Under the pieces are notes generated by a model. The model did no database searches and was not told the DNA's origin. It worked only from the letters and a program-made list of their open reading frames with translations. 64,000 nucleotides of DNA from an uncultured Verrucomicrobiae bacterium (lineage in GTDB: Bacteria > Verrucomicrobiota > Verrucomicrobiia > Limisphaerales > UBA11358), in assembly GCA_963755455.1 (NCBI GenBank), contig CAVWJH010000001.1, positions 146,864 through 210,863 on the forward strand. Direction: 5' to 3'. This document shows positions 1-64,000 of the stretch, in pieces. The position numbers were made by a program, and so were the translations under genes. How positions within the stretch are numbered: position 1 is the stretch's first letter; every line of letters begins with the position of its first letter.

Positions 1-470
1 GCCACGACCGCTATTTTCTCAACCGCGTCTGCACGGACATTCTGGCGTTTGAAGGCGATGGCAAAATCCATCACAGCGTCGGCGACTACGATTATTATCT
101 GGAGAAGAAAAAGAAGGCGGAGGCAGCGGCGGCCCGGCAGAGCGCCGCCATCCTTGCCACGAACAAATCTGAAAAGTCAGCGGCACTCGCCCGCGAGGCC
201 GCTACGAAGACAAACAAGCCGCGCAAACTGTCCTTCAAAGAAACGCGCGAACTCGAAGGCATGGAAGCGCAAATTCACGCCGTCGAAGCCGAAGTCGCGC
301 GCATCGAAGGTTTGTTCGCCGACCCGGAATTTTTCCGCAAACACGCGGCGCAGGTGAACCAACTCACGGCCGAACTCGAAGCGGCGAAGGAAAACGTCAC
401 GAAGCTTTATGCTCGCTGGGAGGAACTGGAGGCGGTCCGGGCGGCTTCGACGGATGCAAAGGCTGGTTGA
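1..470 (+). CDS. ABC-F family ATPase (Uup-like), C-terminal part; 5' end outside the window
   Basis: Frame 3 reads HDRYFLNRVCTDILAFEGDGKIHHSVGDYDYYLEKKKK...KLSFKETRELEGMEAQIHAVEAEVARIEGLF...KLYARWEELE. This matches the end of the second ABC domain plus the charged linker and C-terminal coiled coil typical of ABC-F proteins. Stop at 468-470. Confidence 0.6.
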   Translation, partial: HDRYFLNRVCTDILAFEGDGKIHHSVGDYDYYLEKKKKAEAAAARQSAAILATNKSEKSAALAREAATKTNKPRKLSFKETRELEGMEAQIHAVEAEVARIEGLFADPEFFRKHAAQVNQLTAELEAAKENVTKLYARWEELEAVRAASTDAKAG

Positions 471-696
471 TGCGATGCGCCTTGAGTTCGGCGTAGATGG
501 ATTGCGCGAGGCCGGACTTCGCGAAGCCGACGGCCTTCGCGCCTTTGATGTTGAAAAACTTTTCAAAATCCGCCGCCGTGAAATGCTGCACGACCGGATA
601 ATGCGTGAAGTCTTTCAACACTTCCTCGCGGCTGGCTTCGGCGATGATGTCCGTGGTGATGAGAACAAAATGCAGATTGCTTTTGTTCGCGCGCAA
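397..696 (-). CDS. Hypothetical protein (about 80-99 aa)
   Basis: ORF with TTG start. Its last ~24 codons are antisense to the ABC-F 3' end, so the true stop or frame is uncertain. No family recognised. Confidence 0.25.
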   Translation of the reverse strand: MRANKSNLHFVLITTDIIAEASREEVLKDFTHYPVVQHFTAADFEKFFNIKGAKAVGFAKSGLAQSIYAELKAHRINQPLHPSKPPGPPPVPPSEHKAS

Positions 697-794
697 CGCT
701 GTCGCGGCCGACGAGCAGCAGCTCGGTTTTCAGCACGAAACGGAAATAATTGTTCGACCAGCGGAACTGGCTGGCGCTGGAACGTCGCCGTTCA

Positions 795-2800
795 TCACGC
801 CACTTTCACTTTGACCTTGTGGCCTTTGATTTCCGCGCGGTTCAGCTTGGCGATGATGCCGTTGGCGTGTTCGCTGGCCACGTCCACAAACGAATGCCGC
901 TCGCGCACGTCCACCGTGCCGACGACTTTGCCGGGCAGGCCGGTTTCGCCGGCGACGGAGTTCACGAAATCAATCGGCGCGACGCCTTGTTCCTTGCCGA
1001 CGCTGATCCAGAGGCGCGTCTGGTCGGCGGGCGTCGCGCGGCTGACTTTGGGTTTCGGCGCGGCGGCGGGCGCGGGCTTGGGCTTGAGAAATAATTTTGA
1101 TTCCGGCTTCGGTTCGGGCGTTTTCACCGAGGCCAGAATTTCCGCGTCGGAAAAAGTTTTTACAGCTTCGGTTTTCACTTCGACCGGCGGTTTGTGCATC
1201 CGGCGGCGGAACAATGTTTTTCACCGGCGCGCAGGGCGCGGCTTTCCACGGCGTCGGTTTTGGATTTTTTCGGCGCGGCGAATTTTGATTCGGCGCGCGG
1301 CGGACGGTCTTCAAACCGGCGCGGGCGTTCGTCGCGGCGGTTGTCAAAACTTGGCCGGCGGTCATCGCGGTAACGGGCGTTGCGCGGCGGCACGATCTTC
1401 AAAACGGCCCCGCGATCATCGCGTCGCTCGCGAAAGGCGGCGTTCTCGCGCTGCGGGCGTTCGTATTCTTCGCGTCTTCGGCGCGGGCTTGGCGCGCGCC
1501 TTCGCCGCTTTGCAACTGATGAATCAGCGCGGACGCGATGTCGGTGGAGCTGAAACCTTCCTCCAGCAGGCGTTCGACGAGGTGATCCTGTTTTTGATAT
1601 TCGCCGCTGGTGAGCAGCGACGCGGAGCTTGTCGAGAAACACATTTGCGCGCGCTTCGTGCGACTTCATCGGCGGTCGGGATTTTGCCGCGCTGAATCCG
1701 CACGTTCGTGAAACGCTCGATGTTGCGGATTTGAAACAGTTCGCGGCCGGACACGAACGAAATCGCGCGCCCGCTGCGTGCCCGCGCGTCCGGTGCGCCC
1801 GATGCGATGCACATAATCTTCCGCGTCGTAAGGCAGATCGTAATTGAACACGACCTGCACGTCGTCCACGTCAATGCCGCGCGCGGCGACGTCCGTGGCC
1901 ACGAGAAATTCCAGGCCGGACTTGCGGAATTTGTTCATCACGCGGTCGCGCATGCGCCTGCGTCATGTCGCCGTGCAACCGGTCGGCCATGATAACCCTG
2001 CGCTTCGAGATGATCCACAAGATCGTCCACCATGCGCTTGGTGTTGCAAAAAATGATGCCCAGCTTGAGGTCGTAAATGTCAATCAGCCGCGTGAGCAGT
2101 TCGATTTTGTAGCGGCGGTCCACTTCGTAATAAACCTGCTCGACGGTCGGCACGGTCATCGCCTTTTGCTCGATCTTCACGTTCTGCGGATCGCGCGAAT
2201 ATTTTTCGATCAGGTCGCGGATCGGCTTCGGCATCGTGGCGGAAAAGAAAACCGTCTGCCGTTCCTTCGGCGCGTCTTTCAAAATGGTTTCGATGTCGTC
2301 GCGGAAACCCATGTTCAGCATCACGTCGGCCTCGTCGAGGATGACCATCTTGATCGTTGTCGAGCCGCAGCGTGCCGCGCCGCATGTGATCCATCACGCG
2401 GCCCGGCGTGCCGATGACGATTTGCGCGCCCTGCCGCAGGCCGAAAAACTGGCGCTCGTAGGATTGCCCGCCGTAAATCGGCAGCGACGATGATGCCGCG
2501 CTTGAAAAACGCGAGCTTGTGGATTTCCTCGGCCACCTGCACGGCCAGTTCGCGCGTCGGGCAAAGGATCAAAACTTGCACGGCGCGTTCAGATTCGGAT
2601 CGTCTTTTTCAATCGGCCGGAATGCGCGAACGCCGCGGTCTTGCCGGAGCCGGTCTGCGACTGGCCGACGACGTCCGTCCGCTCATCAGCACGGGAATGG
2701 CCTCGGCCTGGATGGGCGCGGCCTGTTCAAAGCCCAGTTTGTCAATGGCCTTGAGCATTTCGGCGGAAAGGCCGAGTTCGGAAAAAAGTTTTGGTGTCAT
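795..2800 (-). pseudogene. deaD: DEAD-box ATP-dependent RNA helicase (DeaD/CsdA-like) with C-terminal DbpA-type RNA-binding domain; at least 5 frame disruptions
   Basis: Consecutive minus-strand ORF fragments carry FSELGLSAEMLKAIDKLGFEQAAPIQ (Q motif), [22 protein letters not shown] (DEAD), [20 protein letters not shown] and [10 protein letters not shown]. The tail ...LWISVGKEQGVAPIDFVNSVAGETGLPGKVVGTVDVRERHSFVDV... is a DbpA domain. Confidence 0.85.
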
Positions 2801-2901
2801 TCAATGTCTTGCGACGATTCCAGACTAGCGGAGTTTGGGATGGAATGAGAGCTATTTCTGCGGTGCAAAACCGGCGGAATTCATCACCTCGATTTTTTTG
2901 C

Positions 2902-2930
2902 TTGACATACATATAAAGTCTATGTATTGT
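2902..2930 (+). promoter_or_regulatory. Sigma70-like promoter (TTGACA-17-TATTGT) overlapping a TACATA-N7-TATGTA palindrome, 6 nt upstream of the padR ATG
   Basis: TTGACA at 2902-2907 and TATTGT at 2925-2930. Inverted repeat TACATA 2908-2913 / TATGTA 2921-2926. No Shine-Dalgarno before ATG 2937, so a leaderless transcript is possible. Confidence 0.35.
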
Positions 2931-2936
2931 GTCCCT

Positions 2937-3269
2937 ATGATTCGCAAAGAACTCGTCGCCGCCTCGGCTGAACCGTTGATTTTGTCGCTGCTCGCAAAGG
3001 GCGAGAGTTACGGTTACGCCATCATCCAGGAAGTCAAGGCGCGCTCGGACGGCAAATTGAACTGGACGGACGGGATGCTTTACCCAGTGCTGCACCGGAT
3101 GGAACATCGGGGCTTGATCAAATCACGCTGGGCGGAAAGCGAAACCGGGCGGAAGCGGAAATATTACTCGCTCAAAAAAGACGGCAAAACGGCGATGGCC
3201 AAACACCACGAACAATGGTCGCTGGTTCATTCCGTTTTGGCCGGATTGAAAAAGGAACAATATGTTTGA
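2937..3269 (+). CDS. PadR family transcriptional regulator
   Basis: LILSLLAKGESYGYAIIQEVKARSDGKLNWTDGMLYPVLHRMEHRGLIKSRW...GRKRKYYSLKKDG is a canonical PadR winged helix. Its stop overlaps the next ATG (ATGTTTGA). Confidence 0.9.
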   Translation: MIRKELVAASAEPLILSLLAKGESYGYAIIQEVKARSDGKLNWTDGMLYPVLHRMEHRGLIKSRWAESETGRKRKYYSLKKDGKTAMAKHHEQWSLVHSVLAGLKKEQYV

Positions 3270-3913
3270 CCTTGAAAAATCCATCGCGGACTGGCGAAAC
3301 CAAATGCTCGCCGCCGGAATCAAAACGCCCGTGCCGCTGGAAGAGTTGGAAATTCATCTGCGCGAAGAAATCGAGCGGCAAATGCAATCGGGGTTGAGTG
3401 CGCAACGGGCGTGCGACGTCGCCACCAGAAAAAATTGGCGGCGCATCCGAACTAAAAAAGGAATTCAAGAAAACAGCCGATCCGTTGGATATGTGGCTCG
3501 TGAAACGAATGGGAATCGCCTGTGGCGCCTTCTCGCTGTTATTTTCAATGTGGATCCTTTTTTTCCTTTTCACCGATGAAATAAGTTTCATCACGAAAAT
3601 CTGCGGCCTGGCCGCTGTTGCCGCCGCCGGATTAAGCTGGAGATACAGCCATACGTTTCTTCCGGTAATCCGTCGTCGGTGGATCCGGGCGGCGATCGGA
3701 GGACTGTGTTGTCTTGGCGGTATTGTTTGGATTCGGCTTTTTTGCATCCATTTAGCCCCCGATTTGCTGGTGCGGGCGTTCGAAACCGCCACCATGCGCG
3801 GTTGGTTTTTAGTTTTGTTTCTGTGGGCGTGGAGCGTGGTCGCCATGTTTGGCGGAATTGCATTTGGATTGGAAAAGGCCGCGCGCGGGAAAGACACCGT
3901 GACGGTTTCATAA
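3262..3913 (+). pseudogene. PadR-associated membrane protein (N-terminal MFDLEKSIADWRNQMLAAGIK helix plus multi-TM C-terminus); one frameshift at an A6 run near 3425
   Basis: ORF 3262.. and ORF 3398..3913 join as ...SAQRACDVATRK|IGGASELKKEFKK..., parallel to the intact paralog (AFEMAALQIGQADVLKTEFVK). The C-terminus is hydrophobic. Confidence 0.6.
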
Positions 3914-3924
3914 AACGAAACAAT

Positions 3925-4644
3925 ATGTTTGACCTTGAAAAATCCATCGCGGACTGGCGAAACCAAATGCTCGCCGCCGGAATCAAAACACCCGTGCCGC
4001 TGGAAGAGTTGGAAATTCATTTGCGCGAAAATATCGAGCAGCAGATGCAATCAGGCGCAAATGAGCAACGAGCTTTTGAAATGGCTGCCTTGCAAATTGG
4101 TCAAGCCGATGTCTTGAAAACGGAATTTGTAAAAGCTGGCGGAGAAATTCCCGAAAGATTGAAGCAGTTCTTTTTTACCCTCGCAGGCACTCCAAACTAT
4201 CAACTCGCTACTAATATGAATACGACCAATTCAAACATCGAACCGCGCTGGGCAACTTATGCCAAGGCTGGCACCTTCCTTTTTCCTACGGTTTTTCTAT
4301 GGCTTTTAACCGTTGTCTTTGTTTTGCCAAAGGCGAATGAAATTTGTTCAGTGGCGGGCACAACTGTTTTTAATTTTGCGCAGCCTGTTCCTGCCATATT
4401 AAGAGTTTGGGCTACAACTGGCCAGACCTTGGTTTTTCTAACGAGCCACGGTTTTTTAATCGGCGGCGCAATCGTCTTGGCGTTCATTTTGTTAGAACGG
4501 TATTTCAGCCAGTGGCCACGCTATCGCCGGACGGCAATTGGCATTGTGGTTTTTCTTTTGAACGCGGTCGTTCTTCTTTCGCTGACCCTGATGATTATTT
4601 CGATTCTCGACGCAGCGCCAGCTTTGTATCATCATGCCCATTAA
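3925..4644 (+). CDS. PadR-associated membrane protein, tandem paralog of 3262..3913
   Basis: ATG at 3925. The first ~100 nt are nearly identical to 3262-3360. The C-terminal half holds several hydrophobic segments (FLFPTVFLWLLTVVFVL, FLIGGAIVLAFILL, IGIVVFLLNAVVLLSLTLMIISIL). Confidence 0.65.
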   Translation: MFDLEKSIADWRNQMLAAGIKTPVPLEELEIHLRENIEQQMQSGANEQRAFEMAALQIGQADVLKTEFVKAGGEIPERLKQFFFTLAGTPNYQLATNMNTTNSNIEPRWATYAKAGTFLFPTVFLWLLTVVFVLPKANEICSVAGTTVFNFAQPVPAILRVWATTGQTLVFLTSHGFLIGGAIVLAFILLERYFSQWPRYRRTAIGIVVFLLNAVVLLSLTLMIISILDAAPALYHHAH

Positions 4645-4664
4645 CTGATGAAGGTTGACCGCGC

Positions 4665-4714
4665 GCCTCCAGAATTTTTTTCAATTCCTCCGCCGCCCTG
4701 CCGCCGAAACCGGC
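4665..4714. repeat. Degenerate duplicate of the uvrC 3' end (distal copy)
   Basis: Hand alignment with 5208-5257 gives 44/50 identical. The minus-strand translation AGFGGRAAEELKKILEAR compares with PGFGGKAAEELKKFLEARI* of the real uvrC. Confidence 0.7.
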
Positions 4715-4748
4715 TTGCGCAAAAGTGACAGCCGGTTAAACTTGTTCC

Positions 4749-4946
4749 ATGAGTTTTGAGCAGCTCAAACGCGAAGTGACGGCATTGAATGACCGCGAGC
4801 GGGCGGAGTTGATTCGCTACACGCTTCAACTACGTCACGAGCACGACGCGGAATATCGCCGCGAAGTCACCGAAAGTTTGAACGACCGCGACAAATCGCA
4901 CTGGCTCACGCCGGAAGAATTAGAGCGCCGCCTCGACAACAATTAA
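4749..4946 (+). CDS. Putative antitoxin (small helical addiction-module component)
   Basis: 65-aa ORF MSFEQLKREVTALNDRERAELIRYTLQL...LTPEELERRLDNN, 4 nt upstream of a RelE/ParE-like ORF. Confidence 0.5.
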   Translation: MSFEQLKREVTALNDRERAELIRYTLQLRHEHDAEYRREVTESLNDRDKSHWLTPEELERRLDNN

Positions 4947-4950
4947 GGCC

Positions 4951-5201
4951 ATGCGGCCTTATGCCATTTACATCAACGAAGCAGCGTCGAGTTTCGTGCC
5001 GCGTTACGGTTCGCAACGCGAAAGAGTGATGAATTTTGTCCGTTCGCTTGCCGAAAGTCCAAACACGTCCGGGGATTTTCAGAAAAGGACGCCGCCGGCC
5101 GGATTGTCCAGGTAAAAATCATTGGCCGTTATGCGGTGACGTTTTGGGCCGACCACGCCATTTCAGAAATCAAAGTGACGCACATCAAGCCAGCGGATTA
5201 A
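4951..5201 (+). pseudogene. RelE/ParE-superfamily-like toxin, one frameshift near 5085-5100
   Basis: MRPYAIYINEAASSFVPRYGSQRERVMNFVRSLAESPNTSGDFQ then, after a frame change, KDAAGRIVQVKIIGRYAVTFWADHAISEIKVTHIKPAD*. Absent from the ORF track because both halves are under 60 aa. Its stop overlaps the convergent uvrC stop. Confidence 0.45.
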
Positions 5202-6813
5202 ATCCGTGCCTCCAAAAACTTTTTCAATTCCTCCGCCGCCTTGCCGCCGAAGCCGGGCACTTCGGAGATTTGTTCAACCGTCGCCAGTTGCAATCGCCGC
5301 ACCGAGCCGAATTTTTTCAGCAACGCCGATTTGCGCCGCTCGCCGATGCCGGGAAATTCGTCCAGCACGCTCTCGGAAATCCGCTTGAGCCGCAACTGCG
5401 CGTTGTAGGAATTCGCCACGCGATGCGATTCGTCGCGGATGCGTTGCAACAATTTCACCGCCGGATGATCCAGTCCCAGCCGCAACGGTTCGCTTTTGCC
5501 CGGCAGATAAATTTCCTCAAATTCCTTGGCCAGCCCGATGACGGGAATTTTTTCGAGGCCGAGTTTTTCCAATTCAGCAACCGCCATGCCGAGCTGACCT
5601 TTGCCGCCGTCAATCAAAATCAAATCCGGCAGATTGGAATTGGCCGATGGAAATTGGGAAGTCTTGACCGGAATTCGCTGGCGAACTTTGCGGCTCGTTT
5701 CATTCAACGAGCGTTTGTAATTCCTCCGGCACAGCGTGACCGTCGTCGTCATTCTTTGTTTTTTGGGTTGGCGCGACGCTTTCATTCAGCAGCCGTGAAT
5801 AACGCCGCCGCACGACTTCCGCCATGCTCGCAAAATCGTCCTGGCCTTCGACGGTTTTGATTTTGAAGCGACGATAATTCGCGCGGTCGGGCCGGCCATT
5901 TTTGAAACTCACCAGCGACGCGACGGCGAACGTGCCGCTGATGTTGGAAATGTCAAAGCCTTCAATGCGCTGCGGCGGCGCCGGCAAATTCAGAACTTTC
6001 GCGAGTTGCGCCAAATCATTTTGCGGCTGGCACATTGCCCGGCAACGAATACGGAATGCGCGCAAATTTTTCCGTTTTCTTCCAAGTGTCTTTCAAGTCG
6101 CGAACCAAGTCGCGCAGGCTCGCGGCTTTTTCAAAATCCTGCGCCGCCGCCGCCTTTTTCATTTCGCCTTCGAGCTGTTCCTGCATTTCGCGGCATTGGC
6201 CTTCAAGAAAACCGCACGCGGCCTTGACCTGTTCGAGATATTGCTCGCGCGAAACATTTCCGACGCACGGCGCGGTGCAGTATTTCAGATGCGCGTAAAG
6301 GCAATGTTTGTAATCGCTCTCGCCCGGCGTGAACACGCGGCAGCCGCGCAGATTGAATTGCCGTTGCGCGAGCGTGACGACGTTCCGCGCCGCCGTCGCG
6401 TTGACGAACGGCCCGAAATAGCGCGCGCCGTCGTCTTTTTTGAAACGCGCAAAAGAAAAATTCGGGATCGGGTCGTTCAGATTCACTTTCAACATCAAAA
6501 ACCGTTTGTCGTCGCGGAAGCTGATGTTGTAGCGCGGCTTGAATTCCTTGATGAGTTTGCTTTCGAGCAGGAGCGCCTCGGGTTCGCTGCGGACGACGTG
6601 GAAATCGAAATCGTGAATCGCCTCGACGAGCGCGTTGAATTTCAAATCCCAGCCCATGCGCCGCGACGATTGAAAATACTGGCTGACGCGTTTGCGCAGA
6701 TTGAGCGCCTTGCCGACGTAAATGACCGTGCCGAAGCGGTCGCGGTGCAGATACACGCCCGGCTTGTGCGGCAACGCGCTGAATTTTTTGCGGATGGCTT
6801 CGGTCACAGGCAT
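5198..6813 (-). pseudogene. uvrC: Excinuclease ABC subunit C, two frame disruptions (near 6040 and 5760)
   Basis: GVYLHRDRFGTVIYVGKALNLRKRVSQYF (GIY-YIG), UVR-domain-like [43 protein letters not shown] and a C-terminal (HhH)2 GIGERRKSALLKKFGS...ISEVPGFGGKAAEEL. Confidence 0.9.
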
Positions 6814-6854
6814 GAAGAGAATTTCAACGCAAAGGCGCAAAGACGCAAAGGAAT

Positions 6855-7517
6855 TTATTCCGGCTTCTGGCTTCTGACTTCTGACTTCTGTTTCATGTGC
6901 CGGTGGACGAGGAAATAATACATTCCGCCGAAAACCAGCGCCGCGCCGCCGAGCCAGAGCGTGATGTGGTGTCCTTCGTCCTCGCCCATTTTCACGCCGA
7001 CATAGCAAAGCACGAAACACCAGATCACCGCGCCGAGCAGCGTGAAAATGGAAAACAGCCGGTAATCCATCCGCGTGATGCCGGTGGGAATGCCGACAAG
7101 CTGCCGCGCGCCGGGCAGCATCCGCGCAACGAGCACGCCCATCGCGCCGTAGTGCGACATCCACTGCTCGGCCTTTTCCAGTTTTTCCGGCGGAAACAAA
7201 ATAAATTTTCCGTAACGCAACACCAGCGGCCGTCCGGCGGCGCGCACCAGCCAATACATCGCCGATGCGCCGAGCCACGAACCGAACGCGCCCGCAATGA
7301 CGATGCCAATTTCAGCCGCCCAGCCGGAAAGATGAAGCTGAAAAATATTCAATCCATCCGTCCACGCCAGATGCGCGGCGGGCGGGATGATGAATTCGCT
7401 CGGCAGCGGCAGGAAGGAGCCTTCCAAAGCCATCAACAGCGCGACAAGCGCAAAGCCGCCGGTTTTGAGCGCGCCGAGATACCAGACGATGAGCGGCTGA
7501 AATAAATTTTTGAGCAT
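6855..7517 (-). CDS. DedA family membrane protein
   Basis: LMALEGSFLPLPSEFIIPPAA...YGKFILFPPEKLEKAEQWMSHYGAMGVLVARMLPGARQLVGIPTGITRM is a DedA/SNARE-associated signature. The last ~12 codons (KQKSEVRSQKPE) are encoded by a heptamer array. Confidence 0.85.
   Translation of the reverse strand: MLKNLFQPLIVWYLGALKTGGFALVALLMALEGSFLPLPSEFIIPPAAHLAWTDGLNIFQLHLSGWAAEIGIVIAGAFGSWLGASAMYWLVRAAGRPLVLRYGKFILFPPEKLEKAEQWMSHYGAMGVLVARMLPGARQLVGIPTGITRMDYRLFSIFTLLGAVIWCFVLCYVGVKMGEDEGHHITLWLGGAALVFGGMYYFLVHRHMKQKSEVRSQKPE
6859..6890. repeat. Heptanucleotide-periodic array (GGCTTCT/GACTTCT, about 4.5 units)
   Basis: ggcttctggcttctgacttctgacttctg. It is preceded at 6825-6855 by a REP-like caacgcaaaggcgcaaagacgcaaagg. 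Confidence 0.75.
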
Positions 7518-7528
7518 GAATTAAATTT

Positions 7529-7747
7529 TCATGCCGCAACTGGCGAAAGTAATGCCAATTCAGAATTTTCCAAAACGCGCCGGGTCAGATCACGAGTCAC
7601 GGACGGAAAACATTCGAGGAATTCGTCGAGCGTGTAATTGTTTTCCAGATACTCGAAGAGCGTCTTCACCGGCACGCGCGTGCCTTTGAACACCGGCGTC
7701 CCGCCGAGAATGTCCGAGTCAACCGTGATGAGGTCGTTCGACTTCAT
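7529..7747 (-). CDS. DUF433 domain protein (antitoxin-like), no partner ORF seen
   Basis: ITVDSDILGGTPVFKGTRVPVKTLFEYLENNYTLDEFLECFPSVTRD matches the DUF433 pattern. Confidence 0.8.
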   Translation of the reverse strand: MKSNDLITVDSDILGGTPVFKGTRVPVKTLFEYLENNYTLDEFLECFPSVTRDLTRRVLENSELALLSPVAA

Positions 7748-7749
7748 GC

Positions 7750-8330
7750 GAGGAATTTAACACATCTTGCCGCTGGCAGTAAATCTTCGATTCTTTGAAC
7801 CTGAAGGCTTGAACGCGCGCGGTTTGCTTGGAAATTTTTTTGGCCGGGCGCGCCGGCAAATTTGTGAAATCGCTGGCCGATACATGAAAACGATTTAGCC
7901 ACAGATGAAACACGGATTGAACACGGATTTTTGAAATCATTTTGCGATGGACGTTTGGGGCGATTGGCGGTTGAATTTTTTGTCGCGCGAAGGACGCGAA
8001 GGCGGCGAAGTCCGTAGGAGCGGAATCATCAGTGAAAGAATTAACGCAAAGACGCCAAGACGCAATGAGCGCAAAGCAAAAATTCCTTGCGACTTCGCGC
8101 CTTTGCGTCTTTGCGTTGAAAATTTCCCCGCCGAATATGCCGCCCCGACGGGGCTGAAATTTTATTTTGGTTTTGGTTCTACAAATATGCCGCGCCGACG
8201 GCGCTGGGGACGAACGCCGTGCCAAAATCATTTTGCGTTGGACGTTTGGGGGGAGCGCGCGCGTCTCGCGTGCGGATGCGGGCGTCGCGCCCGGAACATT
8301 GTTGGACAAATTAGTTTTGGGAACGGGTTC
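7750..8330. repeat. REP-rich intergenic region with at least four repeat families
   Basis: TTAGCCACAGATGAAACACGGATT (recurs at 23446). AATCATTTTGCG-TGGACGTTTGGGG at 7934 and 8224. Hairpin AACGCAAAGACGC.../...GCGTCTTTGCGTT at 8041-8117. AATATGCCGC-CCGACGG-GCTG at 8134 and 8184. GGGAGCGCGCGCGTCTCGCGTG (reverse copy near 52805). Confidence 0.55.
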
Positions 8331-8624
8331 ATGCTGCGTCAAGGCTGGGCGACGTTGGATTTCAAAGACGTGGAGGAACTGGCGCAATTGAAGAAGCTGC
8401 ATGAGACTTTGCAGAAGGAAATCGCGGCAATCACAGAATCGTTGAAGGAATTGCGCGCAAGTCCAGATTATGAACTTTGCCAGTTGGCGGAGCAGAAGCC
8501 GGGCATTTTAGACGAGCTTGCGGCGGAACGGACGAAGCAGCTTGAAGTTGAAAATGCGGAGTTGGAATTGCAGGCGGAACGGCTGGCGAAGGAGATCAAG
8601 CAATTGGACGGCAAGGTGGGTTAA
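8331..8624 (+). CDS. Hypothetical coiled-coil protein
   Basis: ATG at 8331. The 97-aa product (LKKLHETLQKEIAAITESLKELRA...LEVENAELELQAERLAKEIKQLDGK) is helical and charged. The part of the ORF upstream of the ATG is REP translation. Confidence 0.35.
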   Translation: MLRQGWATLDFKDVEELAQLKKLHETLQKEIAAITESLKELRASPDYELCQLAEQKPGILDELAAERTKQLEVENAELELQAERLAKEIKQLDGKVG

Positions 8625-8679
8625 TAATCGTTCGGGAATTCCCCAATCGCCAGCCAGGCACCGGAATGGCTGATTTTGA

Positions 8680-9000
8680 ACCCGGAACGTCAAAAATGGG
8701 CGGCAACAGCGTAAAATTTTGCGGAGGAACGGCTTGATTGCCGTTGGCCAGCCTAAAAACGGCGGTGCAATGCCCAAAAACACCGGGGGAAAGCGAAAAA
8801 TGGCCGGGGGAAATGGATAATTGCGCGGGGGAACACCAATTGTCCGGAGGGAAAGCGATAATTGGGCGGTGGAAATGGGAAATTGCCCGGGGGAAAGCGT
8901 CCGATGCGCGGGGGAACCGGATAATTGTGCGGGGAACGTCCCAAATCTGCGGGGGAAAAGGCGCGGTGGCGGGGGACAACCGGAAATCATCACGTCCAGC
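8680..9000. repeat. Degenerate tandem array, about 15-17 units of 20-22 bp (consensus roughly CGGGGGAAANNGNNAATTGNG)
   Basis: Units read by eye, e.g. cgggggaaagcgaaaaatggc / cgggggaaatggataattgcg / cgggggaacaccaattgtc / cggagggaaagcgataattggg / cggtggaaatgggaaattgcc / cgggggaaagcgtccgatgcg / cgggggaaccggataattgtg. Confidence 0.6.
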
Positions 9001-9053
9001 CACCGGAATGAAGCGGCATCCGCACGGGACATTCCGCTTTTACTTGAGAAAAT

Positions 9054-9125
9054 AATTCTGCTGCTTCTCGCTGACGGGCATTCCAAGTTTTTCCATCACG
9101 GCCAGCATATCTTCCAAGATTTTGC
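9054..9125. repeat. Degenerate duplicate of the udg 3' end (distal copy)
   Basis: Hand alignment with 9856-9927 gives 65/72 identical. The minus-strand frame gives [27 protein letters not shown], versus [28 protein letters not shown] in the real gene. Confidence 0.75.
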
Positions 9126-9197
9126 ACGAAGGCAAAAATAAAATCCGGCGCTGGAAATTCCATTCGCCAATCCCGCAAAAACGATTACATTGTTTCC

Positions 9198-9428
9198 ATG
9201 AGCTATCTCACGCTGGAAGTGGAGATTGACCACGGAAAAGTGGCCGCGAAAGAGCCGTCGAAACTGCCGGAAAAGGCCAGCGGCCTGCTCACAATTTTCC
9301 AGCCGGAAACTGCGGAGGCCGCCAGGTTCACGCCGCTCCAGGCGCTGGACGCCCTGCAAAAACATCTGCGCCTCGACGCCGCGCACGCCGCAGACTGGAT
9401 GGCGACCGTGCGCGAAGCGAGACGTTAG
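9198..9428 (+). CDS. Putative antitoxin paired with the downstream PIN toxin
   Basis: 76-aa ORF ending 20 nt upstream of a PIN-domain ORF. No family recognised. Confidence 0.5.
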   Translation: MSYLTLEVEIDHGKVAAKEPSKLPEKASGLLTIFQPETAEAARFTPLQALDALQKHLRLDAAHAADWMATVREARR

Positions 9429-9448
9429 CCGCGCGAAATGTTCGGAGC

Positions 9449-9820
9449 ATGATTCATTTCGACACTAATTGTCTGATTCAAACCGCCATCGCCGGATCGT
9501 TCGCGCATGAACGATTTCGCGCGTGGGCGTCTGCGCGGGAAAATTTCAACGTCAGTAGCGTCGCATGGGCGGAATTTTTGTGTGGGCCGCTGGATGCCAC
9601 CGCCGAATCCATCGCGCGGCAGATTTTTCCAAATCCCGAACCGCTGCTTCCGGCTGACGCCACGCTCGCGGCAAAATTATTCAACCAGACCGGACGCCGT
9701 TCCCGAAGTCTGGCGGATTGCATGATCGCGGCGGTGGCAATTCGTTGCGGCGCAAAACTGGCGACAATCAACGCGGCGGATTTTCAGCCGTTCGCCCAGC
9801 ATGGTTTGAATTTGGCTTGA
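9449..9820 (+). CDS. vapC: PIN domain toxin (VapC-like)
   Basis: [10 protein letters not shown]...[10 protein letters not shown]...[26 protein letters not shown] has the PIN acidic-residue pattern and the typical C-terminal motif. Confidence 0.8.
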
Positions 9821-9838
9821 GTCGCGGACGGTTTATTT

Positions 9839-10760
9839 TCACGCCTTCAAAAAGAAATTCCGCTGCTTCTCGCTGATGGGCATTTCGAGTTTTTCCATCA
9901 CGGCCAGCATGTCTTCCCAGACTTTGCGCTTCTCGCTCATCGCCTGGTTGCGCAGCAGATACGCCGGATGATACGTCGGCATGAGCGGCGTGCCGCGATA
10001 CGTCTGCCAGTTGCCGCGCAGCTTCGTGATGCCGACGGTCTTGCCAAGCAAACCTTCCACCGCCGTCGCGCCGAGCGCGACGAGAACTTTCGGGCCGGAT
10101 CAAATCAATCTGCTCGTGCAGATACGGAATGCACGTCGCCATTTCGTCGGGCGTCGGCTTGCGGTTGCCGGCGGACTGGCCGGGCGTGTCGGGCCGGCAT
10201 TTCAAAATGTTGGCGATGTAAACATCCGCGCGCGAAAGTCCGGTGGCCTGGATGATTTTCGTGAGCAATTGTCCGGCGCGGCCGACGAACGGTTCGCCCT
10301 GCTCGTCTTCATCCGCGCCCGGCGCTTCGCCGACGAACATCAGTTGCGCGTCAATGCTGCCGACGCCGAACACGACGTTCTTGCGCGACGACGCGAGGTG
10401 CGGGCATTTCACGCAGGACAAGGCGCGCTTTCGCAATTCGGCGAAGGCGGCGGCTTTTTCGGGCGAAGAACTGATGATTTGAGATTTGAGATTTTGAATT
10501 TCAGATGTTGGCGCGGTGGACGGAGGCGTGGCGGCGATTTTTTTTGCGGGCATGGAAATTGTGGTTTGAGTTTTAGAAGCGGGTGCGGCGGACGTTTTCT
10601 CAATTTCAGGTTTGAAATTTGAAATTTGAAATTTCGGCGCCGCCTGCGCAAGCGCGCGGAGCGTTTCTTTCGAGACGGCGACATTTCGCACGCCGCGCGA
10701 TTTCAATTCTTCGAGATGATGGATTGTCGCGTCGAGCAGTTCGTTGTAAGCAACGGCCAT
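9839..10760 (-). pseudogene. udg: Family 4 uracil-DNA glycosylase with a ~110-aa N-terminal extension; one frameshift near 10085
   Basis: [51 protein letters not shown]...ANILKCRP...IDLIRP then a frame change to ...[37 protein letters not shown]. Confidence 0.85.
10475..10636. repeat. Two heptamer-periodic arrays inside the udg N-terminal extension (10475-10506 and 10603-10636)
   Basis: gatttgagatttgagattttgaatttcag and aatttcaggtttgaaatttgaaatttgaaatttcg, translated in frame as [11 protein letters not shown] and [13 protein letters not shown]. Confidence 0.75.
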
Positions 10761-10908
10761 GTTTCCATCGTAGCGTGTGGAGCGGCGGCTGCACGAAAAA
10801 TTTCAGTGCGGCGCGCCGCCGGCGCGACGATGGCGCTCGCGGCGGGCGACAGTTTTCGCCGGGCCGGAGAAATGCCCAAGGTTCTTGCGTCGAAATTTAG
10901 AGTTAAAT

Positions 10909-11850
10909 TTACGGCGCGGCGGATGCCGGAATGGGAATTTCAGGACGGATGGAAGTTTTTTCCGCCGTGGGAAAATCTTTAGGCACGGGATAGGTGACGG
11001 GGCGGTTGGCGAGCCATTGCAACGCGCGGATGATCATCGTCTGGACGCCGGCGCAGCGCAGACTTTCGGGCTGCACGTCGCCTGCCCAGACGTGGCCGAA
11101 CGTGGCGATGTAGGCGCGGCCATTGCCGTATTTCACCGTCCACTCAACCGGCCAGTTCAAGCCGAATTGCGGATCGCGGGCGTAGGACAACACCTGAATG
11201 TTGGTCGCCGGGCCGCGCGCGTAGTAATAAACTTCCAGATGCGGCGTGAGCCACTCCTTCGGCACGCCGTCGTGGATCGGATGGTCGCCGAGCAGATGCA
11301 CCAGCACGTTGCCGTTCGGCGCGTGGCCGGTTCCCATGCCCTCGCCGGGCGGATGGAAGACGAGTTTTTCGTCGTCGCTGATGGAAATGGCCGTGCCGTA
11401 GGATTTCGGACGCCAGCCGAGGCCGATGATTTCATTGTATTCCGGCCAGTTGGCAAAAGCATTTTGCGCGGAGTGGTAAATATAAACGCCGCCGCCGTCG
11501 CGCACATAATTTGCGAAGTCCTCCTGCACCGGCTTCGGCCACGACGGGCCGCTGTGGTTGATGTCGTTGCAGGTCTGGATCACCACGTCGTAATCCTTGA
11601 ATTTCGGACGCCACTGATCCCAGCCGTTTGTGGACCTGGGCGGCGGGGTGGTGGAAACCGACACGTCGAAAAGTCCCGTCGGCTCGAGAATTCCCCGCAG
11701 CAGCGCGGTGTTATATTTCCAGGCGTGGTTGCTGTAGCCGTCCACGATGAGGACTTTGATTTTGCCGGAGGGCGCGGGCGCGTCGCCGGCGGCAATGGTG
11801 AACAGGGATGCCGCGCCGAGAAGGAGGGTGATGAGACGGATTTTTTTCAT
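10909..11850 (-). CDS. ThuA (trehalose utilisation) domain protein with signal peptide
   Basis: MKKIRLITLLLGAASLFTIAAG then KVLIVDGYSNH...YDVVIQTCNDI...VRDGGGVYIYHSAQNAF. Start taken at ATG 11850. Confidence 0.8.
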   Translation of the reverse strand: MKKIRLITLLLGAASLFTIAAGDAPAPSGKIKVLIVDGYSNHAWKYNTALLRGILEPTGLFDVSVSTTPPPRSTNGWDQWRPKFKDYDVVIQTCNDINHSGPSWPKPVQEDFANYVRDGGGVYIYHSAQNAFANWPEYNEIIGLGWRPKSYGTAISISDDEKLVFHPPGEGMGTGHAPNGNVLVHLLGDHPIHDGVPKEWLTPHLEVYYYARGPATNIQVLSYARDPQFGLNWPVEWTVKYGNGRAYIATFGHVWAGDVQPESLRCAGVQTMIIRALQWLANRPVTYPVPKDFPTAEKTSIRPEIPIPASAAP

Positions 11851-12024
11851 ACTGGTTTCAATGGTCAAACCGGAATTGCAAACGAATGTGGCTGTGTCCG
11901 GCCAATTAAACAAATTTTTGCGGGCGGCGCAACGGGAGAAGACAGCATTTTCAGTCGCCGGTTTCAACAAGCCGCCTTCTGGATATCATGGCCAGATTTT
12001 TTAACGCCTTCCGTTGCGCCCGTT

Positions 12025-13459
12025 TCACGGTTTCGACGGCAATTCTGGTTTATCGCCGCCGATTTGCGTGCGGAACTGCGGCAGGCTTTGCGGATGATGC
12101 TGCTGGATGTAGGCGATGAGTTTCTCACGGATGTCGCAGCGCAAGTCCCACGATTTCGAGGAATCTCGCCGAAGTGGCCAGCACGCGGATTTGCATGGTT
12201 TTTTCCGTGGCGTCGGTCACCTGCAGGTTCCAAAAGCGTTTGTCCCAAAGCGGATTTGGCTCGATGATTTCCTTGAGCGCCTTTCGGATTTCATCCAGCG
12301 GCATCGTGTAGTCCACCCACACAAACACCGAGCCGAGCAACTGCGCGGAGGCGCGCGTCCAGTTTTGAAACGGCTTTTCGATGAAGTAGCTCAGCGGAAT
12401 GATGAGCCGGCGGTCGTCCCAAATGTGAAGGGTCACATAAGTCAGCGAGATTTCCTCAATGCGTCCCCATTCGCCCTCGACGATGACGACATCGTCCAGG
12501 CGGATGGGCTGGGTCATGGCGAGCTGGAAGCCGGCGAAGAGATTGGCAATCGTTTTTTGCGCGGCGAATCCGAGGATGACGCCCACCACGCCGGCGGACG
12601 CGAGCAGGCTGGTTCCCAACCGCCGCACTTCCTCGAACAGCATCAGGATGGAAGCGATGGTGAAGAGGGCGATGACGGCGTAAAGCACCTTGCTGATGAC
12701 GTGGACCTGGGTGTAAATCTTGCGGGCCTGGAGATTGTCGGACGCCTTGATGTCGTATTCCGTGAGGACGGCTTTTTCGCCGAGGCTTACGGCCTGAAAC
12801 AGGATGACCGACACTGCGACGATCAGCAGGATGCTGGTGCCTCTGGCAAGGACGTCCGTGTATTCCGGCGGCAGGTTGAGAATGGGCAGCGCAAAAATAA
12901 TTCCCACGACCGGCACGATGACGCGCAGGCTTTTTCCAATCAGCGGCACGAACAAATCGTCCAGCTTGCTGCTGGTTTTGGCGGCCAAAGCCGCAAGCCG
13001 CGCCTCCAGCACGCGGGTGAACCGGAAGAACAGCCAGAACAGCACCGCGAAAACACCGAGATCAAACACCTTGTCAAAACCCGCCCGCACAGCGTCCAAT
13101 CCCTCGTCCGGCGGAATTTTCAGCAGCAGCGGCGTCGCGGCCAGATAGATGCCGTAAATCCAGATCAGTGCATACAGCGGCTTGCCGAGCGCGCCGAAGA
13201 CGTGGCGGTGCAGTTCCTTGCCGGCGGTCACCGTGGCCTGCCGCGTTTTGCGCCGCAGAAATGCGACGGCCAGACCGTTGACGAGCAGAACAAACAGCAC
13301 GAGGAACAAGACCGTTCCCAAGTCCGCCCAGGTGACGTCGCCAAGAACAGCGGCGTTGACGCCGGGGCCGAACAGGGTTTCCAGTCCGCTTGAAATGAGC
13401 GCGGTCAAGCCGGCGAAGAGCGGGTCCAGATAATTTTTTCCTGTCATCGTTGCATCCAT
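12025..13459 (-). pseudogene. Mechanosensitive ion channel (MscS family), one frameshift near 12160
   Basis: GVVGVILGFAAQKTIANLFAGFQLAMTQPIRLDDVVIVEGEWGRIEEISLTYVTLHIWDDRRLIIPLSYF. After VLATSA the frame changes to DSSKSWDLRCDIREKLIAYIQQHHPQSLPQFR..., the usual family C-terminus, with stop at 12025-12027. Confidence 0.8.
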
Positions 13460-13465
13460 ACAATT

Positions 13466-14002
13466 TCAGAGAACCGGCGGTGGAACAGTCGTTGAACTTT
13501 CGGGCGGCGGCGTCACGCGGGCCGGTTCCACACCGTTCAAAATGATCGGCACATCCTTGTGTTTCTGCGGGTCGTCGCTCCAGACATAGAAGTTCCGCCA
13601 GCGGCTGCCGGGCTTGGCGCGCCGGATGCTCTCAAACCACGGATGCTGGTCGGACGTGTGGTTCAACACGAGTTCCGTGATGACGCGCAGACCGCGCCAG
13701 TGCGCCTCGCGAAGAAAGGTTTTGAAATCGCCGAGCGCGCCATACATCGGATGCACGTCGCAGTAATCAGCGATGTCGTAACCGTCGTCACGCAGCGGCG
13801 ACGGATAAAACGGCAGCAGCCAGATCGCCGTCACGCCGAGATCCTTGATGTAATCCAGTTTTTGCGTCAGCCCGGCAAAATCGCTCGCGCCGTCACCGTC
13901 CGCGTTGTAAAACGCGCGGACATGGATCTCGTAAATGACGCCGCTTTTATACCAGAACGGCTCCTGGCCCAGACCGGCGCGGCTGCGTTTTGATTGCGTC
14001 AT
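13466..14002 (-). pseudogene. treS: Truncated trehalose synthase / alpha-amylase family gene (N-terminal ~150 codons only)
   Basis: [65 protein letters not shown]...[13 protein letters not shown]...[12 protein letters not shown]. Similarity is then lost, and the mscS-like gene starts 7 nt further on. Confidence 0.75.
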
Positions 14003-14233
14003 AAATCAAGAAATCAAATGACATTAAAATTCGGGGGCGCGAACCCGCTTGTCCTCAATTGAGGAAAAGTAAATTGTTTTGGCCCCCGGTGCAAATGTCT
14101 TATTGAGCTTGCGGAGTCGCTCGTCGGTCGGCGTGGCTCAACTTTGGATTGTTAGGAGAAGTTTTTTTATGGCCGGAGTGCTGCGATTCTTTCACGCGAA
14201 ATGAAATCAGCATTTATTACACGGCAGAAAATT

Positions 14234-15088
14234 TCACTGCGTCTTTCCCGCCGGTAATTCAACCACCATTCCCTCCTTCGCGGCGTCCACTTTCATTTTT
14301 GACTTCGCCTTCGCCACGAGTTTGCGCGCGTGCTTCACAAAGCCGTCAATTTTTTTGTCGTCGCTGTCGGGGTCGTGGTGAAAGAACAGCAGTTTTTTCA
14401 CGTTCGCCTTTAGCGCGAGCGCCACGGAATCGTCCACGCAGCCGTGCCCCCAGCCGATGTGTTTTTTGTATCCCGCCCGGTCGAATTGCGAGTCGAGGAT
14501 GAGCAGGTCGGAGTCGCGGACGAACTCGGCCATTTCCCGGTCCACGCCGCCGATGTGCGGCTCGGTGTCGGGGAAAAACGAGACGATGCCGTCGGGCGAA
14601 AACAGCCGGTAGCCGACGCACATTCCCGGATGGTTCGCGCGCAGCGCCCGCACGATGACCGGGCCGATGTCGAAGTTGAAGTCCTTGAGTTCCTCGATCT
14701 GGATGTTGCTCGGCAGCCTGTCGAACGCCACGGGAAAATAGGTGCTTTCCATCTGGCCGGTGAGCATGGCGGACAATCCCTTGCGCGCGTCCTGGCAGCC
14801 GATGATCCTCAACCGGCAGCGCGGATCGTAAATCGGCGGAAAAAACGGCAGCCCCTGGATGTGATCCCAATGCGTGTGCGTCAGCAGCATCGTCAGGTTC
14901 AGCGGCTTGTTCCTGTATGTCTTCAGCAGCGCGGCACCAAGCTGCCGCAATCCCGTGCCGGCATCCAGGATGATGATCTCGCCGCCCGCGCGGATTTCGA
15001 CGCAGGTCGTGTTGCCGCCGTAACGCACCGTGCCCGGCCCCGGCGTGGAGATCGAGCCGCGCACGCCCCAAAATTTAACGCGCATCAC
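14234..15088 (-). CDS. MBL-fold metallo-hydrolase
   Basis: VKFWGVRGS...ILDAGTG...LLTHTHWDHIQGLPFF...FFHHDPDSDD (HxHxDH motif). Confidence 0.85.
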   Translation of the reverse strand: MMRVKFWGVRGSISTPGPGTVRYGGNTTCVEIRAGGEIIILDAGTGLRQLGAALLKTYRNKPLNLTMLLTHTHWDHIQGLPFFPPIYDPRCRLRIIGCQDARKGLSAMLTGQMESTYFPVAFDRLPSNIQIEELKDFNFDIGPVIVRALRANHPGMCVGYRLFSPDGIVSFFPDTEPHIGGVDREMAEFVRDSDLLILDSQFDRAGYKKHIGWGHGCVDDSVALALKANVKKLLFFHHDPDSDDKKIDGFVKHARKLVAKAKSKMKVDAAKEGMVVELPAGKTQ

Positions 15089-15204
15089 GCGCGGATGAAA
15101 ACATCTTTCCGGGCGGCATGGAAGAAAAAACGTGGGACAGAATGATTTAACCGCCCTGTGATTTTTCTCCGCGCTTTTGCGCCTTTGCGCTAAAATCCGC
15201 GCCT

Positions 15205-15977
15205 ATGTCTGACGGCCCAAAAAAATTCCGCATCGGCTCGGTGCAATTATCTGAACGCCGTGCCGCTCACGCGCGGCATCGAAAGCGAACTCATTCTCGC
15301 CACGCCCGCCAAGCTCGCCGAAATGCTCCGGCGCGATGAACTGGACGCCGCGCTCGTCAGCATCACCGAGGTTTTGCTCAACGACCGCTACGACATTCTG
15401 GACGGCATCGCCATCGCGTCGCTCGGCGAAGTTTACAGCGTCCTGCTCGCGCACAAAAAGCCGCTCGCGGAGGCGAAGGAAATTTTCTGCGACACCGCGT
15501 CGCTCACGAGCGTGAATTTGCTGAAAGTTTTGCTCGCCGAGAAAAATCTGTTTCCGCAATTCGTGCCGCTGGAAAATTACGAAGCCGCGCCGGAAAAAGA
15601 TTTCGTCCTGCTCATCGGCGACCGCGCGATTGATTTCCAGCGCGCGCCGCATGCGCACGAAATTTTCGACCTCGGCTGCGGCGTGGACGGAATTGACGAA
15701 TCTGCCCTTTGTTTATGCGGTCTGGGCGCTGCGGCGCGGAATTGAAAACAAGGAATTGCGCCGCGAATTGCGCGAGGCGAAAAGTTTCGGCATGGAAACT
15801 TTGGATTACCTCATCGAAACCCGCGAGGAATATGACGAGGATTTCCGCCGCGATTATCTCGGCTGGCAGATCCATTATCATCTCGCGACGGACGAAAAGC
15901 GCGGCATCGCAAAATTCTGCGAACTCTTGCGGAAGCACAACCTCGGCCCGGTGTTTGAACCGAAATTTGTTTCGTAG
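15205..15977 (+). pseudogene. mqnA: Chorismate dehydratase MqnA-like (futalosine pathway), two frame disruptions (near 15245 and 15675)
   Basis: KFRIGSV|.YLNAVPLTRGIE...AKLAEMLRRDELDAALVSITEVL...GEVYSVLLAHKKPL...DTASLTSVNLLKVLL...|AAWTELTNLPFVYAVWALRRG. Confidence 0.7.
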
Positions 15978-16049
15978 GAGACGGAGGTGACAGAGTCTCA
16001 AACTTGTTTTTCTTGGGACAATAATGAGTCTCGTCACCTCGACTCCTAC
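15974..16049. repeat. REP-like hairpin GTAGGAGACGGAGGTGACAGAGTCTC / GAGTCTCGTCACCTCGACTCCTAC between convergent genes
   Basis: Arms of ~24-26 nt (15974-15999 and 16026-16049) around a 26-nt loop. The TAG of mqnA (15975-15977) and the CTA of the minus-strand gene stop (16046-16048) are both inside the arms. A related single copy TGTAGGAGCCGAGGTTACGAGGCTC lies at ~52255. Confidence 0.65.
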
Positions 16050-16805
16050 GTTTCCCTTTCCAACTTCGCCAGCGTTTCGGGATCACGCACATCCACCCAG
16101 CGGCCCTGGATTTCCAGACCGGCGAGTTTTTGTCCGGCGGCGATGAGCGCGCTGATGGCGTCGGTCAGTTCATATTCGCCGCGCGGGGATTTTTGCAGGC
16201 GCGACGTGAATTCAAAAATCGCCGGACGAAAAATATAAATGCCCGCGTTATACCACGCCGGAACGCCGGGCTTGAGCCAGCCTTCGCGGCGCAATTGCTC
16301 CAACTGTTCGGGCGACGGTTTTTCCACGAGCCGTTTCAGGCAGAATTGTTCGTCAAAAAAATTCAGGCCGCCCTTCGTCACGTCCTCGCCGGGCGTGACG
16401 GTGATGACGCCCGCAAAATCGCCCTCGCCAAAACGCCGAAGCATCTGCGGATACGTTTCGCGGCGCGACGAGGATGTCGCCGTAAGTCAGCAGAAACGGC
16501 GAGTCGCCGACAAAATCCTTCGCGAGTTCCGGCGCCTTGCCCGTGCCGTCCTGAACGAGCTGCCGGCCAAAGGAAATCTGCGCGCCGAATTTTTTGCCGT
16601 CGCCGAAATGATTTTCGATCACGTCCGCTCGAAAACCCGTGACAATGAAAATATCTTTGATTCCCGCCGCGACGACGCCGCCGACGATGTGTTCGAGGAT
16701 CGGTTTGCCCGACACGCGGAGCATGGGCTTGGGCAACTCACTGGTGAGTTCCCGCATGCGCGTGCCTTTGCCGGCGGCGAGGATGACGGCTTTCATTTCA
16801 ACCAC
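16046..16805 (-). pseudogene. Sugar-phosphate nucleotidyltransferase family protein, one frameshift near 16450
   Basis: MKAVILAAGKGTRMRELTSELPKPMLRVSGKPILEHIV...LLTYGDILV| then ...GVITVTPGEDVTKGG...WYNAGIYIFRPAIFEF...SPRGEYELTDAI. Confidence 0.75.
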
Positions 16806-16822
16806 AGATGAACAGCGTGAAC

Positions 16823-17605
16823 TTAATTCTGTGCAAATTTGATTATCTTTCGCTGAAAATCTTCCGTTGCATCCAGCGATGAAACCATCTCTCCACCCAC
16901 GTTTGATAGTCGTGCTAAATCTGTGCGGGGAATCACTTGTTGATCCTGAAATATGAGGAGCGAATCAAATTCCACCTTTGCACGCAGCCAATGCTCCAAA
17001 ATGATAGTTACGAGACGCGCTTTGTCACGGGTTGCAACGCCAAATAAAAACAAGGGCGCACGCTTGGCTTCGACTCGGAAATCAATTGGATAACTGTCAG
17101 CTTCCGCGTGATCCGGCAGAGTGTAGTCTTGTTTGATTTTTTCCGGGGCAACCAAACTATAAAGTCTCTCTTTCAAATCTTCGTAAAAAGTGCTCGCCAC
17201 CCATGAGCGATTCAAAAATGTCAGATCATAAATTCGCGCCAGAGCTTGACCAAACTGAAGAACATTCGTGCCTAAACTATCTAGGCTAGAGTCGAGGACA
17301 AGCCTGCCTTGTTCGTCCCGCAAACCTGAATCAGCCAAAACTTGATCCAATAATTTTCCACGAGTGCCTTCGCGAAATTTGGCGAGATCGTTTTCATAAC
17401 TCAAGTGCATGAAAGTGTGTCCAAAATCAGTAAGACGAACACTTCCTGCTGCCGCTTCTTCAAGATAAAGCTGAAACGTATCACCGTCAGGAAATGTAAA
17501 TGGGGTTACGATTTGCAGATAACCTTGGCGCGTGGTTCGCACTTGAACCTCGCCGCAAAGCGACTTGCACAGCCGCTCTTTTAATTTGGGCAGGTCAAAA
17601 GTCAT
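16823..17605 (-). CDS. Uncharacterised 260-aa protein (from memory resembles the DUF1828/DUF1829 architecture; needs an HMM check)
   Basis: Intact ORF. The N-terminus reads ...LQIVTPFTFPDGDTFQLYLEEAAAGSVRLTDFGHTFMHL. Its ATG overlaps the upstream stop (ATGA at 17602-17605). GC is lower than the flanks. Confidence 0.6.
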   Translation of the reverse strand: MTFDLPKLKERLCKSLCGEVQVRTTRQGYLQIVTPFTFPDGDTFQLYLEEAAAGSVRLTDFGHTFMHLSYENDLAKFREGTRGKLLDQVLADSGLRDEQGRLVLDSSLDSLGTNVLQFGQALARIYDLTFLNRSWVASTFYEDLKERLYSLVAPEKIKQDYTLPDHAEADSYPIDFRVEAKRAPLFLFGVATRDKARLVTIILEHWLRAKVEFDSLLIFQDQQVIPRTDLARLSNVGGEMVSSLDATEDFQRKIIKFAQN

Positions 17606-18123
17606 TGGAATAGTTCTGGATGATCAGGTTCTGCTTCGAGACCTGCAATGTTGCAATCTGCCATCAAGCGATGCAATGCGCCGCTACACGTTTGATAAGA
17701 ACCGGCAGCTTCGGCAAAGCCGTCAGGCTTCCTATTCGCTTGGATGTATCGCTCGGTTGTCCGATGAATATGGCAAACGAATTCAAGACGGATGCCTTCG
17801 AGTCGGTTTGGGTGACTGTGACTCGAACCGTTGTAACGCGCTAAAATCAATTCTTCGCCGCCAGCGGGCAACCACTGGAGGCCACAAGAAAAATCATCAC
17901 TAATTGTTTTGTTCTGTCGCACAAACAAACGAAACCGTTCGCTACCATCCAAACTTTCGACAATATACTCATGTTTGTCATGGTTCGCATCTGTGACATT
18001 TCTCGCAGTGGGATTTGAGACGCGCTTGGGCATGAGCAAAAGTTGCCCGATGCGCTCGTCTGTTAAAGATTCAAAAGCCATAACGCGATGACGGAGCGTA
18101 ACTAACTCATCCCGCACGGACAA
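17602..18123 (-). CDS. Uncharacterised 173-aa protein, first gene of a two-gene low-GC module
   Basis: Intact ORF with His-rich motifs ARYNGSSHSHPN and FVCHIHRTTERY. No family recognised. Confidence 0.6.
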   Translation of the reverse strand: MSVRDELVTLRHRVMAFESLTDERIGQLLLMPKRVSNPTARNVTDANHDKHEYIVESLDGSERFRLFVRQNKTISDDFSCGLQWLPAGGEELILARYNGSSHSHPNRLEGIRLEFVCHIHRTTERYIQANRKPDGFAEAAGSYQTCSGALHRLMADCNIAGLEAEPDHPELFQ

Positions 18124-18200
18124 TCAGAAATTAATCAGCCACAACATGGCTAAAATTCATTTGGCAAACAATAACTGTTCGTTTCGCGTCCGCGAGCGGC

Positions 18201-19102
18201 TTAAAACTTCGTCAGCTTTTCCAGTTCCTTCACGCGCTTTTCGATGTCGGCGCGTTTGATCTTGGTCGTGCGCGTTCAGGCCGAATCCTTCGCAGCAGAA
18301 CGACGCGGTGACGCTGCCGTAAATCATCGCGCGCCGGATGTTCGCGTCAATCGCGCCCTTGGCCGTCGCCAGATAATCCCATCATGCCGCCGACGAACGA
18401 ATCGCCCGCGCCGGTCGGGTCCACGACCTTGTGCAGCGGATACGCCGGGCAGATGAAAAATCCCTTCGGCCCGGACAAGATCGAGCCGTGCGAACCTTTT
18501 TTGATGATGACGTATTTCGGGCCGAGCTTGTGGATTTTTTTCAGCGCGGCGAAGACGTTGTCTTCCTTCGTCAGCTGATGCGCCTCGCTGTCGTTCAGCA
18601 CAAAGCCGTCAATGCGCGGCAGCAGTTTCAGCAAATCGGCGAGCGCGATGTTCAGCCACAAATCCATCGAGTCGGCCACGACGAATTTCGGCTTCTTCAT
18701 CTGGTCGAGCACGCGATGCTGGAGCGCGGGCGCGATGTTGCCGAGCAGCACGAACTGGCGAGTTTTGATACGACTGCGGCAGCGTCGGCGAAAAAGTTTC
18801 GATCACGCCGAGTTCGGTCGCAGCGTGCGGCGGTTGTTCATGTTCAATTCGTATTCGCCCGACCAGTGAAAAGTTTTGCCCGGCAAAATCTGCAGACCTT
18901 CGAGATCAATTTTGTGCCGGCGATAAAGCTCGATGTATTTTTTCGGAAAATCCTCGCCGACGCCGCCGACCAGTTTCACCGGCGAAAAAAAACTCGCCGC
19001 GACCGCCGCGTGGCTGGCCGAGCCGCCGAGCAGGCGCGGATTTTCCGCCGTCGGAGTTTTGATGGAATCGAGTGCGGTGGTGCCGACAATTAAAACGCTC
19101 AT
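18201..19102 (-). pseudogene. PfkB-family carbohydrate kinase, at least 2-3 frame disruptions
   Basis: MSVLIVGTTALDSIKTP...GGSASHAA..., LNDSEAHQLT..., VIIKKGSHGS..., VVDPTGAGDSFVGG (PfkB signature), then a tail ...ADIEKRVKELEKLTKF* in another frame. Confidence 0.75.
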
Positions 19103-19155
19103 GGATTAGTTGATAGTTTATGAGTTGAAAGTTGCGAGCAGGAAAATCGGGGCAT

Positions 19156-19540
19156 TTACTTTTTCTGGATCAATTCAATTTCATAGCCTTCCGGCGCGTC
19201 AATGAAGGCGAAGGTCGTGCCGCTGGAACTGGTCGTCGGGCCGTCGGAAAATTTCAGGCCGTGCTTGGCGAGGTGTTTGGCAAATTCGTCGAGGCTGTCC
19301 ACTTCAAACGCGAGGTGCGTCAGATCGGGCTGGCACTTTCACCGGCTCGCTGCCGGGAAAATAGCAGATTTCAATCTCTTCCTCGCTGCCGGGCGCTTTC
19401 AGAAAAACCAGTTCCGAGCCGCGCGGCGATTTGTGCCGCTTGACTTCTTCCAGGCCGAGAACGTCGCGGTAAAATTTCACCGTGCGTTCCAGATCATTCA
19501 CGCGGTAGCGCGTGTGCAGTAGTTTTCCAACTTTGCTCAT
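19156..19540 (-). pseudogene. VOC/glyoxalase family protein, one frameshift near 19335
   Basis: LLHTRYRVNDLERTVKFYRDVLGLEEV...ELVFLK...EIEICYF, then in another frame ...LTHLAFEVDSLDEFAKHLAKHGLKFSDGP...FIDAPEGYEIELIQKK*. Confidence 0.7.
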
Positions 19541-19553
19541 GCGCGAAATTTAA

Positions 19554-19640
19554 CCAGTCCAACAGTCCAAAGTCCAATGTCCAAAGTCGGCGCAGGTTGT
19601 TGACTTTGGACTTTAGACTTTGGACTTTAGACTTTAGACT
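19554..19640. repeat. Heptamer-periodic hairpin (AGTCCAA units / GACTTTG-GACTTTA units) in a divergent promoter region
   Basis: Left arm cagtccaacagtccaaagtccaatgtccaaagtc and right arm gactttggactttagactttggactttagactttagactt. It lies between the VOC start (19540, minus) and the nusB start (19647, plus). Confidence 0.85.
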
Positions 19641-19646
19641 TGATTT

Positions 19647-20145
19647 ATGGGCAAACGACGTGAAGCGCGCGAACGCGCGGTGCAATTTCTGTTTCAGCAC
19701 GACCTGAACCCGCCGGAAAATCTTGAACTGGAACTGGCGCACGTTCTGGAATTCCCAGCGCGCCGCCGCCATCGAGGACGAAAAAGGCGCGGCGCATTGG
19801 GGCGAAGAAATCGAACTGCCGCCGCCGACCGCCGAGGAGGCCGAGACGCGCCTGTTCGCCGAGCCGCTCATCCGCGGCGCGCTGGAACATCGCGACGCGA
19901 TTGACGAAAAAATCAAAAGCCACGCGAAGAACTGGGATTTTCACCGCATCGCCGCCGTGGACCGCAACATCATGCGGCTGGCGATTTACGAAATGCTGCA
20001 TCGCGAGGACATTCCGCCCGTCGTCAGCATCAACGAGGCGGTGGACATCGCCAAAAAATTTTCCACGCAGGACAGCGGCAAATTCGTGAACGGCATTCTC
20101 GACAAAATCCGCGGCGAAATTCTCCGGCCGGCGCGCAACTGTGAA
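19647..20145 (+). pseudogene. nusB: Transcription antitermination factor NusB, one frameshift near 19740; no stop before the next gene in the current frame
   Basis: MGKRREARERAVQFLFQHDL... then ...[50 protein letters not shown]. Confidence 0.8.
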
Positions 20146-20951
20146 ATGAAATTCGCCGATTTACATCTGCACACGCAGTTTTCCGACGGCACGTTCACGC
20201 CGGAGGAACTGGTCGGTGCACGGCGCAGAAGCTCGGCTTGGCGGCATCGCGCTGACCGACCACGACACGGTCGAAGGCTGCGCGCGCACGGCGGCGGCGT
20301 GCGCGGCGGTGAAGATGGAATTCATTCCCGGCACGGAACTCACCGCCGAACACGACGACACGGAAGTCCACATCTCTCGGCTATTTTCTCGACACGCAAA
20401 ACCAGAAATTGCTGGCGGAAATCGCCAAGTTCCAAGTCCGTCCGGCAGAACCGCATCCACGAAATGGTCGCGGCGCATGAACAAGCTCGGCGTGCCGCTC
20501 AAGGCCGAATCGGTTTTCGCGCTGGCCAATTGCAAATCGCCCGGCCGCCCGCACGTCGCGCGCGCGCTGGTGAAGGCCAGACTCGATCGGCAATCTGGAC
20601 GAGGCGTTTGAGCGGTTTCTGAAAAAAGGCCGGCCCGCGTGGGTGCCCAAGACCAAAATGTCCGCGCTCGAAGGCATCGAATTGATTCATCAGGCCGGCG
20701 GCCTCGCGGTCATGGCGCATCCCGGCTTGAACCGCACGGACGACATCATTCCCGACCTCGTGGACGCCGGGCTGGACGGCATCGAATGTTTTCACACGAA
20801 ACATTCCACCGTGATGTCCGAGCGTTATCTGGAAATTGCGGAAAAATATGATCTGCTCGTCACCGGCGGCAGCGACTGCCACGGCTTCAGCAAAAACAAG
20901 CCGCTCATCGGCACGGTGAAACTGCCTTACGAACACGTTGAAAGACTGTAA
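20146..20951 (+). pseudogene. PHP domain phosphoesterase (TrpH/YciV-like), at least 5 frame disruptions
   Basis: [23 protein letters not shown] / [12 protein letters not shown]...FIPGTELT / [13 protein letters not shown] / RQNRIHEMV / [12 protein letters not shown] / LIHQAGGLAVMAHP...GIECFH...VTGGSDCHG are spread over all three frames. Confidence 0.8.
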
Positions 20952-21000
20952 AGCCGCGAAAAAATCCGCCGATCGAAAAACGCGCAGCATCGCAAAATAG

Positions 21001-21033
21001 TTTCTTCATTCTGCATTCTTAATTCTTCATTTC
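21001..21033. repeat. Heptamer-periodic array (TTCTTCA/TTCTGCA/TTCTTAA) upstream of ftsY
   Basis: tttcttcattctgcattcttaattcttcatttc. Confidence 0.6.
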
Positions 21034-21037
21034 CAAC

Positions 21038-21953
21038 ATGGGACTTTTTGCCAAATTCAAAGCCGGCCTCGCCAAGACGCACGCCAAGCTCACGCACGAA
21101 ATCAAGCGCATCGTCACGCGCTCGCCCAAGCTGACCGCCGAGTCGCTGGAAGAAATCGAGCACGCGCTCATCGCCGCCGATCTGGGCATGGCGATGACCA
21201 CGCAAATCATCGCCGCCGTCAAGAAAGCTTACGAAACGCAGGGCGCGCGGGACTGGACTATCTCGCCATCGCGCGCGCGGAAATTGAGAAAAGTCTTTCC
21301 GCGAACAAACCCGAAGTCTGCGCGAAATTCCCGGCGGCACCTGCGTCGTTTCCATCGTCGGCGTGAACGGCACGGGCAAGACCACGACGAGCGCGAAGCT
21401 CGCGCATTATTTTCAGGCGCAGAAAAAATCCGTGCTGCTCGCCGCGTGCGACACGTTTCGCGCGGCGGCGATTGAGCAGATCAAATTGTGGGGCACGCGC
21501 CTCAAAGTCGAAGTCATCGCCGGCAGCTTACGGCGCGGACGCGGCGTCCGTGGCGCACGACGCCGTCACCGCCGCGCAGGCGCGCAAGGCGGATTATCTG
21601 TTCATTGACACGGCGGGACGCTTGCACACGAAGCACAATTTGATGCAGGAATTGCAGAAGTTGCATCGCGTCATCGGCAAGCAACTCGCGGGCGCGCCGC
21701 ACGAAGTGCTGCTGGTGCTCGACGCGCAGCGACCGGCATGAACGCGCTGAACCAGGCGCGCGAATTTCACAAGGCCGTGCCGCTCACCGGCCTCATCGTG
21801 ACCAAGCTCGACGGCACGAGCAAAGGCGGCATGGTCGTGGCGATTCAGAAGGAACTCGGCCTGCCCATCAAATTCATCGGCCTCGGCGAGCAGCCGGACG
21901 ATTTGCAGCCCTTCGACGCGAAACAATTCGCGCAGGCGTTGTTTGAGGAATGA
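21038..21953 (+). pseudogene. ftsY: Signal recognition particle receptor FtsY, 4 frame disruptions
   Basis: MGLFAKFKAGLAKT...LEEIEHALIAADLGM / [19 protein letters not shown]...[15 protein letters not shown] / [16 protein letters not shown] / TGLIVTKLDGTSKGG...IKFIGLGE. Confidence 0.85.
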
Positions 21954-22027
21954 AATTATTCACTTAATACCAAGGCACAAAGATTGTAGAAACATGGGTT
22001 TTCCTTTATCACAAAAGAGAAATAATT

Positions 22028-23385
22028 ATGTTCAAACACCTAACCCGGCCTGGGCTGATCACATTGTTGGCGTCCGTGTCATTTTCCGCGACCAGTTTTG
22101 GGGCGAATCCCTTCATCACCAGCATTTACACCGCCGATCCGTCCGCTCATGTGTGGGCGGATGGCCGGCTGTATGTCTATCCCTCGCGCGACATGGATCC
22201 GCCACGCGGCTGCGACCTGATGGACCGGTATCATGTGTTCTCAACGGACAACATGGTGGATTGGCGGGACGAAGGGGAAATTCTACGGGCGAGCCAGGTG
22301 CTCGTGGGGCAGGCCGGAAGGCGGTTTCATGTGGGCGCCGGATTGCGCGTATCGCGACGGAACATATTATTATTATTTCCCGCATCCGAGCGACACGAAA
22401 TGGAACGACTCCTGGAAAATTGGCGTGGCGACGAGCGAAAAGCCGGCGAGCGATTTCAAAGCCGGCGGTTACATCGAAGGCCTTGGCGGTTTCGCGATGA
22501 TTGATCCGGCGGTGTTCATGGATGACGACGGCCACGCTTATATTTATTTCGGCGGCGGCGGCCATTGCGCGGGCGTGAAATTGAAACCGGACATGACGGA
22601 AATTGGACGGAACGGTCCAGCCGATGACCGGCCTGGAGGATTTTCACGAAGCCACCTGGGTTTTCAAACGCAACGGCATTTATTACCTGACTTACGCGGA
22701 CAATCATCCTCGACACAACGAGATGCGCTATGCCACCAGCACCAACGCGCTCGGTCCGTGGACCTACAAGGGAGTCTATCTGGAAGGGACCGACTGCGAC
22801 ACCACGCACGGCTCCGTGGTGGAATACAAAGGTCAATGGTATCAGTTCTATCACAACTGCAGCATTTCCAGGCAGGGCAATCTGCGTTCGATATGCGTGG
22901 ATAAAATAAATTTCAATGATGACGGGACAATACAGATGATCGTGCAAACCAAGACCGGCGTGCCGTCCGTCGGCCCGGCTCCGGTGCCCAATCCGAACAC
23001 GGTCAAATATGTGGCCGGGAATGCCAGCGTCACCAATGGTGCGACCATCGAAAGCGACAGCGCGGCCTCCAGCGGCAAGAGCGTGCAGAATCTCAATTTC
23101 ACCAATTCCTGTTTGCAGTTTGACAATGTGGACGGCGGCGAAAATGGCGGCCGGGCCACGATTGACATCTATTACGCCACCGCCGAAAAGTCCGAGCTCA
23201 GGTTGAGCGTGAACGACGCCGATTATTCGTTCATCAACACGCTTTCCACCGGCGGCTGGACCAATTACACCGGCCATTCGTATCTGACCGTTCCATTGAA
23301 CTCCGGCAAAGCCAACACCATCAAGCTCACCGGCGGCCACGGCGGGGTCAACGTGGATTACATCACCGTCAGCCCGCTGCCGTGA
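22028..23385 (+). pseudogene. Secreted glycoside hydrolase family 43-like enzyme with C-terminal CBM6/35-like domain, 2 frame disruptions
   Basis: Signal peptide, then NPFITSIYTADPSAHVWADGRLYVYPSRD, WAPDCAYRDGTYYYYF, IDPAVFMDDDGHAYIYFGG, HEATWVFKRNGIYYLTYA and HGSVVEYKGQWYQFYH. The C-terminus reads ...GGWTNYTGHSYLTVPLNSGKANTIKLTG...VDYITV. Confidence 0.8.
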
Positions 23386-23401
23386 CGCGCTGCCGGCCGG
23401 C

Positions 23402-23445
23402 GCGAAGCAATTTGCGCAGGCGTTGTTTGAGGAATAAAAATTATT
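23402..23445. repeat. Duplicate of the ftsY 3' end (distal copy)
   Basis: gcgaagcaatttgcgcaggcgttgtttgaggaataaaaattatt versus 21918-21960 gcgaaacaattcgcgcaggcgttgtttgaggaatgaaattatt. It still reads AKQFAQALFEE*. The two coding differences seen are synonymous, and the stop codon differs (TGA vs TAA). Confidence 0.7.
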
Positions 23446-23511
23446 TTAGCCACAGATGAAACACAGATTTTGGAAGTTGTAACGTCGTGAATCAATTGCA
23501 CTAAAAGTAAA

Positions 23512-23673
23512 ATGAAAGCGATGGAACAAATCCAAAATCTTCTTCGCTCTGCGTTGAAGTCAAAGCCTGTAATTGATTGGGGAAAACTTGATTGGGAGAA
23601 ACTTCAGGCAGCTTACAAGAAAAACAACCCCAAGCCTGACACCGGACCGCGAGAAACCATTTTGATTTTTTAA
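23512..23673 (+). CDS. Small hypothetical protein (53 aa), low GC
   Basis: ATG..TAA ORF MKAMEQIQNLLRSALKSKPVIDWGKLDWEKLQAAYKKNNPKPDTGPRETILIF. Not in the ORF track because it is under 60 aa. No family recognised. Confidence 0.25.
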   Translation: MKAMEQIQNLLRSALKSKPVIDWGKLDWEKLQAAYKKNNPKPDTGPRETILIF

Positions 23674-23686
23674 TCCGTTTCAATTT

Positions 23687-24841
23687 GTGGCAAAAAAAGA
23701 TTTCCAATTCATGCGGCTCGCCCTCCGGCTCGCCCGGCGCGGCTATGGCGCAACGTCACCGAATCCGATGGTCGGCGCGGTGCTGGTGAAAGGCGGAAAA
23801 ATCATCGGGCGCGGCTGGCATCGGCGCGCGGGTTTGCCGCACGCGGAAATCGAGGCGCTCCGCGACGCGCAAAAGCGCGGCCACAATCCGCGCGGCGCGA
23901 CGCTTTACGTCACGCTCGAACCGTGCTGCACGCACGGCCGCACGCCGCCTTGCACGGACGCCATCATTGCCGCCGGAATAAAAAAAGTTGTCGTTGGCGC
24001 GACTGATCCGAATCCGAAACACGCAGGCAAAGGGTTTAAGATTTTGCAGCGCGCGGGAATTGAAGTCGTTCACGGAATTTTGGGCGGCGAATGCGCGAAG
24101 CTGAACGAGGCTTTCAATCACTGGATTGTCCACCGCACGCCGTTCGTCACCGTGAAGGCAGCAATGACATTGGACGGCAAAATTGCGACGGCCAGTGGCG
24201 AATCCAAATGGATCACCGGCGAAAAAGCCCGCGCGCAAGGAATGAAATTGCGGCAGGGCGCGGACGCGATTCTCGTCGGCGTGAATACAATTTTGGCGGA
24301 CGACCCGTCGTTGACGTTTCGGCCAGTCCAAAGCCCGAAGTCCAAAGTCCAAAGCCGGAAGCCGGTTCGACGAATTATTTTGGATTCAATGGCGCGGACG
24401 CCGTTAAACGCAAAAGTCGTCAGCGATGAATTTCCGGCGCTGACGACAATTGTTGTCGGCGAACGCGCGCCGAAAAAGCGCGTGGCAACATTGGCGAAAC
24501 TGACAAATGTTCTTGTTGCACCTACAACGAAAAACTTGTCACTTGTCACTCGTCACTCGTCACTCGATTTGCGCTGGCTGTTGGAAAAACTCGGTTCGGA
24601 AAACGTGACGAGCCTGCTGGTCGAAGGCGGCGGCGAGGTGAACGCGTCGTTTCTGCTCGGCGGTTTTGCGCAGCGCGTCGCATTTTTCTATGCGCCGAAA
24701 ATTCTGGGCGCACGCGACTCGCGAAAAGCCGTCGCGGGCGAAGGCGTGAAAGATCCGACTGACGCGATTCAATTGCGCGAAGTCGAATGGCGTCAGCTTG
24801 GCGAGGATTTGCTGCTGACGGCGTTGGTGGTTGCAAGTTGA
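23687..24841 (+). CDS. ribD: Bifunctional riboflavin biosynthesis protein RibD (pyrimidine deaminase / uracil reductase)
   Basis: MRLALRLARRGYGATSPNPMVGAVLV...HAEIEAL...TLEPCCTHGRTPPC (CMP/dCMP deaminase zinc site), then ...VTVKAAMTLDGKIAT...GESKWITG...ILVGVNTILADDPSLT...LLVEGGG. Start is GTG 23687 or ATG 23711. Confidence 0.9.
   Translation: MAKKDFQFMRLALRLARRGYGATSPNPMVGAVLVKGGKIIGRGWHRRAGLPHAEIEALRDAQKRGHNPRGATLYVTLEPCCTHGRTPPCTDAIIAAGIKKVVVGATDPNPKHAGKGFKILQRAGIEVVHGILGGECAKLNEAFNHWIVHRTPFVTVKAAMTLDGKIATASGESKWITGEKARAQGMKLRQGADAILVGVNTILADDPSLTFRPVQSPKSKVQSRKPVRRIILDSMARTPLNAKVVSDEFPALTTIVVGERAPKKRVATLAKLTNVLVAPTTKNLSLVTRHSSLDLRWLLEKLGSENVTSLLVEGGGEVNASFLLGGFAQRVAFFYAPKILGARDSRKAVAGEGVKDPTDAIQLREVEWRQLGEDLLLTALVVAS
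24325..24365. repeat. In-frame heptamer array inside ribD (AGTCCAA/AGCCCGA/AGCCGGA, about 6 units)
   Basis: agtccaaagcccgaagtccaaagtccaaagccggaagccgg encodes PVQSPKSKVQSRKP between LTFR and VRRIILDS. Confidence 0.8.
24535..24567. repeat. In-frame heptamer array inside ribD (CTTGTCA/CTCGTCA, about 5 units)
   Basis: cttgtcacttgtcactcgtcactcgtcactcga encodes NLSLVTRHSS just before LDLRWLLEKLG. The heptamer family matches the pilin-associated hairpins. Confidence 0.8.
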
Positions 24842-24894
24842 AGGTTGAAAGTTGCAGTGGAAAAACTTGCAACTTGCAACCTGCAACCTGCAAC
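24829..24894. repeat. Heptamer-periodic hairpin between ribD and ribE
   Basis: ggttgcaagttgaaggttgaaagttgcag / loop / cttgcaacttgcaacctgcaacctgcaac. The ribD stop codon (24839-24841) lies inside the left arm. Confidence 0.85.
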
Positions 24895-24902
24895 ATCACC
24901 TC

Positions 24903-25514
24903 ATGTTCACCGGCATCATTCAAGAAACTGGAAAGGTCGAGAAAATCGAACACGGGGAAAAATCAATCGCGCTGACGGTTCGCGCGAAAAATTCCGCGCG
25001 CGGCTTGAAAACCGGCGGCAGCCTTGCGGTCAACGGCTGCTGTTTGACGGCGGTGAAAAATTCCGCGCGCGGCAAGTTCAAACTGGTTCAATTTGATTTG
25101 CTGGCGGAAACGTGGAAACGGACGAATTTCCAGTTTCTCAAAACCGGCTCGCTGGTGAATCTGGAGCGGCCATTGCGCGCGGGCGACGAATTCGGCGGGC
25201 ATTTTGTGACGGGACACATTGACGGCGCGGGTAAAATTTCGCGCTGGGAAAAATCTGGCGCGGATCACGTCCTGGAAATCGCCGCGCTGGAAAACGTGAT
25301 GCGTTATGTCATCGAGAAAGGCTCGATTGCGATTGACGGCATCAGTTTGACGGTCGCGGGCGTCGGGCAAAAAAGCTTTCGCGTCTGGATCATTCCGCAC
25401 ACGTTCGATGTGACGGCGTTGCATGAAAAAAAAGTTGGCGACGCGGTGAATCTTGAGGCGGACCTGCTCGGCAAATACGCGGAGAAATTTTCACGGCGGC
25501 GGGCGGCGGGCTGA
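24903..25514 (+). CDS. ribE: Riboflavin synthase (alpha chain)
   Basis: MFTGIIQETGKV...GGSLAVNGCCLT...GHFVTGHIDG...KGSIAIDGISLTV...IIPHT. Confidence 0.9.
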   Translation: MFTGIIQETGKVEKIEHGEKSIALTVRAKNSARGLKTGGSLAVNGCCLTAVKNSARGKFKLVQFDLLAETWKRTNFQFLKTGSLVNLERPLRAGDEFGGHFVTGHIDGAGKISRWEKSGADHVLEIAALENVMRYVIEKGSIAIDGISLTVAGVGQKSFRVWIIPHTFDVTALHEKKVGDAVNLEADLLGKYAEKFSRRRAAG

Positions 25515-25733
25515 CCGGCCCGTGTCGGGCGTGACGGCGCGGATGTATTCGGAGGGAACTGAATTGGTCCGGCCTTGCAAATCAAGAAACACAAAATTGA
25601 AACCTTCCAGATGCGGTTTTTCCATGGCGACAACCTGCCGTCCGTTGGTGAGCAGGACGACGTAATGCTGCCGGGTGGCGCAGCCGGCAAGAAAAACCGG
25701 GACGAGCAGCAGGGCGGCCAAAAAATGTTTCAT
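25491..25733 (-). CDS. Small lipoprotein (YgdI/YgdR-like)
   Basis: MKHFLAALLLVPVFLAGC lipobox, then YVVLLTNGRQVVAMEKPHLEGFNFVFLDLQGRTNSVPSEYIRAV. Its 3' end overlaps ribE convergently. Confidence 0.55.
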   Translation of the reverse strand: MKHFLAALLLVPVFLAGCATRQHYVVLLTNGRQVVAMEKPHLEGFNFVFLDLQGRTNSVPSEYIRAVTPDTGRSARRPPP

Positions 25734-25759
25734 TGGATGCAGCGCGTTTTATTTTAATT

Positions 25760-25844
25760 TGGTGCGCGCGAGAGGACTTGAACCTCCAATCCTTGCGGAA
25801 CCAGATCCTAAGTCTGGCGTGTCTGCCAATTCCACCACGCGCGC
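25760..25844 (-). tRNA. tRNA-Leu (anticodon UAG), class II long variable arm, CCA encoded
   Basis: Reverse complement GCGCGCGTGGTGGAATTGGCAGACACGCCAGACTTAGGATCTGGTTCCGCAAGGATTGGAGGTTCAAGTCCTCTCGCGCGCACCA. The 7-bp acceptor stem pairs, the anticodon stem is CCAGA/TCTGG with loop CTTAGGA, and the T-loop is TTCAAGT. Confidence 0.9.
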
Positions 25845-25860
25845 GGCACGGACAGTTTCA

Positions 25861-25915
25861 GGATTCAAGTTTCAAGTTTCAAGTTTTCAATTGCGGAAGT
25901 TTGAAATTCATTTTC
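25861..25915. repeat. Heptamer-periodic array (TTCAAGT units) next to the tRNA
   Basis: ggattcaagtttcaagtttcaagttttcaattgcggaagtttgaaattca. Confidence 0.65.
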
Positions 25916-25961
25916 ATCGCGCGCAATTGCACGACGGCGGAAATTCGTTTAATTTCGCGCC

Positions 25962-26741
25962 ATGGATTTTCGGAGATGTTTTTTGCCCGGCGCAATTGTT
26001 TTGTGCCTCGGCGCCGTTTTGTGCGGCTGCGGGCCGGACGGCCAGGGTTCGCTGGACGACAAAATGGAGCCGCATTACATCCTCGGCGAAAACCGCGTCA
26101 ACGCGATGGATTACCAGGGCGCGGTCGAGGCGTTCGAGCAGTCGCTGGAGGTCAACCCGCACTCGGCGGCGGCGCACTTTGAACTCGCCTGCCTTTTCGA
26201 CGGAAAAATTTCCGACCCCGCCGCCGCGATTTATCATTACCAGCAATATCTGAAATACGATCCAAAGGCCGAGAACGCCGAGGTCGTCAACCAGCACATC
26301 GCCACCTGCAAACAGCAGCTCGCCGCCGACGTGATGGCCATGCCCAGCGCGCCCGCCGCGCAGCAGGAACTCGAAAAGCTCGCGGATCAAAACCGCCAGT
26401 TGCAGGATCAGATTGACCTGTTGAAAAAATGGAACGCCTATTACGCGGCGCAACTGGCGGCGTTGTCCAATTCAGTTCCCGCCCCAAATAATCCCGTAGT
26501 GCAGCAAGTTCAAAATCCGGTTCAACCTGCGCAAATTGCGCCCGCGCCCCCGCAAAATCCAACCGCCAGTCATCCCGTGATTCCCGCAGCGATGCGCACG
26601 CACGCCGTAGCCGCCGGCGAAACGGAAGCGGCCATCGCGCGCAAATACGGAATCAGGTTGAACTCGTTGCAGGCCGCGAATCCGGGCGTCAACCCCGAAA
26701 AACTCCATGTCGGGCAAATCCTGAAAATTCCGCCGACGTGA
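25962..26741 (+). CDS. Lipoprotein with TPR-like N-terminal region, coiled coil and C-terminal LysM domain
   Basis: LCLGAVLCGC lipobox; YQGAVEAFEQSLEVNPHSAAAHFELA; C-terminus HAVAAGETEAAIARKYGIRLNSLQAANPGVNPEKLHVGQILKIP (LysM). Confidence 0.8.
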   Translation: MDFRRCFLPGAIVLCLGAVLCGCGPDGQGSLDDKMEPHYILGENRVNAMDYQGAVEAFEQSLEVNPHSAAAHFELACLFDGKISDPAAAIYHYQQYLKYDPKAENAEVVNQHIATCKQQLAADVMAMPSAPAAQQELEKLADQNRQLQDQIDLLKKWNAYYAAQLAALSNSVPAPNNPVVQQVQNPVQPAQIAPAPPQNPTASHPVIPAAMRTHAVAAGETEAAIARKYGIRLNSLQAANPGVNPEKLHVGQILKIPPT

Positions 26742-26846
26742 TTCCTCCAGTTCCAGTTCACAATTTAACAATTTAACGCTCCCCGCACCGATGGATTTTC
26801 ATTTTCACACCTTGCGAAATGTCCGTTTCGGGTTCATGCTTTAGCC

Positions 26847-27083
26847 ATGCAATTGACATTGCCGGAAACCGTCGAAGCAGCGCTCTCGCCGCGCAAGGCC
26901 GCGTTGCATCTGGCGATCGGCCTGTTTGTCTCCGAGGAGGCGACGCTCGGCCAGGCGGCGGAAATCGCCGGGCTGACGCAGGCGGCGTTCCAGAAGGAAC
27001 TCGGCGCGCGGCACATTTCCATCCACTACGGCATGGATGAACTGGCCGAGGACTTGAAGGCGGTTGAATCTTTCCATCACTGA
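26847..27083 (+). CDS. UPF0175 family antitoxin-like protein
   Basis: LHLAIGLFVSEEATLGQAAEIAGLTQAAFQKELGARHISIHYG. Its stop overlaps the next ATG. Confidence 0.75.
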   Translation: MQLTLPETVEAALSPRKAALHLAIGLFVSEEATLGQAAEIAGLTQAAFQKELGARHISIHYGMDELAEDLKAVESFHH

Positions 27084-27544
27084 TGATTGTCGTTTCGGAC
27101 ACCTCGCCCATCACGGCTTTGCTGGCCGTGGAACAGGCGGAATTATTGCAACAACTTTTCGGAGAAGTCGTCGTTCCAGACGCGGTGAAAACAGAACTGC
27201 TGCGGACGCATCCAAAGTTGCCAGTTTGGTTGCACGTCCAACCGCTGCAAAATTCCGCCAAGGCGAATCTTTACGCGCGCAGCGTGGATCGCGGCGAGGC
27301 GCAGGCGATTGCGCTGGCCGAGGAACTGCGCGCCGACCATTTGTTGATTGACGAACGCAAGGGCCGGCGGCTGGCGCAGCAACAAGGTTTGCCGGTTCTG
27401 GGATTGCTCGGCGTCGTCCTGCTGGCGAGGCGGGCAAAATTAATTTCTTCCGCGCGGGCGTTGCTGGAAGAACTGGATCGCGAGGCGGGAATTTATCTGG
27501 CTGAAGAATTGAAGGACGCGGCTTTGAAAACAATTGGCGAATAA
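27083..27544 (+). CDS. DUF3368 (PIN-like) toxin-like protein
   Basis: MIVVSDTSPITALLAVEQAELLQQLFGEVVVPDAV...DRGEAQAIALAEELRADHLLIDERKGRRLA...GLPVLGLLGVVLLA. Confidence 0.75.
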   Translation: MIVVSDTSPITALLAVEQAELLQQLFGEVVVPDAVKTELLRTHPKLPVWLHVQPLQNSAKANLYARSVDRGEAQAIALAEELRADHLLIDERKGRRLAQQQGLPVLGLLGVVLLARRAKLISSARALLEELDREAGIYLAEELKDAALKTIGE

Positions 27545-27597
27545 AATTTGCGTGCTATTTTTCACGGCGATAACGGGGGTTGATTTTCAGGACAAAT

Positions 27598-27626
27598 CAA
27601 AAAACGCGAAGTTTTTGCTTCGCGCC
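27598..27626 (-). terminator. Rho-independent terminator candidate downstream of the TPR gene
   Basis: The minus strand reads gcgcgaagcaaaaacttcgcgtttttt: stem CGCGAAG/CTTCGCG, then a T-run. Confidence 0.5.
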
Positions 27627-27713
27627 TTGTTGCCATTGCTGTGGCCTTACTCCTTTTTGGTTATTTTTGTTTGCAGTGGTTCATGGAAATTTCTGCGGCC
27701 TTGGGTGCAGAAT

Positions 27714-28961
27714 TCAGTTTTTCAAAGCATTTAGCTTCATTTCGGCACTATTATACTCGAAATAACCGGTTTCAGGATAACCCACCTGTCCCATATCAAC
27801 GCATTTTTGGAGAAAATATATTGCGCCGCTCTTATCTCCGGCAATCAAGCGTTTCATTCCCGCATAATAATAAGCCATGCGAAGGTCTTGCTTTTGAATT
27901 ATTTGAGATAAAGCCGAATTGGTTGCAGACCGGAAAAAATCATTTTCAGAAATTAAGTTTGCAAGAAGTTCGTCAATCAAAGCAAACGAAAATGGCAGTG
28001 GCTCGCCTCGGGTATCTGACTGCATCTTAATCTCCCTATATTCCGAAGTGTTGGTAAATCGCCTCATTTCATCGGTCACTTCTTTTTGCTCGCCCAACTG
28101 TATGCGAATCAAGGTCACACGATTTTTGATGAAAGGTTCGGAACTTATTTCCTCTGCTTTATTAAAATTCGTTAGTGCTGGTCGCAATTCTGACAAATCA
28201 TTTTGCATCAAGGCAAGCATATCGTAGCTTGCTCCATTTTTTGGATTCAGTTCAATCGCCTTTGTGAAATCGCCAATCGCTCCGCTGTAATTTTTGGAAC
28301 TTCGCCTTAAAATGCCGCGTAAATCATAATAAAAGGAATTTCTAGGGTCTAACTCGATGGCTTTGTCCAGATCGGCAATTGCCCCAGTCAAATCTGCGTG
28401 CAATCTAAAATATATTGTAAAGCCACGGCTATAGTAGGCCGCTGCGTTTGTGGGATTGAATTCAATGGATTTTGTAAAGTCTGCAACAGCCCCATCATAA
28501 TCATTAAGGCGTAACTCCAAATTGGCCCGCAAGCCGTAGGGGTCATTGGGATTTTTAGGATTTAATTTAATCGCCATGCCATAGTCAACGATAGCATTTG
28601 TATAATCACCAATTTGCTCTTCTGCGTAACCGCGATGTAAGTAAGCACTGTCATTTGTTGGGTTTAATTTTATTGACTCTATAAAGTCATTGATTGCGAC
28701 ATCGAAATGTTTCAAATGGATCATCGCGCAGCCTCGAAGATAAATGGATTCGGCGGATTTCGGATCCAACTTACTGGCACGGTTGCAATCATCCAGTGCG
28801 CCGGCAAAATCTCCGGCGTCATCCTTGGCGCGTGCTGAGTGGTCAAGTGATTTAACTTCTTTCGACACATCAGTCCGTGAGCATGAAGAAAGAAGAACCA
28901 ATGCGGATAGTAAAATTACGCATATTGTCTTTTGAAAAATCGTCGTCACTTTGACAGGCAA
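27714..28961 (-). CDS. TPR-repeat lipoprotein, low GC
   Basis: LLSSC lipobox. About 7 TPR units (AINDFIESIKLNPTNDSAYLHRGYA; AIVDYGMAIKLNPKN; AVADFTKSIEFNPTNAAAYYSRG; AIADLDKAIELDPRN; AIGDFTKAIELNPKN) plus a ~140-aa unrecognised C-terminal region. Confidence 0.85.
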   Translation of the reverse strand: MPVKVTTIFQKTICVILLSALVLLSSCSRTDVSKEVKSLDHSARAKDDAGDFAGALDDCNRASKLDPKSAESIYLRGCAMIHLKHFDVAINDFIESIKLNPTNDSAYLHRGYAEEQIGDYTNAIVDYGMAIKLNPKNPNDPYGLRANLELRLNDYDGAVADFTKSIEFNPTNAAAYYSRGFTIYFRLHADLTGAIADLDKAIELDPRNSFYYDLRGILRRSSKNYSGAIGDFTKAIELNPKNGASYDMLALMQNDLSELRPALTNFNKAEEISSEPFIKNRVTLIRIQLGEQKEVTDEMRRFTNTSEYREIKMQSDTRGEPLPFSFALIDELLANLISENDFFRSATNSALSQIIQKQDLRMAYYYAGMKRLIAGDKSGAIYFLQKCVDMGQVGYPETGYFEYNSAEMKLNALKN

Positions 28962-29030
28962 TTTAATAATTAGTCCTTAATAATTTCGCAAAGACACGCG
29001 CTGCTTCTATTTGCGGACTTTCAATTGAAC

Positions 29031-31091
29031 TCAAGCCGCCGTGGCAATGCCCGAATCCACCGGCAGCAGGACGCGCACGATGCCAGGCTGGCCCGGCTGC
29101 GGCGGGACGATCTCCAGCTTGCCGTGGTGCGTCTCGATGATTTTGCGGCTGACGGTCAGGCCGAGTCCTAGCCCCACGGCGCGCGTGGTGAAAAATGGCG
29201 ACGGCACTTTTTCGGCGGCCTCGGCGGTGAACCCGTCGCCGTTGTCCTGAACCTCAATCTCCAGATTCTGTTTCCCGTCGTCGCCGGCCGCCAGCCGCAG
29301 GCGCACGAGGATTTTCGGCTCCTTGGGATTCGCCTGAAGCGCGTTCAGGATGATTTCCGACAGCGCGTGCTTGAGCGCGGCACGGTCGCCGGTGATGACG
29401 ACCGGCTTGCCGCCATCTTCAATCTGCAACTTCGCGTTTTCGGCGGGCAGATGCTTGCGCGCCTCCTGATAAGATTCGTTGACGAGTTCGCCGACGGAGA
29501 CCGCCTCCTGTTCGATGTGGCCTTCGCGCGCGAGAAAACGCATCTGGCTGACCAGCCGCGAGACGCGCTTGACGCCGTCGGCAAGCGCGTGGTCGAGCGA
29601 TTCGCGGAATTCCTTGTCCTTGTATTTTTCCACGAGCAACTGCTGGTGCGTGGAGAGCGGAACCATCGCGTTGCCGATCTCGTGCGCCATGCGGTCGGCC
29701 ATGGAGCGGATGAGCCGCAGGTTCGCGGCCTCGGCCTCGAGGTTCCGCAACTGTTCGGCCTGCGTGAGGTCGTCGGCGGTGAGCAGCGCGGAAATCGGCA
29801 CGGTGGAATTCGCGCGCTGAAACGGCACGACGCTGATGCTGTAAATCGTGCCGGGCGCATTTTCCGGCTCGTAACGATACGGACCCATCACCGCGCCGGT
29901 TTTAAGAACCTGGTAAATTTTCGCGCCGAGCGCCTGCGGCAAATCGCTGAATTCCAAGCCGCCGGTCTGCTTGTTTTTGTGGCCGAAATGCCGCCGCGCC
30001 GCCTTGTTCGCGTGCAACACTTTCAAATCGCGCCCGACGACGATGCACGCGCTGCTCAATTCGCGCAGCACGTCGGTCATCATCTCGTGGTTTTCGGAAA
30101 GCTGGTCGTGCAGCCAGATGTTGCCCATGCCGAGGCCGACCTGTCCGAGCAGATGGAAAATCAATTCCAATTCCGCATTCGTCAGCGGCTCGCCCGTCAC
30201 GCGCCCGTCGAAAACGGCGACGCCGATGATGGTCTCGCGGTTGAGGATCGGCACGGCGACCTGCGCGCGGAGCAGTTCAAATTCCTTTTGCGCCTCGACA
30301 TCCGCGCGCGCCTCGTCGCTGTCGCGGCGCAGAATCCGGCCAAGCCGCGCAAGCTGTCCGCCGATGCCGGAGTCCAGCGACAGTTCAAAATGTTCGAGCA
30401 GCCCGGACGCAAGCCCGATGGCGGCGGCGGAACGCAGCGATTTTGTGTCGTCCGGCGAAAAATTCTCGGCCATTGGCGAGAACGGACGGTTCAGGAAAAT
30501 CGCCGCGCGGTTGACGCTCAAGATTTCACGCAGGAACATCAGGAATTGCTTCAGCATCGCCTCCGCGTCGAGCGAGTGCGTGAGGATGGACGAGAAATCG
30601 CGCAGCACGTCGAGCGTGTGCTCCGCGTTGACGAACCGCTCGGCCGGGGAAATCTCCTGCTGGCGGAACGGCGGCATTTGCGACGGTGAAACCGGAGGCG
30701 GTTGCGACGGGCGCGAAGCCGTTTGCGGCGATGGCGCGCTTTCGGTGCGTTCCAGCAGCGACGCCAGCAGCCGCGTGCGGACGGGTTTTGTCAGGATGTG
30801 CGTGAGGCCGTGCAGAAACGCCTCCTCTTCCCACGCCGACTCGCTGTAGGCGGTGTAGGCGATGATGGCGCACTTGGGATCGCGGCGGCGGAGACGTTCG
30901 ATGACCCAGACCAGCTCCACGTCCATCATGTCCGTGTCGAGGATGCACGCGGCGACCAGGCCGTGGACGAGCAACGGCTCGGCCTCGTCCACGTTGAGCC
31001 GGTGGACGACGCGGTATTGCTCGGGACTCAACCCCGCGCGTATCGTCTCTGCGAAGGCGGGATGATTGGACAATGCCAGGATCGTTTTCAT
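29031..31091 (-). CDS. Sensor histidine kinase with N-terminal receiver-like domain, GAF and PAS-like regions
   Basis: N-terminus ...ACILDTDM...IIAYTAY...ILTKP, lacking the N-terminal acidic pair. H-box MADRMAHEIGNAMVPL. N/G boxes IILNALQA, VQDNGDGF, GLGLGLTVSRKI. Confidence 0.85.
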   Translation of the reverse strand: MKTILALSNHPAFAETIRAGLSPEQYRVVHRLNVDEAEPLLVHGLVAACILDTDMMDVELVWVIERLRRRDPKCAIIAYTAYSESAWEEEAFLHGLTHILTKPVRTRLLASLLERTESAPSPQTASRPSQPPPVSPSQMPPFRQQEISPAERFVNAEHTLDVLRDFSSILTHSLDAEAMLKQFLMFLREILSVNRAAIFLNRPFSPMAENFSPDDTKSLRSAAAIGLASGLLEHFELSLDSGIGGQLARLGRILRRDSDEARADVEAQKEFELLRAQVAVPILNRETIIGVAVFDGRVTGEPLTNAELELIFHLLGQVGLGMGNIWLHDQLSENHEMMTDVLRELSSACIVVGRDLKVLHANKAARRHFGHKNKQTGGLEFSDLPQALGAKIYQVLKTGAVMGPYRYEPENAPGTIYSISVVPFQRANSTVPISALLTADDLTQAEQLRNLEAEAANLRLIRSMADRMAHEIGNAMVPLSTHQQLLVEKYKDKEFRESLDHALADGVKRVSRLVSQMRFLAREGHIEQEAVSVGELVNESYQEARKHLPAENAKLQIEDGGKPVVITGDRAALKHALSEIILNALQANPKEPKILVRLRLAAGDDGKQNLEIEVQDNGDGFTAEAAEKVPSPFFTTRAVGLGLGLTVSRKIIETHHGKLEIVPPQPGQPGIVRVLLPVDSGIATAA

Positions 31092-31225
31092 CGCGTTCCG
31101 AATTTACGGCGACTGTTCTCGAATGCCGTTACTAGCCGTCTAGTTTCCACACCCACGCGAAAAGGTCAATGCAATCTTGTTACGGCAATGTTAATTTTCA
31201 AACGATCCTGCCAATTTCAGGCAAA

Positions 31226-32170
31226 TCAGCCTCCCATCGTGTCAACCGAAGTCATCCGGCGGATTTCCAGTTCGTCGTAGCGCCTTTGGATTGAAGGCAG
31301 CGTCAGCGAAAAAACCAGCGTGAGAATGACTCCGGGCAGGAGCAGCGCATACCAGACGGCGTAAGGCTGGCTGGACACGACGGCGGCAAATCCCGCAATC
31401 GTCAGCAGAATTCCCAGCGCGATGAAAATTTTCATCGTGGTCAGGACGAAACTGCGCGCTTTGCCTTTTGAGGCAAGCAAGCCGAGCAGCGCGCCAAAGC
31501 AGCCGATGACCGAACCGCCGATTCCGCCGATCAAGCCGATTTGTTCCGGAGACCACCAACTGCCTGAGACTCCAAAAAATCTTATCGGGCGAAGATAAAC
31601 TGTTCCGGTGGATGGCAAAAAGATTTCAAGTTTTAATTCATCGGAGCGAGTTTGATTGTCATAAGGTGCGCGACGAAGGCTGAAATAATATTTGTCCCAA
31701 TTTTGTGTGCCATCAAAGTAGTCGCCATGATAATTGGTGATATTGTCTCCGCCTGCCGCTTGTGGAGGAAATTTTTCAAAAAAGCAGACGTTTGGATAAT
31801 TGGTGGAATTGTCCACGCCGAAAAGCTCGTTATCTAAAGATGTGAAAAACATTTGAGGTGGCAAACGGAAACCATTAGGTAAACGAACGTTCTCGCATTT
31901 CATTTCCCACTCAATTGTGTTCGCCTTTTGAATCAATGACGAATTTGTAATCGTCAAAAGTAAAACTTTCAACGGCTTGTCGTTAGTATTCTCAATTTTC
32001 AAAATGGATATGCCGTCCATCGAAACGATCTGACAGTTGGTGAATTGCACCGACAAATCTTTCCAATTATAAACGTGCAAGGTTTTTGGCAGTTGGCGCG
32101 GAGACGATTCCTGCGCCATCGCTGATGAAATGAGCAGCAGCAACAAGTTCAGTTGAATTAACCTTTTCAT
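31226..32170 (-). CDS. Uncharacterised membrane protein: signal peptide, ~190-aa extracytoplasmic domain, three C-terminal TM helices; low GC
   Basis: MKRLIQLNLLLLLISSAMAQ; TM candidates IGLIGGIGGSVIGCFGALLGLLA, IFIALGILLTIAGFAAVV, VWYALLLPGVILTLVFSLTL. ATGA overlap with the upstream ORF. Confidence 0.7.
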   Translation of the reverse strand: MKRLIQLNLLLLLISSAMAQESSPRQLPKTLHVYNWKDLSVQFTNCQIVSMDGISILKIENTNDKPLKVLLLTITNSSLIQKANTIEWEMKCENVRLPNGFRLPPQMFFTSLDNELFGVDNSTNYPNVCFFEKFPPQAAGGDNITNYHGDYFDGTQNWDKYYFSLRRAPYDNQTRSDELKLEIFLPSTGTVYLRPIRFFGVSGSWWSPEQIGLIGGIGGSVIGCFGALLGLLASKGKARSFVLTTMKIFIALGILLTIAGFAAVVSSQPYAVWYALLLPGVILTLVFSLTLPSIQRRYDELEIRRMTSVDTMGG

Positions 32171-32472
32171 TTTGTTCCTTTCTTTTGGTTTTGATAGGCG
32201 GTCAGAAGTTTTTTGAAAACCTGCGAGTCCAGCTTGCCGTCGGCAAAGTGCGCGCGGAGCTGGCGCTCGAAATCGTCGTCAATCTTCTGGCTGTCGAGGA
32301 TTTTGATCTTCTCAATCAGCCGGTCCAGCCGCAGCCGGAGCGTCGGATAGGAAACATTGTAGGCGTCCGCCAAATCCTTGAGCGAGCCGGAAAACAGGAT
32401 GAACCGCTTGACGAAGGCCACGTCCTCGTCTTCAAGAAAATTCATCCAATGCTTTTTGTCGGGATCGCTCAT
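32167..32472 (-). CDS. Small HTH protein resembling the C-terminal half of DUF2089 (no zinc ribbon)
   Basis: LEDEDVAFVKRFILFSGSLKDLADAYNVSYPTLRLRLDRLIEKI resembles the DUF2089 pattern (..FI..FL...GN(I/L)KE.....(I/V)SYPT(V/L)R.RLD). This call is from memory. Confidence 0.55.
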   Translation of the reverse strand: MSDPDKKHWMNFLEDEDVAFVKRFILFSGSLKDLADAYNVSYPTLRLRLDRLIEKIKILDSQKIDDDFERQLRAHFADGKLDSQVFKKLLTAYQNQKKGTK

Positions 32473-32588
32473 TTAATAAAATTCAATCGTTCTTTCGTTT
32501 TATACAACTAAACAAAGTTAAAGTCAACATAAATTTTATTAAAAAGACGCGGCACAATTTAAGGCTGCATTGGGCGGGAATTTGCCCG

Positions 32589-33344
32589 ATGATGCCTTCC
32601 ATGATTCGCCTTGATCAAGCGCTGGTGGAACGCGGCCTTTGCGAAAGCCGCGAACGCGCCAAGCGCGCCATCCTCGCCGGACAAGTCCGCGTCAATTCCC
32701 AGACCGCGCGCAAGGCCAGCGATTCCGTCAAGGCCGGAGATGAAATTTCCCTGGCCGCGCCGGAAAAATTCGTCAGCCGCGGCGGGCACAAGCTCGAACA
32801 CGCGCTCAAGCATTTTCAACTGGACGTTGCCGGAATGACTGCGATTGACATCGGCGCGTCAACCGGCGGTTTCACGGACTGCCTTTTGCAACATGGCGCG
32901 GCGAAAGTTTTTGCAATTGACGTTGGCCAAGGCCAGCTTGCATGGAAACTGCGCAAGGACAAGCGCGTCGTCGTCATGGAAAAAACCAACGCGCGGCATT
33001 TGAAGCCGGGGCAAATGCCGGAAACATTTTCGCCCGCCGACCTAGTGGTGATTGACTGCTCGTTCATTTCGCTGCGAAACATTTTGCCAGCGGCGGTTGC
33101 TTTGTTAAAATCAAACGGCAAAATCGTGGCGCTCGTCAAACCGCAGTTCGAGGCCGGCAGGGCCGAGGCGGACAAGGGCCGGGGCGTCATCACGGATTCC
33201 GCCGTGCATGAGCGGGTGCTGAAGGAACTGGAAAATTTTGCCGCCGCGCAAAAAAATCTGGCCTGGCGCGGCGTGGTGGAATCGCCGCTGACCGGCCCGG
33301 CGGGCAACAAGGAATTTTTGGCATTGATTGAAAGAACAAGCTGA
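32589..33344 (+). CDS. tlyA: TlyA family 16S/23S rRNA (cytidine-2'-O)-methyltransferase
   Basis: IRLDQALVERGLCESRERAKRAILAGQVRVN (S4 domain)...VSRGGHKLEHAL...AIDIGASTGGFTDCLLQHGAAKVFAIDVG...LVKPQFE. Confidence 0.85.
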   Translation: MMPSMIRLDQALVERGLCESRERAKRAILAGQVRVNSQTARKASDSVKAGDEISLAAPEKFVSRGGHKLEHALKHFQLDVAGMTAIDIGASTGGFTDCLLQHGAAKVFAIDVGQGQLAWKLRKDKRVVVMEKTNARHLKPGQMPETFSPADLVVIDCSFISLRNILPAAVALLKSNGKIVALVKPQFEAGRAEADKGRGVITDSAVHERVLKELENFAAAQKNLAWRGVVESPLTGPAGNKEFLALIERTS

Positions 33345-34170
33345 CAAAATAAAACGCATCGGGCTGATCGGTAATACTGGCAAGGCCGCGTGCGCCCAAA
33401 TCGTCCGCAAGGCCGCGCGGCTCATCGAGGCCGCCGGGCGCAAGGCTGTCGTGGACGGTGACATCGCGACACTCGCGCGCGGGTCGGACTTGCTGCTGGT
33501 TTTCGGCGGCGACGGCACGATGCTGCGCGCCGCGCGCGACATCGCCGGGTCGCCCACGCCGATTCTCGGCATCAACATCGGCGGCCTCGGTTTTCTCACC
33601 GCCCTGCCGTCAGGCAAGCTCGCGCACGCGCTGGAACAAATCTGGAGCGGCAATTTCAAATTTGAATCGCGCGCGTTGATTGAGGCCGTCGGCGTCTGCA
33701 ACGGGGAAAAAATCCACGAAACCGCGCTCAACGACATTGTCGTCAGCCGCGGCGCGGTGTCGCGGCTCATCACGCTGGACGTGGGCGTGGACGGCGAGCT
33801 GATCACGCGCTACCGCTGCGACGGGCTGATCATCAGTTCGCCGACCGGCTCGACGGCGTATTCGCTTTCGGCGGGTGGCGCGGTGTTGTTGCCGACGGCG
33901 GAAGTTTTTGCGCTCACGCCGATCTGCCCGCACGCGCTGTCGAACCGTTCCATCATTCTGCCGCTGTCCTCGAAAATTTCCGTGAAGGCCGTCAGCCCGC
34001 ATCCCGCGACGATTTTGAGCGTGGACGGCCAGGTTGTCGCGGAGCTTGACGCGGATGATGAAGTCACCATCCGCCGCAGCCGCCGCAAAATCCGTTTGAT
34101 GCACCTGGCGGACAATTCTTTTCTGGAGGCGCTGCGCCGGAAGCTGCAATGGCGCGGGGCGTATCTCTGA
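33328..34170 (+). CDS. nadK: NAD(+) kinase
   Basis: DLLLVFGGDGTMLRAAR...GINIGGLGFLT...NDIVV...YRCDGLIISSPTGSTAYSLSAGG. TTG start, overlapping the tlyA end. Confidence 0.85.
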   Translation: MKEQADKIKRIGLIGNTGKAACAQIVRKAARLIEAAGRKAVVDGDIATLARGSDLLLVFGGDGTMLRAARDIAGSPTPILGINIGGLGFLTALPSGKLAHALEQIWSGNFKFESRALIEAVGVCNGEKIHETALNDIVVSRGAVSRLITLDVGVDGELITRYRCDGLIISSPTGSTAYSLSAGGAVLLPTAEVFALTPICPHALSNRSIILPLSSKISVKAVSPHPATILSVDGQVVAELDADDEVTIRRSRRKIRLMHLADNSFLEALRRKLQWRGAYL

Positions 34171-34254
34171 AATGAAAAATGCGAAATTAAAAATTAAAAA
34201 TGGCCGCCAACGAACCGTGGCCGCATTCATTTTGCATTTTTAATTTTTAATTTC
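34171..34254. repeat. AT-rich heptamer-periodic hairpin (AAATTAA units) between nadK and the LacI gene
   Basis: aatgaaaaatgcgaaattaaaaattaaaaatg / ggccgccaacgaaccgtggccg / cattcattttgcatttttaatttttaatttc. Confidence 0.8.
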
Positions 34255-34262
34255 TTATTCCC

Positions 34263-35279
34263 ATGGTCCGACTCAAAGACATTGCCCGGCACGCCGCCGT
34301 TTCCGTGATGACGGTCTCGAAGGCGCTGCGCGACGCGCCGGACGTTTCCGCCGCGACGAAGGCCAGGATCAAACTGCTCGCGCAGCAGATGGGCTACGTC
34401 CCGGATTCCAGCGCGCAGGGCTTGCGGACGAAGACGACGAAACTTTTCGGCCTCGTCATCCCGTCCATCACAAACCCGATTTACGCGCGGATCGTTTTTG
34501 CAATTGAAGAGCGTGCGCACGATCTCGGCTACGACGTGCTGCTCGGCCATTCGCTCAACAAGCCGGAGCGCGAGGAGCATTGCATCCGCCATTTTCTTTC
34601 GCGGCGCGTGGACGGGCTTTTCATTTCGCCGGTTTATCGTTTTGAGGCCGAGGCGCGGATTTACCAGGAAATTCTGGCGCGCAACACGCCGACGGTTTTG
34701 CTCGGCTCACCCGCGCCGTTCTGCAAAAATTTTCCGAGCGTCGAGATTGATGAACTCATCGCTAGCTACAATGTGACGCAGCATTTGTTGAAGCTCGGCC
34801 ACAAGCGAATCGCCTATTTCACCGGTCCGCAGGTTGCGCCGTGGGCGCACGAGCGCTTCAACGGCTACCGCCGCGCGCTGCGCGAGGCCGGGATGGACGT
34901 GGACGACAAGCTGATTTTCCAGTCCGGCAACACGATTGAGGACGGCACGAACACCGCGCTACAGATGCTTAATGAAAATTGCAACGCGACCGCAGTGCAG
35001 GCCGTCAGCGATCTCGTGGCCATCGGCTGCGCGGACGCGCTGCTCTCGCAGGGGTTGAAAATTCCAGAGGACATTTCCGTCGTCGGCTTTGGAAACATTC
35101 TGACCTCGGCACATTTCCGCGTGCCGCTGACGACGGTGCGCCAGCCGAAATTCCGGCTGGGCATCGCCGCCGTGGAGATGATGACGGGCTTGATTCGCGG
35201 CGAGCCTGTCCAGTCCAGACGCCTGCCCGCCGAACTGCTTGAACGGAAAAGTTCCGCGCCGCCAGCCACTCTGCATTGA
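34263..35279 (+). CDS. LacI family transcriptional regulator
   Basis: VRLKDIARHAAVSVMTVSKALRDAPDVSAATKARI (HTH), then a periplasmic-binding-like fold (FGLVIPSITNPIYA..., RIAYFTGP...). Confidence 0.9.
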   Translation: MVRLKDIARHAAVSVMTVSKALRDAPDVSAATKARIKLLAQQMGYVPDSSAQGLRTKTTKLFGLVIPSITNPIYARIVFAIEERAHDLGYDVLLGHSLNKPEREEHCIRHFLSRRVDGLFISPVYRFEAEARIYQEILARNTPTVLLGSPAPFCKNFPSVEIDELIASYNVTQHLLKLGHKRIAYFTGPQVAPWAHERFNGYRRALREAGMDVDDKLIFQSGNTIEDGTNTALQMLNENCNATAVQAVSDLVAIGCADALLSQGLKIPEDISVVGFGNILTSAHFRVPLTTVRQPKFRLGIAAVEMMTGLIRGEPVQSRRLPAELLERKSSAPPATLH

Positions 35280-35346
35280 CATTTGGCGGATAAGATGAAA
35301 ACTTCTCTGCGCGTTCCAGAATAAAAAACATTTGCTGTAAAACATT

Positions 35347-37056
35347 GTGGCGGAAAAAGACGATTATCTGTTGGATCTGCTGGTTGACCTCGGCTTCACA
35401 AACGCCGGGGAGGTCGCCAAGGCGCGTGCGGAGGCCGGAGCGGCCAACGTGGGCGTGGTGGACTTTCTTGTCGCCAACAAAATCATCCGCCCGACGGACG
35501 TGGCGCAGGCCAAGGCCGCGCAGTTCGGCGCGGAAGTCGTCCACCTCGGCGCGATGCAAATCGAGGACGACGTCATCTCCATCATCCCTCGCAACGTCGC
35601 AAAAAAATACCGCGTCATCCCGCTCTTCAAAGCCGACGGAAAAGTCGCCGTCGCCCTCGCCGACCCCTCCGACCTCAACACCATAGATTCTCTGACACAC
35701 CTGCTCGGCGCGGAAGTTGAAGTGCGCGTCGCCTCCGAACCCGACATCGAAGCCGCGCTCGGCAAGTATTACGGCGGCGAGAAAAAGCGCGTGGACGACG
35801 GTGTCTTCAAGGACGTGATGCAAGAACTCACCGAGTCCGACGTCCACATCGGCGCGCTCGAAGACGACGGCGGCGCCATCGAGGCCGACGCCCCCCTCAT
35901 CCGGCTCGTCAACCAGATCATCACCGATGCCTTCAAACTGCGCGCCTCCGACATCCACCTCGAACCGATGGAAAAGCGCTTCCGCCTGCGCTACCGCATA
36001 GACGGAATGTTGCAGGAAATCAAAGCCCCGCCAAAACGGCTCCAGGCGGCCATCATCGCGCGGCTGAAAATCCAGTCGAACATGGTCATCTCCGAACACC
36101 GCATCCCGCAAGACGGACGCATCCAGACCAAAGCAGGAAACAAATTCATAGACCTGCGCGTTTCCTGCCTGCCCACCAACCACGGCGAAAGCATCGTCAT
36201 GCGCATCCTGGACAAGGAAGGACTGAAACTCGGCCTGCCCGAACTCGGATTTTTCCAGGACGACCAGCAGACATTTGAAAAAGTCATCGGTCTGCCCGAC
36301 GGCATCCTGCTCGTCACCGGACCTACCGGCTCTGGCAAGACCACCACACTTTACTCCTGCCTCCACTTCATCAACCGGCCCGACCGCAAAATCATCACCG
36401 TCGAAGACCCCGTCGAATACGTCCTGGCTGGCATCAACCAGGTGCAAGTCAGCGAACAGGTCGGCCTCACCTTCGCCGCCGCCCTGCGCGCCATATTACG
36501 CCAGGCACCCAACGTCGTCATGCTTGGGGAAATTCGCGACTTCGAGACCGCCTCCATTGCCATCAACGCCTCACTCACCGGGCACCTTGTTTTTTCCACC
36601 CTGCACACCAACGACGCGCCCGGTGCCGTCGCGCGCCTGGTTGACATGGGAGTAAAGCCATTTCTGGTCGCCTCCTCCACGCGCTGCCTTATGGCGCAAC
36701 GGCTCGTGCGCAAAGTGTGCAAGAAATGCGGGCAGGCCTACGCGCCCACGGAAAATGAAATGCGCGCCCTGCAACTCACGCCGGACATGATGAAGAGCGC
36801 CACGCCCATGAAAGGGAGCGGCTGCGGCAACTGCGGCAACACCGGCAACCGCGGACGCTTCGGCATCTTTGAAATTTTTCTGATAGACGACGAGGCTCGG
36901 AAATTGATTTACGACCGCGCACCCACGAGCGTGCTGCGCTCGCGCGCCCGCGAAATGGGGATGCGGACATTGCGCGAAGACGGCATCCGCAAAGTCCTTG
37001 CCGGCCTGACCACGCCCGATGAAGTCATCCGCGCCACCATCGGCGATGAAGCGTGA
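35347..37056 (+). CDS. pilB: Type IV pilus / T2SS assembly ATPase (PilB/GspE family), copy 1
   Basis: N-terminal T2SSE_N-like domain (LLDLLVDLGF...IPRNVAKKYRVIPL), [23 protein letters not shown] (Walker A), VMLGEIRD (Walker B region), LTGHLVFSTLHTND, and a tetracysteine CKKC...CGNCGNTG. Confidence 0.9.
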   Translation: MAEKDDYLLDLLVDLGFTNAGEVAKARAEAGAANVGVVDFLVANKIIRPTDVAQAKAAQFGAEVVHLGAMQIEDDVISIIPRNVAKKYRVIPLFKADGKVAVALADPSDLNTIDSLTHLLGAEVEVRVASEPDIEAALGKYYGGEKKRVDDGVFKDVMQELTESDVHIGALEDDGGAIEADAPLIRLVNQIITDAFKLRASDIHLEPMEKRFRLRYRIDGMLQEIKAPPKRLQAAIIARLKIQSNMVISEHRIPQDGRIQTKAGNKFIDLRVSCLPTNHGESIVMRILDKEGLKLGLPELGFFQDDQQTFEKVIGLPDGILLVTGPTGSGKTTTLYSCLHFINRPDRKIITVEDPVEYVLAGINQVQVSEQVGLTFAAALRAILRQAPNVVMLGEIRDFETASIAINASLTGHLVFSTLHTNDAPGAVARLVDMGVKPFLVASSTRCLMAQRLVRKVCKKCGQAYAPTENEMRALQLTPDMMKSATPMKGSGCGNCGNTGNRGRFGIFEIFLIDDEARKLIYDRAPTSVLRSRAREMGMRTLREDGIRKVLAGLTTPDEVIRATIGDEA

Positions 37057-37154
37057 TGACAAAAATGACCAAACCATAATGACGAATGACCAAAGAATTT
37101 CCAAATGTCCGAATGACAAACAAATTAGTCATTAGGATTTAGTAATTAGTCATT
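37055..37154. repeat. Heptamer-periodic arrays (AATGACC/AATGACG units and their partial complement TTAGTCATT) between pilB and pilT
   Basis: gatgacaaaaatgaccaaaccataatgacgaatgaccaaag ... aatgtccgaatgacaaacaa attagtcattaggatttagtaattagtcatt. Confidence 0.65.
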
Positions 37155-37163
37155 TTATTTTTT

Positions 37164-38288
37164 ATGTCCTATCAAATGTCAGACCTGTTGCAGTTGGTGG
37201 TGGCCGAGGGCGCCTCCGACCTGCACATCCGCGTGGGCATCCCGCCGACAATCCGCGTCCACGGCATATTGCATCGCATCGAAGGACCGCCGCTCAAGCC
37301 GGAGGACGCGGAGGAAATTATGCGCAGCATCACGTCGGAAGAGCATATCCAGAGCACGCGCGAACGCGGCGGCGCGGACTTTGGATTTGCGTTTGGCGAC
37401 GCCGCGCGCTTCCGCGTGAGCGTCTTCAAGGAAAGGGGAAATTTCGCGATGGTGTTGCGGCAGATTCCCAGCAAGCTGCTGACGATGGAGCAGATCGGAA
37501 TTCCGCCCAGCGCCAAGGAACTGCTTTACAAGCCGCGCGGACTTGTTCTTGTCACAGGCCCGACGGGTTCGGGAAAAACGACGACGCTCGCCTCGATGAT
37601 CAACATCATCAACGAAGAGCGCGAAGAGGCGCACATCATCACCGTCGAAGACCCGATTGAGTATTATCACAAGCATAAAAAAGCCGTCGTCACGCAGCGC
37701 GAAATCGGCGTGGACGTGCCGAACTTTGCCGAGGCGCTGCGCCGCGCTTTGCGCCAGGACCCGGACATCATCCTCGTCGGCGAAATGCGCGACCTGGAAA
37801 CGATTGAAGCGGCCATCACGGCGGCGGAAACCGGCCACTTGGTTTTCGGAACGCTGCACACGACGGGCGCGGCGAAAACGATTGACCGCATCACGAACGC
37901 ATTTCCGACGAACCAGCAGGAAATGGTTCGCATCCAGCTCTCGACCGTCATGCAGGCGGTCATTTCGCAACTGTTGATTCCGCGCGTGGACAAGCCGGGC
38001 CGCGTGGCCGTTTTTGAAATCATGGTCAACACGCCGTCCATCGCCGCGCTCATCCGCGACAACAAGACGTTCCGAATCCAATCCGACATCCAAACCGGAT
38101 CGAAATGGGGCATGGTGACGCTCGACTCTTTTCTGATGGACAAATACCAGCAGGGTTTGATCGCGCGCGAGGAAGTGATCACGAAGGCGCAGGACCCGAC
38201 CACAATCCAGGCGAAGTTGCAGGAACTCGAACTGGCGCAGTCCATCAGCGGCGGCGGCAAAAATCCGCCGCAGAACCCGGGCAAATGA
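37164..38288 (+). CDS. pilT: Twitching motility (retraction) ATPase PilT
   Basis: [12 protein letters not shown]..., [57 protein letters not shown] and AIRNLIRE-like AALIRDNK. Confidence 0.9.
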
Positions 38289-38303
38289 TTTTTTATTGAT
38301 AAC

Positions 38304-40010
38304 ATGGCGGAAGAAATTTCAGATCCGTTGCTGTCGCTCATCAGGGAGCGGGACTTGATTGACGACCTGCAATACGAGGATGTTGTTGCCGAACACCAGC
38401 GCAACGCCACGCCCATCATCCAGATTTTGCAGGACATGGGCGTGATGAAGCTCCACGACATCCTGCAGGTGATGGCCGGGGCGCTCGGCACGGAAATTGT
38501 CTCGCTGCGCGACCGGGAATTCCCACCCGAACTCCTGAACATGGTTCCGGCGAACGTCGCGCAGATGTATCGCTGCGTCCCCGTTTCGTGGAGCGGCGAC
38601 ATTTTGCAGATCGCGCTGGCCAATCCGCTGGATCCGGCGCGCGCGGACGAAATCCATTTTGCCGTCAAGCGCGACTTGCAGGTGGTTGTCGCCGATCCGG
38701 CGGAGATTGACAAGACGATTGAACGGCTTTACGGCCAGAGCGAGTCGGAAAATTTTTCCGCAATCCTCAAGGAACTCGGGGCGGACACCGACATCGGGCG
38801 CGAAGCCGCCGAAGCCGGCGACGACGCGGCGGCGGCCGAGGCGCTGGCCGACGCGGCACCGATCGTGAAGTTCGTCAATCTGGTTTTGCAGCAGGCCGTG
38901 CAGGACCGCGCGAGCGACATCCACTTCGAGCCGTTTGAGACGGAATTCCGCATCCGCTACCGCGTGGACGGCGCGCTGTATGAAATGGCTCCGCCGCCCA
39001 AACACCTCGCGCTGCCGGTGATTTCTCGCCTGAAAATCATGGCGAACCTGAACATCTCCGAAACGCGCCTGCCGCAGGACGGACGCATCAATTATCCGAT
39101 GCCCGGCGGACGACAAATTGATTTGCGTATGTCCACGCTGCCGACGCAGTTCGGCGAATCCGTCGTGCTGCGCGTGCTGGACCGTTCGTCCGTGAATCTG
39201 GAACTGGAGTCGCTCGGATTTCCCAAGAGCGTTTTTGATTTTGTGTCCGAGGTGATCCAGCGGCCCAACGGGATTTTTGTGGTGACGGGGCCGACGGGCT
39301 GTGGCAAGACGACGACGCTTTATTCCTGCCTCCGGCGGGTCAATGTGATTGATTCCAAACTGCTCACGGCGGAAGACCCGGTGGAGTTTGACATCGAGGG
39401 CATCATGCAGGTGGCCATCAACGACGCGGCGGGCATGACGTTCGGCAAGGCGCTGCGGTCGTTTTTACGCCAGGACCCGGATATAATAATGGTGGGTGAA
39501 ATGCGCGATCTGGAGACAGCGCAGATTTCGGTGCAGGCGTCGCTCACGGGGCATCTGGTGCTCTCGACGCTGCACACGAATGATTCGCCGGGTGCGGTCA
39601 CGCGCCTGGTGGACATGGGCGTGGAGCCGTTTTTGATTTCGAGCACGCTGATGGCGGTGCTGGGCCAGCGGCTGGTGCGCACGGTTTGCAAAAATTGCCG
39701 GACGCCTTTTGAGCCGACGGAGAGCCAGTTGGAATTGCTGAACCTCTCGCCGCATGATCTGGGGGACAAGACGTTTCATTACGGGCGTGGCTGTTCGACG
39801 TGCAATGACACGGGTTACAAGGGGCGCAAGGGCATTTTTGAGCTGCTGGTTGTCAGCGAGGCGATCCGGACGCTTATCAATGAGCGGGCACCCACGGTGG
39901 TGCTGCGCCAGAAGGCAGTGGAACTGGGCATGGTGACGTTGCGTGAGGACGGGTTGCGCGCGATTTTTGAGGGTGATACGACGATTGAAGAGGTGGTGAA
40001 ATATACCTAG
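38304..40010 (+). CDS. Type IV pilus / T2SS assembly ATPase (PilB/GspE family), copy 2
   Basis: Same architecture as copy 1 ([49 protein letters not shown]...CSTCNDTG) but clearly divergent in sequence. Confidence 0.9.
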
Positions 40011-40168
40011 CGGATGCGGGATATTGGCGAGAACACCGCGAATTTTCATTCCGCATTCAGCACTCGACTTTCCGCGTTTGTAAATTCCAGATTTTGACTT
40101 GCAAGTTGACAGGAGATGGTTGAATGTCAATCATCAGCCAATTGTCAACTGTTTATATTTATTGACTT

Positions 40169-41513
40169 ATGCCTAGATACGATTATGTGGCGCTGGACGG
40201 GCGCGGCAAAGAGCAGAAGGGTTCGATTGATGTCGCCAGCCAGAATGAGGCGATCAGCCGCGTGAAGGACATGGGCTTGTTCCCGACGAAGATCGCGGAG
40301 GGCGCGAAGGTGCAGGACAAGTCGGCGAAGAAGAAGGCGAAGTCCAAGCCGGCGGCCAAGGGCGGCAAAAAGGGCGGCGGGATGAGCATGGAGATCAAAA
40401 TCCCGGGCTTGAGCGGCAGGGTCAAGCCGAAGGTGCTGACGACTTTTACGCGGCAACTGGCGACGTTGGTGGATGCAGGTCTGCCGTTGCTGCGAGGGTT
40501 GCGTGTGCTGGAGAAACAGGAGCGCAATGTGACGCTCAAGAGGATTTTAAGTGAACTGGCTCTGGCGATTGAGGGTGGCAGCACTTTCTCGGAGGCGCTG
40601 GCGCAGCATCCCAAAGTGTTCAACCGGCTGTTCATCAACATGGTCAAGGCGGGCGAGCTGGGCGGCGTGCTGGAAGTTGTGCTTAAACGCCTCGCCGAAT
40701 TTTCCGAAAAGGCGCAGAAGATCAAGGGCAAGGTCAAGGCGGCGATGTTTTATCCCGTGGCCGTGTTGATCGTCGCCACCGGCATCATGATCCTGCTGAT
40801 GGTGTTTGTCATTCCCCGGTTCAAGGACGTTTTTGCCGGCATGAACATCAAGATGCCGTGGTTCACGACGTTTGTGCTGGCCATCAGCGACGCCATCCGG
40901 CTCCACATTTTGCAGGTGTTGGGCTGGCTTGTGGTGGCCGTCGTGATTTTCCTAATCATCATAAAAAAAACAAAATCGGGCCGCTATGTCTGGGACAAGT
41001 TCAAGCTCAAGATGCCCGCGCTCGGCCCGGTCATCAGCAAGGTCGCCATCTCGCGCTTCACGCGCACGCTTGGCACGCTCGTCAGCAGCGGCGTCCCGAT
41101 TTTGCAGGCGCTGACGATCGTGAAGGAAACCGCCGGCAACGTCATCATCAGCAACGCCGTCAGCAAAGTCCACGAAAGCGTGAAGGAAGGCGAAACCATC
41201 ACCGCGCCACTCGAGGCCTCCGCCGTTTTTCCGCCGATGGTCGTCAGCATGGTGGACGTCGGCGAACAGACCGGTGCCCTGCCCGAAATGCTTTTGAAAA
41301 TCGCCGACAACTACGACGAAGAGGTGGACAACGCCGTCGCTGCCATGACTTCGCTGCTCGAACCCATCATGATTGTGCTTTCTGGCAGTCATCGTCGGCA
41401 GCATCGTGATCGCCATGTTTTTGCCCCTGATTGCGATGATCACGCAAATGAGCGGCGACAATGGCGGCAGTGTCGTGGCGGAGATTAAACGTCGCATCAT
41501 CATATTTTCTTAA
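40169..41513 (+). pseudogene. pilC: Pilus/T2SS platform protein PilC/GspF, one frameshift in a T-run near 41380
   Basis: Two GspF repeats (FTRQLATLVDAGLPLLRGL...; FTRTLGTLVSSGVPILQAL...). After LLEPIMIV the frame changes to LAVIVGSIVIAMFLPLIAMI..., with stop at 41511-41513. An unusual Lys-rich insert (KSAKKKAKSKPAAKGGKKGGG) sits near the N-terminus. Confidence 0.85.
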
Positions 41514-41530
41514 AAAGCCGCAGAAATCCG

Positions 41531-41575
41531 TTGACAAACACCATGCTCAAGTGTAAATACAATGTAATTACATTG
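41531..41575 (+). promoter_or_regulatory. Sigma70-like promoter (TTGACA-17-TAAATA) followed by a perfect 16-bp palindrome CAATGTAATTACATTG upstream of brnT
   Basis: TTGACA at 41531-41536, TAAATA at 41554-41559, palindrome at 41560-41575. This is the position expected for an autoregulatory TA operator. Confidence 0.45.
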
Positions 41576-41605
41576 CATGGGCGTATTAAATACAATTAGC
41601 TCGCC

Positions 41606-41890
41606 ATGGAGTTTGATTGGAATAATCCGCCCTTTGAAATGGATGGTTCTTTGACTCAACGGGAAATTGAAGAATCCTTTGAAGACCCGTTTGCCGTCCG
41701 GCTGCTGCCCGACTCGCCGAGGTTTGGCGTGCAGGCGCGGTTTTTCAATCTTGGAATGTCCGCCGGCGGCATCGGGGTTTTCAGCGTGTATCGGACAAAC
41801 GGCCGCTCCGTCCGCGTTTTGCACGCGCGCACGTTTGCTCCGGAAGAAAGATTTTTTTACCAGCGAAAAATGGACCAGACGCTTTCGTGA
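41606..41890 (+). CDS. brnT: BrnT family toxin (DUF497)
   Basis: FDWNNPPFE...TQREIEESFEDPFAVRLLPD...RFFNLGMSAGGIGVFSVYRTNGRSVRVLHARTFAPEERFFY. Confidence 0.8.
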   Translation: MEFDWNNPPFEMDGSLTQREIEESFEDPFAVRLLPDSPRFGVQARFFNLGMSAGGIGVFSVYRTNGRSVRVLHARTFAPEERFFYQRKMDQTLS

Positions 41891-41895
41891 AAAAT

Positions 41896-41971
41896 CATTC
41901 TCGTCGTCATTCTCGTCCTCGTCCTCAAATTTTTGGTTTGAAGATGAGGATGACGATGAGTGCGGGAATGA
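41896..41971. repeat. Imperfect periodic hairpin (CTCGTC/TCATTCT-type units) in the brnT-brnA spacer
   Basis: tcattctcgtcgtcattctcgtcctcgtcctca ... tgaagatgaggatgacgatgagtgcgggaatga. By hand, about 24/33 arm positions are complementary. Confidence 0.55.
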
Positions 41972-41983
41972 GATGCAAAACAG

Positions 41984-42259
41984 ATGCGAACTTTTGCCAA
42001 CTGGGAAGACGTGCCGATTTTCGACAGCGAAAACGCGGAGTCGGATTTCTGGTCGGAGAACCGGCCCGACCTGCGGCTGATGGAGGCGGCCACGGCGGGC
42101 AGCGCCGAGGCGTCCGAGTCCGTGACCATCACGCTGCGGATTGACCCGCGGATGCTCGCGCGCATCAAGCGGCTCGCGCGCGCGCGGTATCTGAACTACC
42201 AGAGCATGATCAAGCAATGGTTGAGCGAGCGGATGGAAGACGAATTGCGCGACAAATAA
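41984..42259 (+). CDS. brnA: BrnA-like antitoxin (CopG/RHH-type C-terminus)
   Basis: ...ESVTITLRIDPRMLARIKRLARARYLNYQSMIKQWLSERMEDE. Confidence 0.7.
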   Translation: MRTFANWEDVPIFDSENAESDFWSENRPDLRLMEAATAGSAEASESVTITLRIDPRMLARIKRLARARYLNYQSMIKQWLSERMEDELRDK

Positions 42260-42269
42260 TTATATGAAA

Positions 42270-42299
42270 AGTGACAAGTGGCGAGTGACAAGTGGCGAG
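42270..42299. repeat. Heptamer array (GTGACAA/GTGGCGA) upstream of the first pseudopilin
   Basis: agtgacaagtggcgagtgacaagtggcgag. Confidence 0.75.
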
Positions 42300-42302
42300 A
42301 AA

Positions 42303-43011
42303 ATGATGAGCAACAAGCGGCAAGTGATGCGCCTGAACAAAGCTCATCACTCCGGCTTTCACCCTCATTGAACTGCTCGTCGTCATCTCCATCATCGGCG
42401 TGCTGGCCGCGTTCACCCTCACGGTTTTGAAATCGGTGAAAAGGCACCAATACATTTCCCACACGCAGGCGGAAATGGGGCTGCTGGAAACCGCCATCCA
42501 GCGCTACCACGACGCCTACGGATTTTATCCGCCGGGCAATGGCAGCGGCGATCCACGGGTCAACCAGCTTTATTACGAACTGGAAGGGACGACTTTTAAT
42601 CCGGCAAATAATTCATACACAACCCTGGATGGCGGCTTGCAAATCAGCTCCAACAACCTGAACAAGGCGTTTGGCGTCGGCGGCTTCATCAATTGCACCA
42701 GGCCCGGCTCCGCTGAAGACGCTCATTCCGCCCAAAATTTTCTGCCCGGCTTGAAACCAAGGCAATATAATGCGGTTACAAACCCGTCGCCTGGCGGTCC
42801 GCTCGTCACCATCCTCACCGGTTCGGTTGGCGGGCCGGATCAAAATTACAAGCCGTTCGGTGCGTCTGGCCTGAATCCCTGGCGCTACGCTTGTCCCGGA
42901 ACGAACAACCCCAGCTCGTATGATTTGTGGATTCAACTGGTGATCAATGGGCAAACCAACCTCATCTGCAACTGGAGCGGGCAGGTGCGGATCAACAGCC
43001 CGCTGCCGTGA
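42303..43011 (+). pseudogene. Prepilin-type N-terminal cleavage/methylation domain protein (pseudopilin 1), one frameshift in a T-run near 42357
   Basis: MMSNKRQVMRLNKAHHSG|FTLIELLVVISIIGVLAAFTL... is restored by removing one T from ggctttcacc (compare ggcttcaccctcatcgaactg at 43325). Confidence 0.75.
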
Positions 43012-43037
43012 AAATTTTTATGCGCGACGATAAAAAA

Positions 43038-43126
43038 AGTGACAAGTGGCAAGTGACAAGTGACGGGAAAATGGTGCGCCGGGGAAAAAACCCGTCACTC
43101 GTCACTCGATCACTCGATCACTTGAC
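43038..43126. repeat. Heptamer-periodic hairpin (GTGACAA/GTGGCAA arm and CACTCGT/CACTCGA arm)
   Basis: agtgacaagtggcaagtgacaagtgacggg ... cccgtcactcgtcactcgatcactcgatcacttgac. Confidence 0.85.
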
Positions 43127-43294
43127 AATGCGCGGCCAAATCCCGTGGCCGTGGACTGGCACGACTGCGCGTGGTCGCCGCAAATCGTCGTTCAGACGCC
43201 GTCGCGAACGCAAAACTGGTTCGAGACAAAACAATTGCCCGCACCGCCGCAAATTCTCCATACTCCGCGCCGCAACCGGACCGATTTCAAAACC

Positions 43295-44093
43295 ATGAAA
43301 ACCATCCTGCCATCGTCACGCCGCCATCGCGCCGGCTTCACCCTCATCGAACTGCTCGTCGTCATTGCCATCATCGCAATTCTGGCGGCGATGCTGCTGC
43401 CGGCCATCCCGTATGCCGTGAACCTCGCAAAGAAGAAAAAGGCGCTTATCGAAGAACAGGGGATTGTCACGGCCATCGAAGGTTACGATTCGGAATATGG
43501 CCGCTTTCCGGTTTCGACCAACGCGCAAAATCAGGCCGAATCAAACGCGAGGTCTCCCAAAAACAACCCGGATTTTACTTATGGGGGAACGTTATTAGCG
43601 GAACGACGGTAGGCACTCAAATTTCCGGCGTAGTCTTAACGAATAACGAGGTGATCGCCATTTTGATGGATATGCAAACTTATCCCGGCAGCGGAGCTCC
43701 AACCATAAACAACAATCACGTCAAAAATCCGAAGCAGACAAAATTCCTGAACGCCACGATGACAAGCGACCCGACGTTGCCGGGTGTCGGCCCGGATCTG
43801 GTCTATCGCGACCCGTGGGGCAATCCCTATGTCATCAGCATGGATCTGAATTACGACGACCAGTGTGAGGATGCGTTTTATTGCCAATGGGCTGTTTCTG
43901 AGAATCCACCGGGAGGCAGCAGCCAGTCTGGTTACAATGGACTGGTCAATCCATATCATGGGCCGCAGGGGTGAAGGATCGTTTTCAATATCACGGCAAG
44001 GTCATGGTCTGGTCCGCCGGTCCGGACAAAAAAATTGTTAATGGGCCGGCAAATCAAGGTGTCAACAAAGACAATGTTTTGAGCTGGCAGTGA
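43295..44093 (+). pseudogene. GspG-like major pseudopilin (pseudopilin 2), two frame disruptions (near 43590 and 43970)
   Basis: MKTILPSSRRHRAG|FTLIELLVVIAIIAILAAMLLPA..., later DPWGNPYVISMD and a tail ...VMVWSAGPDKK...VLSWQ*. Confidence 0.8.
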
Positions 44094-44100
44094 AACTTCC

Positions 44101-44121
44101 ATTTACGATTTACGATTCATA
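44101..44121. repeat. Short heptamer array (ATTTACG, about 3 units)
   Basis: atttacgatttacgattcata. Confidence 0.5.
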
Positions 44122-44136
44122 CTGAGGTTTCACGAT

Positions 44137-45016
44137 TTGCAGAAAATCGTCGGAGTCCGTTTCCATCAATCATCAACATTCCCGCGCGCCTTCACGCTGA
44201 TTGAACTGCTGGCTGTGATTACGATTTTGGGCATCATCGCGGGGCTGGCGGTTCCGGCACTGAAGGAGCTCGGCAAATCAAACGGAAACATCGGCGCGTC
44301 ACGGCAGTTGCTCGCCGACGTCGGGCGTGCGCGGCAACTGGCCATGGCCGACCACACGACAGTCTATATGATTTTCGTCAAAACAAATTTTTGGATGACG
44401 CCCAATTTTCCAAATTTTTGGTGGAACAATCCGTTGATGACCACCGCCGAGAAAACCGTGGCGACCAACTTGTGCGACAAGCAATTGACGGGTTACACCT
44501 TTGTCAGCCTGCGTTCGGCGGGAGACCAGCCGGGGCGCGTCACGGTGCGTTATCTGGCACCGTGGCAAAATCTGCCGGCCGGCACCTTCATCGCGCCGCA
44601 AAAATTTCAGCCTCCCTCCAGTCCGCCGTTCCACATTCCGGGTTATGATCCAGCCATCCAATATTTACGGCTTCAACATCACCAACAACATTCCGTTTCC
44701 AACCGAAGACAGCCCGAAGTCGCCGGTTTTATATCTTCCGTATATCGCCTTTAATTATCTTGGACAGCTTACATCCGACGGGCAGAACCTTGCCGCCAGC
44801 GATGAATACATTCCCCTCGCGCAGGGCAGTGTCTTGCCGGCGATAAACCCGGCAACCAAGGCATTGATCCTCGAGGCCGCTCCCGCCGGTTCGGCGTCCA
44901 TTTTAGAAACTCCGCCCGGCAACAGCGGCATTGGTAACAACAACCTTTCCTACAACATCGTCCACATTGACCGGCTGACGGGGCGGGCCACCTTGGAATT
45001 CTACAAAATGAAATAA
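44137..45016 (+). pseudogene. Pseudopilin 3 (GspH/FimT-like), one frameshift near 44645
   Basis: ...SSTFPRA|FTLIELLAVITILGIIAGLAVPAL...SRQLLADVGRARQLAM, then a frame change to ...IYGFNITNNIPFP...RLTGRATLEFYKMK*. TTG start. Confidence 0.7.
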
Positions 45017-45030
45017 TTCAGGAACTCAAT

Positions 45031-46386
45031 ATGAAAAAAACATCGCAATTGATCATGGGGTTGATTTTGTGCGGGGTTCTGACTACCTCCGCCACGGCGC
45101 AATCCATCTATTCCACACCTTACACTTTTACCACCATTGCCGGAACCGCCGGAAACAACGGCGGCAATGACGGCACAAATGGCACGGCGCAACTCTACTG
45201 GCCGGAGGGCATCGCCGTGGACACCAATGGCAATCTCTATGTGGCGGACAACTATGAGGACACCATCCGCAAGGTCGCGCCGTCCGGCACAAACTGGGTG
45301 GTGACCACCATCGCTGGAACTGCTGGAACCAGCGGTGGCAATGACGGAACAAATGGCGCCGCACGCTTCATCGAACCGGTCGGCATCACGATTGACGGAA
45401 CAGGCAACCTGTATGTGGCGGATTCTGGCAACGACACCATTCGTGAAATCACGCCGTCGGGGACGAACTGGGTGGTGACCACCATTGCCGGAACCGCCGA
45501 GATTGGGGGTTTTGCCGACGGGACGAATGGCAGCGCACAATTCAACGACCCATCCGGCATCGCGGTGGATACCAACGGCATCCTTTATGTGGCCGATGCT
45601 TACAACTGCACCATCCGTGAAGTCGCGCCGTCGGGGACGAACTGGGTGGTGACCACCATTGCCGGGACGGCGACGAACATTGACGGGATGGTGCCGAACT
45701 ATGGCAGCGCCGACGGGACAAATGGCGCCGCGCAGTTCTCCGGGCCGTCCAGCATCACGGTTGACGGGTCGGGCAATCTGTATGTGGCGGACACCTACAA
45801 CGACACCATCCGCAAGATTGCACCGTCGGGGACAAACTGGGTGGTGAGCACGATTGCGGGCCAGGTTGGAAACAGCGGCATCGCCGACGGGACGAATTTT
45901 GCCGCGCAATTCTACTATCCATCCGGAATCGCATCAGATCGCTCCGGCAATTTATATGTGGCCGATACCTACAACTACACCATCCGCAAGATTACGCCGT
46001 CGGGGACGAACTGGGTGGTGAGCACGCTGGCGGGGGTGGCTGGCATCAATGGCAGCAACGACGGCACCGGAACCAACGCGCTGTTTTACTATCCTTATGC
46101 CGTTGCGGCGGACGGCGCGGGACATCTTTTTGTGGGAGACACCATCAACGGCACCATCCGGCAGGGCTGGATCGCGGCGATTCCAAATCTGAAGGTTGTC
46201 CTGACCGCAACGAACAGCGTGGTTGTTTCCTGGCCCAATCTGGGCGGCTACACGCTGCAAACCAATTCGGATTTGACGGCGACCCACTGGGCCGGTTACG
46301 GCGGCTCTGTCACGACCGTCAACGGCACAAACAGCGTCACCCTCTCGCCGCCGTCCGGGAAACTGTTTTTCCGTTTGACGAATTGA
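45031..46386 (+). CDS. Secreted six-bladed NHL-repeat beta-propeller protein with a ~70-aa C-terminal beta-sandwich-like domain ending FFRL
   Basis: Signal peptide MKKTSQLIMGLILCGVLTTSATA. Six units of ...G(I/L)AVDxxGNLYVAD..NDTIRK(I/V)xPSGTNWVV(T/S)TIAGTAG..G..DGTN.... The C-terminus reads VVVSWPNLGGYTLQTNSDL...WAGYGG...GKLFFRLTN. Confidence 0.85.
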   Translation: MKKTSQLIMGLILCGVLTTSATAQSIYSTPYTFTTIAGTAGNNGGNDGTNGTAQLYWPEGIAVDTNGNLYVADNYEDTIRKVAPSGTNWVVTTIAGTAGTSGGNDGTNGAARFIEPVGITIDGTGNLYVADSGNDTIREITPSGTNWVVTTIAGTAEIGGFADGTNGSAQFNDPSGIAVDTNGILYVADAYNCTIREVAPSGTNWVVTTIAGTATNIDGMVPNYGSADGTNGAAQFSGPSSITVDGSGNLYVADTYNDTIRKIAPSGTNWVVSTIAGQVGNSGIADGTNFAAQFYYPSGIASDRSGNLYVADTYNYTIRKITPSGTNWVVSTLAGVAGINGSNDGTGTNALFYYPYAVAADGAGHLFVGDTINGTIRQGWIAAIPNLKVVLTATNSVVVSWPNLGGYTLQTNSDLTATHWAGYGGSVTTVNGTNSVTLSPPSGKLFFRLTN

Positions 46387-46392
46387 AGATCA

Positions 46393-47199
46393 ATGAAATT
46401 TCGCCCGCAACATTATCATCCGCAATCGGCCTTCACGATGATCGAGGTCGCCATCAGCCTGGCGATCATCGGCATCGCGCTCGTCGGCATCATCGGCGTG
46501 CTGCCGCTGGGATTGAACACGCAGCGCGTCAATCGCGAGCAGACCGTCATCAACCAGGACGCGACCGTTTTCATGGAGGACATCCGCAACGGCGCACGCG
46601 GCGCGGATGATTTGACGAATTATGTTTATGCCATCGTGATTACGAAAGCCGCCAGTCAAAACGTCTATATCAACCCGACGCTTGCCGGCGCGATGGGTTT
46701 TTCCACTGCCATTTTGCCTACGACGCCGCCCATTCAATCGTATCCCATACTGACCAACGGCGCGAACATTGTCGGCCTGTTGAGCACGCCGGAATTTTTG
46801 AACGTGGACGGCGGGATTGCGGACAGCACTTACACGGCGGCGATGAGCAATCACATTGTGGCCAGCGTCCGCTCCATCAACGGGCCGGCGTTTGAAAAAC
46901 CGCCGCAGGACAACGCCATTTTGAAGCAGGATTCATTCAGCTACCGCATTTATTGCGTCAACGCGCCGGTGGCGGTTGATACCAATGCAGTCGCCAATCC
47001 CGGTTACACGCGCCAGCTCGCCGCCAACCTGCACGACCTGCGCCTGACGTTTCTCTGGCCGGTGCTGCCAACCGGCAAACTGCCGGCGCAGCCCTTCCTT
47101 GCGACGTATCGAACCCTCGTCGCCGGGCAGGTTGCGCAGGACGCCGTCAACACCAATTTGTTTTTTTACCAGCCGCAATCATTCACCACCGCGCCGTGA
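46393..47199 (+). CDS. Pseudopilin 4 (prepilin-type N-terminal domain, GspI-position)
   Basis: MKFRPQHYHPQSA|FTMIEVAISLAIIGIALVGIIGVLPLGL. Confidence 0.8.
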   Translation: MKFRPQHYHPQSAFTMIEVAISLAIIGIALVGIIGVLPLGLNTQRVNREQTVINQDATVFMEDIRNGARGADDLTNYVYAIVITKAASQNVYINPTLAGAMGFSTAILPTTPPIQSYPILTNGANIVGLLSTPEFLNVDGGIADSTYTAAMSNHIVASVRSINGPAFEKPPQDNAILKQDSFSYRIYCVNAPVAVDTNAVANPGYTRQLAANLHDLRLTFLWPVLPTGKLPAQPFLATYRTLVAGQVAQDAVNTNLFFYQPQSFTTAP

Positions 47200-48152
47200 A
47201 AACAAAAACAACAGTGGCAAGTGGCAAGTGGCAAGTGGCAAGAGCCTCGTCGCGAGGATTTTGTCTTGTCACTCGTCACACGTCACTTGTCACCCGCTCC
47301 GCCTTCACTCTCATCGAGGTGATGGTGGCGGTGGCGCTGCTCTCGCTCATCGTCATCGCGCTGATGGCGGTGTTCAACAGCACGCAGGCGGCGTTCCGCG
47401 CGGGCGTCACGCAGGCGGGCATTCTGGAGGGCGGGCGCGCGACGATGGATTTGATCTCGCAGGATTTGAAGGAGATGGCGCCGTCGGACGGTGTCAGCAA
47501 TGGCGTGGTGAATTTTTACGCCTACGTCGTCAGTTCGCCCGGCCCGCTTGTCCAGACGCTGACCGCCAGCAGCCGGTCGCGGACAAACGTCCTGGAAACA
47601 ATTTTTATCTTGAGCCGCGACAACCAGACTTGGATCGGCACGGGCTATGTCGTGGACACTTCGGCCACGGCGTCCATCAATCCGCTCTACCGTTTCACCC
47701 CCGCCGATTTGCCGCCGCGTCCAGCCCCGTGGCAGATTTTTACCAATTTTCTCGCCAACAGCACGCTTCCGATTTCGCAAAACAACACCAACATGAGCCA
47801 TCTGCTGGACGGCGTGGTGGATTTTCGCGTGCGCGCCTTTGACACCAACGGCGGGCGGATGAACAATCAAGTTGTTTTTACCAGCGGTCAGTTCACCACC
47901 AACGAAAATGTTTATTATCTGCCGTCCGGTTCCGGCTCCGGCTTTGGCGAGACGGGCTTTGTCATGTTCAGCAACACGCTGCCCGCGTCCGTGGAGATTG
48001 ACATGGCCACGCTCGAAGACCGCACCTTGCAGCGCGCCGAATCGCTGCCGAACAACCTGCGCACATCCTATTTGCAGGGTCAGGCAGGCAACGTCCAGGT
48101 TTTCCGCCAGAGCGTTTCCATTCCCAATGTTGACCCGTCCGCCTATCAATGA
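47196..48152 (+). CDS. Pseudopilin 5 (GspJ/PulJ-like) with an unusually long leader
   Basis: GTG overlaps the upstream stop (GTGA). MKTKTTVASGKWQVARASSRGFCLVTRHTSLVTRSA|FTLIEVMVAVALLSLIVIALMAVFNSTQAAFR. Confidence 0.8.
   Translation: MKTKTTVASGKWQVARASSRGFCLVTRHTSLVTRSAFTLIEVMVAVALLSLIVIALMAVFNSTQAAFRAGVTQAGILEGGRATMDLISQDLKEMAPSDGVSNGVVNFYAYVVSSPGPLVQTLTASSRSRTNVLETIFILSRDNQTWIGTGYVVDTSATASINPLYRFTPADLPPRPAPWQIFTNFLANSTLPISQNNTNMSHLLDGVVDFRVRAFDTNGGRMNNQVVFTSGQFTTNENVYYLPSGSGSGFGETGFVMFSNTLPASVEIDMATLEDRTLQRAESLPNNLRTSYLQGQAGNVQVFRQSVSIPNVDPSAYQ
47213..47293. repeat. Heptamer-periodic hairpin (GTGGCAA x4 arm / TTGTCAC-type arm) lying inside the pseudopilin 5 leader-coding region
   Basis: agtggcaagtggcaagtggcaagtggcaag agcctcgtcgcgagg attttgtcttgtcactcgtcacacgtcacttgtcacc. 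Confidence 0.85.
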
Positions 48153-51100
48153 AAATAAAAAGTGACAAGTGGCAAGTGACAAGTGATAAGCGCCGTTGCC
48201 CGGCGCGCGGTGGAACTTTTGCCGCCCATCACTCGTCACTTATCACTCGCCACTCCGAAAACGGCGTCGCGCTGATCATCACGCTCATCCTGCTGGCCGT
48301 GACACTCGTCATGGCGCTCGCGTTCCTGGCCATCAGCCGCCGCGAAAGCGGTTCCGTGACGACCGCCGGCGAGACCGCCACCGCGCGCCTTGCCGCCGAC
48401 GCCGCGCTTGCCAATGCCGAGGCGCAGGCCGTGGCCGGCATCCTCTCCACGACCAATCCCTACGATTTCGGCCTGCTCGTCTCGACGAACGCCCCGCCGT
48501 TGAATTTCAACAACGGTTTGGGCGACTACACCAGTTTGCAAATCAGCCCGCGCCCGCCGGTGTTCATTCCGCAAAACGGCACGAACGATTTTCGTTTTTA
48601 CCTCGACCTGAACCGCAACGGGCATTTTGACTCCAACGGCATCGTGGCGGATGTGGACAACACGGGAGTGACGAATGGAAATTTCTCCTTTGAAACCGGC
48701 GACCCCGAATGGATCGGCGTGCTGGAGCATCCCGACCAGCCGTATGGGCCGGACAACCTGTTCATCGCGCGCTACGCCTTCATCGCCCTGCCCGTCGGCA
48801 ACGCGCTCGACTTGAATTACATTCACAATCAGGTTCTTGATGAACGTTCTTCGACGGTAAATCCACCGAAAGGAATTAACAACAATCCTGAAAATGATTT
48901 ATATTTTCGCAACCAAGATATTGGTTCCTGGGAATTGAACCTCGCGGCATTTCTAGCCGATGTAAACACGAATCAGTGGGGAAGAATTATTGATCCGCCG
49001 AACATCATCGGCAACGGCAGTGGCTATTACACTTACAACGAAACTTCAGGAAATCCGAATCATGGCGCTGCCTTTGACGACGCCCGCGCGCTGCTCGCGT
49101 ATCGTTACGCGAACAATTACAACACGCTTGCCTGGGTCCAGACCCTTTTCGGCAACACCGGCGCGACGGCGTTTCGGAACGATGGCATTGACGGCTATTC
49201 CGACGGGCCGCTGCAGACGACTTTTGACACCAATGAGGATTTTGTTTTCAGTAGCGCCAAGGACATTCCCACACTGCCGTGGGCGGGCGCGGACAGCACC
49301 AACCATTTCTTCACGCCGTCGGATTTGTTCGACCCGGCGAAAAGCTCGCCGGCTTTCACCAACCGACTGCTCATTGCCGACGCGCAAACGGACACCTACG
49401 ACCGCTACACCTATTACCGGCTGCTCTCGCAGCTTGGCACGGACTCCGATCCGGAATCGGGGCAAGATGAATTTGAACTACGACAATCTCGATCGCGGCT
49501 TCAACGGCGTTTTGAACACCAACGGAACCGCGAGCGCGACGAATTTTGTTCCCTGGACGCCGCTGGGATTTTTCACCAACGCCGCCGACCGGATGCTGCG
49601 CGAATATACTGCGAACTGGATCAATCAAAACTACGCCGGTTTCACCAACACTTTCGGCGTCTCGACGACCAGCGCCTTTGGCGTGACGAACATCCCGGTT
49701 TATGTCAATGGACGGTTTGTCTATACACCCGCCGTTCACCGCATCCTCCAACTGGCCGCGAACATTTACGACGCGACGGTGAGCAACAGGAAGAACGGCT
49801 CGCCCGATTATCCCGATGTCTTCCGTCCGCTGTTCAGCAAGGATGCGGCGGGCGATGTTTTCATCTCCGGCTACACGAACTTGAACAATGGCGGCGTTCC
49901 CAATACTGTTTCAGGGCCGGGCGATCCACAGCTTTCCCAGCCATTTGATGTAGCGTATATTTCCGGCTTGTCCGGCGTCATTACCAACGTGCCGGACAAC
50001 ATCTACGGCGTGCCGTGGATCATCGGCGCGAAGAAAGGCTTCCCGAACTTCAACGAAATTTCGATGGAGAACAGTCTGGCCGTCACGCGGCGGCTTCAAC
50101 TGACCCGCACGACAAATAGTTATGTGCCGGTCATCACCGGCACGAACCAGATGTATACGATGAGTTTGAGCAGTTCAATCGGGGTCGAGCTGTGGAATTC
50201 TTACAGCTCCAATTATCCCGGCACGATCCAGATTGACGTGAATGAAAATGCTTGGACGATGATCACCAATTACGATCGGGGTGCGCGTGAATGGAAAGTG
50301 AATCCATTTCCATTTACAACCAACAATTTTATTGCTCCCTATGTTCCTTATGTAATCAATTCATGGCCGGGATCCGGCGTGGGTTGGAGAAGCAGTGGCA
50401 GTCCGAATACCGCCTCATTTGTCCCTTTTGTTTTTACCGGCCCCACTCTGACCAACTCGGTTTATTATTCGTCTTATTATGCAGGCGCGCCAGGCGTGCC
50501 TGCCGGGACTGATTTGTTTTCCACAAACAGCTTGCCGAGTCCCGTTCCTTGGGAACCTACTTCGACGGATGGGAACGGTTTTCATTTCCCGCAGTTTGGA
50601 GTGCTGATAACGAACCGGTTGCAGGTCTTCATGCTGGATGTCAGTGGCGGCGTGTATCACGTCATTGATTATGTCCATTTTGAAGGGCCGGACAGCCCCT
50701 TCAACGTGAATGCAAGTCTGGTTGATAATGACGGCCTGAATAATTATGTGGGCGTGTGGGATACAAATTATCCAACTGGCAGCGTGCCGCCAGCCGGAGT
50801 GACTTATGGCATCTTGAATCAAATCAGGATTTCAAAAAGTGGTGCGCCAGATCAGGATTTAGATGGTTTGTGGCAGGCAGATCCCGAAGCGGTTCCCCTT
50901 GGCGGAACCATAGCCCAACAGCAGGCATTTTTTCAGGCATTTTTCCTGCCGGGCAATCATTCTGGCAGCACAACGAATTTGGAATTAAGCGTGGAAGCGC
51001 CTTACGCGCCGACTCGTTATATTTCACAATATACCACCTGGCAGGTTAATGATCCGCTCGTGCATTATCTGGCCAGCGACATTGATGCGCCGCCACTAAA

Positions 51101-52211
51101 TAACACATCCATACCGCAACCCGGTTTGAATCACTACAATTTCCCCATCACGAACGGATTGACGAGCCTTAACTTGGGGCAATTGAATGATCGTTATATG
51201 CCGTGGGGTGGCAACTCGAAGCTGGCGGCTGAAGGACAGGCGTTGCAATTTGACCCAAATGCCTACAATTCGGCGGAGCGCGATCCGCTGGCGTCTTCAT
51301 CGGACAACTGGGATTTTCCGACGAACAAACTGCCGACGACCGGCTGGCTGGGTCGCGTGCATCGCGGCACGCCGTGGCAGACGGTCTATCTCAAGTCGTC
51401 GCCGATAGACACCGCCACATGGGCGACGTGGACGGGCGATACGCAGACAAGTTTCAACCAATACTTCGACGCGGCCAATTCCGCGCCGGCGCAGGACCGT
51501 CTGCTGTTCGATCTTTTCACGACGGCGTTCAACGACAACGCCACGCGCGGCCAGCTTTCGGTCAACGTCGCCGCCAACGATCCCGATCCGGCGGCGGGAC
51601 TCGCGGCGTGGTCGGCGTTGTTGAGCGGCGTCGTTGCGCTGACAAACAATCCGTTTGCCGGAACCGTGACCAACACAATCATCCAGCCTGCCGGGATTTA
51701 CGATGCGACATTGCCGCTGACCAACCAGCCGCCGCTCGCGCAAATTGTCGAGGGCATCAACAGCGGGCGGACAAACTTTGTGGGCGCGGACAGATTGCGC
51801 GGCTCGTTTGAGCACGTCGGCGACATTTTGTCCGTGCCGCAATTGACGGACAAGTCGCCATTCATTTCCATCATTCCGCAAACCGTTGACGGCGCTGGAC
51901 AGATCATACCGCCAGTTTATCCCAACGACGAAGTCATGGAATGGCTGCCGCAGCAGGTGATGTCGCTGCTGCGCGTGGGCACGCCGCGCTATGTGATTTA
52001 CAGCTACGGCCAGGCGCTCAAGCCCGCGCCCTCTCCAAACGGCATTTATACGGCGAATGGGTTGCTGATCACGAATTACCAGATCGTGTCGGAAGCCGCC
52101 ACGCGCGCGGTGGTGCGCTTTGACAGCACGGTGACGAACATCAACGGCACGCTCTCCGTGACGAACAACCGCGCGGTGATCGAGAGTTATAACATTTTGC
52201 CGCCGGATTGA
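48149..52211 (+). pseudogene. Giant GspK/PilX-like minor pseudopilin (~1350 codons), one frameshift in a G-run near 49465
   Basis: ATG overlaps the upstream stop (ATGA). ...HSENG|VALIITLILLAVTLVMALAFLAISRRE... The ORFs 48149..49948 and 48990..52211 join at ...GTDSDPESG|KMNLNYDNLD. Confidence 0.7.
48161..48254. repeat. Heptamer-periodic hairpin inside the GspK-like leader-coding region
   Basis: agtgacaagtggcaagtgacaagtgata ... catcactcgtcacttatcactcgccact. Confidence 0.85.
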
Positions 52212-52214
52212 ACA

Positions 52215-52920
52215 ACCGCCAAGACGCAAAGGCACAAAGATGAAGACAATATTTTGTAGGAGCCGAGGTTACGAGGCTCAAATTAAAAAGTTGGAGACTC
52301 CTTGCGTGGTCTTCTGCATAGCGACGGACTTTGTAAGGAAAACGGTCAAAAACCGCCATTTTGGGATGAATTGCCTCAAAACAACGGGATTATCCAGATG
52401 ACAAACATATTAAAACGCCAATTTCGCTTGGCCGGATGGTCGGGCAACTTGGCCGGATGGTCGGGCAACTTGGCCGGATGGTTGGGCAACTTGGCCGGAT
52501 GGTTGGGCAACTTGGCCGGATGGTCGGACGACTTGGCCGGATGGTCGGGCGACTTGGCCGGACGGTCGGACGACTTGGCCGGACGGTCGGGCGACTTGGC
52601 CGGACGGTCGGACGACTTGGCCGGATGGTCGGGAAACTTACCCGAACGGTCGGGAGATTTAGCTGGAGGGTCGAGCAATATGCGGCTGCGGTTCGATGCG
52701 CCCTGCGCCGAACACTTCGTGCGGACAACTCGTTTGCGGAAGGCGGACGAATTGCTCCGGTCATGCGCGCCAGAAAGTCAACGACGTGGCGTCGTTGACG
52801 GCACGCGAGGCGCGTGCGCTCCCAAAAATTTTAAGGTTTCAATTTTGAAAAATGGCATACAGAGGGTAGTCTATACCAGTAATAATGCCGACTCTTGGCG
52901 CTCTTTGCGTCTTGGCGGTT
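52215..52920. repeat. Intergenic repeat block bounded by a perfect 18-bp inverted repeat (AACCGCCAAGACGCAAAG / CTTTGCGTCTTGGCGGTT)
   Basis: Left copy at 52215-52232 and right copy at 52903-52920. The interior holds a GTAGGAG-type REP (~52255), a 21-bp minisatellite and a CACGCGAGGCGCGTGCGCTCCC REP (~52805). Confidence 0.6.
52428..52679. repeat. Tandem minisatellite, 12 x 21 bp (TTGGCCGGATGGTCGGGCAAC and variants)
   Basis: Twelve head-to-tail units counted by hand. The first ten are near-identical, with patterned variants (GGCAAC, TTGGGCAAC, GGACGAC/GGGCGAC alternation). The last two are degenerate. Confidence 0.9.
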
Positions 52921-52933
52921 AAGTGTTTTATTT

Positions 52934-55900
52934 ATGCGTTCGAGAACGACAATCTGGATTGCGCTGAGTCTGCTGCTGGCGGCGGGCGCGTGGTTTTTCT
53001 GGCCGCACGCAAAGCGCGTGGCGGTGGAAAAATTCATGCCGCCCATCGCCGGCGCGTTTCATTCCGCCTCGACCGCGCCGCAGATCTTTCCGTTGAATGC
53101 CGTTTCCAAAAATTCCGCCAAAATAGTTGCGGCGGCGGCGGAGACAAACCGGTTCGCATATCGTTTGAGCAACACGACGAAGTCCATCGGCGAACTGATG
53201 AACGACCGTCATGCGATCCTGCTGGAGAACGCGCTGATTGACACGAGCGCGAAGCTGGATTTTTCCATTCCCAAAAATTTGCAGGCGCAGGGCGATCCGG
53301 GCGCGTATTTCGTGCAGGCGGACGGGACGATTGGCCCGGCGTTCCGCGCAATGCTGTCGGCGGCGGGCGCGCAGATCGTTTCCTACTTCCCGAACAACGC
53401 GTATCTCGTCCGCGTTTCGGCGGGCGGCGCGGGCGCGCTGGCCGCGAATCCGCTGGCGCAGTCGGTGATTCCCTACGAGCCGTATTACAAGGTGCAATCG
53501 CCGCTGATCGCGTATGACCAGACCACTTTGCCGGCGGGCGCGACGTTGAACCTCGGATTGTTCGCGGATAATCCGGCGGCGACCATCAAGCAGATTGAGA
53601 AGCTCGGCGGAACCATTTTGTCGCAAGAAAGCGAGCCGTTCGGACTGGAAGTGCGCGTGCGTCCGCCGTCGGACTGGACGGCACTGGCGCAACTGCCCGG
53701 CGTGCAGATCGTCGAGCAGAGCCGCACGCGCGAACTGGCCGACGACCTGTCGCGCGTGACAACGGGCGTGGCCGTGAACACGACCACCAATGCGAATTAT
53801 CTCGGACTGACCGGCAAGAACGTGGTCGTGGCGGAGGACGATTCGGGCGTTGACGCGACGCATCCTGATTTTGCGACGGGGCGCGTGATTGGCGACGCGG
53901 CGGGAAGTTTGGTGGATACGAACGGCCACGGCACATTTGTAGCGGGCATCATCGCGGGCAACGGCGCGGAATCAATGACCGTGACGAACGCGCAAGGTTC
54001 GATCAATCCCGGGACAAACGGGCAATATCGTGGCATGGCGCCGCTGGCGACGTTGTATTCCGTCGGCGGCATTGATGGCGGCGCGGACACGAATGTGATT
54101 TCCGACCGTTACCTTCAGGAATCCGCTGCGCGGACAAACGCGCTGATTGCCAACGAGAGCTGGGGCTACGGCGGCGACAATTTATACGACCTGGCGGCGG
54201 CGAGCTACGACGCGGCGACGCGCGATGCCCTGATGCAAGTCACCGGCCCGCAGCCGGTGTTGTTTGTGTTTGCGGCGGGCAATGACGGCCAGATTGGCAG
54301 AAACGGTGCCAACGGTGACGACTCCGGCGGCGGCGGCACGCCGGACACGATCACGTCGCCCGGCACGGCGAAGGACGTGCTCACGATCAGCGCGCTGGAG
54401 CAGGATCGCGGCATCACCAACACTTACGACCCGCGCGGCACCACCAATCCGGTTGAGGCATGGAATGCGGGGACGGATTCGAGTTCGGAGGTGGCGGATT
54501 ATTCGAGCCGTGGCAACGTCGGCATCGGCACGGAAGGGCAGTGGGGGCGGTTCAAGCCGGACGTGGTCGCGCCGGGATCGTTCGTGATCTCCACGCGCTC
54601 GCAGCAATGGGACCAGCAGGCGTATTACAATCCGAGCAATACTTATGTCAATGACGCGACCTTCCAGTTGGTGGACACGAACGCGCTGAATTATTACAAC
54701 TTCCCGTTTGTCGTCCAGAACAACGCCGTCAGCGTCAGCCTCCGGGTCCAGCCGAACGATTTGTCGCCCGTGCCATTTCCGCCGGATATGCCGATTTATG
54801 TTTCGCTGAACAATTATCCCGACCCGGCGAATCCGGGGACGTATGATTTCGTGTCCGAATAATATCGTGACGATTCCGCCGGCTGGTATTCCAGACGGCC
54901 CGACATATCTTCAGAGCATCATCAACAATCTGGGCGGCTTCAACTTTGCGGTCGGCGACGGCACGAACATTCCGGTCAATTACGATTTGGTGGCGGAAAT
55001 GGTCACGACCAACGACATGGGCGATTATTACACGGTGTTGAGCAATTTGAACAACTCGCTGGATGGCGACGTGCCGCCGCATTATTACCGCTACGAGAGC
55101 GGCACGAGCATGGCGGCGGCGGGCGTGTCTGGCGTGCTGGCCTTGATGCAGGATTATTTCACGAACACGCTGCATCTTACGCCCAGCCCGGCGCTGCTCA
55201 AGGCGATGCTCATCAACGGCGCGCGTCCGACCGGCTACTACAATTTGCAGGTGGACAACAGCATCAACCCCGAAGGCTGGGGACTGGTCAACCTGCCCAA
55301 TTCCATTCCGGCGGGAATCACCAACACGGCGGCCACCGCCACCAATTCATTTTTCTATGTTGACCAAAGCCCGACCAACGAGCTGGCCACGGGCGACAGC
55401 CGGACATATACCATTTCCCTCTCGGCGGGCGCGATGTCCGTGCCGTTGCGTTTCACGCTCGCGTGGACCGATCCGCCCGGCAACCCCGCCGCCGCCATCA
55501 AGCTCGTCAACAACCTTGATCTGATCGTCACCAACATGGACAACACGAATGTCTATTACGGCAACGACATCGGTCCCAACCAGGTCTTCAACACGCCGGA
55601 AAGCTCCACCAACGCGGCACCCAGCCTGGACGGCATCAACAATGTTGAAAATGTTTTCCTGCCCGCAAACGCCGGAACGAACTTCACGGTCGTCATCCGG
55701 GCAACCGCCGTGAACGTCAACGCCGTTTCCGAGCAGACGAACAATGCGGCGGGAGTTTTTGCGCCGAACATCGTGCAGGATTTTGCGTTCGTCATTTCCA
55801 GCGGCAACGGGTCGAACACCAACGGCTTTGCCATCACGGGCAGTTCGCTGGTGTCAAATCCCACCGGCGATCAGCGCATTACGATTGACAGCGCCACAAA

Positions 55901-58900
55901 CGCCACGCCGTTGATGAACCAGTTCGTCGGCGCGAGTTCGCCGCTGCTCGGCACAAATACCGTTAGCTTCGGGGCGAACACAAATGAACTCGTCACTGTG
56001 GGCCAGACCAACCAGTGGCATTTCTATGTTGTCACCAATTACGGCGCGTCCAGCGACTTCACCAACGCGGCATTCGTCACTTTCCTGCCGCCGACGGCGG
56101 CGATTCCGCGCGGGGGGGTTTTCGCAAATTCCGACGCCAATTCCACGCGGCCCGAGGCGGACATTGACCTGTTTGTGACAACCGATCCCGGTTTGACGAA
56201 TCTTGATCCGAACGTGATTTCCAACTGCATCATCAATCCGCAAGTCGGGAAGTCGTCGCCAGTCGGAGTGAATGGGACATTTTACGGTGCGGCTTTGGAT
56301 CGCGGCGGCTCGGAATTTGTCGTGGACACCAATTCCACGCCGGGACAGGTTTATTACGTCGGGGTTCAATCCGAAGATCAGATGGCTTCTGAATACGCCT
56401 TTCTGTCGGAGTTCAGCAACATTCCGTTCAGCAGTCTGGACAACAATGGAAACGAATCCGCTGTGTTTTATCCGGTGAACATTCCCGACGGCGATGCGAC
56501 GCATCCGGGATACACGAACAGCCTCGCCCTGACCATCTTCCCGGTGGAAATCGAGCGCGTCGTGGTGACCAACACCCTCACGCAGCAAAATGCCGGCGAC
56601 CTCGTGATCTCGGTGAACCATTCCACCGTGGCGAACGGCGACGGCTCGGTGGTCCTGTTGAACCACGATTCGCCAAATGCAGCCGGCACCTACACGACCA
56701 TTTATGACGACAGCGGCCAGAACGACATTTTGAACTCGCAGCCTTCGGACGGGCCCGGCTCTTTGGGCGCGTTCACCGGGCAGGAAGGAATGGGAGTATG
56801 GCTGCTGCACGTTTCGGACAACGCGCCCAGCTTCGTCGGCAGCGTCCAGGGCAGCCTGTTCATCCAGCCGCACATTCCTCTTGGAAGTGGCACGACCAAC
56901 ACGGTCGCGCCGGGCAAGTGGTATTACAACTTCGTAGACGTGCCGCCGGGCGCGACAAACCTGACCATCAGCGTGACGAACTTGACTTCCCCGCCGCTGC
57001 CTCTGGATGTGTATGTCAAATTAGGCGCACAGCCGACGACCAACGATTTTGACAAGATGATGGTGACTCCCACCGTGCCGTTGCCAAATCCGGGCGGTTC
57101 GCTGTCCATCGGGCCGACGGACGTGCCGCCGATTCAGCCCGGGCGTTATTACGTCGGCGTCTATAATCCAAACCCGGTCGGCAGCGCGGATCAAAGATTT
57201 TCACTTTTTGCGGCCATTCTGCCGCCGTCGCCCAGCGCGACGCCGGTGGATTTTGCCGCCGCCGGCCCGGTGCCGCTGCTCGATGACGCGATAACCATCT
57301 CCAGCAATTCGATCATTACCATGACCAACACCGAACCGATCGTGTCGGTCAACGTCGGCATCGTCGTGGATCATCCACGCATCTCGGATCTGGCGTTCAC
57401 ACTCATCAGCCCGGACGGCCGGCGCATTCTGCTCATGGAAAATCGCGGCGGCACCACCACCAACGGCGCGGGCGCAAGTGCTCTTGTCACGAATTCTATC
57501 ATCGTGTCGAGCAATGACTTTGAAGGATTGACGGCGACAAATTATATTGCGGGTCAAACCGTGGGTGGATGGAGTGTGGCATCAGGCCAAGTCAGCGTCG
57601 TCACCAACCCTGCGAACGCCTACGAAGGCAGCAACTTTCTGGCGCTGGCCAGCGGTTCGATTTCAACCAACCTGCCCACGGTGGCGGGACAGACTTATAC
57701 GTTGACGTTCGCTTATCGCGGGCCGGGAATCGCCGGCTGGTGGCGCGGGGAAAACAATGTCAACGATGCCATCTACGGAAATAATGGCACGGTTCAAAAT
57801 GCCGGTTTTACCAACGGTGTTGTCGGCCGGGCATTCTCAAATGATCCTGAAAATTATCCATATGGGACATACAATGGTTTTGACGTTCCAGACCAGCCAG
57901 CTTACCAACTGACCAACTCGTTGTCCATTGAAGGATGGGTCAGACCGCGTGGTGATGGCTACGCCATCTTCTGGCGCGGAGACAGCACGCCGGGGTATGA
58001 CCCTTATTTCCTTGGGATGCAGGGAAACAATACCGCCGGTTTCTACATTACAGACGCGGCCAACAACTCCACCAATGTGAACGGCACACTGACTTACAAT
58101 GTATGGCATCATGTTGCTGCCACGCTGGATGGCACTTCCGGCAATATGTCGCTCTATGTTGATGGCGTGCTCACCAGTCAAATCAATACTCCATTGAGGC
58201 CCTTCGGAGCGTTGAATCCCGGGATGTCTCCGGGTATCGGCATTGCGAATGTGAACGATGGTCAAAACAATTTCCCGTTCACTGGTGACATTGACGAGAT
58301 CTCGCTTTACTCGCGCGCTATAAGCGCCAGCGAGGTCAAGGCGATTTTCAACGCTAGAGCAGGCAAGTTCGATCAGGCTGAATTTGCCAATTCGCCATCT
58401 TTAAGCCTGGCCGAAGCCCAAGTCAGCGTGAATGGCAGCGATTCACCCGCTTTCTTCGGTAGCAACACCGTATGGCAGACTTATACAAACACATTCACCG
58501 CCACTTCGACCGGCACGCCGCTGGTCATCAGCGGCATCGAGCCGGGGATGTTGCTTGACGCGATCAACTTGACGACGGTGCAGACAAATACTCAATATCA
58601 ATATCTCACTTTCACCGAGGACACGAACCTGACCACGACGCCCATCAAGTTCGCCGTGCCGCCGTTCGTGCCGGATACTAATACGGCTGTTTTGTTCACC
58701 AACAGTTTTGAAGGAACAGCCGCTGCGGATTATGCCAGTGGTCAAACTGCGGCTGGGTGGACGGTGGAAACGAATCAGGTCAGCGTTGTCGCCGACGCCA
58801 ACACAACTCCGTATGGCAGCAACTTCCTGGCACTGGCAAATGGAACAATTTTGACCAATCTGCCGACCGTCGCGGGACGGACATACACGTTGTCATTTGC

Positions 58901-60587
58901 CTATCGCGGGCCGGGAATCGTCGGTTGGTGGCGTGGTGAGACCAACACGCTTGATTCTATCGGCGGCAATAATGGTTCGTTCCTTGGCTCTGCCAGCTAC
59001 ACCAATGGAGAAGTGGGAAACGCCATGTCATTCAATGGCGTCAACAACGGAGTGCTCGTTCCGGCGTCTGCAAATCTGAATGTAGGCGCGGACAATGGAT
59101 TAACCATCGAAGCCTGGGTCAATCCTTCCGAGATCACCCCCGGTGGCAAAGCTAACCCAGTGGTTGAATGGAATGAAGGCGACGGTTATAATTTTGGATC
59201 GGCTTTCTGGTTGACCCATCCGACTGACCCCAGCGGCAATTTCTTTGCAAATCTCGTTGATACTGGTGGAACTTGGCATACAATCTTTTCACCGTCAGGA
59301 CTTATCCAGACAAATGTTTATCAGCACGTTGCCGTGACGTATAATAAAATAACCGGCAACGCGGCACTTTTCTACAATGGTGTGCAGGTGACTAACATGA
59401 ATCTTGAATCTTTTACGCCTCAAACGAGCTATCCACTTTATATTGGTGAGAGACCTCCAGGTGATATCAATAGCTGGGTATTTTCCGGATCCATTGATGA
59501 ACCATCTATTTATAACCGCGCGCTTTCCGCAAGTGAGATTGCAGCCATTTACAGTAACGGCATTGCAGGCAAATTCAATCCCGTTGAATTCAGCACTTCA
59601 CCTGCGCAGAGCCTTGCCGAAGCCCAAGTCAGCGTGAATGGCCAGACATCTGCCACCCTTTACGGAAACAACACCAGTTGGCAGACGGAAACCATCACTT
59701 TCACAGCGACGCAAAACGGAACGCCGTTGCAAATCTCCGGCATCGAGCCGGGAATGTTGCTGGACGATTTTGTGCTGACCCAGGAGCCGGGAAATCTTTA
59801 TTACCTGCCCGAGCAATCGCTCGCTCCGCTCGACGGCGAGAGCGCCGCCGGCGAATGGCAGTTGGAAATCCAGGACGACCGCGCCGGTGCCTATGCCTCG
59901 AACAATCCGCCCGCGCTCGTAAGCTGGGAGTTGCAGTTTGTCTTTGCTGACACCAACGCGGTGCCGTCAGTCTTGAGCGGCGGCATCGGTCAATCCAATC
60001 AATTCATCCCGGCCGGCGACATCGCGTGGTATCAAATTAGTGTGCCGGCAAATGCGAATTACGCGACGAACATCCTTCGCTTTGCCAGCGCGCCGGTCAA
60101 CGTCTGGTTCAGCACGAATTCGCCGCCGACAATCACGAATACCGGCGATGTGGATTTGATTTCTGATTCAACCGGCAATTCCGTGTTGTTGGGCACGAAC
60201 GGTTCGCCGGTCAACACAACGTGGGCTTACATCGTCCCCGGCTTGACTTATTATCTCGGCGTGCAAAACGCGGGCAGCTCCACCGTCAATTACGGGATTG
60301 AAGTGGATTTTGACCGCGGCAACTCGACAAATTCAACCTTGCCTCAAATTGTTGTTAGCAAAGTCGCGCAAACTGGCGGCGGCACGATTCAATTCCAATG
60401 GACGGCTTCATCCAGTTCGCCAGTCGAGGTGCAATGGACGACGAATCTCGCGTCGCAGGTTTGGAACACGATCACCAACCCCGCCACGACCACCAGCAAC
60501 GGCGTGTCCACGTTCACGGACGACGGCTCGCAGACCGCGCCATTGGGCGCAGTGCGCTTCTACCGGCTCGTGCAGCCGTCGCCATAA
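52934..60587 (+). pseudogene. Giant S8 (subtilisin-family) peptidase (~2550 codons) with P-domain-like and duplicated LamG-type modules; one frameshift near 54858
   Basis: Signal anchor MRSRTTIWIALSLLLAAGAWFFW. Asp VVVAEDDSGVD (~53836), His NGHGTFVAGI (53927) and Ser SGTSMAAAGVSG (55107) are split between ORFs 52895..54862 and 54843..60587. HPRISDLAFTLISPDGRRILLMENRGG is P-domain-like. There are two LamG_3-like modules, and the C-terminus ends RFYRLVQPSP. Confidence 0.85.
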
Positions 60588-61449
60588 GGCAAACATAAAC
60601 TCTTCGTTGCGGGTTTTGTTTTCTGAAATTTTCCGCGCGCAATCCATCTTTGCTTTCCCGCCGGTTTTGGAATATCCTTGCCGATTGTCTGATTTGGAAA
60701 ATTCGCAATTGTGAGCAAAGAATTCATCAAGATCGGCGGCGCGCGTGAGCACAATCTCAAAAATCTCACGCTCGCAAATTCCGCGCGACAAGCTGGTGGT
60801 CGTCACCGGCTTGAGCGGCAGCGGCAAATCGTCGCTCGCGTTCGACACGATTTACGCCGAGGGCCAGCGCAAATACGTCGAATCGCTTTCCGCCTACGCG
60901 CGGCAGTTTCTGGACCAGTTGCAGAAGCCGGACGTGGATTTCATCGAGGGACTTTCGCCGGCCATTGCGATTGAGCAGCGAAGTTCCGGCAGCAGCCCGC
61001 GCTCGATCATCGCCACGACGACGGAAATTTACGATTACCTGCGCCTGCTTTACGCGCACATCGGCCAGGCGCATTGTCCCGGAAACCGGCGTGCCCATTT
61101 CCACGCAAAGCACCAGCGACATCGTGGACAAAATCCTCGCGCTGCCGCCGAAAACGAAAGTCATGCTGCTCGCGCCGGTCGTGCGCCGGCAGAAAGGCGA
61201 GTTCCGCGACGTGTTTGAACGCCTCGCCCGCGAAGGCTTTGTGCGCGCGCGCGTGGACGGCGAATTGGTCGAACTCGGCGAAAACATCGCGCGCGTCAAA
61301 GCTCGACAAAAAGAAATTTCACAACATCGAAGCCGTCGTGGACCGGCTCGTGATTGACGACAAAATCCGCGTCCGGCTCGGCGATTCCGTCGAGACCGCG
61401 TTGCGCTGGGGCGAAGGCGTGATGTTCACGCTGCATCAAATGCCTGACG

Positions 61450-61531
61450 AGTCCAAAGCCCAAAGTCCAAAGTCCAAAGTTGCCGAAACGGGAAATCAAT
61501 CGGCAATCGGCAATCGACAATCGGCAATTGG
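61450..61531. repeat. Two adjacent heptamer arrays inside uvrA (AGTCCAA/AGCCCAA units, then AATCGGC units)
   Basis: agtccaaagcccaaagtccaaagtccaaag ttgccgaaacggga aatcaatcggcaatcggcaatcgacaatcggcaattgg. The uvrA frame changes from 0 to 2 somewhere across this stretch. Confidence 0.8.
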
Positions 61532-62105
61532 ATCGAAACGCTGCACTCGAACAAAATGTGTTCGCCCGCGACCGGCAAAAGTTTTGATCCGCCGACGCCG
61601 AAACATTTTTCCTTCAACGCGCCCGCCGGCGCGTGTCCGGTCTGCCACGGCCTCGGCCAGAAAATGGTTTTCGACGAGCATCTGGTCGTGCCGAATTTTG
61701 ACGAGCCGCTGGAAAGCGCCATCCAGCCGTGGCGGCGCGCGGGCAAGCGGATGAACATTTATTACAAGGCGATGCTGCGCTCCGTCGCCGCGCATTTCAA
61801 CGTGGACTTGCAAACGCCGTGGAAGGATTTGCCGGAGGATTTCAAAAAAGTTTTGCTGAACGGTTCCGGCGAGGACGAAATTGATTTCAAATTCTGGCGC
61901 GCGGGCAAGGTCAGCAAAATTTCCCGTCCGTTTGAAGGCGTGCTGCCGAATCTCGAACGGCTACGCGACCGAAAGCGAAAGCGAATTCATCCGCAACCGG
62001 CTCAAAGCATACATGAGCCCGCAGTTCTGCGACGCGTGCAAAGGCAAACGGCTGAAGCCGGAAATTCTCGCGGTGACGCTGGGCGGTGAGGAATTTGTTT
62101 CCCAG

Positions 62106-62145
62106 TTAAAAACTAAAAATTCAAAACTCAAAACCCTTAAAATTC
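62106..62145. repeat. In-frame AT-rich heptamer array inside uvrA (AAAAACT/AAAAATT/CAAAACT units)
   Basis: ttaaaaactaaaaattcaaaactcaaaacccttaaaattc encodes QLKTKNSKLKTLKI between LGGEEFVS and PGLSIMDV. Confidence 0.75.
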
Positions 62146-63744
62146 CCGGCCTGTCCATCATGGACGTTTGCGGTTTGTCCGTGGAAAAGGCGGATGAATT
62201 TTTTGCCGCGCTCAAGCTGACGGAGTTCGAGCTGAAAATCGCCGCCGAAGTCATCAAGGAAATCCGCGCGCGGCTCGGCTTTCTGAAAAATGTCGGCCTC
62301 GGTTATCTCACGCTGGACCGCGAAAGCGGCACGTTGAGCGGCGGCGAGGCGCAGCGCATCCGGCTGGCCACGCAGATCGGCGCGGCGCTCGTCGGCGTGC
62401 TTTACGTTTTGGACGAGCCGAGCATCGGCCTGCATCAGCGCGACAACGACCGTTTGCTTGCCACGCTGAAAGGCCTGCGCGATTTGGGCAACACGGTTCT
62501 GGTCGTCGAGCACGACGCGGACACGATTCGCAGCGCGGATTACATTTTGGATTTGGGGCCGGGCGCGGGCGTTCACGGCGGCGAACTGGTGGCGGCGGGC
62601 ACGTTGCCGGAAATTTTGCAGAGCAAAAATTCGCTCACGGCGCAATATCTGACGGGCGAATTGCAAATTCCGGTTCCGAAAAAACGAATTTTGCCGTCGG
62701 AAGAAAAGGGCTGGCTGGAAGTCCTCGGCGCGAAGGAAAACAATTTGCAGAACATTGACGTGCGGATTCCGCTCGGCACGTTCACCTGCGTCACCGGCGT
62801 GAGCGGCTCCGGCAAAAGCACGCTGGTCAACGACATTTTGCAGCGCGCGCTGTTCCGCAAATTTTACGGCTCAAAGGAACGTCCCGGCGACGCATCGCGC
62901 GCTGAAGGGTTTTGAAAGTCTCGACAAGGTCATCGTGATTGACCAGTCGCCGATTGGCCGGACGCCGCGCAGCAATCCGGCGACTTACACCGGCATGTTC
63001 AATCACATCCGCGATTTGTTCGCGCGACTGCCGGCGGCGAAAGTGCGCGGCTACGAGCCGGGCCGTTTCAGCTTCAACGTCAAGGGCGGCCGCTGCGAAA
63101 AATGCGAGGGCGACGGCGTGCTGAAAATTGAAATGAATTTTCTGCCGGCGGTTTATGTGACGTGCGAGGCGTGCAACGGCAAGCGATACAATCGCGAGAC
63201 GCTGGAAATTTCCTACAAGGGCAAAAACATCGCCGATGTTCTGGACATGACGGTGGACGAGGCGGTGGATTTTTTCCGCGCCGTGCCGAAGATTTACGAT
63301 CCGCTGCTGACGCTGGCGGAAGTCGGCCTCGGTTACATCCATCTCGGCCAGCAGGCGACGACGTTGAGCGGCGGCGAGGCGCAGCGCGTGAAGCTGGCGA
63401 CGGAACTCTGCCGCAAGGCGACGGGCCGGACGCTTTACATTCTGGACGAGCCGACGACCGGCCTGCATTTTCACGACGTGGCGAAATTGCTGGAAGTGCT
63501 GTTCAAACTGCGCGCGACGGGCAACACGCTGCTCATCATCGAGCACAATCTGGACGTGATCAAAACGGCGGACTGGATCATTGACCTCGGCCCGGAAGGC
63601 GGCGCCGGCGGCGGAAAAATTGTCGCGGAAGGTCCGCCGGAGAAAATTGCCGGGTGCGCCGGAAGTTTTACGGGGCATTATTTGAAAGGCGTCTTGGGGT
63701 GAAGCATGGATTGACACAACTGTAAAATCTGATAATCTGATTTT

Positions 63745-64000
63745 ATGAAATTGAAGGAAATCACGGTGACGGAAGCCGCGCGCAGCTTTGCCCACTGCGT
63801 CAATCAAGTCCGTTACCAAAATGCGGGTTTCGTTTTGGTAAAGAACGGCAGGCGGTTTGCGCGGCTGGTTCCCGACGGTGAAAAAACCTGCACGGGCCGC
63901 AACCTGGCGGAAGCGATTGGCCGTTTCCGTCTTTCCGGGTCTGAAGCGGGCGCGTGGCAAAAAGACCTGGCGAAGGCGCGCAAATCCCTGAAACCCGCAA
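63745..64000 (+). CDS. Phd/YefM-like antitoxin, 3' end outside the window
   Basis: MKLKEITVTEAARSFAHCVNQVRYQNAGFVLVKNGRRFARLVPDGEK... The ORF is open to the window end. Confidence 0.55.
   Translation, partial: MKLKEITVTEAARSFAHCVNQVRYQNAGFVLVKNGRRFARLVPDGEKTCTGRNLAEAIGRFRLSGSEAGAWQKDLAKARKSLKPA

Follow-up and report, generated by a model that had tools for sequence, protein, structure and literature searches.

Partial copies of the ftsY 3′ end beside accessory genes in Limisphaerales

Phage 21 and the e14 element of E. coli integrate into the 3′ end of icd and supply an alternative, mostly synonymous end; icd stays intact, and the displaced native end is left as a partial copy on the far side. 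Staphylococci have composite SCCmec and pseudo-SCC islands (for example PMC10581047, PMC11144489). The 3′ end of rlmH (orfX) is their species-wide docking site. The genomic islands of Dehalococcoides are tandem and specific to ssrA (PMC3146451). They have entered one after another at the 3′ end of this conserved, single-copy gene, and copies of that end lie between the islands. Streptococcal CIMEs are att-flanked, lack a recombination module of their own, lie in tandem at housekeeping 3′ ends and are movable in trans (PMC5704250, PMC7563491), and in Alteromonas and other marine bacteria additive flexible genomic islands lie beside tRNA genes (PMC4898812, PMC5217437). DNA can also be captured by homology-facilitated illegitimate recombination or a Campbell single crossover, in natural transformation or conjugation (PMC3240628, PMC3410848).

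Here we describe a locus behind ftsY in a window of 64,000 nucleotides, the whole stretch of DNA analysed, and compare it with the same region in other Limisphaerales genomes. As at icd, there is insertion at the 3′ end of a housekeeping gene, the gene is intact and a partial copy lies beyond; unlike the ftsY cassettes, however, phage 21 and e14 measure 10–40 kb, encode a tyrosine integrase and cross over at a fixed point, whereas the ftsY inserts are 0.5–4.5 kb, lack an integrase, have variable repeat limits and may stand several in series. Tandem arrays separated by gene-end repeats, with many members lacking recombinase genes, recall SCCmec and pseudo-SCC, but SCC repeats are a fixed core of ~15–18 bp cut by Ccr serine recombinases, whereas the ftsY repeats vary between 24 and 176 nt and no Ccr-like enzyme is evident. 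Serial insertion with repeated gene-end copies between inserts is shared with the Dehalococcoides islands, each of which carries a site-specific integrase and targets an RNA gene with a short, constant repeat, unlike that at ftsY. Like CIMEs, the ftsY cassettes are without a recombination module and lie in tandem at a conserved gene 3′ end; CIMEs, however, trace back to recognisable ICE/IME and depend on a related integrase, and neither is seen at ftsY. The Alteromonas islands likewise form a hot spot by a conserved gene, with differing small cassettes and repeated 3′-end fragments of the target, but their targets are tRNA genes and integrases are usually present, whereas at ftsY-type loci the targets are protein-coding and integrases are absent.

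Integron and CALIN arrays are similar in their small, co-oriented, mostly single-gene or TA cassettes with a site-like repeat a few nt past the stop, in repeats of variable length with a conserved 3′ end, and in the proximal position of new cassettes. Unlike in integrons, the ftsY repeat is a host gene end where an integron would have an attC hairpin, IntI and attI are lacking, the cassettes have their own upstream regions, and the repeats extend into homologous flanks. Homology-facilitated capture is alike in that one conserved anchor suffices, no element-encoded enzyme is needed and any conserved gene may serve; what is known of it comes from laboratory selections, in which recipient DNA is usually deleted, unlike the record at ftsY. 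To our knowledge, no lineage-wide natural record of such capture with gene-end duplications and arrays has been described, and our literature search found no named system for repeats of the ftsY end.

Two copies of the ftsY terminus around a GH43 gene

The essential ftsY gene, which encodes the SRP receptor GTPase, occupies 21038–21953 on the plus strand (three-frame translation). Its product carries the Pfam domains SRP54_N and SRP54 and is 83–94% identical in amino acid sequence to FtsY of 80 Limisphaerales genomes. Downstream, at 22028–23385 on the same strand, lies a gene for a secreted GH43 enzyme with a signal-peptide-like N-terminus and a C-terminal CBM35-like module (Glyco_hydro_43, E 6e-40; CBM_35_2, 1e-6), for which 2734 homologues were found, the best at 89%. 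These domains confirm the identities given to both genes by a sequence-only reading that preceded this analysis. Three frameshifts in ftsY and two in GH43 indicate that the assembly is indel-prone.

The same reading had reported that the end of ftsY reappears beyond GH43, and a second copy was found there by gapped and ungapped alignment and by a profile search. In the gapped local alignment, 21914–21960 and 23398–23445 are identical at 43 of 47 positions (91%), with one 1-nt indel just past the stop; counted from the end of the ftsY stop codon, the repeat runs from −40 to +7. The ungapped repeat search paired 21905–21955 with 23389–23439 (84% over 51 nt), and a profile built from the final 120 nt of the gene in 81 genomes matched 23385–23437 (nhmmer E = 3.5e-8 in 1.4 Mb). 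The repeat is far beyond chance. The proximal copy (21914–21960, plus strand) extends from −40 to the stop TGA and a further 7 nt, aattatt. It completes ftsY, and over its last 45 coding nt it matches the ftsY ends of three relatives (L003, L025 and L047) without a difference. The distal copy, or relic (23398–23445, plus strand), is out of frame with GH43 and encodes AKQFAQALFEE* exactly as had been read from the letters (gcg aag caa ttt gcg cag gcg ttg ttt gag gaa TAA). Over 33 coding nt this copy matches the ftsY end of a different genome, L056, at every position. The coding differences between the copies are synonymous, again as reported (aaa/aag and ttc/ttt), and the stop is TGA in the proximal and TAA in the distal copy. 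No decay was seen in the relic, which is an allele of another clade. These comparisons support two distinct, functional-looking alleles as opposed to a fresh target-site duplication. A transposon target-site duplication, of fixed length and copied identically from the recipient's own sequence, does not fit the repeat lengths (24–176 nt), the synonymous differences or the match of each copy to the functional allele of another clade.

The ftsY gene is kept intact and reads through to TGA, and the insert is flanked by direct copies of the target 3′ end. The proposal that a duplicated ftsY end brackets a discrete accessory segment is supported, with the GH43 gene between the copies at 21914–21960 and 23398–23445. 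On its left is a 67-nt spacer (21961–22027, plus strand), of which only the last ~30–35 nt are common to other GH43 loci in an alignment of four. On its right, alignment with the downstream DNA of L081, L041 and L001 places the junction at 23386–23397 (plus strand); ~12–13 nt past the GH43 stop are still common to other GH43 loci, and homology then switches to ftsY. A possible CG/GCG overlap is the only candidate microhomology seen at this junction.

A REP sequence had been proposed at each edge of the cassette. The right-hand one is a real dispersed repeat: the REP-like sequence TTAGCCACAGATGAAACACAGATT lies at 23446–23469 on the plus strand, and TTAGCCACAGATGAAACAC(AGATT) at 23446 has a second copy at 7895, with 0 expected. 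It is, however, not a cassette edge. A stop, 9 nt and a REP follow the intact ftsY of L041, L050, L081 and L083 and the relics of L056, L061, L082 and L084–L087, and the right-hand REP is native ftsY flank, outside the repeat. The left-hand REP was unsupported. The CAAGGCACAAAGAT motif, contained in the spacer 21961–22027, is not repeated beyond one near-match, CCAAGGCACAAAGAT has a single other near-match in the window, and the stretch past the proximal stop is no more REP-like than shuffles (p = 0.18–0.6). Extension of the repeat into a degenerate REP past the proximal stop was dropped because its score did not exceed shuffles (p 0.18, 0.6). A REP- or MITE-bounded mobile unit was rejected as lacking related terminal repeats at both edges, the left not being above shuffles and the right-hand REP being native flank.

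A deviation in GC or codon usage, for which that reading had suggested a test, was not observed for GH43, whose GC (0.566) and GC3 (0.71) are close to the window means of 0.58 and 0.708; foreign composition was rejected on this typical GC and GC3. From the earlier interpretation as a whole, the bracketing and the lack of TA specificity are retained and the REP bounds are not, nor is a compositional deviation supported. Orthologues of GH43 (82–89% identity) follow ftsY directly, without a relic, in L041/L088, L089 and L090, and lie within a few kb of it in L081 and L001. GH43 is next to ftsY in at least five genomes besides the window. Conservation of ftsY–GH43 with both copies had been named as evidence against the proposal; the adjacency indeed recurs in several relatives, and the second ftsY-end copy after GH43 is confined to the window. 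Because orthologues adjoin ftsY without a relic, GH43 may be an older resident, and the relic, REP and small-ORF segment may be the imported part. Given the occurrence of GH43 near ftsY elsewhere and its native composition, the structure fits either part as the "insert".

Relics and cassettes behind ftsY and at other genes

Throughout Limisphaerales, an order also known as Verrucomicrobia subdivision 3, the nusB–PHP–ftsY block is fixed. What follows ftsY is hypervariable, with 297 protein clusters among 432 downstream ORFs, and the ftsY–ribD gap ranges among relatives from an overlap to 7.7 kb. By gene content, the region behind ftsY appears to be a hot spot of gene turnover, which accessory genes enter without disrupting ftsY.

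Profile searches of 81 Limisphaerales genomes revealed, beside 81 native matches, 20 extra partial copies of the ftsY 3′ end in 15 of the 81 species. All lie downstream on the same strand; none was found on the other strand, and there was one weak upstream match. Relics of ftsY were also present on five of seven metagenome contigs. They reach the ftsY stop in all but one case (L009, ~11 nt short), and their 5′ limits range from −24 to −176 with clusters near −41, −60 to −80 and −151 to −176. Homology usually ends no more than 7 nt from the stop, where the conserved coding sequence ends, and runs further where alleles share flanks (+7 in the window, +165 in L052, +126 at ribD in L079). No constant core or crossover limit was thus found, the 5′ limits varying from −24 to −176 and the right limit following flank homology. 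The third-position entropy of the last eight ftsY codons is 0.60 against a gene mean of 0.93; this constraint, examined as a possible att-site signature, is not exceptional, ranking 17 of 296, and the whole C-terminal third is low.

Between the relics are TA pairs, SulP, P-II, GH43 and unknown genes in short arrays, with up to three cassettes in series in L027, L032, L052, L061 and L064. One cassette with its relic, module A, is present in six species and lies behind different newer cassettes in L032, L040, L052 and L064. Another unit, TA1, is homologous between L006 and L061 over precisely the stretch that begins at the ftsY stop and ends at that of the relic, with 89–91% nucleotide identity compared with 81.7% for ftsY. 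Module/ftsY identity ratios, used to weigh vertical against horizontal history, showed that most modules have diverged at least as much as ftsY; TA1 alone is clearly better conserved. All 28 genes between ftsY and a relic (17 clusters) are co-oriented with ftsY, compared with 47–72% in the background, the last cassette stop lies 1–30 nt before the relic in about 10 cases, and the cassettes are compact, with 45–70 nt of upstream sequence. Compact, co-oriented arrays of cassettes each ending in a site, as in integrons, are thus found at ftsY. The module A relic of L032 carries a 14-nt deletion, the one documented case of trimming, and a 17-nt filler separates cassette C from its relic in the same genome. 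Cassette boundaries cluster near YTCGRCG heptamers, a post hoc observation, and use of the ftsY site exceeds that of neighbouring genes about 30-fold.

The same structure is present at two unrelated genes in the window, both on the minus strand. At uvrC (4662–5256) the 3′ end from −59 to −7 (5205–5256) is repeated at 4662–4713 (52 nt, 88%), enclosing a two-gene TA-like cassette on the plus strand (4749–5200). At a UDG-family gene (9043–9927) the end from −88 to −5 (9845–9927) is repeated at 9043–9125 (83 nt, 87%); this relic keeps an open frame and its own stop, and the repeats enclose a VapB/PIN cassette on the plus strand (9198–9820). Both TA cassettes are opposite in polarity to the host gene. 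Repeats of 3′ ends also occur at pfkB, ribD and one further gene (in L060), and 5′-end relics of ribD lie upstream of GH43 in L081 and L090. The repeats at uvrC, UDG, pfkB and ribD have no motif in common with the ftsY end. With uvrC and UDG in the window, ftsY in 15 of 81 species and many cargos, the claim that the mechanism is not TA-specific holds.

Pfam/PHROG summaries of 227 representative downstream proteins, together with XerD tblastn and phmmer searches, revealed no integrases in the cassettes apart from L034 and L004; serine recombinases and DDE/HUH enzymes were screened through the Pfam/PHROG summaries alone. Tyrosine recombinases lie in the 8 kb that follow ftsY at only 2 of 80 loci: a XerD-like gene 0.5 kb after ftsY in L034 (tblastn with XerD) and, in L004, a gene beyond ribD (phmmer). 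None was detected in the window by tblastn with XerD, and the insert holds GH43 alone. In the comparison with integrons, no tyrosine recombinase that could represent IntI was present in the window or beside ftsY in 79 of 80 loci. No IMG/VR viral contig carried the ftsY end. By eye, no attC hairpin was seen in the repeat, just a 7-bp inverted repeat (CAAACAA...TTGTTTG) in the ftsY coding sequence, and the ftsY end has no dyad-symmetric core beyond this stem.

Origin of the repeats

In our leading explanation, which we judge about evenly balanced between right and wrong, the repeat is the scar of homology-driven insertion of DNA from related genomes, anchored on a conserved gene end. The DNA behind ftsY would be replaced again and again while nusB–PHP–ftsY stays. 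A donor, another Limisphaerales genome, would carry its own ftsY end next to accessory genes, and the conserved last 24–180 nt of ftsY would serve as homology for recombination. This could occur if a circularised fragment crossed over once (Campbell-type) with the ftsY end of the resident genome, or through a homologous crossover on one side and an illegitimate join on the other. The product would be an intact ftsY, the accessory gene(s), a displaced partial ftsY end and the older downstream DNA; repeated rounds would stack cassettes with relics between them, and these relics could then offer homology for excision, reshuffling and transfer. Since the cassette has no recombinase, host recombination functions are assumed. 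The repeat and its allelic nature, its recurrence and polarity, the arrays, the lack of integrases and the repeats at unrelated genes are observed; we infer the enzymes, an intermediate that is circular or one-sided, and the side from which DNA came in.

Homology-driven insertion is consistent with the recurrence and strict polarity of the ftsY relics, with copies that match the ftsY ends of different species and differ only synonymously in coding sequence, and with a repeat extent that follows homology between alleles, as expected if the repeat is the common homology. It is also in keeping with the lack of sequence specificity (uvrC, UDG, pfkB, ribD and the further gene, and the ribD 5′ relics), the presence of tyrosine recombinases at only 2 of 80 loci with none in the window, the lack of IMG/VR viral contigs with an ftsY end, the variability of the ftsY–ribD hot spot, and the recurrence of cassette-plus-relic units (module A, TA1) in differing array contexts. 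The native composition of GH43 fits exchange within the order. Random fragment ends, however, do not predict the co-orientation of 28 of 28 genes, a cassette stop 1–30 nt before the relic, retention of the terminal ~24 nt in all relics but one, or the clustered 5′ limits. Some relics (24–41 nt) are shorter than RecA normally needs, so trimming after insertion would be required, and neither a circular form nor an empty/filled polymorphism within one population was observed.

Co-orientation, tight spacing, the kept terminus and the clustered limits are more suggestive of a dedicated cassette system, but could also result from selection and deletion. Such an integron-, SCC- or IMEX-like system, which we consider unlikely, would depend on a recombinase encoded elsewhere in the genome, with a recognition core within the final ~24 nt of ftsY and comparable sites at the ends of other genes; the ftsY-end copy of each cassette would be its own attachment site, allowing excision as circles, insertion beside ftsY and arrays. 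It would account for the retention of the terminal ~24 nt in all ~25 relics but that of L009, whatever their length, for the uniform orientation of the 28 genes, for compact cassettes with 45–70 nt upstream and a relic 1–30 nt past the last stop, for arrays of two or three cassettes with module A behind different newer ones, for a TA1 unit more conserved than ftsY, for the (post hoc) heptamers near boundaries and for the roughly 30-fold preference for the ftsY site. Repeats nonetheless pass the stop where flanks are homologous (window +7, L052 +165, L079 +126), no motif links the ftsY end to those at uvrC, UDG, pfkB and ribD, ribD has 5′ relics, and the TA cassettes at uvrC and UDG run against their host genes. 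Moreover, the XerD-like gene of L034 is the only recombinase found near any array, there is no dyad core beyond the 7-bp stem, and synonymous-site conservation is not exceptional (17/296). It is slightly more doubtful still that the order has an undescribed form of cassette exchange in which conserved housekeeping 3′ ends, ftsY above all, are chromosomal docking sites for small cassettes, each with such an end as its attachment site and moved by a trans-acting, possibly homology-guided recombinase. This would as a whole be a functional analogue of integrons with host gene ends replacing attC/attI.

Three further accounts appear less probable. Integrase-bearing elements (prophage, ICE or IME) may have targeted the ftsY 3′ end and supplied a replacement end, later deletions removing the integrase and most of the element and leaving cargo and an attR-like relic. 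Such elements are classically recognised by direct repeats of a gene's 3′ end beside a gene that stays intact, a variable 5′ and fixed 3′ limit mirrors tRNA-targeting integrase classes, L034 has its XerD-like gene 0.5 kb after ftsY, and relic erosion by deletion is seen; we nevertheless regard this origin as improbable, as in the downstream DNA of 80 species, covered for up to 8 kb, a recombinase precedes the next conserved gene in L034 alone, no intact element was seen in these species and no viral contig in IMG/VR has an ftsY end, the same small units recur in different contexts, and many unrelated genes are affected. Slightly more improbable is an old vertical arrangement, in which ftsY–GH43 is ancestral and the relic stems from one ancient local duplication with no ongoing mobility. 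The orthologues beside ftsY (L041/L088, L089, L090) or a few kb away (L081, L001), the about equal divergence of GH43 and ftsY (87.4 and 87.7% nt) and the native composition of GH43 point in this direction, but the relic after GH43 is in the window only, is undecayed and represents the allele of another clade, the flanks of GH43 differ in every genome compared, and relics with other cargos are widespread. In a rough NJ flank tree the GH43-bearing genomes are scattered over at least three separate parts, and L003, the nearest relative of the window, is without GH43. Finally, a noisy long-read assembly could have linearised two strain variants downstream of ftsY into one contig. The many frameshifts in the window betray an imperfect assembly and the repeat copies are different alleles, yet the same architecture appears in about 20 independent assemblies from different programs (megahit, SPAdes, long-read assemblers), the 5′ ends of relics adjoin cassette DNA and not ftsY, and two other genes in the same window show the repeat structure, making an artefact highly improbable.

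If homology-driven insertion is right, partial gene-end copies are a fossil record of the entry and stacking of accessory genes, and TA pairs, transporters and glycosidases enter chromosomal hot spots without an element-encoded integrase, in a phylum that is abundant in soil and freshwater yet poorly studied. If a dedicated recombinase lies behind the relics, they would represent a new cassette system comparable to integrons. The signature, a core gene followed at a distance of some hundreds to some thousands of bases by a like-oriented fragment of its own 3′ terminus, can be searched genome-wide to map hot spots, order insertions and identify donors. For annotation, short ORF-like fragments of gene ends are relics, not genes.

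From the relic to ribD

Between the REP and an inverted REP-like motif (23670–23695, read by eye from the letters) lies a small ORF of 53 aa (23512–23673, plus strand), which had no Pfam match and no tblastn match in 80 loci. Rfam revealed no FMN riboswitch or other known RNA between the relic and ribD, the sole match in the window being a tRNA-Leu, and a promoter and terminator scan of 21800–23800 gave nothing above shuffle expectation. A further ftsY-like match at 26982–27067 (E 1e-4) lies inside a UPF0175 antitoxin gene, has an identical run of only 15 nt and was set aside as probably due to chance. The conserved right flank of the hot spot is ribD (23687–24841, plus strand; Pfam dCMP_cyt_deam_1 and RibD_C), which was examined as a possible mosaic marking a right-hand crossover. 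Its 5′ third is 95.5% identical to that of L056 compared with 80% for the rest, and the 5′ domain is the more conserved in all comparisons.

The ftsY end and its second copy

A PHP-domain gene ending at 20951 precedes ftsY (21038-21953), and a 74-nt spacer separates ftsY from the GH43 gene (22028-23385). After a gap of 12-13 nt there is a partial copy of the ftsY end, here called a relic (23398-23445), followed by a REP-like repeat (23446-23469), a 53-aa ORF, ribD (23687-24841) and ribE. A repeat search of the window paired 21905-21955 with 23389-23439 (84% over 51 nt), and gapped alignment narrowed the true repeat to 21914-21960 and 23398-23445, which is -40 to +7 of ftsY counted from the end of the stop codon. 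The copies are 91% identical, with one indel immediately past the stop. A profile built on the 3'-terminal 120 nt of ftsY found the distal copy, beyond GH43, at E = 3.5e-8 in 1.4 Mb, which excludes a chance origin and confirms the repeat that the sequence-only reading had noticed. Its account of the coding part was also correct: the distal copy translates as AKQFAQALFEE*, the two coding differences are synonymous third-position changes, and the stop is TAA where ftsY has TGA.

The same reading had placed REPs at both cassette edges. TTAGCCACRGAT... begins 9 nt past the intact ftsY stop in several ftsY-bearing loci of related genomes or metagenome contigs (handles L041/L088, L050, L081 and L083), and 9 nt past the relics in the window, L056, L061, L082 and L084-L087. 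The REP on the right is thus native sequence flanking an ftsY end and lies outside the repeat; the left motif is unrepeated and not significantly REP-like, so the REPs do not define the cassette. At the proximal copy, 45 nt agree fully with the ftsY ends of L003, the nearest relative of the window by upstream flank, and of L025 and L047. L056, which belongs to a REP-bearing clade, has an ftsY end identical to the distal copy. As the copies match ftsY ends of different genomes, two functional-type alleles have been joined, rather than a target-site duplication having decayed. The incoming DNA may be either the GH43 side or the relic and REP side. A possible matching crossover in ribD was sought: the 5' third of the gene is 95.5% identical to L056 and the remainder 80%, but the 5' domain is the better conserved one in every comparison.

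The REP-like repeat belongs to a dispersed family seen at 7895-7975, 8225-8254 and 23446-23469 of the window and in L085 and L086. TTAGCCACRGATGAAACACGGATTGAACACGGATTTTTGAAATCATTTTGCGATGGACGTTTGGGG at 7895 matches the sequence following the ftsY relic in L085/L086, and its inner part reappears at 8225, with a core of tandem ~11-nt units (GAACACGGATT). Inverted REP-like motifs flank the 53-aa ORF (23446-23469 and 23670-23695) and, in L082 (618-1740), a 1.1-kb segment with a minus-strand ORF; such segments may represent another type of small mobile unit.

The assembly is prone to indels, with three frameshifts splitting ftsY and two splitting GH43; single-base frameshifts also affect the conserved nusB/PHP (19723-20951) and pfkB (18204-19102) genes. 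The contig resembles an unpolished long-read assembly, and neither homopolymer lengths nor calls of short ORFs can be relied on. Once repaired, GH43 encodes a 451-aa protein with Glyco_hydro_43 and CBM_35_2 domains and a signal-peptide-like N-terminus.

Relics and cassettes downstream of ftsY in related genomes

We gathered the ftsY neighbourhoods of 80 species-level genomes by a genome scan with the repaired FtsY. All are MAGs of Limisphaerales / Verrucomicrobia subdivision 3, and their FtsY proteins are 83-94% identical. The PHP-ftsY order is kept almost everywhere in the 80 loci; ribD lies downstream at distances from overlap to 7.7 kb or is absent within 8 kb, and the 432 downstream ORFs fall into 297 clusters. 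Across the 80 loci and the window (81 genomes, extra profile matches at E <= 0.05), the ftsY-end profile gave 81 native and 20 further matches. All 20 are on the same strand and downstream of ftsY; this search found no opposite-strand copies and one weak match upstream. One or two relics are present in 15 of the 81 genomes. They extend to the stop codon (profile positions 120-122) with the sole exception of L009 (positions 51-111), and their 5' limits range from -24 to -176. Homology between intact end and relic normally ends no more than 7 nt from the stop codon. A weak ftsY-end-like match in the window (26982-27067, E 1e-4) was rejected as a relic: it lies inside the antitoxin gene of a UPF0175 / DUF3368 (PIN-like) toxin-antitoxin (TA) pair (26847-27544, after a LysM-TPR gene) and is probably due to chance.

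Searching metagenome contigs for an ftsY end followed by 9 nt and the REP gave seven additional loci, two with intact ftsY ends and five with relics preceded by other DNA, including a ParE-type TA pair, a pfkB-like gene and a P-II-type-like gene (translation read by eye). In L082 (1-650), a complete pfkB-like gene is followed by 8 nt, a 35-nt ftsY 3' relic and the REP, which places an ftsY relic at a junction not adjoining ftsY.

The cargo between ftsY and relic varies among loci: GH43 in the window, two different RelB/Phd-ParE TA pairs, a SulP-STAS-cNMP transporter, a gene resembling a P-II-type protein in a by-eye reading of its translation, and several proteins with no Pfam match. The process is thus not TA-specific, as the sequence-only reading had proposed. 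Some cassettes recur together with their relics. A relic from about -72 invariably follows module A (cluster 5); the module adjoins ftsY directly in L014 and L043, but in L032, L040, L052 and L064 other cassettes with shorter relics of their own come before it. Sequence following a relic in one genome can equal that following ftsY in another (L032 relic 1 and L014; L014 relic and L043). In a second unit, TA1, the homologous stretch shared by L006 and L061 begins exactly at the ftsY stop codon and ends exactly at the relic stop codon, at 89-91% nucleotide identity versus 81.7% for ftsY of the same genomes, which suggests that TA1 moved by transfer. Most other modules are at least as diverged as ftsY, so vertical descent with occasional exchange is enough for them.

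The GH43 gene and other repeated gene ends

GH43 does not stand out in composition, its GC of 0.566 and GC3 of 0.71 being close to the window means (0.58 and 0.708). Orthologues (82-89% identity) directly follow ftsY in L041/L088, L089 and L090 and lie a few kb farther downstream in L081 and L001, with no ftsY relic after GH43 in any of these. The core idea of a cassette bracketed by a duplicated gene end is upheld, but foreign origin of GH43 is not established, its orthologues adjoining ftsY without a relic. With the second ftsY end found only in the window, relatives do not share an arrangement conserved with both copies. The homologous GH43 unit spans only ~30-35 nt before the ATG to ~13 nt past the stop, and its flanks differ in every genome compared. 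A ribD 5'-end relic, mirroring the 3' relics of ftsY, lies just upstream of GH43 in L081 (9462-9548, with the ribD upstream region) and L090 (about 3110-3170); full-length ribD was not found in the available DNA downstream of GH43 in these two loci. GH43-bearing genomes occupy at least three places of a rough upstream-flank tree. On these comparisons, GH43 is best described as a long-standing, reshuffled tenant of an ftsY hot spot.

A control-matched scan compared the 3' ends of 945 genes from all loci with their downstream DNA, and gave 20 matches versus 3-8 in each control class (5'-end, mid-gene and wrong-side), the control matches being mostly tandem paralogues. At uvrC (window 4662-5256), -59 to -7 is repeated 484 nt downstream of the stop, around a two-gene, TA-like cassette on the opposite strand (a 65-aa ORF at 4749-4946 and a frameshifted second ORF ending at 5200-5202); the stop of the second ORF overlaps that of uvrC. 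Repeat search also identified a UDG-family gene (window 9043-9927), with -88 to -5 copied 714 nt downstream beyond a VapB/PIN (VapC) pair on the opposite strand; in this relic the frame is still open, with several amino-acid changes, and closes with a stop of its own. Both TA cassettes are thus oriented against the host gene. In L001, a pfkB-like gene has -62 to -9 repeated 556 nt downstream (4291-4343 and 4909-4961), with a 136-aa ORF between. The ribD repeat of L079 (12272-13388; -55 to +126, 181 nt, 95% identity, copy 881 nt downstream) encloses a 113-aa ORF that has been inserted to separate ribD from ribE, and a further gene in L060 (near 14990) has a 129-nt 3'-terminal repeat (-129 to 0) 668 nt downstream. 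No common motif was found among these gene ends and that of ftsY. Two tandem paralogues behind a PadR-like regulator, with 162-nt 5' regions (3249-3410 and 3912-4073) of 90% identity, represent a gene duplication and were rejected as a cassette scar.

Possible origin of the cassettes

For recombinases, 227 representative downstream proteins were compared with Pfam and PHROGs, and XerD tblastn/phmmer followed. This gave an integrase beyond ribD in L004 and, in L034 alone, a XerD-like tyrosine recombinase (3207-4175; 39% identity to E. coli XerD) lying 0.5 kb downstream of ftsY on a contig that ends 0.4 kb further; none was found in the window. The ftsY end had no match in IMG/VR contigs, and no account of ftsY as an integration site turned up in literature searches, the phrase 'end of ftsY' being absent from all hits listed. 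Phage 21/e14 at icd likewise integrates into a housekeeping-gene 3' end and restores the gene, and SCC islands at rlmH, ssrA islands of Dehalococcoides (PMC3146451) and CIME accretion (PMC5704250) share tandem accumulation. The ftsY-type inserts differ in being tiny and lacking an integrase, in their variable repeat limits, in the many different host genes used and in the occurrence of 5'-end relics. In these respects they resemble homology-facilitated capture, a process known from laboratory work (PMC3240628).

With moderate confidence, we favour homology-driven capture of DNA at gene ends, since the repeat is shared homology, the alleles are distinct, the ends of several unrelated genes (and the 5' end of ribD too) are involved, and integrases are missing. 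A circularised fragment carrying a gene end would integrate through a single crossover; alternatively, homologous recombination on one side would be combined with an illegitimate join on the other. Relics would then offer portable homology for more shuffling. Instability of long repeats would account for the survival of short ones only (<= 180 nt); relic trimming is visible in one case. Such capture does not predict four regularities, which keep a trans-acting system of integron or SCC type in play as a less probable rival. Every one of the 28 genes located between ftsY and a relic has the orientation of ftsY (background 47-72%, P about 0.004 or less), in about ten cassettes the relic starts 1-30 nt past the final stop codon, every relic but one keeps the last ~24 nt, and 5' limits cluster near -41, -60 to -80 and -151 to -176, each near a YTCGRCG heptamer in a post hoc association. 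Decay of integrase-bearing elements is less likely than homology-driven capture, the two recombinase genes downstream of ftsY being those of L034 and L004. Also less likely are a purely vertical arrangement, since a relic after GH43 is present only in the window and the GH43 flanks differ in every genome, and an assembly artefact, since relics occur in 15 genomes although the window contig is indel-prone.

Elsewhere in the window, a tRNA-Leu gene (25760-25844, minus strand) is the only Rfam/ARAGORN match, and no FMN riboswitch was detected upstream of ribD by this search. An intergenic, G-run/A-rich array with a 21-nt period lies at 8740-8934, and a second, longer one of about 16 units at 52385-52718. 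The motif GTGACAAGTGGCGAGTGACAAGTGGC and its variants recur at 42262-42311, 43030-43079, 47205-47268 and 48153-48202, upstream of genes with prepilin-type N-termini (FTLIELLVVI...). Together with three GspE/PilB/PilT-like ATPase paralogues at about 36-40 kb, these genes form a type IV pilus / type II secretion-like region.

Follow-up and report, generated by a model that had tools for sequence, protein, structure and literature searches.

Tandem heptanucleotide repeats have been described as LSSRs and, in cyanobacteria, as STRRs (Mazel et al. 1990; Mrazek et al. 2007; as related in PMC4692102 and PMC4679880). In the sections of the latter two accounts on which we draw, these repeats show a strong excess of period 7, with several unit families per genome, and often occur in inverted-repeat pairs; those of Xanthomonas and Nostoc mostly comprise about four units, the STRR and Xanthomonas repeats lie mainly between genes, and length and sequence vary at the same locus between related species. 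Polymerase slippage is the cause proposed there. Heptanucleotide repeats also serve phase variation in some pathogens, according to the abstract of a Haemophilus SSR survey (PMC2651432). The Rickettsia palindromic elements (RPEs) offer a different precedent: as portrayed in an excerpt of PMC10969869 (citing Ogata et al. 2000/2002), they are inserted mobile elements of ~150 bp (~100-150 bp), palindromic and coding for a conserved peptide, that are translated in frame in unrelated metabolic genes, non-destructively and at fold-compatible positions.

The window studied here, that is, the whole stretch of 64,000 nucleotides that was analysed, contains heptamer repeats inside a ribD gene (23687..24841, + strand). 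The open reading frame is intact and stop-free, and specifies a bifunctional pyrimidine deaminase/uracil reductase of 384 aa when read from a GTG; in the database annotation the start is placed at ATG 23711, which gives 376 aa. The product matches the Pfam families dCMP_cyt_deam_1 (PF00383, 3.8e-23) and RibD_C (PF01872, 8.5e-49), and has the H-x-E and PC..C motifs of the zinc deaminase together with the C-terminal RibD_C reductase domain of a RibD/RibG enzyme; deaminase residues H52-A53-E54, C80 and C89 are invariant across 131 homologues. Its best solved relative is Bacillus subtilis RibG (2b3z, E 3e-81). The AF2 model based on the 131-sequence alignment (pLDDT 85.5, pTM 0.85) supersedes a first run with 54 close homologues (pLDDT 58.9, reductase domain unreliable), and its predicted whole-chain fold resembles that of solved RibD/RibG proteins (Foldseek to 2b3z and 4g3m, E ~1e-41, TM-score 0.82-0.87). 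The host is a soil or freshwater bacterium of the Verrucomicrobiota.

Two heptamer arrays are translated within this gene. Array 1, at site 1 (24325..24365, +), is made of 5.9 units of the form AG[TC]C[CG][AG]A (AGTCCAA AGCCCGA AGTCCAA AGTCCAA AGCCGGA AGCCGG) and encodes the peptide PVQSPKSKVQSRKP (P213-P226); TRF reports it at 24325-24354 (period 7, 4.3 copies, AGTCCAA). Array 2, at site 2 (24534..24568, +), is of the ACTYGTC type (ACTTGTC ACTTGTC ACTCGTC ACTCGTC ACTCGAT) and is reported by TRF at 24534-24566 (period 7, 4.7 copies, ACTCGTC). It encodes NLSLVTRHSS (N283-S292), followed by LDL, (K)NLSLVTRHSS-LD spanning residues 283-294; the last unit corresponds to conserved Leu-Asp codons. 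Both arrays consist of head-to-tail 7-nt copies, as LSSR/STRR-type repeats do. No inverted partner of either was found within 80 nt, both being direct repeats only, and pairing between the two was rejected because their units are not complementary. In the AF2 model each encoded block is coil flanked by confident elements, with a pLDDT of 56 at site 1 (helix 199-205 before, strand 228-232 after) and of 61 at site 2 (strand 274-278 before, helix 295-304 after). The alignment with B. subtilis RibG has gaps at both sites; in E. coli RibD the site-1 loop is unrelated and the alignment around site 2 is poor. A preliminary description of this DNA had pictured a full-length, unbroken ribD with heptamer arrays in frame at two variable loops, which predicted structures were expected to place at the surface; the uninterrupted reading frame, the gaps in RibG, the unrelated E. 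coli loop at site 1 and the low-confidence coil at both positions bear this picture out.

The ribD arrays are not isolated, since TRF returns 26 period-7 rows in the window. The unit family of array 1 recurs in an intergenic hairpin at 19556..19641 (AGTCCAA x4.6, then GACTTTR x5.7; TRF), whose neighbours are a glyoxalase-like gene and nusB. That of array 2 recurs in a hairpin at 43037..43122 (AAGTGAC x4, then GTCACTC-type; TRF) adjoining prepilin-type genes with the N_methyl motif, and similar pairs are detected by TRF at 47213-47293 and 48160-48254. On the minus strand, a dedA array (6864..6890; TCAGAAG x3.9 on the coding strand) encodes the C-terminal tail ...KQKSEVRSQKPE of a DedA/VTT-domain protein (ORF 6855-7517), and two udg arrays (10476-10506 and 10611-10634) are translated within the 130-residue N-terminal extension that precedes the UDG domain, from residue 131, of a family-4-type UDG (ORF 9768-10760). 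All of these occurrences, between genes, near the pilin genes, in dedA and in udg, agree with the preliminary description. Farther downstream, the udg ORF loses its frame. A further heptamer-array hairpin lies at the ribD/ribE junction (24826..24894, +), with four units of GGTTGCA/AGTTGAA, a loop, and four of CTTGCAA/CCTGCAA. The stop codon of ribD (24839-24841) falls within its left arm, ribE starts with the ATG at 24905, and about four units of the right arm are kept in relatives. As RNA it is predicted to fold with -42 kcal/mol (z -5.0); apart from a tRNA and, on this hairpin, a miRNA match due to chance, an Rfam scan of 18-28 kb was empty, with no riboswitch.

The preference for period 7 holds throughout the genome, which carries about 215-260 such arrays, roughly half of them within genes. 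At a TRF score of at least 40 there are 259 period-7 arrays, with 71 canonical units, against 24 of period 6 and 52 of period 8, and 439 kb of relatives' loci yield 87 against none of periods 5, 6 and 9, three of period 8 and two of period 10. To judge from sequence comparison, the ribD arrays belong to a repeat class that pervades the Pedosphaerales/Limisphaerales clade of the Verrucomicrobiota; a literature search found no report of heptamer repeats in this phylum. The period-7 excess, the several unit families and the inverted-repeat pairs are all features of LSSRs and STRRs. The location is different: 112 arrays fall within called genes, 29 at their edges and 74 in intergenic DNA, counts that are approximate because the gene caller was crude and covered 75% of a frameshift-rich assembly. 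Thus, unlike the STRR and Xanthomonas repeats as reported in the sections cited above, about half of the arrays here are translated, and the genes that bear them are housekeeping enzymes (RibD, BioA, Mfd, RimO/MiaB-like). The coding strand is the G-poor one in 62 genic arrays and the G-rich one in 21; the peptides that result have an excess of Ser (3.1x), Lys (2.2x), Gln (1.8x) and Asn (1.7x) and a mean hydropathy of -0.85 versus -0.15 for the proteome.

Array size is close to constant, at ~4.3-4.9 units (~30-33 nt) with a ceiling near 34-37 nt. The same size is found outside genes, so that it is not fixed by selection on reading frame alone. The figure recalls the four or so units of the Xanthomonas and Nostoc repeats as given in the same two sources. 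A G-quadruplex, invoked for Xanthomonas, was rejected as the reason for four units here, since the units are not G-rich and most lack a run of G or C. In addition, a core, N[AC]A[AC]T[CT]N, is common to the 53 unit families (4.87 bits; shuffled sequences 3.73, maximum 4.11), and a few of these families turn up at many loci with unrelated flanks. A core beyond what composition explains and this recurrence hint that some sequence-specific process operates or that copying takes place from array to array.

We compared 100 distinct ribD orthologues from species-level genomes, the closest pair of which share 87% DNA identity. All 76 arrays detected in them map to reference residues 216-222 or 286-288, with other units occupying these sites in relatives. 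Same-order relatives from other families are without the site-2 segment, in keeping with the earlier suggestion that alignment might reveal lineage-specific insertions. Every one of the 100 genes is in frame through both arrays. At site 2 the loop is either 6-7 aa (28 alleles) or 13-14 aa (50 alleles) long, a step of 21 nt, or three units; loops of 8, 9, 11 or 12 aa are absent from the set, 10 aa occurs once, and the classes longer than 13-14 aa carry inserts resembling REP palindromes. Loop lengths at site 1 peak 7 residues apart, at 8, 14-15 and 21 aa, with minor intermediate classes. Short ribD alleles retain ~1.5 copies of a unit that elsewhere is expanded (as in AAATCGGCAATTGA, AATTCAAAATTGA and AACTCGTCACTT). 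BioA behaves similarly: its arrays are found at two loops only, their units differ, lengths step by +7 aa, and short alleles occur. Alleles of ~1.5 and ~4.6 units exist at the two loops of either protein; alleles of 2.6 or 3.6 units were not seen. Copy number thus differs at one locus between related genomes, as it does for LSSRs and STRRs, and in genes it changes only in threes.

At site 2 the register is constrained as well. All 30 arrays there share one register and end in A[AC]T[CTG]GA[TC], which supplies the Ile/Leu-Asp codons; within the unit, conservation is found at positions 1, 3 and 4 (79, 71 and 74 of 90), and positions 2, 5, 6 and 7 vary. The site-1 families have no single obvious register, so more than one origin is possible at that site. 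Neither the 21-nt-multiple steps nor the locking to flanking codons is mentioned for LSSRs or STRRs in the sections of PMC4692102 and PMC4679880 used here. Units are also more alike within an array (identity 0.77) than between genomes at the same unit position (0.45), while third-codon-position identity in the flanks is 0.52; in one pair of orthologues (L033 and L108) a one-base difference is carried by three of four units. That units are alike within an array and orthologous arrays unlike shows repeated homogenisation, faster than erosion by point mutation, and hence concerted evolution of the ribD array units.

We consider it rather likely that both segments are simple-sequence repeats of a heptanucleotide unit, which originated and have been maintained where they now stand, in two coil loops of RibD that tolerate them. 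Confinement to two loops, the single site-2 register and the ~1.5-unit remnants fit a pattern of in-place expansion and contraction, as far as can be read from the compared genes. The engine would be replication slippage or short-homology misalignment: arrays would contract to ~1.5 units and then re-expand from whichever unit survives, the reading frame within genes being kept only by three-unit steps. Selection would spare only those units whose translations in all three frames are hydrophilic and free of stops, and only in loops. The ribD arrays accordingly behave as STRR/LSSR-like simple-sequence repeats filtered by reading frame and loop tolerance, and the peptides that they encode are probably passengers without a catalytic role. 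Simple misalignment adds one unit per event and does not account for an in-frame gain of three units at once from ~1.5.

A gain of three units would come from a single event if arrays were copied from one another, a seed resembling a common unit being overwritten through short-homology template switching or gene conversion, which would determine the unit sequence as well as the ~4.6-unit length in and outside genes. The dominant families are indeed few (AAAGTCC, AACTCTC, ACTCCGC, AAATCGT, AAAATTC and ACGAGTG), those at relatives' ribD are the ones common in this genome, and coding and non-coding arrays are uniform in size. We nevertheless hold such copying to be improbable, since the internal order of variants does not match between same-family arrays of this genome, 7-11 nt offer very little homology for conversion, and single-base unit changes are shared by the units of one array and not with other loci.

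The resemblance to RPEs, drawn in the preliminary description, raises the possibility that the arrays are small mobile cassettes (RPE-, MITE- or SDR-like) that insert anywhere and survive only where the protein tolerates them, the two loops being permissive places. The recurrence of unit families at unrelated loci with unrelated flanks and the uniform size of about 30-33 nt would agree with this, as would two observations in relatives: BioA contains in-frame hairpin pairs of arrays, and REP-like palindromes lie in frame in the same RibD loops, some nested within arrays, and in BioA loops as well. Part of the resemblance stands, in that repeat DNA is translated in frame at tolerated positions (coil loops, gaps in solved homologues) of an intact metabolic gene. 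The mobile-insertion mechanism fares less well. Whereas RPEs measure ~100-150 bp in the excerpt of PMC10969869 and are palindromic, the arrays are direct repeats of 30-41 nt (41 and 35 nt for the two in the window's ribD). Site 0 of relatives' RibD, after GIEVV, tolerates REP inserts of 17-45 residues and yet, like all positions outside the two loops, is free of heptamer arrays in the 100 orthologues. Nor do array ends show a fixed phase or a target duplication, and the confinement to these two loops throughout the relatives, the quantised lengths, the anchoring of site-2 arrays on local codons, the matching ~1.5-unit remnants of short alleles (in a species-level comparison) and the concerted evolution leave the insertion reading only partly supported; we regard it as unlikely. 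The REP-like palindromes themselves are the closer analogue of RPEs.

Elhai and colleagues are said to have found, in 2008, small dispersed repeats (SDRs) nested in tandem heptamer repeats of Nostoc. Palindromic elements of ~30-36 nt inside heptamer arrays of relatives resemble these, and one of 36 nt occurs inside AATCCGC arrays in two genes of two genomes; this element is absent from the present genome and, unlike the Nostoc case, the ribD arrays of the window have no nested element. Use of the REP inserts as a clock was rejected, their near-identity between diverged genomes probably reflecting a family consensus rather than age.

The uniform size and the shared A[AC]T[CT] core might also betray a dedicated sequence-directed process, distinct from plain polymerase slippage, that rewrites arrays to ~4.6 units (30-33 nt) in coding and non-coding DNA alike. 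We rate this as distinctly unlikely; if it were true, the loops of many housekeeping enzymes would evolve in 7-residue quanta.

A selected device, whether a phase-variation switch toggling ribD by one-unit slippage or a signal in mRNA or translation, is very unlikely. Gain or loss of one 7-nt unit does shift the frame, and in having, within coding sequence, a unit whose length is not divisible by three the arrays are like the Haemophilus contingency repeats, as far as these are covered in the part of PMC2651432 cited above. Unlike contingency loci, however, no single-unit, frame-switching allele was seen among the 100 orthologues, ribD lengths change only by 21-nt steps, and the genes concerned perform housekeeping functions. 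The chance of an assembly or sequencing artefact, suggested by the frameshift-rich assembly (four contigs, 65.6% marker completeness), is practically nil, this reading being refuted in practice by the intact ribD ORF, the extreme period-7 specificity and the orthologous arrays of dozens of MAGs that were assembled independently in different studies.

If the ribD arrays are simple-sequence repeats maintained in place, then non-triplet repeats, usually viewed as coding poison or as on/off switches, would here be a routine source of loop sequence in essential enzymes, obeying a few rules: copy number moves by multiples of three units, the register is tied to flanking codons, units are homogenised fast, and size has a sharp ceiling. 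Why ~4.6 units, and how three are gained at once, is a puzzle whose solution could bring to light some property of replication or repair. Since the same loops also trap REP-like palindromes, they are permissive sites that could be used in protein engineering. A practical caution applies to annotation and alignment of Verrucomicrobiota proteins, whose loop residues can be derived from repeats and thereby not homologous in sequence. More generally, the arrays offer a simple, testable model for how proteins gain disordered loops.

The ribD gene of the window (23687..24841, + strand) is intact, as the preliminary description had held, since its 384-aa ORF is free of stops, the deaminase and RibD_C domains are both present, and no variation occurs at H52/E54 and C80/C89 of the catalytic motifs across 131 homologues. 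The AlphaFold model built on this 131-sequence alignment is confident (pLDDT 85.5, pTM 0.85), and its superposition on RibG/RibD structures gives TM-scores of 0.82-0.87. The closest solved relative is Bacillus subtilis RibG (E 3e-81). Two heptamer arrays were detected inside the gene with TRF, and their extents were then read directly from the sequence. Array 1 (24325-24354, + strand; period 7, AGTCCAA, 4.3 copies) continues as degenerate units to 24365 and accounts for residues 213-226, PVQSPKSKVQSRKP. Array 2 (24534-24566, + strand; period 7, ACTCGTC, 4.7 copies) reads ACTTGTC ACTTGTC ACTCGTC ACTCGTC ACTCGAT; its translation, residues 283-294, is NLSLVTRHSS and then LD. Both segments are modelled as low-confidence coil (10-residue blocks with pLDDT 56 and 61), the first between a well-predicted helix (199-205) and strand (228-232), the second between a strand (274-278) and a helix (295-304) predicted equally well. 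The alignment to B. subtilis RibG has gaps at both places, which we call site 1 and site 2; at site 1 E. coli RibD has a longer loop, unrelated to the array 1 segment. The model and the gaps bear out the proposal that both arrays lie in frame in variable loops.

We aligned ribD from 100 distinct genomes, the closest pair being 87% identical. Reading is in frame throughout in 100/100, and all period-7 arrays (76/76) fall within residues 216-222 or 286-288, with none outside these two loops in the 100 orthologues. Relatives carry arrays at the identical two places, made of different units: AGTCCAA, AGAAGTC, GGAAAGC, AGATGGA/C, CATTCAA, GGGTTCA and others at site 1; ACTCGTC, ATTCAAA, AATCGGC, AATCCGC, AATCGCA, ACTCCGC and others at site 2. 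The site 2 loop has 6-7 residues in 28 genomes, 13-14 in 50 and 10 in one; lengths of 8, 9, 11 or 12 are absent among the orthologues, and the longer classes are carriers of REP inserts (GC-rich palindromes). Site 1 lengths peak at 8, 14-15 and 21 aa, a spacing of 7 residues, with minor intermediate classes; a second count that included the flanks gave the same peaks. The step of 7 residues equals 21 nt, or three units, and short alleles retain about 1.5 units of a unit that other genomes have in expanded form (AAATCGGCAATTGA, AATTCAAAATTGA and AACTCGTCACTT are examples). The arrays demonstrably stay in place and locked in register, and occur in two main lengths that differ by three units. The site 2 segment is absent from same-order relatives of other families and from solved structures of other phyla; the array segments are therefore lineage-specific, and the counter-evidence that the preliminary description had named, homologous peptides in distant phyla, was not encountered in these comparisons.

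At site 2 the register is the same in 30/30 clear arrays relative to the conserved Ile/Leu-Asp codons, which form the last unit. All families have A, T and C at unit positions 1, 3 and 4, and diverge at positions 2, 5, 6 and 7. Identity between units reaches 77% inside one array but falls to 45% when the same unit position is compared across genomes, close to the 52% of third codon positions in the flanking sequence. In pairs of relatives' loci such as L033 and L108, a one-base difference has spread to three of four units; homogenisation is demonstrably rapid. Such a pattern at site 2 marks an orthologous repeat evolving in concert, and repeated arrival of ready-made cassettes would not produce it. 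Since the families at site 1 have no single obvious register, more than one origin is possible there.

The BioA protein of the same genome also has two arrays. In 30 same-genus genomes BioA arrays are confined to two loops, their units vary from genome to genome, short alleles are present, lengths step by +7 residues, and REP inserts share the array loops; to judge from these sequences, BioA arrays behave like those of ribD. Six relatives (L117, L130, L131, L132, L134, L135) have a whole hairpin pair in the BioA reading frame at site A: an array, a spacer and the array inverted, together worth about 17-25 extra residues. The right arm of these pairs is the codon-anchored array and the left arm an inverted copy of it, which suggests that single arrays relate to intergenic hairpins by inverted duplication. 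REP-like palindromes are likewise translated in frame in permissive loops of relatives: at RibD site 2 (L013, L028, L029, L059, L064, L075, L083, L085, L086, L099 and others), in BioA (L113, L114, L120, L126, L131, L136), and at a third RibD site, after GIEVV between the domains (L004, L011, L023-L030), where they comprise 17-45 residues in many relatives and where a heptamer array was never found among the orthologues. Recurring REP peptides are ...RRARSDAPYQ, ...GSRGRSPHQ, SAGVPPA..RRDAGAP, LIPNSRKKLEPPHVGRY and SCLSPS..RDRLEACPT. A 36-nt element, CTCCGAT(G/T)AATCGCGAGCACGCGAC(A/G)AAAGTCGGTG, follows ...CCGCAA inside AATCCGC arrays and is the same in two genes of two genomes (ribD, L106:2421-2456; bioA, L114:1814-1849); it is absent from the window's genome. 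This and other small elements nested in relatives' arrays recall Elhai's SDR, reportedly tiny mobile elements nested in Nostoc heptamer arrays.

Heptamer arrays abound in the 3.79-Mb assembly to which the window belongs: at a TRF score of at least 40 there are 259 of period 7, in 71 unit classes, versus 24 of period 6 and 52 of period 8. By our own scanner and a crude gene caller, so that gene calls are approximate, 112 arrays of at least 21 nt are genic, 29 sit on gene edges and 74 are intergenic. Copy number has its mode near 4.5 units and drops steeply beyond 5 (72, 25 and 2 arrays in the 4.5, 5.0 and 5.5 bins), and lengths seldom exceed 34-36 nt, in genic and intergenic arrays alike. The unit core N[AC]A[AC]T[CT]N exceeds composition (4.87 bits versus 3.73 for shuffled units, maximum 4.11). 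Genic arrays are demonstrably biased in orientation and composition: the G-poor strand is the coding one in 62 versus 21, and the encoded peptides are hydrophilic, with much Ser, Lys, Gln and Asn. The 110 loci examined in relatives, among them Pedosphaera/Limisphaerales MAGs of lakes, soils and peat, total 439 kb and hold 87 arrays of period 7, three of period 8, two of period 10 and none of periods 5, 6 or 9, with the same length mode (29-33 nt, maximum 37); eight same-order loci from other families had no period-7 array. Five AACTCTC arrays of the window's assembly (contigs C3:118247, C3:163093, C4:958732, C4:1063645 and C4:1197335) have long identical flanks, atttcccgtcccggctgaatttcca ... 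gattcacat(c/t)gccatgtg, and belong to a larger dispersed repeat, which may be one end of a mobile element.

Within the window, the unit families of the ribD arrays do recur intergenically and near prepilin-type genes, as first noticed: that of array 1 in a hairpin at 19556-19641, that of array 2 in one at 43037-43122 beside prepilin-type genes and at two further hairpin sites so placed. Arrays also encode the DedA tail (6864-6890) and the UDG N-terminal extension (10476-10506 and 10611-10634), again in agreement with the first reading. The udg ORF (9768-10760, - strand) loses its frame after ...IDLIRPE and matches the UDG profile to position 85/141 only; the break would fit frameshift errors in this assembly, whose marker completeness is low (65.6%), and ribD is free of them. 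A heptamer-array hairpin in the 24826-24905 region (RNA fold -42 kcal/mol, z -5.0) includes the ribD stop codon (24839-24841) in its left arm and ends 10 nt upstream of the ribE ATG (24905); it could be a terminator, attenuator or processing site between the two genes. In many relatives (L024, L031, L037, L038, L061, L062, L065, L067, L083, L088, L101, L103 and others) this hairpin gives way, shortly upstream of the ribE start, to a conserved stretch some 35 nt long, AAACGCGGCTCGACGGAGTCCCGCCCCACCATTAAA. L007 has an 8-nt tandem array, CGTTGAAT, of about 11 copies some 20-130 nt downstream of the ribD stop, an exception to both the heptamer rule and the size ceiling. Immediately upstream of another heptamer array, at 25854-25886, is a tRNA gene (25763-25844, - strand; Rfam 56 bits).

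The closest known class is that of the heptanucleotide long simple-sequence repeats, including the cyanobacterial STRR and the Xanthomonas/Nostoc GGGAATC type. Published accounts of that class describe a period-7 excess, about four units, inverted pairs and interspecies differences, and hypothesise slippage as the cause (PMC4692102, PMC4679880). Relative to these accounts, the Verrucomicrobiota arrays differ in their large translated fraction, non-G-rich units and phylum, and those of ribD in being three-unit-stepped and codon-locked; tests of register, concerted evolution and site confinement are added here for Verrucomicrobiota. The preliminary description likened the ribD segments to Rickettsia palindromic elements (RPE). 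RPE are alike in outcome, repeat DNA translated in frame inside metabolic enzymes, but unlike heptamer arrays in anatomy and dynamics (PMC10969869); the closer analogue in the clade is the REP-like palindromes of relatives' loops. As an observation the preliminary description is confirmed, and its interpretation holds in part: the segments are restricted to the lineage, read in frame and placed in loops, but they are probably simple repeats evolving locally and not RPE-like insertions.

We infer that slippage or short-homology misalignment shrinks an array to about 1.5 units and that the surviving unit seeds its re-expansion, the reading frame allowing only three-unit changes. Copying between arrays of the same family and cassette insertion are both alive as rivals because the slippage model has three gaps: it does not account for three-unit gain lacking out-of-frame intermediates, for a length of about 4.6 units and a sharp ceiling that hold outside genes too (as in the arm of four units that precedes ribE in most relatives), or for the common unit core. 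A role in phase variation is unlikely, since none of the 100 genomes shows an out-of-frame allele and the genes carrying the arrays have housekeeping functions. Arrays recur in many independent assemblies, which excludes an assembly or sequencing artefact. Under slippage and local re-expansion, selection would retain solely stop-free, hydrophilic readings, in loops, and the array-encoded peptides would be passengers.

Follow-up and report, generated by a model that had tools for sequence, protein, structure and literature searches.

A clade-standard gene cluster of a probable retractile type IVa-like pilus in Limisphaerales and Pedosphaerales

The question raised by this locus is whether its genes, which resemble those of both type IV pili and type II secretion systems (T2SS), encode a pilus or a secretion machine, and whether their arrangement is unusual. 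Soil, peat, freshwater and the gut all harbour Verrucomicrobia in abundance, yet to our knowledge little work has been done on the surface machinery of these bacteria. The window analyzed here is a stretch of 64,000 nucleotides from an uncultured member of the Verrucomicrobiae. An earlier note on it described a pilus/T2SS-type locus, and open reading frame (ORF) and profile scans bear out the set of genes, their shared direction and the order that it gave: LacI, PilB1, PilT, PilB2, PilC, a BrnT-like and a BrnA-like protein and the pilins are all encoded on the same strand (Table 1). The LacI gene had been placed at the head of the series. As a regulator of the operon this protein was rejected, because the relatives have no syntenic counterpart upstream of pilB1. 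An Rfam scan of the operon found no riboswitch or other RNA family.

Table 1. Features of the pilus gene cluster and its surroundings (positions in the window)
Feature	Positions	Strand	Evidence	Remark
LacI-family regulator	34263..35279	+	Pfam LacI + Peripla_BP_1/3	neighbour, outside the conserved cluster
pilB1, extension ATPase paralogue 1	35347..37056	+	T2SSE 442.6 bits + MshEN	
pilT, retraction ATPase	37164..38288	+	TIGR01420 449.9 bits, cut-off 319.1	
pilB2, extension ATPase paralogue 2	38304..40010	+	T2SSE 441.7 bits + MshEN	
pilC, platform protein	40169..41513	+	two T2SSF domains, 198.8 bits	
Internal promoter-like site with overlapping palindrome	41531..41582	+	conservation in 17 genomes	
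BrnT-like (DUF497)	41606..41890	+	orthologues with PF04365	opens the pilin transcription unit
BrnA-like, ribbon-helix-helix antitoxin-type	41984..42259	+	CopG_antitoxin PF12441 43.1 bits, cut-off 28	
Pilin 1, GspG/PilA-like N-terminus	42355..43011	+	TIGR02532 27.6 bits	mature part from F1
GspG-like pilin	43295..44093	+	N_methyl 41 bits	candidate major pilin
GspH/FimU-position minor pilin	44137..45016	+	N_methyl match	
Secreted NHL beta-propeller protein	45031..46386	+	NHL 130.7 bits	
GspI/PilV-position minor pilin	46393..47199	+	N_methyl 25.6 bits	
GspJ/PilW-position minor pilin	47196..48152	+	N_methyl 23.1 bits	
Giant GspK/PilX-position protein, ~1354 codons	48149..52211	+		two frames here
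Repeat block between the K-like gene and the subtilase	52215..52920		TRF	
Giant S8 subtilase, P-domain + LamG modules	52895..60587	+	Peptidase_S8	last operon gene

The order pilB1-pilT-pilB2-pilC-brnT-brnA, followed by six pilin genes and a giant subtilase gene, is found in 27 of the 33 related loci of at least 19 kb from Limisphaerales and Pedosphaerales. One further long locus, L084, has the full pilin block and lacks the toxin-antitoxin (TA)-like pair only. Orthologues of pilin 1 occur in every locus that bears the block, and in loci of ten relatives an S8 gene comes after the K-like gene; in relatives the subtilase starts within a few bases of the K-like gene end. The NHL propeller gene is present in a single related locus (L049); it is an accessory insertion that does not belong to the conserved block. 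The pilB1-pilT-pilB2(-pilC) core extends to 17 of the 20 loci sampled from other families of the phylum, and in the remaining three pilB1 adjoins pilB2. Thus the cluster, which probably encodes a retractile pilus, is standard and strongly conserved in these soil and freshwater Verrucomicrobia, and its oddities (the two assembly motors, the TA-like pair ahead of the pilin genes and the giant putative tip protein) are traits of the whole lineage and no sign of an isolated hybrid. The unusual mixture of type IV pilus and T2SS features that had been read into it was not upheld, since the order is that of the clade, the ATPases are PilB-like and PilT is present. No description of the locus was found in the literature; it is apparently an undescribed variant of the type IVa pilus.

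The duplicated assembly ATPase had been recognized correctly: PilB1 and PilB2 are 44% identical. The closest relatives of PilB1 in the Protein Data Bank (PDB) are the PilB proteins of Geobacter and Myxococcus, and that of PilB2 is Myxococcus PilB (514 bits). Solved PilB structures score 478-514 bits against the two paralogues, compared to 386-424 bits for GspE. Both fall below the cut-off of the NCBIfam PilB equivalog (611 against 675.65) as well as that of the GspE model TIGR02533 (592.8 and 604.8 bits against 630.25), where the scores are nearly as high as for PilB; the platform protein scores equally with the PilC and GspF models. Walker A, the Walker B glutamate in GE(I/M)RD, the His box and the four-Cys site are retained in both ATPases. 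Beside Walker B, all 28 B1 sequences carry an RQ(A/S)PN motif, which is RQAPN in the PilB1 of this genome; PilB2 carries the canonical RQDPD motif. Both proteins also have an MshEN domain, of which the published c-di-GMP-binding motif comprises 24 residues. In the phylogeny of the ATPases the B1 clade (support 100/98) and the B2 clade (100/100) have mirrored topologies. Judged by these sequence comparisons, both ATPases are of the PilB type and not of the GspE type, and the duplication of pilB is ancient and phylum-wide in Verrucomicrobiota. Two ancient extension ATPases in one pilus system would offer a natural test of how PilB hexamers share one platform.

The TA-like pair, which the earlier note had also detected, was confirmed with a correction: the antitoxin gene is the one listed in Table 1 and not the ORF at 41887-42144. 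The BrnT-like protein of the window has no match in Pfam even at E ≤ 10, and some of its orthologues, 80-85% identical to it, carry a precomputed PF04365 assignment and the JGI name DUF497. Its AlphaFold2 model is poor (pLDDT 61.5), and Foldseek returned nothing below E = 2.6. The BrnA-like protein scores only 18 bits with BrnA itself (PF14384, cut-off 26.1), and 43 columns are invariant in an alignment of 16 orthologues. Profile searches of the PDB with alignments of the BrnT-like, BrnA-like and K-like proteins gave no meaningful match.

Upstream of the pair, TTGACA (41531-41536) and TAAATA (41554-41559) are separated by 17 nt and followed by the palindrome CAATGTAATTACATTG at 41560-41575. 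In 17 genomes these elements and their spacing show no variation or almost none, and the sequences of the spacer and flanks vary freely. A scan of the operon for promoters and terminators gave counts that did not exceed the shuffled expectation, and for this reason only the conserved brnT promoter is claimed here, on comparative evidence. The distance from the brnA stop codon to the first codon of mature pilin 1 is 44-50 nt in seven genomes, which leaves room for a leader peptide only. With so small a gap, the promoter of the pair very probably transcribes the pilins too. Because it lies behind an invariant promoter and palindrome and abuts pilin 1, the pair probably controls the pilin genes.

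The pair resembles the type II BrnT/BrnA system of Brucella abortus (PF04365 with PF14384 or PF12441) in its toxin-first order, in the succession of a small DUF497-like protein and a ribbon-helix-helix protein of an antitoxin family, and in a palindrome, here a putative operator, that overlaps the promoter. These likenesses in gene order, gene sizes and the PF12441 antitoxin family are what would be expected of an ordinary selfish TA module that has no function in the pilus and, after a single insertion between pilC and the pilin genes, is maintained by addiction. Furthermore, L084 has the pilin block without the pair, and therefore the pair is not essential to the machine. A purely selfish module is nevertheless unlikely. 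The pair is single-copy and occupies one fixed site in 52 related loci, the gap to pilin 1 is as small as a leader peptide, and the dN/dS ratios of the BrnT-like (0.07) and BrnA-like (0.13) genes indicate a constraint as strong as that on pilT (0.09), with pilC at 0.12, although synonymous sites are saturated. Unlike the Brucella system, the pair is vertically inherited and physically joined to the pilin operon, and its toxin-like member, of putative toxicity, is below Pfam detection. Comparison of the loci shows the pair to be a fixed component of the operon under strong constraint, and not a casual insert.

A bolder proposal, which we consider less likely than not, combines two points: in Limisphaerales and Pedosphaerales the BrnT/BrnA module may have been domesticated as an on/off switch of the unit encoding pilins, tip protein and protease, and the two PilB proteins of Verrucomicrobiota, one of them with the fixed RQAPN change beside Walker B, may be non-redundant motors retained next to each other since the phylum arose. 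If this is true, piliation and protease display would be gated by TA-type repression, possibly in a bistable or stress-released manner. A TA pair that now heads a structural operon would illustrate clearly how such modules can be domesticated as regulators.

The mature parts of the five FTxIE pilins start at 42355, 43334, 44188, 46429 and 47301, and matches to N_methyl or TIGR02532 above cut-off were obtained for five genes. None of the globular domains reaches any family threshold. The labels G, H, I, J and K that had been given to these genes are supported by order and size, whereas the family matches are sub-threshold only: 30-54 bits for GspG (cut-off 88.85), 23-32 for GspH (80), 18-24 for GspJ (64.85) and 18.1 for Pfam GspH (cut-off 21). 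The DPWGNPY motif of the GspG-like protein is indeed present, at 43810, and its orthologue in L044 matches the Myxococcus PilA model at positions 10-158. An orthologue of the H-position pilin scores 18 bits with GspH and 39.8 bits with Verru_Chthon D, both below cut-off; the I-position pilin has weak N-terminal matches to Verru_Chthon B and PilV, and the J-position pilin weak matches to GspJ and Verru_Chthon C.

The Verru_Chthon families (TIGR02596, TIGR02598, TIGR02599 and TIGR02600) belong to a verrucomicrobial cassette of four pilin-like genes, the last of which encodes a protein of ~1300 residues. Among the NCBIfam models, they match the genes in positions H to K best, though weakly. However, the matches are limited to the N-terminal 35-70 residues, and membership in this cassette was rejected because all scores are far below the cut-offs: 20.6-39.8 bits for D (cut-off 70), 21.5-21.9 for B (51.4), 22-25 for C (256.5) and 18.7-21 for A (332.3). 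The genome contains no true member of TIGR02600.

Alanine precedes the cleavage site in four of the five FTxIE pilins, and not in three as had been counted. The cleavage region of pilin 1, for instance, reads TKLITPA|FTLIELL. Genome-wide, the residue at position -1 is Ala in 24 cases and Gly in 21, and Ala is found there throughout the clade too. Ala is already accepted as a natural cleavage residue at this position (PMC3244431).

The protein in the K position is the most extreme member of the block. The size of about 1350 codons that the earlier note gave holds, but in this assembly the gene is spread over two frames and is not a single ORF. Its orthologues are single ORFs of about 1230-1470 residues. 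It has a pilin-type hydrophobic N-terminus that lacks Glu5 and does not match T2SSK; past the first ~55 residues, profile searches detected no family or PDB match. An AlphaFold2 model of residues 36-640 is poor (pLDDT 47.4). By its position in the pilin block, this protein would be located at the tip of the filament. The succession of a pilin-like tip protein of 1350 residues and a giant subtilase suggests that the filament presents or exports a degradative enzyme. A filament-borne protease would be relevant to the feeding of these polymer-degrading bacteria.

Profile searches confirmed that the window contains no secretin, prepilin peptidase or PilM gene, as the earlier note had it. The partners are encoded elsewhere, scattered in the genome, and not immediately outside the window. 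Six secretin matches were found genome-wide, none of them inside the window. At C1:692848-697733, PilM (78 bits) and secretin (160.9 bits) genes bracket three genes for small membrane proteins or lipoproteins, which are assigned to PilN, PilO and PilP by position, size and sub-threshold PilN and PilO/GspM scores. The genes at this site may serve the operon. Prepilin peptidase is represented by a single Peptidase_A24 locus (C1:785438-786059), which is in two frames here and intact in a complete relative. The complete relative's genome has the same scattered layout of partners. The genome also holds at least two other self-contained filament or secretion clusters, so that more than one of its secretins could be the partner of this operon.

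The cluster could instead encode a T2SS-like machine, in which a short pseudopilus of G/H/I/J/K-like proteins drives the giant subtilase encoded alongside it, and possibly further enzymes, out through a secretin, with PilT serving only to reset the piston. The first five pilin-like genes agree with gspG-H-I-J-K in order and relative size, the DPWGNPY motif, the K-position protein without Glu5 and the adjacent gene for a secreted hydrolase recall the T2SS pseudopilus, the giant subtilase is the conserved last gene, and the GspE and GspF models give the ATPases and platform scores almost as high as the PilB and PilC models do. In Dichelobacter nodosus, secretion of subtilisin-like proteases requires the type IV fimbrial machinery, which also counts in favour of such a machine. 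It is improbable, however, given that PilT is present with a score well above its family cut-off, that PilB is the best structural relative of both ATPases, and that the models for GspG, GspH, GspJ and GspK give either sub-threshold scores or no match. Pfam scans of the window ORFs found no GspC, GspL or GspM genes, the K-position protein is roughly four times as large as GspK, and the T2SS of this genome could lie in the separate clusters, which have an ATPase, a platform and a secretin of their own. The minor pilins of type IVa pili are themselves homologues of GspH-K.

A type IVa pilus is the more probable reading. The local order of PilB-type ATPase, PilT-type ATPase and PilC platform genes is that of pilB-pilT-pilC in Myxococcus xanthus and Geobacter, the pilins have class III signal peptides, the four minor-pilin positions and a large tip-associated protein correspond to fimU-pilVWXY1E of Pseudomonas, and the pilMNOPQ-like and peptidase genes are at separate loci. 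Other features differ from those of known type IVa pili. Two deeply diverged PilB paralogues, one with RQAPN for RQDPD, bracket pilT. The tip slot is filled by a protein of about 1350 residues that is pilin-like itself, and a giant subtilase takes the slot of PilY1. Furthermore, a TA-like pair heads the pilin genes, and position -1 holds Ala as often as Gly.

The stretch thus probably encodes one half of a retractile type IVa-like pilus, comprising cytoplasmic motor and filament; its assembly and retraction are predicted from the genes present. The two anciently diverged PilB-type ATPases would power the polymerization of pilins on the PilC platform, presumably with a division of labour between them, and PilT would power retraction. 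A second transcription unit would begin at the conserved sigma-70-like promoter overlapped by the palindrome. In this unit the BrnT-like/BrnA-like pair would be followed by two GspG/PilA-like pilins, the candidate major subunits. The palindrome is most likely the binding site of the BrnA-like protein, which would act with the BrnT-like protein to gate the expression of the pilin genes. The H-, I- and J-position minor pilins and the K-position protein of ~1350 residues could jointly prime assembly and sit at the tip, and the giant subtilase encoded by the last gene could be displayed or exported by the pilus. Secretin, the PilM-N-O-P-like alignment proteins and prepilin peptidase would be supplied from elsewhere on the chromosome, and the peptidase of this lineage would accept Ala as well as Gly at -1.

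The broken genes of the cluster, which had been treated as single ORFs with their frameshifts overlooked, became apparent by comparison with intact orthologues. At least five are affected: pilC, the GspG-like gene (twice), the GspH-like and GspK-like genes and the downstream subtilase. In pilC the frame changes near 41375, so that the final ~45 codons are in another frame; alignment with orthologues places residues 1-404 in one frame and the tail in another. The GspG-like gene is spread over three frames with breaks at a G5 run (43583) and at GGGG (43968), the GspH-like gene has one break between about 44610 and 44672, and the two frames of the K-like gene meet at GGGG (49459). The subtilase is split near 54835, at a GGGG run; one ORF matches Peptidase_S8 positions 1-228 and the following one positions 200-288. 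For pilin 1, no ATG, GTG or TTG start in frame with FTLIELL is present in the assembly, and this gene probably has a frameshift too. Orthologues of the G, H and K genes are single ORFs in nearly all relatives. The assembly consists of 4 contigs with an estimated completeness of 65.6%, and splits affect further genes of this genome, for ATPases, platform proteins and the peptidase. Because the breaks are mostly at G4-G5 runs (four coincide with them) and broken genes are found genome-wide, the frameshifts are probably errors of long-read assembly. Split genes or a start-less pilin, which look like oddities, can thus stem from assembly quality.

That the operon is being lost, with real inactivating mutations in pilC, four pilin genes and the subtilase, is very improbable: at least six or seven breaks within about 13 kb, with the three ATPase genes unbroken, and the natural occurrence of slippage at G runs would fit such a loss, but unrelated genes genome-wide are split likewise, including the only prepilin peptidase and other ATPases and platforms, the assembly has the few contigs and low completeness given above, the same fragmentation is seen in other long-read metagenome-assembled genomes of relatives (e.g. 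L063), and zero breaks across 5 kb of ATPase genes are not improbable at the observed rate. Open-frame coverage was considered as a measure of assembly quality (62-72% in the genome, against a median of 90% in the relatives' loci) and was given no weight; the comparison is unfair because the relatives' loci are rich in long genes.

Two repeats were observed in the distal part of the cluster. The 5' end of the J-position gene contains a heptamer-repeat hairpin (repeats at 47213-47293), and a minisatellite with a 21-bp unit, identified by TRF at 52427-52654 (10.9 copies, 91% match), is inserted before the subtilase gene.

The locus is most likely an operon for a type IVa-like pilus, of the kind that is standard for its order, and not the odd mixture of T4P and T2SS features described in the earlier note, whose interpretation is partly supported. 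The lineage-wide peculiarities of the operon appear to be undescribed in the searched literature. The plus strand carries all substantial genes from 34263 to 60587, and gene identities in the window were taken from Pfam and NCBIfam matches. The genes and their order had been listed correctly in the earlier note, but several of its ORFs are broken, one was misplaced and one count was off. The CopG_antitoxin ORF differs from the ORF at 41887-42144 that a start-codon listing suggests.

Genes and repeats of the pilus operon region (window positions)
Feature	Position	Strand	Match or remark
LacI-family regulator	34263-35279	+	Pfam/NCBIfam
PilB1, T2SSE+MshEN ATPase, 568-569 residues	35347-37056	+	Pfam/NCBIfam
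PilT/PilU-family ATPase, between both PilBs	37164-38288	+	TIGR01420, 449.9 bits (cut-off 319.1)
PilB2, T2SSE+MshEN ATPase, 568-569 residues	38304-40010	+	Pfam/NCBIfam
Platform protein (pilC)	from 40169	+	two T2SSF domains
BrnT-like protein, 94 residues	41606-41890	+	no family match of its own
BrnA-like CopG_antitoxin protein, 91 residues	41984-42259	+	PF12441, 43.1 bits
Five FTxIE class III-motif proteins	mature N-termini 42355, 43334, 44188, 46429, 47301	+	
Secreted NHL propeller, between third and fourth FTxIE pilins	45031-46386	+	130.7 bits
K-like gene, last pilin-like	48149-52211	+	hydrophobic N-terminus without Glu5
Repeat block, 3' of K-like gene	52215-52920		
Very large S8 subtilase, after the block	52895-60587		
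7-bp repeat arrays	19556-19641, 24325-24566, 42270-42299, 43037-43122, 47213-47293, 48160-48254, 61450-61528		

A PilC scan with one genome per species gave 565 relatives, the best 80 of which were fetched with their flanks. These 80 loci are all from MAGs labelled Limisphaerales, Pedosphaera, Verrucomicrobia subdivision 3 or similar, with PilC identities of 70-86%. The order pilB1-pilT-pilB2-pilC-brnT-brnA-pilin1-G-H-I-J-K is present in 27 of the 33 fetched loci that are at least 19 kb long. One locus (1/33), on a complete Pedosphaera-like chromosome (L084), has the full order except for the TA-like pair, and five have the motor core alone. The NHL gene recurs at a single other locus among the fetched relatives (L049). 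In the relatives' loci nothing is syntenic with LacI or with the genes that precede it. The subtilase lies directly 3' of the K-like gene in ten loci, so the 700-bp repeat block between them is an insertion particular to this genome. A 21-bp minisatellite (52427-52654; 10.9 copies, 91% match) is situated inside this ~700-bp spacer. Particular to the window are the NHL insertion, the block of repeats before the subtilase, the intergenic hairpins of heptamer repeats and the damage to the assembly.

The two extension ATPases are 44% identical to each other. Their best matches among solved structures are Geobacter and Myxococcus PilB (478-514 bits), and GspE structures match both less well (386-424 bits). 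Neither is a certified member of the PilB or GspE families of NCBIfam: both score 611 bits against the PilB equivalog (cut-off 675.65), and 593 and 605 bits against GspE (cut-off 630.25). A strong match was found in 119 of the 121 sampled Verrucomicrobiota genomes, and in most of the genomes among the matches listed a second one either follows in the same direction after ~1.1-1.3 kb or directly adjoins the first. This pattern is confirmed by 20 fetched loci from other families, 17 of which have pilB1-pilT-pilB2, with pilC next in 15 of these 17. In the other three of the 20 (L101, L102 and L103) pilB1 and pilB2 are side by side, and pilT is not between them, or follows pilB2. A maximum likelihood tree of 56 ATPase sequences contains separate B1 (100/98) and B2 (100/100) clades with mirrored internal topology; two further paralogues of the same genome fall outside both, and the rooting is tentative because these are long branches. 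The separate, mirrored clades and the phylum-wide pairing indicate that the duplication happened before the sampled members of the phylum diverged, and that both copies have been kept. Both paralogues retain Walker A, the GE(I/M)RD glutamate, the His box and four cysteines. RQ(A/S)PN is found in 28/28 PilB1 orthologues sampled across the phylum, and RQDPD in PilB2 and other paralogues; the former is a fixed paralogue-specific change beside Walker B (36370-36420 in PilB1).

Candidates for the partner genes that the earlier note had reported as absent from the window are encoded at other places of the source genome, and the system is probably not an incomplete one. Six secretin matches are present genome-wide and none in the window. 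On the contig of the window, at a distance of about 500 kb (C1:692848-697733), there is PilM (78 bits), then three small membrane/lipoprotein genes, two of which have sub-threshold PilN and GspM/PilO matches, and then a secretin (160.9 bits). The gene directly after this pilQ-like secretin encodes a 765-residue protein with NHL repeats and fibronectin-III (locus L002, 1-1276; C1:690497-692794, outside the window), so that the genome has two distinct loci where an NHL propeller protein adjoins pilus genes. C2 has another PilM-to-secretin group, and the sole Peptidase_A24 locus is at C1:785438-786059. Two more clusters, at C3:165-177 kb and C4:323-335 kb, each include an ATPase, a platform and a secretin of their own. 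The operon of the complete relative genome occupies 2.61-2.63 Mb; that genome has secretins at 0.05, 1.87, 2.43, 3.09 and 3.15 Mb and an intact peptidase at 3.76 Mb. Because the scatter is the same there, dispersed parts are normal for the lineage. Many type IVa pilus systems likewise have dispersed parts.

Comparison with the intact orthologues of three relatives located frame shifts in pilC (near 41375), the GspG-like gene (a G5 run at 43583 and a GGGG run at 43968), the GspH-like gene (a single one, ~44610 to 44672), the K-like gene (GGGG at 49459) and the subtilase (near GGGG at 54835). No ATG, GTG or TTG shares the frame of the FTLIELL of pilin 1, and an ATG frame upstream (MRLNKAHHSG...) is off by one base. 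The only prepilin peptidase, other T2SSE ATPases and other platform genes of the same genome are likewise split, and the source assembly, in 4 contigs, was scored only 65.6% complete. Nearly every relative has G-, H- and K-like genes that are each a single ORF. The likeliest origin of the breaks is homopolymer error in a long-read assembly, with real pseudogenisation as a minor rival. In the subtilase, one ORF has model positions 1-228 of the S8 domain and another ORF, in a different frame, has positions 200-288; the GGGG falls inside the overlap of the two, and this split is probably another assembly frameshift.

The TA-like pair occurs at 52 fetched loci, and this genome has one copy of it. 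PF04365/DUF497 annotations are attached to some close orthologues of the BrnT-like protein. The amino-acid identity of the pair is 66-93%, versus only 31-61% for the pilins. Median dN/dS ratios, which are rough because synonymous sites are saturated, are 0.07 for the BrnT-like and 0.13 for the BrnA-like protein, 0.09 for pilT, 0.12-0.14 for pilB and pilC and about 0.3 for the pilins. In 17 genomes the region 5' of brnT contains TTGAC(A), which is invariant, and TAAATA, with a free spacer of 17 nt between them, and then a palindrome (CAATGTAATTACATTG in the window); the flanks vary freely. Only 44-50 nt separate the brnA stop from the first mature pilin-1 codon in seven genomes, and at one locus (L044) the candidate pilin-1 start overlaps that stop. 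Given this proximity, the pilins are very probably transcribed from the brnT promoter too, and the pair may be regarded as a putative domesticated regulator of the pilin unit.

The alanine at position -1 of operon pilins, which the earlier note had singled out, is real, but it is a property of the lineage and no anomaly of the operon. A motif scan of the six-frame genome translation found 48 FTxIE-type sites, with 24 Ala, 21 Gly and 3 others; at the loci of the relatives there are 174 Ala and 78 Gly, with both residues alternating inside every orthologous group. According to one review, bacterial leaders end in Gly (PMC4471445); according to another, PilD cuts after Gly or Ala, and the motif given there has [GAS] at this position (PMC3244431).

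No globular domain of the pilins matches any family at threshold. The best hints, all far under cut-off, are N-terminal matches to GspG, GspH, GspJ and four Verru_Chthon cassette families; a true Verru_Chthon A protein was not found in the genome. One G-like orthologue aligns over 150 residues with the Myxococcus PilA model, which would be compatible with a major-pilin role. The K-like protein has no relative among known structures, and structure prediction gave no usable model. In relatives it has 1230-1470 residues and many invariant ones, such as the WLGRVHRGTPWQTVYLK block.

The final ~65 residues of the NHL protein (46190-46386, ending ...LFFRLTN) are 31-48% identical to the C-terminal ends of at least five more proteins encoded elsewhere in the genome, which suggests a common C-terminal domain or sorting signal. 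The 7-bp tandem repeats (GTGACAA/GTGGCAA, AGTCCAA and others) form short arrays, often as inverted pairs that would fold into hairpins. They recur between genes throughout the window, and four pilin genes have arrays just upstream of or inside their 5' ends. The GTGACAAGTGRCAAGTGAC pattern has 18 matches versus 0.01 expected.

Follow-up and report, generated by a model that had tools for sequence, protein, structure and literature searches.

Palindromic repeats of 7-nucleotide units probably lie within unusually long translated prepilin leaders of a verrucomicrobial operon

Class III (prepilin) signal peptides, including those of type IVb, combine a basic leader with G or A at position -1, F at +1, E at +5, and a hydrophobic helix, and known prepilin leaders are ~5-30 aa long. 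The two genes considered here, pseudopilin gene pp5 and a GspK-like gene, encode the same features, but their predicted leaders are 36 and 39 aa long (reaching ~100 aa in orthologues), have a sequence dictated by DNA repeats, and are replaced wholesale between close relatives. To our knowledge, leaders of 36-100 aa are longer than those of any known prepilin peptidase substrate.

Among described repeats, Rickettsia palindromic elements (RPEs) are likewise short, multi-copy, multi-family palindromes that occur in frame within genes and are translated at places tolerated by the protein (PMC10969869). RPEs are ~150 bp long with conserved sequence and encoded peptide, whereas the elements described here consist of tandem 7-nt units of many sequences, cluster at cistron 5' ends, and within pilin genes occupy a segment expected to be cut off. 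Heptameric repeats, such as the cyanobacterial STRR, Xanthomonas GGGAATC, and Beggiatoaceae TAACTGA, share the 7-nt unit and the presence of several unit sequences in one genome; they are enriched in intergenic DNA, and inverted arrangements capable of forming stem-loops have been noted (PMC4679880, PMC4692102). The TAACTGA arrays lie a few nucleotides upstream of start codons without Shine-Dalgarno sites (PMC4679880). Those described are mostly direct, untranslated arrays, whereas here the units are paired with their complement in stems of ~28 bp, many of them in reading frames; in our literature search, such repeats were described neither for Verrucomicrobiota nor for leader peptides. The CTCTT repeat of Neisseria opa genes is also a tandem repeat with a unit that is not a multiple of three, tolerated in the part encoding a cleaved N-terminal peptide (PMC3745409), but opa arrays are long, direct, and frequently change copy number to switch expression on or off, whereas those found here are short, palindromic, and almost always in frame.

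The gene set itself resembles the Verru_Chthon cassette (TIGR02596, TIGR02598, TIGR02599, TIGR02600), with three small prepilin-type proteins and a ~1,300-aa protein having a pilin-like N-terminus. The best or only NCBIfam subfamily matches are D for pp3, B for pp4, C for pp5, and A for the large protein; these matches span only the first 35-70 residues and lie far under the curated cut-offs (for example 24.8 versus 256.5 bits and 18.7 versus 332.3), so that by the family's own threshold none of the four is a member.

The operon was analyzed in a 64,000-nt stretch of a contig from an uncultured Verrucomicrobiae bacterium, referred to here as the window. The host of this pilus-like operon is a soil or peat Verrucomicrobia. 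The features of the pp4, pp5, and GspK-like genes are as follows.

46393..47199, + strand: pseudopilin gene pp4, leader of ordinary length (13 aa; MKFRPQHYHPQSA, followed by FTMIEV; PF07963, residues 11-33)
47197-47199, + strand: TGA stop of pp4, overlapping the pp5 start
47196..47303, + strand: predicted pp5 leader-coding segment, 36 codons, GTG start, MKTKTTVASGKWQVARASSRGFCLVTRHTSLVTRSA; homologous 108-nt leader in L030-L034
47214-47293, + strand: pp5 hairpin stem, -45.1 kcal/mol, z = -6.4
47214..47241, + strand: pp5 left arm, four perfect GTGGCAA units (period 7, 4.3 copies, 100% matches)
47242..47264, + strand: pp5 loop with a small internal stem, CCTCG...CGAGG (folding)
47265..47293, + strand: pp5 right arm, units CTTGTCAC, TCGTCAC, ACGTCAC, and TTGTCAC, with the predicted translation LVTRHTSLVT (repeat scan and folding)
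47304..48152, + strand: predicted mature pp5, first residues FTLIEVMVAV, TGA stop at 48150-48152 (PF07963, TIGR02532)
48149..48265, + strand: predicted leader-coding segment of the GspK-like gene, 39 codons, ATG start, MKIKSDKWQVTSDKRRCPARGGTFAAHHSSLITRHSENG; homologous leader in L030 and L032
48161-48254, + strand: GspK-like hairpin stem, 32-nt arms, 78% complementary, -45.1 kcal/mol, z = -5.8
48161..48192, + strand: GspK-like left arm, GTGACAA GTGGCAA GTGACAA GTGATAA (inverted-repeat scan and folding)
48193..48222, + strand: GspK-like loop with two small GC-rich stems (folding)
48223..48254, + strand: GspK-like right arm, with the predicted translation AHHSSLITRHS (inverted-repeat scan and folding)
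48266..52211, + strand: predicted mature GspK-like large protein (VALIITLILLAVTL...), ~1,350 aa; intact in L030 (1,367 aa)

The pp5 product is GspJ-like or Verru_Chthon C-like at its N-terminus only, where a methylation motif spanning residues 34-56 (PF07963, 34-56; TIGR02532, 35-56) scores above the cut-offs of both models. In the window an extra nucleotide, apparently inserted into a GGGG run near 49459-49465, splits the GspK-like ORF; it is one of several homopolymer-type frameshifts among many indel errors, and none of these frameshifts falls within the pp5 and GspK-like leaders, which align without gaps to those of L030, an Illumina-assembled relative. A crude motif scan of the window found no prepilin peptidase gene.

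Each hairpin begins 12-18 nt past its start codon, extends over ~80-94 nt, and has arms of four 7-nt units (GTGRCAA / TYGTCAC). None of 200 shuffled controls folded as well as the real sequence for either hairpin, in agreement with the first-pass annotation, which had placed hairpins at both leaders; with their fold energies and z-scores they are strong and non-random. Because the GTGGCAA unit of pp5 has TGG where GTGACAA has TGA, it is free of stops in every frame, and in the GspK-like left arm it is a TGG-type unit that takes the TGA phase. Both hairpins are copies of a dispersed palindromic family of tandem 7-nt units, with about four units, a loop, and about four complementary units; many unit sequences exist within and between genomes, and repeat families turn over at the same site. 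In the window GTGRCAAGTGRCAA occurs 14 times with at most one mismatch, versus 0.1 expected. Period-7 arrays are concentrated just upstream of six cleavage motifs (144 of 155 arrays, at 30 loci, in 12% of the sequence) and in the window also occur in frame in RibD and UvrA linkers, far from any start, consistent with the earlier suggestion that a leader is a permissive place for repeats. Most hairpins of the same build in the window lie in 5' untranslated regions, and some end 2-9 nt before the ATG of nusB-like, ribE, lacI-type, and pilT genes.

The positions of possible start codons determine how much of each hairpin is read. As annotated in the first pass, the pp5 GTG start overlaps the pp4 TGA stop (GTGA, 47196-47199), the GspK-like ATG start overlaps the pp5 TGA stop (ATGA, 48149-48152), and the leader sequences match exactly. 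In-frame ATG, GTG, or TTG codons preceding F37 of pp5 are restricted to codons 1, 7, and 14, and those preceding G39 of the GspK-like product to codons 1 and 10; codon 14 (47235) and codon 10 (48176) lie in the respective left arms. The claim that no such codon separates the right arm from the cleavage motif is therefore borne out in both genes, and since no canonical start lies beyond the left arm, any canonical start would read at least the loop and right arm. An in-frame scan of pp5 from codon 14 to the cleavage motif found no near-cognate start, and the only one in the GspK-like gene is an ATC (codon 32) inside the right arm, so that a non-canonical start downstream of the hairpin, which had been named as evidence against translation, is found in neither gene.

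These observations bear on a reading we regard as very improbable, in which the hairpins are untranslated REP-type elements and the true starts are either non-canonical, past the right arm, or an ATG or GTG after the motif, leaving short leaders or none. The abundance of same-build hairpins in 5' untranslated regions fits this reading, as does the public gene call for pp5 in the window, which starts at ATG 47322, after FTLIE (P0001, 276 aa), and is matched by 10 of its 120 closest database homologues. A start at this position would lose F1/E5, the conserved defining motif of these proteins. The other 110 homologues, as called by public pipelines, have 10-65 aa (median 34) preceding FT(L)IE, many of these long leaders being visibly translated repeats.

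The comparison of orthologous operons covered 34 of Limisphaerales type (29 loci and 5 more), with ~29 orthologues per gene for the overlapping start. Relative to the end of the pp4 stop, an ATG or GTG stands at -3 in 29 of 29 cases (28 orthologues and the window), and the distance from stop to F is 2 mod 3 in 28 of 29, the exception being L009, which is 1 nt out of frame. Comparing leader lengths across operons, as the first-pass annotation had proposed, yields 16 distinct start-to-motif lengths for pp5 (63-294 nt), all multiples of 3, for which the probability of 16 independent lengths being in frame by chance is at most 7e-8, and 22 for the GspK-like gene (21-339 nt), also all multiples of 3. 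Three apparent exceptions in the latter gene are L021, with a start 4 nt past the stop, and L015 and L029, with tandem junction duplications; overall ~55 of 58 leaders are in frame. Stop codons number 0 in frame versus 25 and 28 in the other frames of the pp5 leaders (1,319 codons), and 1 versus 27 and 40 in the GspK-like leaders (1,344 codons). Two operons, L011 and L019, contain no arrays at all, and their GspK-like genes use the same overlapping ATG (MKTRRTNDESG before IALV and MKRHSQQG before VALI, respectively). In L001, the nearest relative by mature protein (88% aa), the flanks are identical and the leader is again 108 nt, but it is built from a different unit, AATCGCA. Untranslated spacers would not be expected to have 38 distinct lengths all divisible by 3 or to avoid stops in one frame only, and the hairpin-free orthologues beginning at the overlapping ATG also argue against them. 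Because of the conserved overlapping start, the lengths in multiples of 3, the near absence of in-frame stops, and the hairpin-free orthologues with the same ATG, the hairpin repeats probably sit in the translated reading frame, with leaders of 36 and 39 aa presumably cut by prepilin peptidase. The sequence comparisons thus support the main proposal of the first-pass annotation, that the hairpins are translated in unusually long prepilin leaders.

Other leaders of the operon are less regular.

42264..42357, + strand: probable pp1 leader (MKSDKWRVTSGEKMMSNKRQVMRLNKAHHSG, followed by F), with a left-arm array at 42270-42299 and without a real right arm
43035..43122, + strand: third full GTGACAA-family hairpin, in the pp1-pp2 spacer, -37.6 kcal/mol, z = -4.7
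44090..44190, + strand: pp3 start region, with the remnant of a TTTACGA-family hairpin

The weaker hairpin leader previously ascribed to pp1 (KRQV...AHHSG before F, start at 42303) does not hold up, as a 1-nt frameshift within the Ts at 42357-42359 (GGCTTTCACC, 42354-42363) breaks that reading and the pp1 leader segment does not fold into a significant hairpin (z = -0.3). A TGA at 42334 interrupts the FTLIE frame, and the pp1 start is likely ATG 42264 rather than 42303. The spacer hairpin is kept in L030, where the frame continues through it into pp2; in the window its right arm has period 8 and differs from that of L030 by 2 nt. For pp3 in the window, translation from the orthologue-type GTG, which overlaps the pp2 stop, would be out of frame and run into a TGA, and TTG 44137 would yield an 18-aa leader. 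The L030 pp3 leader, from an Illumina assembly, is also out of frame relative to the orthologue-type start, suggesting that some genes start inside the hairpin.

A 7-nt unit is not divisible by 3, so gaining or losing one through slippage changes the reading frame, and the region that holds the arrays tolerates differences in length; the arrays might form a contingency switch turning pseudopilins on and off, for which the opa genes are a precedent (PMC3745409). The out-of-frame cases, namely pp3 in the window, pp5 of L009, and the pp1-pp2 spacer, could be taken as switched states, but, L030 pp3 aside, they lie in assemblies with homopolymer-type errors. Slippage of this kind has, in our assessment, only a slight chance of being correct: the great majority of leaders are in frame, arrays have just 3-4 units, the homologous pp5 leader of the window, L030/L031, L032, L033, and L034 is fixed at 4 + 4 units and exactly 108 nt, and related leaders differ in length (34, 35, 36 aa) by amounts that are not multiples of 7 nt.

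A possible though doubtful explanation is that the hairpins are selected as cis-regulatory RNA, the stem blocking independent ribosome binding and so enforcing strict coupling and fixed stoichiometry, or setting the stability of the mRNA segment, with translation as a by-product. Despite complete sequence turnover, a hairpin is found at the same position in nearly all orthologues, the median distance being 12 nt from the first base of the start codon to the stem and 7 nt from the end of the stem to the cleavage codon; the hairpins closely preceding the four ATGs named above fit such a role, and a role in translation has been proposed for the TAACTGA repeats just upstream of Beggiatoaceae starts (PMC4679880). 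Among relatives, the homologous pp5 leader retains 85-94% nt identity versus 70-89% at fourfold-degenerate sites, a slower change (binomial p = 7e-4 and 2e-4 for the two pairs furthest apart). Homogenization of arrays could, however, explain the slow change of the arms, and the signal outside them is weak (p = 0.01 and 0.07). Contrary to the prediction of selection on mRNA structure, 37 of 53 leaders fold less stably as sense than as antisense RNA (mean -52.4 versus -56.7 kcal/mol, p = 4e-4), and G:U pairs are commoner in the antisense fold. Drift to CCGTCAC units in the right arm has weakened the sense stem of close relatives to z ~-2.5, with length unchanged. The absence of arrays from the entire L011 and L019 operons indicates that they are dispensable, and the arrays within RibD and UvrA lie away from starts.

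Translation of the repeats as part of the leader remains the preferred explanation, and from the sequences we infer translation, coupling, and cleavage of such long leaders. Since the cistrons overlap by 4 nt (NTGA) and intergenic space is absent, the repeats fill the one tolerant part of each cistron's 5' end, which runs from the conserved start (M/V-K-x-K) to the prepilin cleavage site (A or G before F-T-L-I-E, or G before V-A-L-I). Ribosomes would initiate at the overlapping start codon, most likely through coupling to termination on the upstream cistron, and would then read the hairpin in frame, giving basic leaders that measure 36 and 39 aa in the window and 7 to ~113 aa in orthologues; prepilin peptidase would presumably remove the leader to yield ordinary mature pseudopilins. 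The stem, beginning ~12 nt from the start codon, might in addition tie initiation to the ribosome on the upstream cistron; gating of translation by the stem had also been raised in the first-pass annotation. Judged from the orthologous operons, translated repeat-bearing leaders appear to be the rule across the lineage, well beyond the window.

The window has a G+C content of 56%, and at 35.3–52.2 kb it contains a pilus-like or type II secretion-like locus, with ATPases, a PilC/GspF-type platform protein, and a BrnT/CopG-type small gene pair in its upstream part and the prepilin-type genes (pseudopilins pp1 to pp5 among them) downstream:

pp1, start about 42264, prepilin-type
pp2, start 43295, prepilin-type
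pp3, start 44137, prepilin-type
NHL-repeat protein, start 45031
pp4, start 46393, prepilin-type
pp5, start 47196, prepilin-type
Large 'GspK-like' protein, start 48149, end about 52211

The best NCBIfam subfamily matches of pp3, pp4, pp5, and the large protein are to Verru_Chthon cassette proteins D, B, C, and A, respectively, with scores far below the curated cut-offs (33.7 vs 70 for D, 21.9 vs 51.4 for B, 24.8 vs 256.5 for C, and 18.7 vs 332.3 for A) and alignments restricted to N-terminal stretches, whereas membership requires the full-length profile. A crude motif scan found no prepilin peptidase gene in the window. The small gene pair (41606–41890 and 41984–42259) lies directly 5' of pp1, an odd but conserved site between pilC and the pseudopilin genes that is kept in the orthologous loci L030/L031 and L033; the second gene belongs to the CopG antitoxin family according to the L030 record, and the first looks like a BrnT-type toxin. 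Just 3' of the large gene, a 21-nt tandem repeat (52427–52654, 10.9 copies, 91% matches) can be read as LAGWSGN-type heptads.

The first-pass annotation had placed the start codons of pp5 and of the GspK-like gene on the preceding stop codons, and this arrangement is present as GTGA at 47196–47199 and ATGA at 48149–48152, respectively. The accompanying claim that no start codon follows either hairpin also holds, as the only canonical in-frame starts before F37 of pp5 are codons 1, 7, and 14, the only ones before G39 of the GspK-like protein are codons 1 and 10, and all internal ones lie within the left arm. The leaders read MKTKTTVASGKWQVARASSRGFCLVTRHTSLVTRSA/FTLIE for pp5 and MKIKSDKWQVTSDKRRCPARGGTFAAHHSSLITRHSENG/VALIITL for the GspK-like protein, with the slash marking the cleavage position. 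Class III (prepilin) leaders are usually about 5–30 aa long, a range exceeded by both leaders when measured from the conserved overlapping codon (36 aa for pp5 and 39 aa for the GspK-like protein); from the last possible canonical start the lengths are at least 23 and at least 30 aa. The pp5 junction, ...RSA/FTLIEVMVAV, has the G/A at −1, F at +1, E at +5, and hydrophobic helix of a prepilin motif, and is matched by PF07963 (23.1 bits, cut-off 21.2, residues 34–56) and TIGR02532 (17.6, cut-off 16.3, residues 35–56). The GspK-like protein has no Pfam match and only a weak match to TIGR02600 over the first 55 positions, and its junction, ...ENG/VALIITL, is without F1 and E5, as is likewise the case for GspK-type proteins. 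Net charge in the leader frame does not differ clearly from that in the other two frames (0.13, 0.11, and 0.06 per residue).

Folding substantiates the hairpins themselves: the stems at 47214–47293 and 48161–48254, with four 7-nt units per arm, both have a predicted energy of −45.1 kcal/mol (z = −6.4 and −5.8, respectively; none of 200 shuffles as good). Tandem Repeats Finder reports the corresponding period-7 arrays at 47213–47242 (4.3 copies, 100% matches) and 48160–48190. The repeat motif has 14 matches at five sites in the window, where 0.1 is expected, and three full hairpins of the GTGACAA family are present with z-scores of −4.7 to −6.4. An Rfam scan of the window matched only a tRNA and assigned the hairpins to no known RNA family. 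Three consecutive GTGACAA units would place a stop in every frame. The pp5 array is built entirely from the TGG variant, and the GspK-like array has this variant at the unit that falls in the TGA phase. This usage fits a translated state, but the TGG pattern alone is no evidence of selection because an untranslated-looking copy at 43039 shows it too.

Orthologous operons, numbered L001–L034, comprise 29 loci of the same gene order from a scan of one genome per species and five further loci in other assemblies from four exact-protein look-ups. The organisms carrying them place the window in a Verrucomicrobiota genome of the subdivision 3 / Limisphaerales type. The comparison of leader lengths among orthologues, which had been proposed in the first-pass annotation, reveals that lengths vary and that frame and start are retained. 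All 29 pp5 sequences (28 orthologues and the window, L029 being left out because its motif was not found) have an ATG or GTG placed 3 nt ahead of the end of the pp4 stop, and the distance from stop to F is 2 mod 3 in 28 of these 29. The pp5 leader has 16 distinct lengths of 63–294 nt and the GspK-like leader 22 distinct lengths of 21–339 nt, every one divisible by 3, giving leaders of 7 to about 113 aa across orthologues; the chance that 16 independent lengths all divide by 3 is p ≤ 7e-8. Stops are nearly confined to the other two frames:

Stop codons in leader segments, by frame
pp5, 1,319 codons: in-frame 0, frame +1 25, frame +2 28
GspK-like, 1,344 codons: in-frame 1, frame +1 27, frame +2 40

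Three GspK-like sequences that appeared out of frame were rejected as exceptions. In L021 the ATG sits 4 nt past the stop, an artefact of stop-codon extension, and L015 and L029 carry tandem duplications of the junction module, in which the last ~25 nt of pp5, the ATGA, and the hairpin are duplicated twice (L015:8915–9210) or three times (L029:8863–9319), which adds short reading frames to the interval separating pp5 from the GspK-like gene. Orthologues free of hairpins use the same start (MKRHSQQG/VALIITL in L019 and MKTRRTNDESG/IALV in L011). Together, the lengths, frames, and stops point to a translated segment and fit poorly with an untranslated spacer whose real start lies downstream of the hairpin; that alternative is very unlikely, given lengths that all divide by 3, stops absent from one frame, and a start kept where the hairpin is missing. 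The central proposal of the first-pass annotation, that the hairpins are translated within long prepilin leaders, is thus well supported by comparative evidence and general for the lineage.

Public gene calls reflect the same architecture. Among the 120 closest pp5 database homologues, 110 have 10–65 residues before FT(L)IE (median 34), and the other 10, including that of the window, start past the motif and therefore lack it. The public call for the pp5 gene of the window (P0001) is 276 aa long from ATG 47322, after FTLIE, with loss of the pilin motif, and an exact look-up of the 318-aa product gives no record. Searching the database with the GspK-like leader alone brought up no candidate that had enough 5-residue words in common with it. 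The hairpin leaders systematically mislead annotation into starts past the motif.

The window contains apparent frameshifts, mostly at short homopolymers:

about 41380–41488, end of pilC
42354–42363, pp1
about 43592, pp2
43956–43966, pp2
about 44662, pp3
49459–49465, large protein

All genes frameshifted in the window are intact in the close relative L030, which is Illumina-assembled, and the frameshifts are therefore probable sequencing errors, likely long-read indels. No frameshift falls inside the pp5 or GspK-like leader. An assembly artefact as the origin of the leaders was rejected because the architecture recurs across many samples, in Illumina as well as long-read assemblies made independently of one another.

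The comparative evidence supports a sequence of events in which translation would start at the NTGA overlap and the ribosome would pass through the hairpin, producing a basic leader. The stems follow the start codon at a median distance of 12 nt, close enough to hinder independent binding of the small subunit, and the start is therefore probably coupled to termination of the preceding cistron. The precursor would then insert via its hydrophobic helix and the leader would be cut after the A or G at −1. Coupling and cleavage are inferred by analogy with overlapping cistrons and class III signal peptides.

Full translation of the hairpin does not hold for every leader, judging from the start regions of the other pseudopilins. 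The weaker version of a hairpin leader ascribed to pp1, ending in AHHSG/F, fails, as its frame meets a stop (GGC TTT CAC CCT CAT TGA); a TGA at 42334 interrupts the FTLIE frame so that one extra T must be assumed, the segment folds no better than shuffles (z = −0.3), and ATG 42264 is the probable start. In pp3 (window 44090–44190; L030:2590–2740), the orthologue-type GTG that overlaps the end of pp2 is either in the wrong frame or blocked by a stop, and the usable starts lie inside a hairpin remnant, at TTG 44137 for the window and, for L030, at a GTG located at the right arm. Between pp1 and pp2, the window hairpin has a right arm of period 8, with the frame displaced by 2 nt; in L030, a frame running from an ATG just 3' of pp1 through the hairpin to pp2 gives a 105-aa 'leader'. 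The same spacer (window 43021–43298, core 43145–43190; L030:1533–1850) encodes a peptide-like motif, AVDW(H/R/Q)DC(A/R)WxPxI, which is kept stop-free in the pp2 frame between the pp1 stop and the proximal pp2 ATG in ~15 orthologues, and whose D/E and conservative replacements suggest constraint at the protein level.

The leaders belong to a larger phenomenon. The window holds over 15 further period-7 arrays built from other units, and 144 of 155 period-7 arrays in 30 loci fall in the 310 nt that precede a cleavage motif, a zone that makes up 12% of the sequence (arrays were counted inside vs outside these leader zones). Outside the pseudopilin genes, strong hairpins of other 7-nt units end 2–9 nt before an ATG and overlap the expected ribosome-binding region, and further arrays lie in frame within ordinary housekeeping genes:

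19556–19644, hairpin before nusB-like ATG 19647
24824–24897, hairpin before ribE ATG 24903
34170–34259, hairpin before lacI-type ATG 34263
37063–37154, hairpin before pilT ATG 37164
10474–10636, minus strand, in-frame array, possibly in a uracil-DNA glycosylase-like gene
24331–24356 and 24533–24568, in-frame arrays of RibD, reading VQSPKSKVQS and LSLVTRHSSL
61450–61531, two in-frame arrays of UvrA, mutually non-complementary

Arrays of the RibD and UvrA type seem to occupy linker or loop positions, and a third such peptide reads SKAQSPKSKV...SAIGNRQSAIG. The array distribution and varied units indicate a genome-wide palindromic family that is built from 7-nt units and strongly prefers the 5' ends of cistrons, where, because the operon cistrons overlap by 4 nt, the leader is the sole room available.

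The family resembles known repeats in part. Like dispersed palindromes, it has many copies forming imperfect hairpins, with the same build in other 7-nt units across the window. Rickettsia palindromic elements are palindromic repeats that reside in frame within genes (PMC10969869), and in-frame residence is likewise seen here in the frame-preserved, stop-poor leaders and in the RibD and UvrA arrays. An excess of heptameric tandem repeats, some beside start codons and of unexplained function, has been described in cyanobacteria, Xanthomonas, and Beggiatoaceae (PMC4679880; PMC4692102). STRR-like 7-nt tandem arrays with several unit sequences per genome are found here, but not their noncoding location, as the pp5 and GspK-like arrays and most arrays of the orthologous operons lie inside open reading frames. 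The literature searched contains no 7-nt hairpin repeats in Verrucomicrobiota, no palindromic 7-nt arrays inside leader peptides, and no prepilin leaders of this length.

In the orthologues, the leaders can be recognized as translated hairpins made of various 7-nt units, and in one genome or another all six pilin-type genes have repeat-derived leaders:

Leader peptide families
FRISDFGFRI...PHSAFRNRNG
FTIYDLRFTI...NRQSPIVNRQS
SNIQHSTPN...MLNVEC
IANRKSQIAN
SRVESRESRV...STLGPRP
SDKWQVTSD...LVTRH (the unit family of the window)

In L004, L007, and L008 the pp5 leader (e.g. L004:1820–2011) contains a different, GC-rich palindrome in place of 7-nt arrays, translating as GSTPAPGVxGRASRP...REGAKNCTRGGCAPR; the peptide GTRGACAPKNF near 52.8 kb of the window (about 52780–52830) is possibly similar. 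The locus nearest by mature pp5 (L001, 88% aa identity) has near-identical flanks and a leader of 108 nt, as in the window, that is built from a different unit, AATCGCA, and is 36% identical to the window leader, and no obvious target duplication is seen around the differing elements when these flanks are compared. A homologous GTGGCAA hairpin is present in L030/L031, L032, L033, and L034, down to 57% aa identity, and in these six sequences, including the window, the pp5 leader retains 4 + 4 units, the same loop, and a length of exactly 108 nt.

This constancy bears on phase variation by 7-nt slippage, for which the opa genes (PMC3745409) offer an appealing parallel. An opa-like contingency locus would show frame-shifting differences in copy number between strains, and the leader arrays do not show these across genomes: ~55 of 58 leaders are in frame, unit number and length are fixed in the retained pp5 leader, and the out-of-frame exceptions are mostly in error-prone assemblies, although pp3 of L030 is not.

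The retained leader has 85–94% nucleotide identity, compared with 70–89% at fourfold-degenerate sites of the mature part, and it changes significantly more slowly in the two most distant pairs (binomial p = 7e-4 and 2e-4); the signal weakens when the arms are set aside (p = 0.01 and 0.07). On these alignments the leader is not drifting freely, and its slow change could reflect selection on the stem or, equally, homogenization of the array or coding constraints. A hairpin selected for regulation, which would be compatible with translated leaders, is favored by this slow change and is nevertheless somewhat doubtful, because in 37 of 53 leaders the antisense RNA folds more stably than the sense, the opposite of what support for an mRNA structure would predict, and G:U pairs are commoner in the antisense fold. 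In addition, the right arm of close relatives has drifted to CCGTCAC units, weakening the sense stem (z about −2.5), and the operons L011 and L019 have no arrays at all.

A broader proposal, that hairpins near starts provide lineage-wide translational control in Limisphaerales-type Verrucomicrobiota and that the pilus cassette has absorbed them into very long, still processable leaders, is unlikely on present evidence; such control may involve a protein that binds the units, or the hand-over of ribosomes between overlapping cistrons. If true, it would mean that these prepilin leaders form a class of their own and that coding sequence can hold a new kind of control element, with leaders reaching ~100 aa and the extension of pp2 including the conserved AVDWxDCxW peptide.

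Translation of the hairpins within the leaders would have consequences of its own. Leader-length filters and start choice mis-call these genes, as in the public pp5 call of the window, which drops FTLIE. Prepilin leaders could exceed the accepted range severalfold, with a sequence set by a DNA repeat and not by selection on the peptide, which bears on the substrate limits of prepilin peptidases. A stem of ~45 kcal/mol located 12 nt into overlapping cistrons is a natural system for the extent of translational coupling. The operon is also a clean natural case of palindromic 7-nt repeats inside reading frames, with frame kept over dozens of independent length changes, and the strong association with start codons makes the long-unexplained heptamer excess testable in a defined operon.
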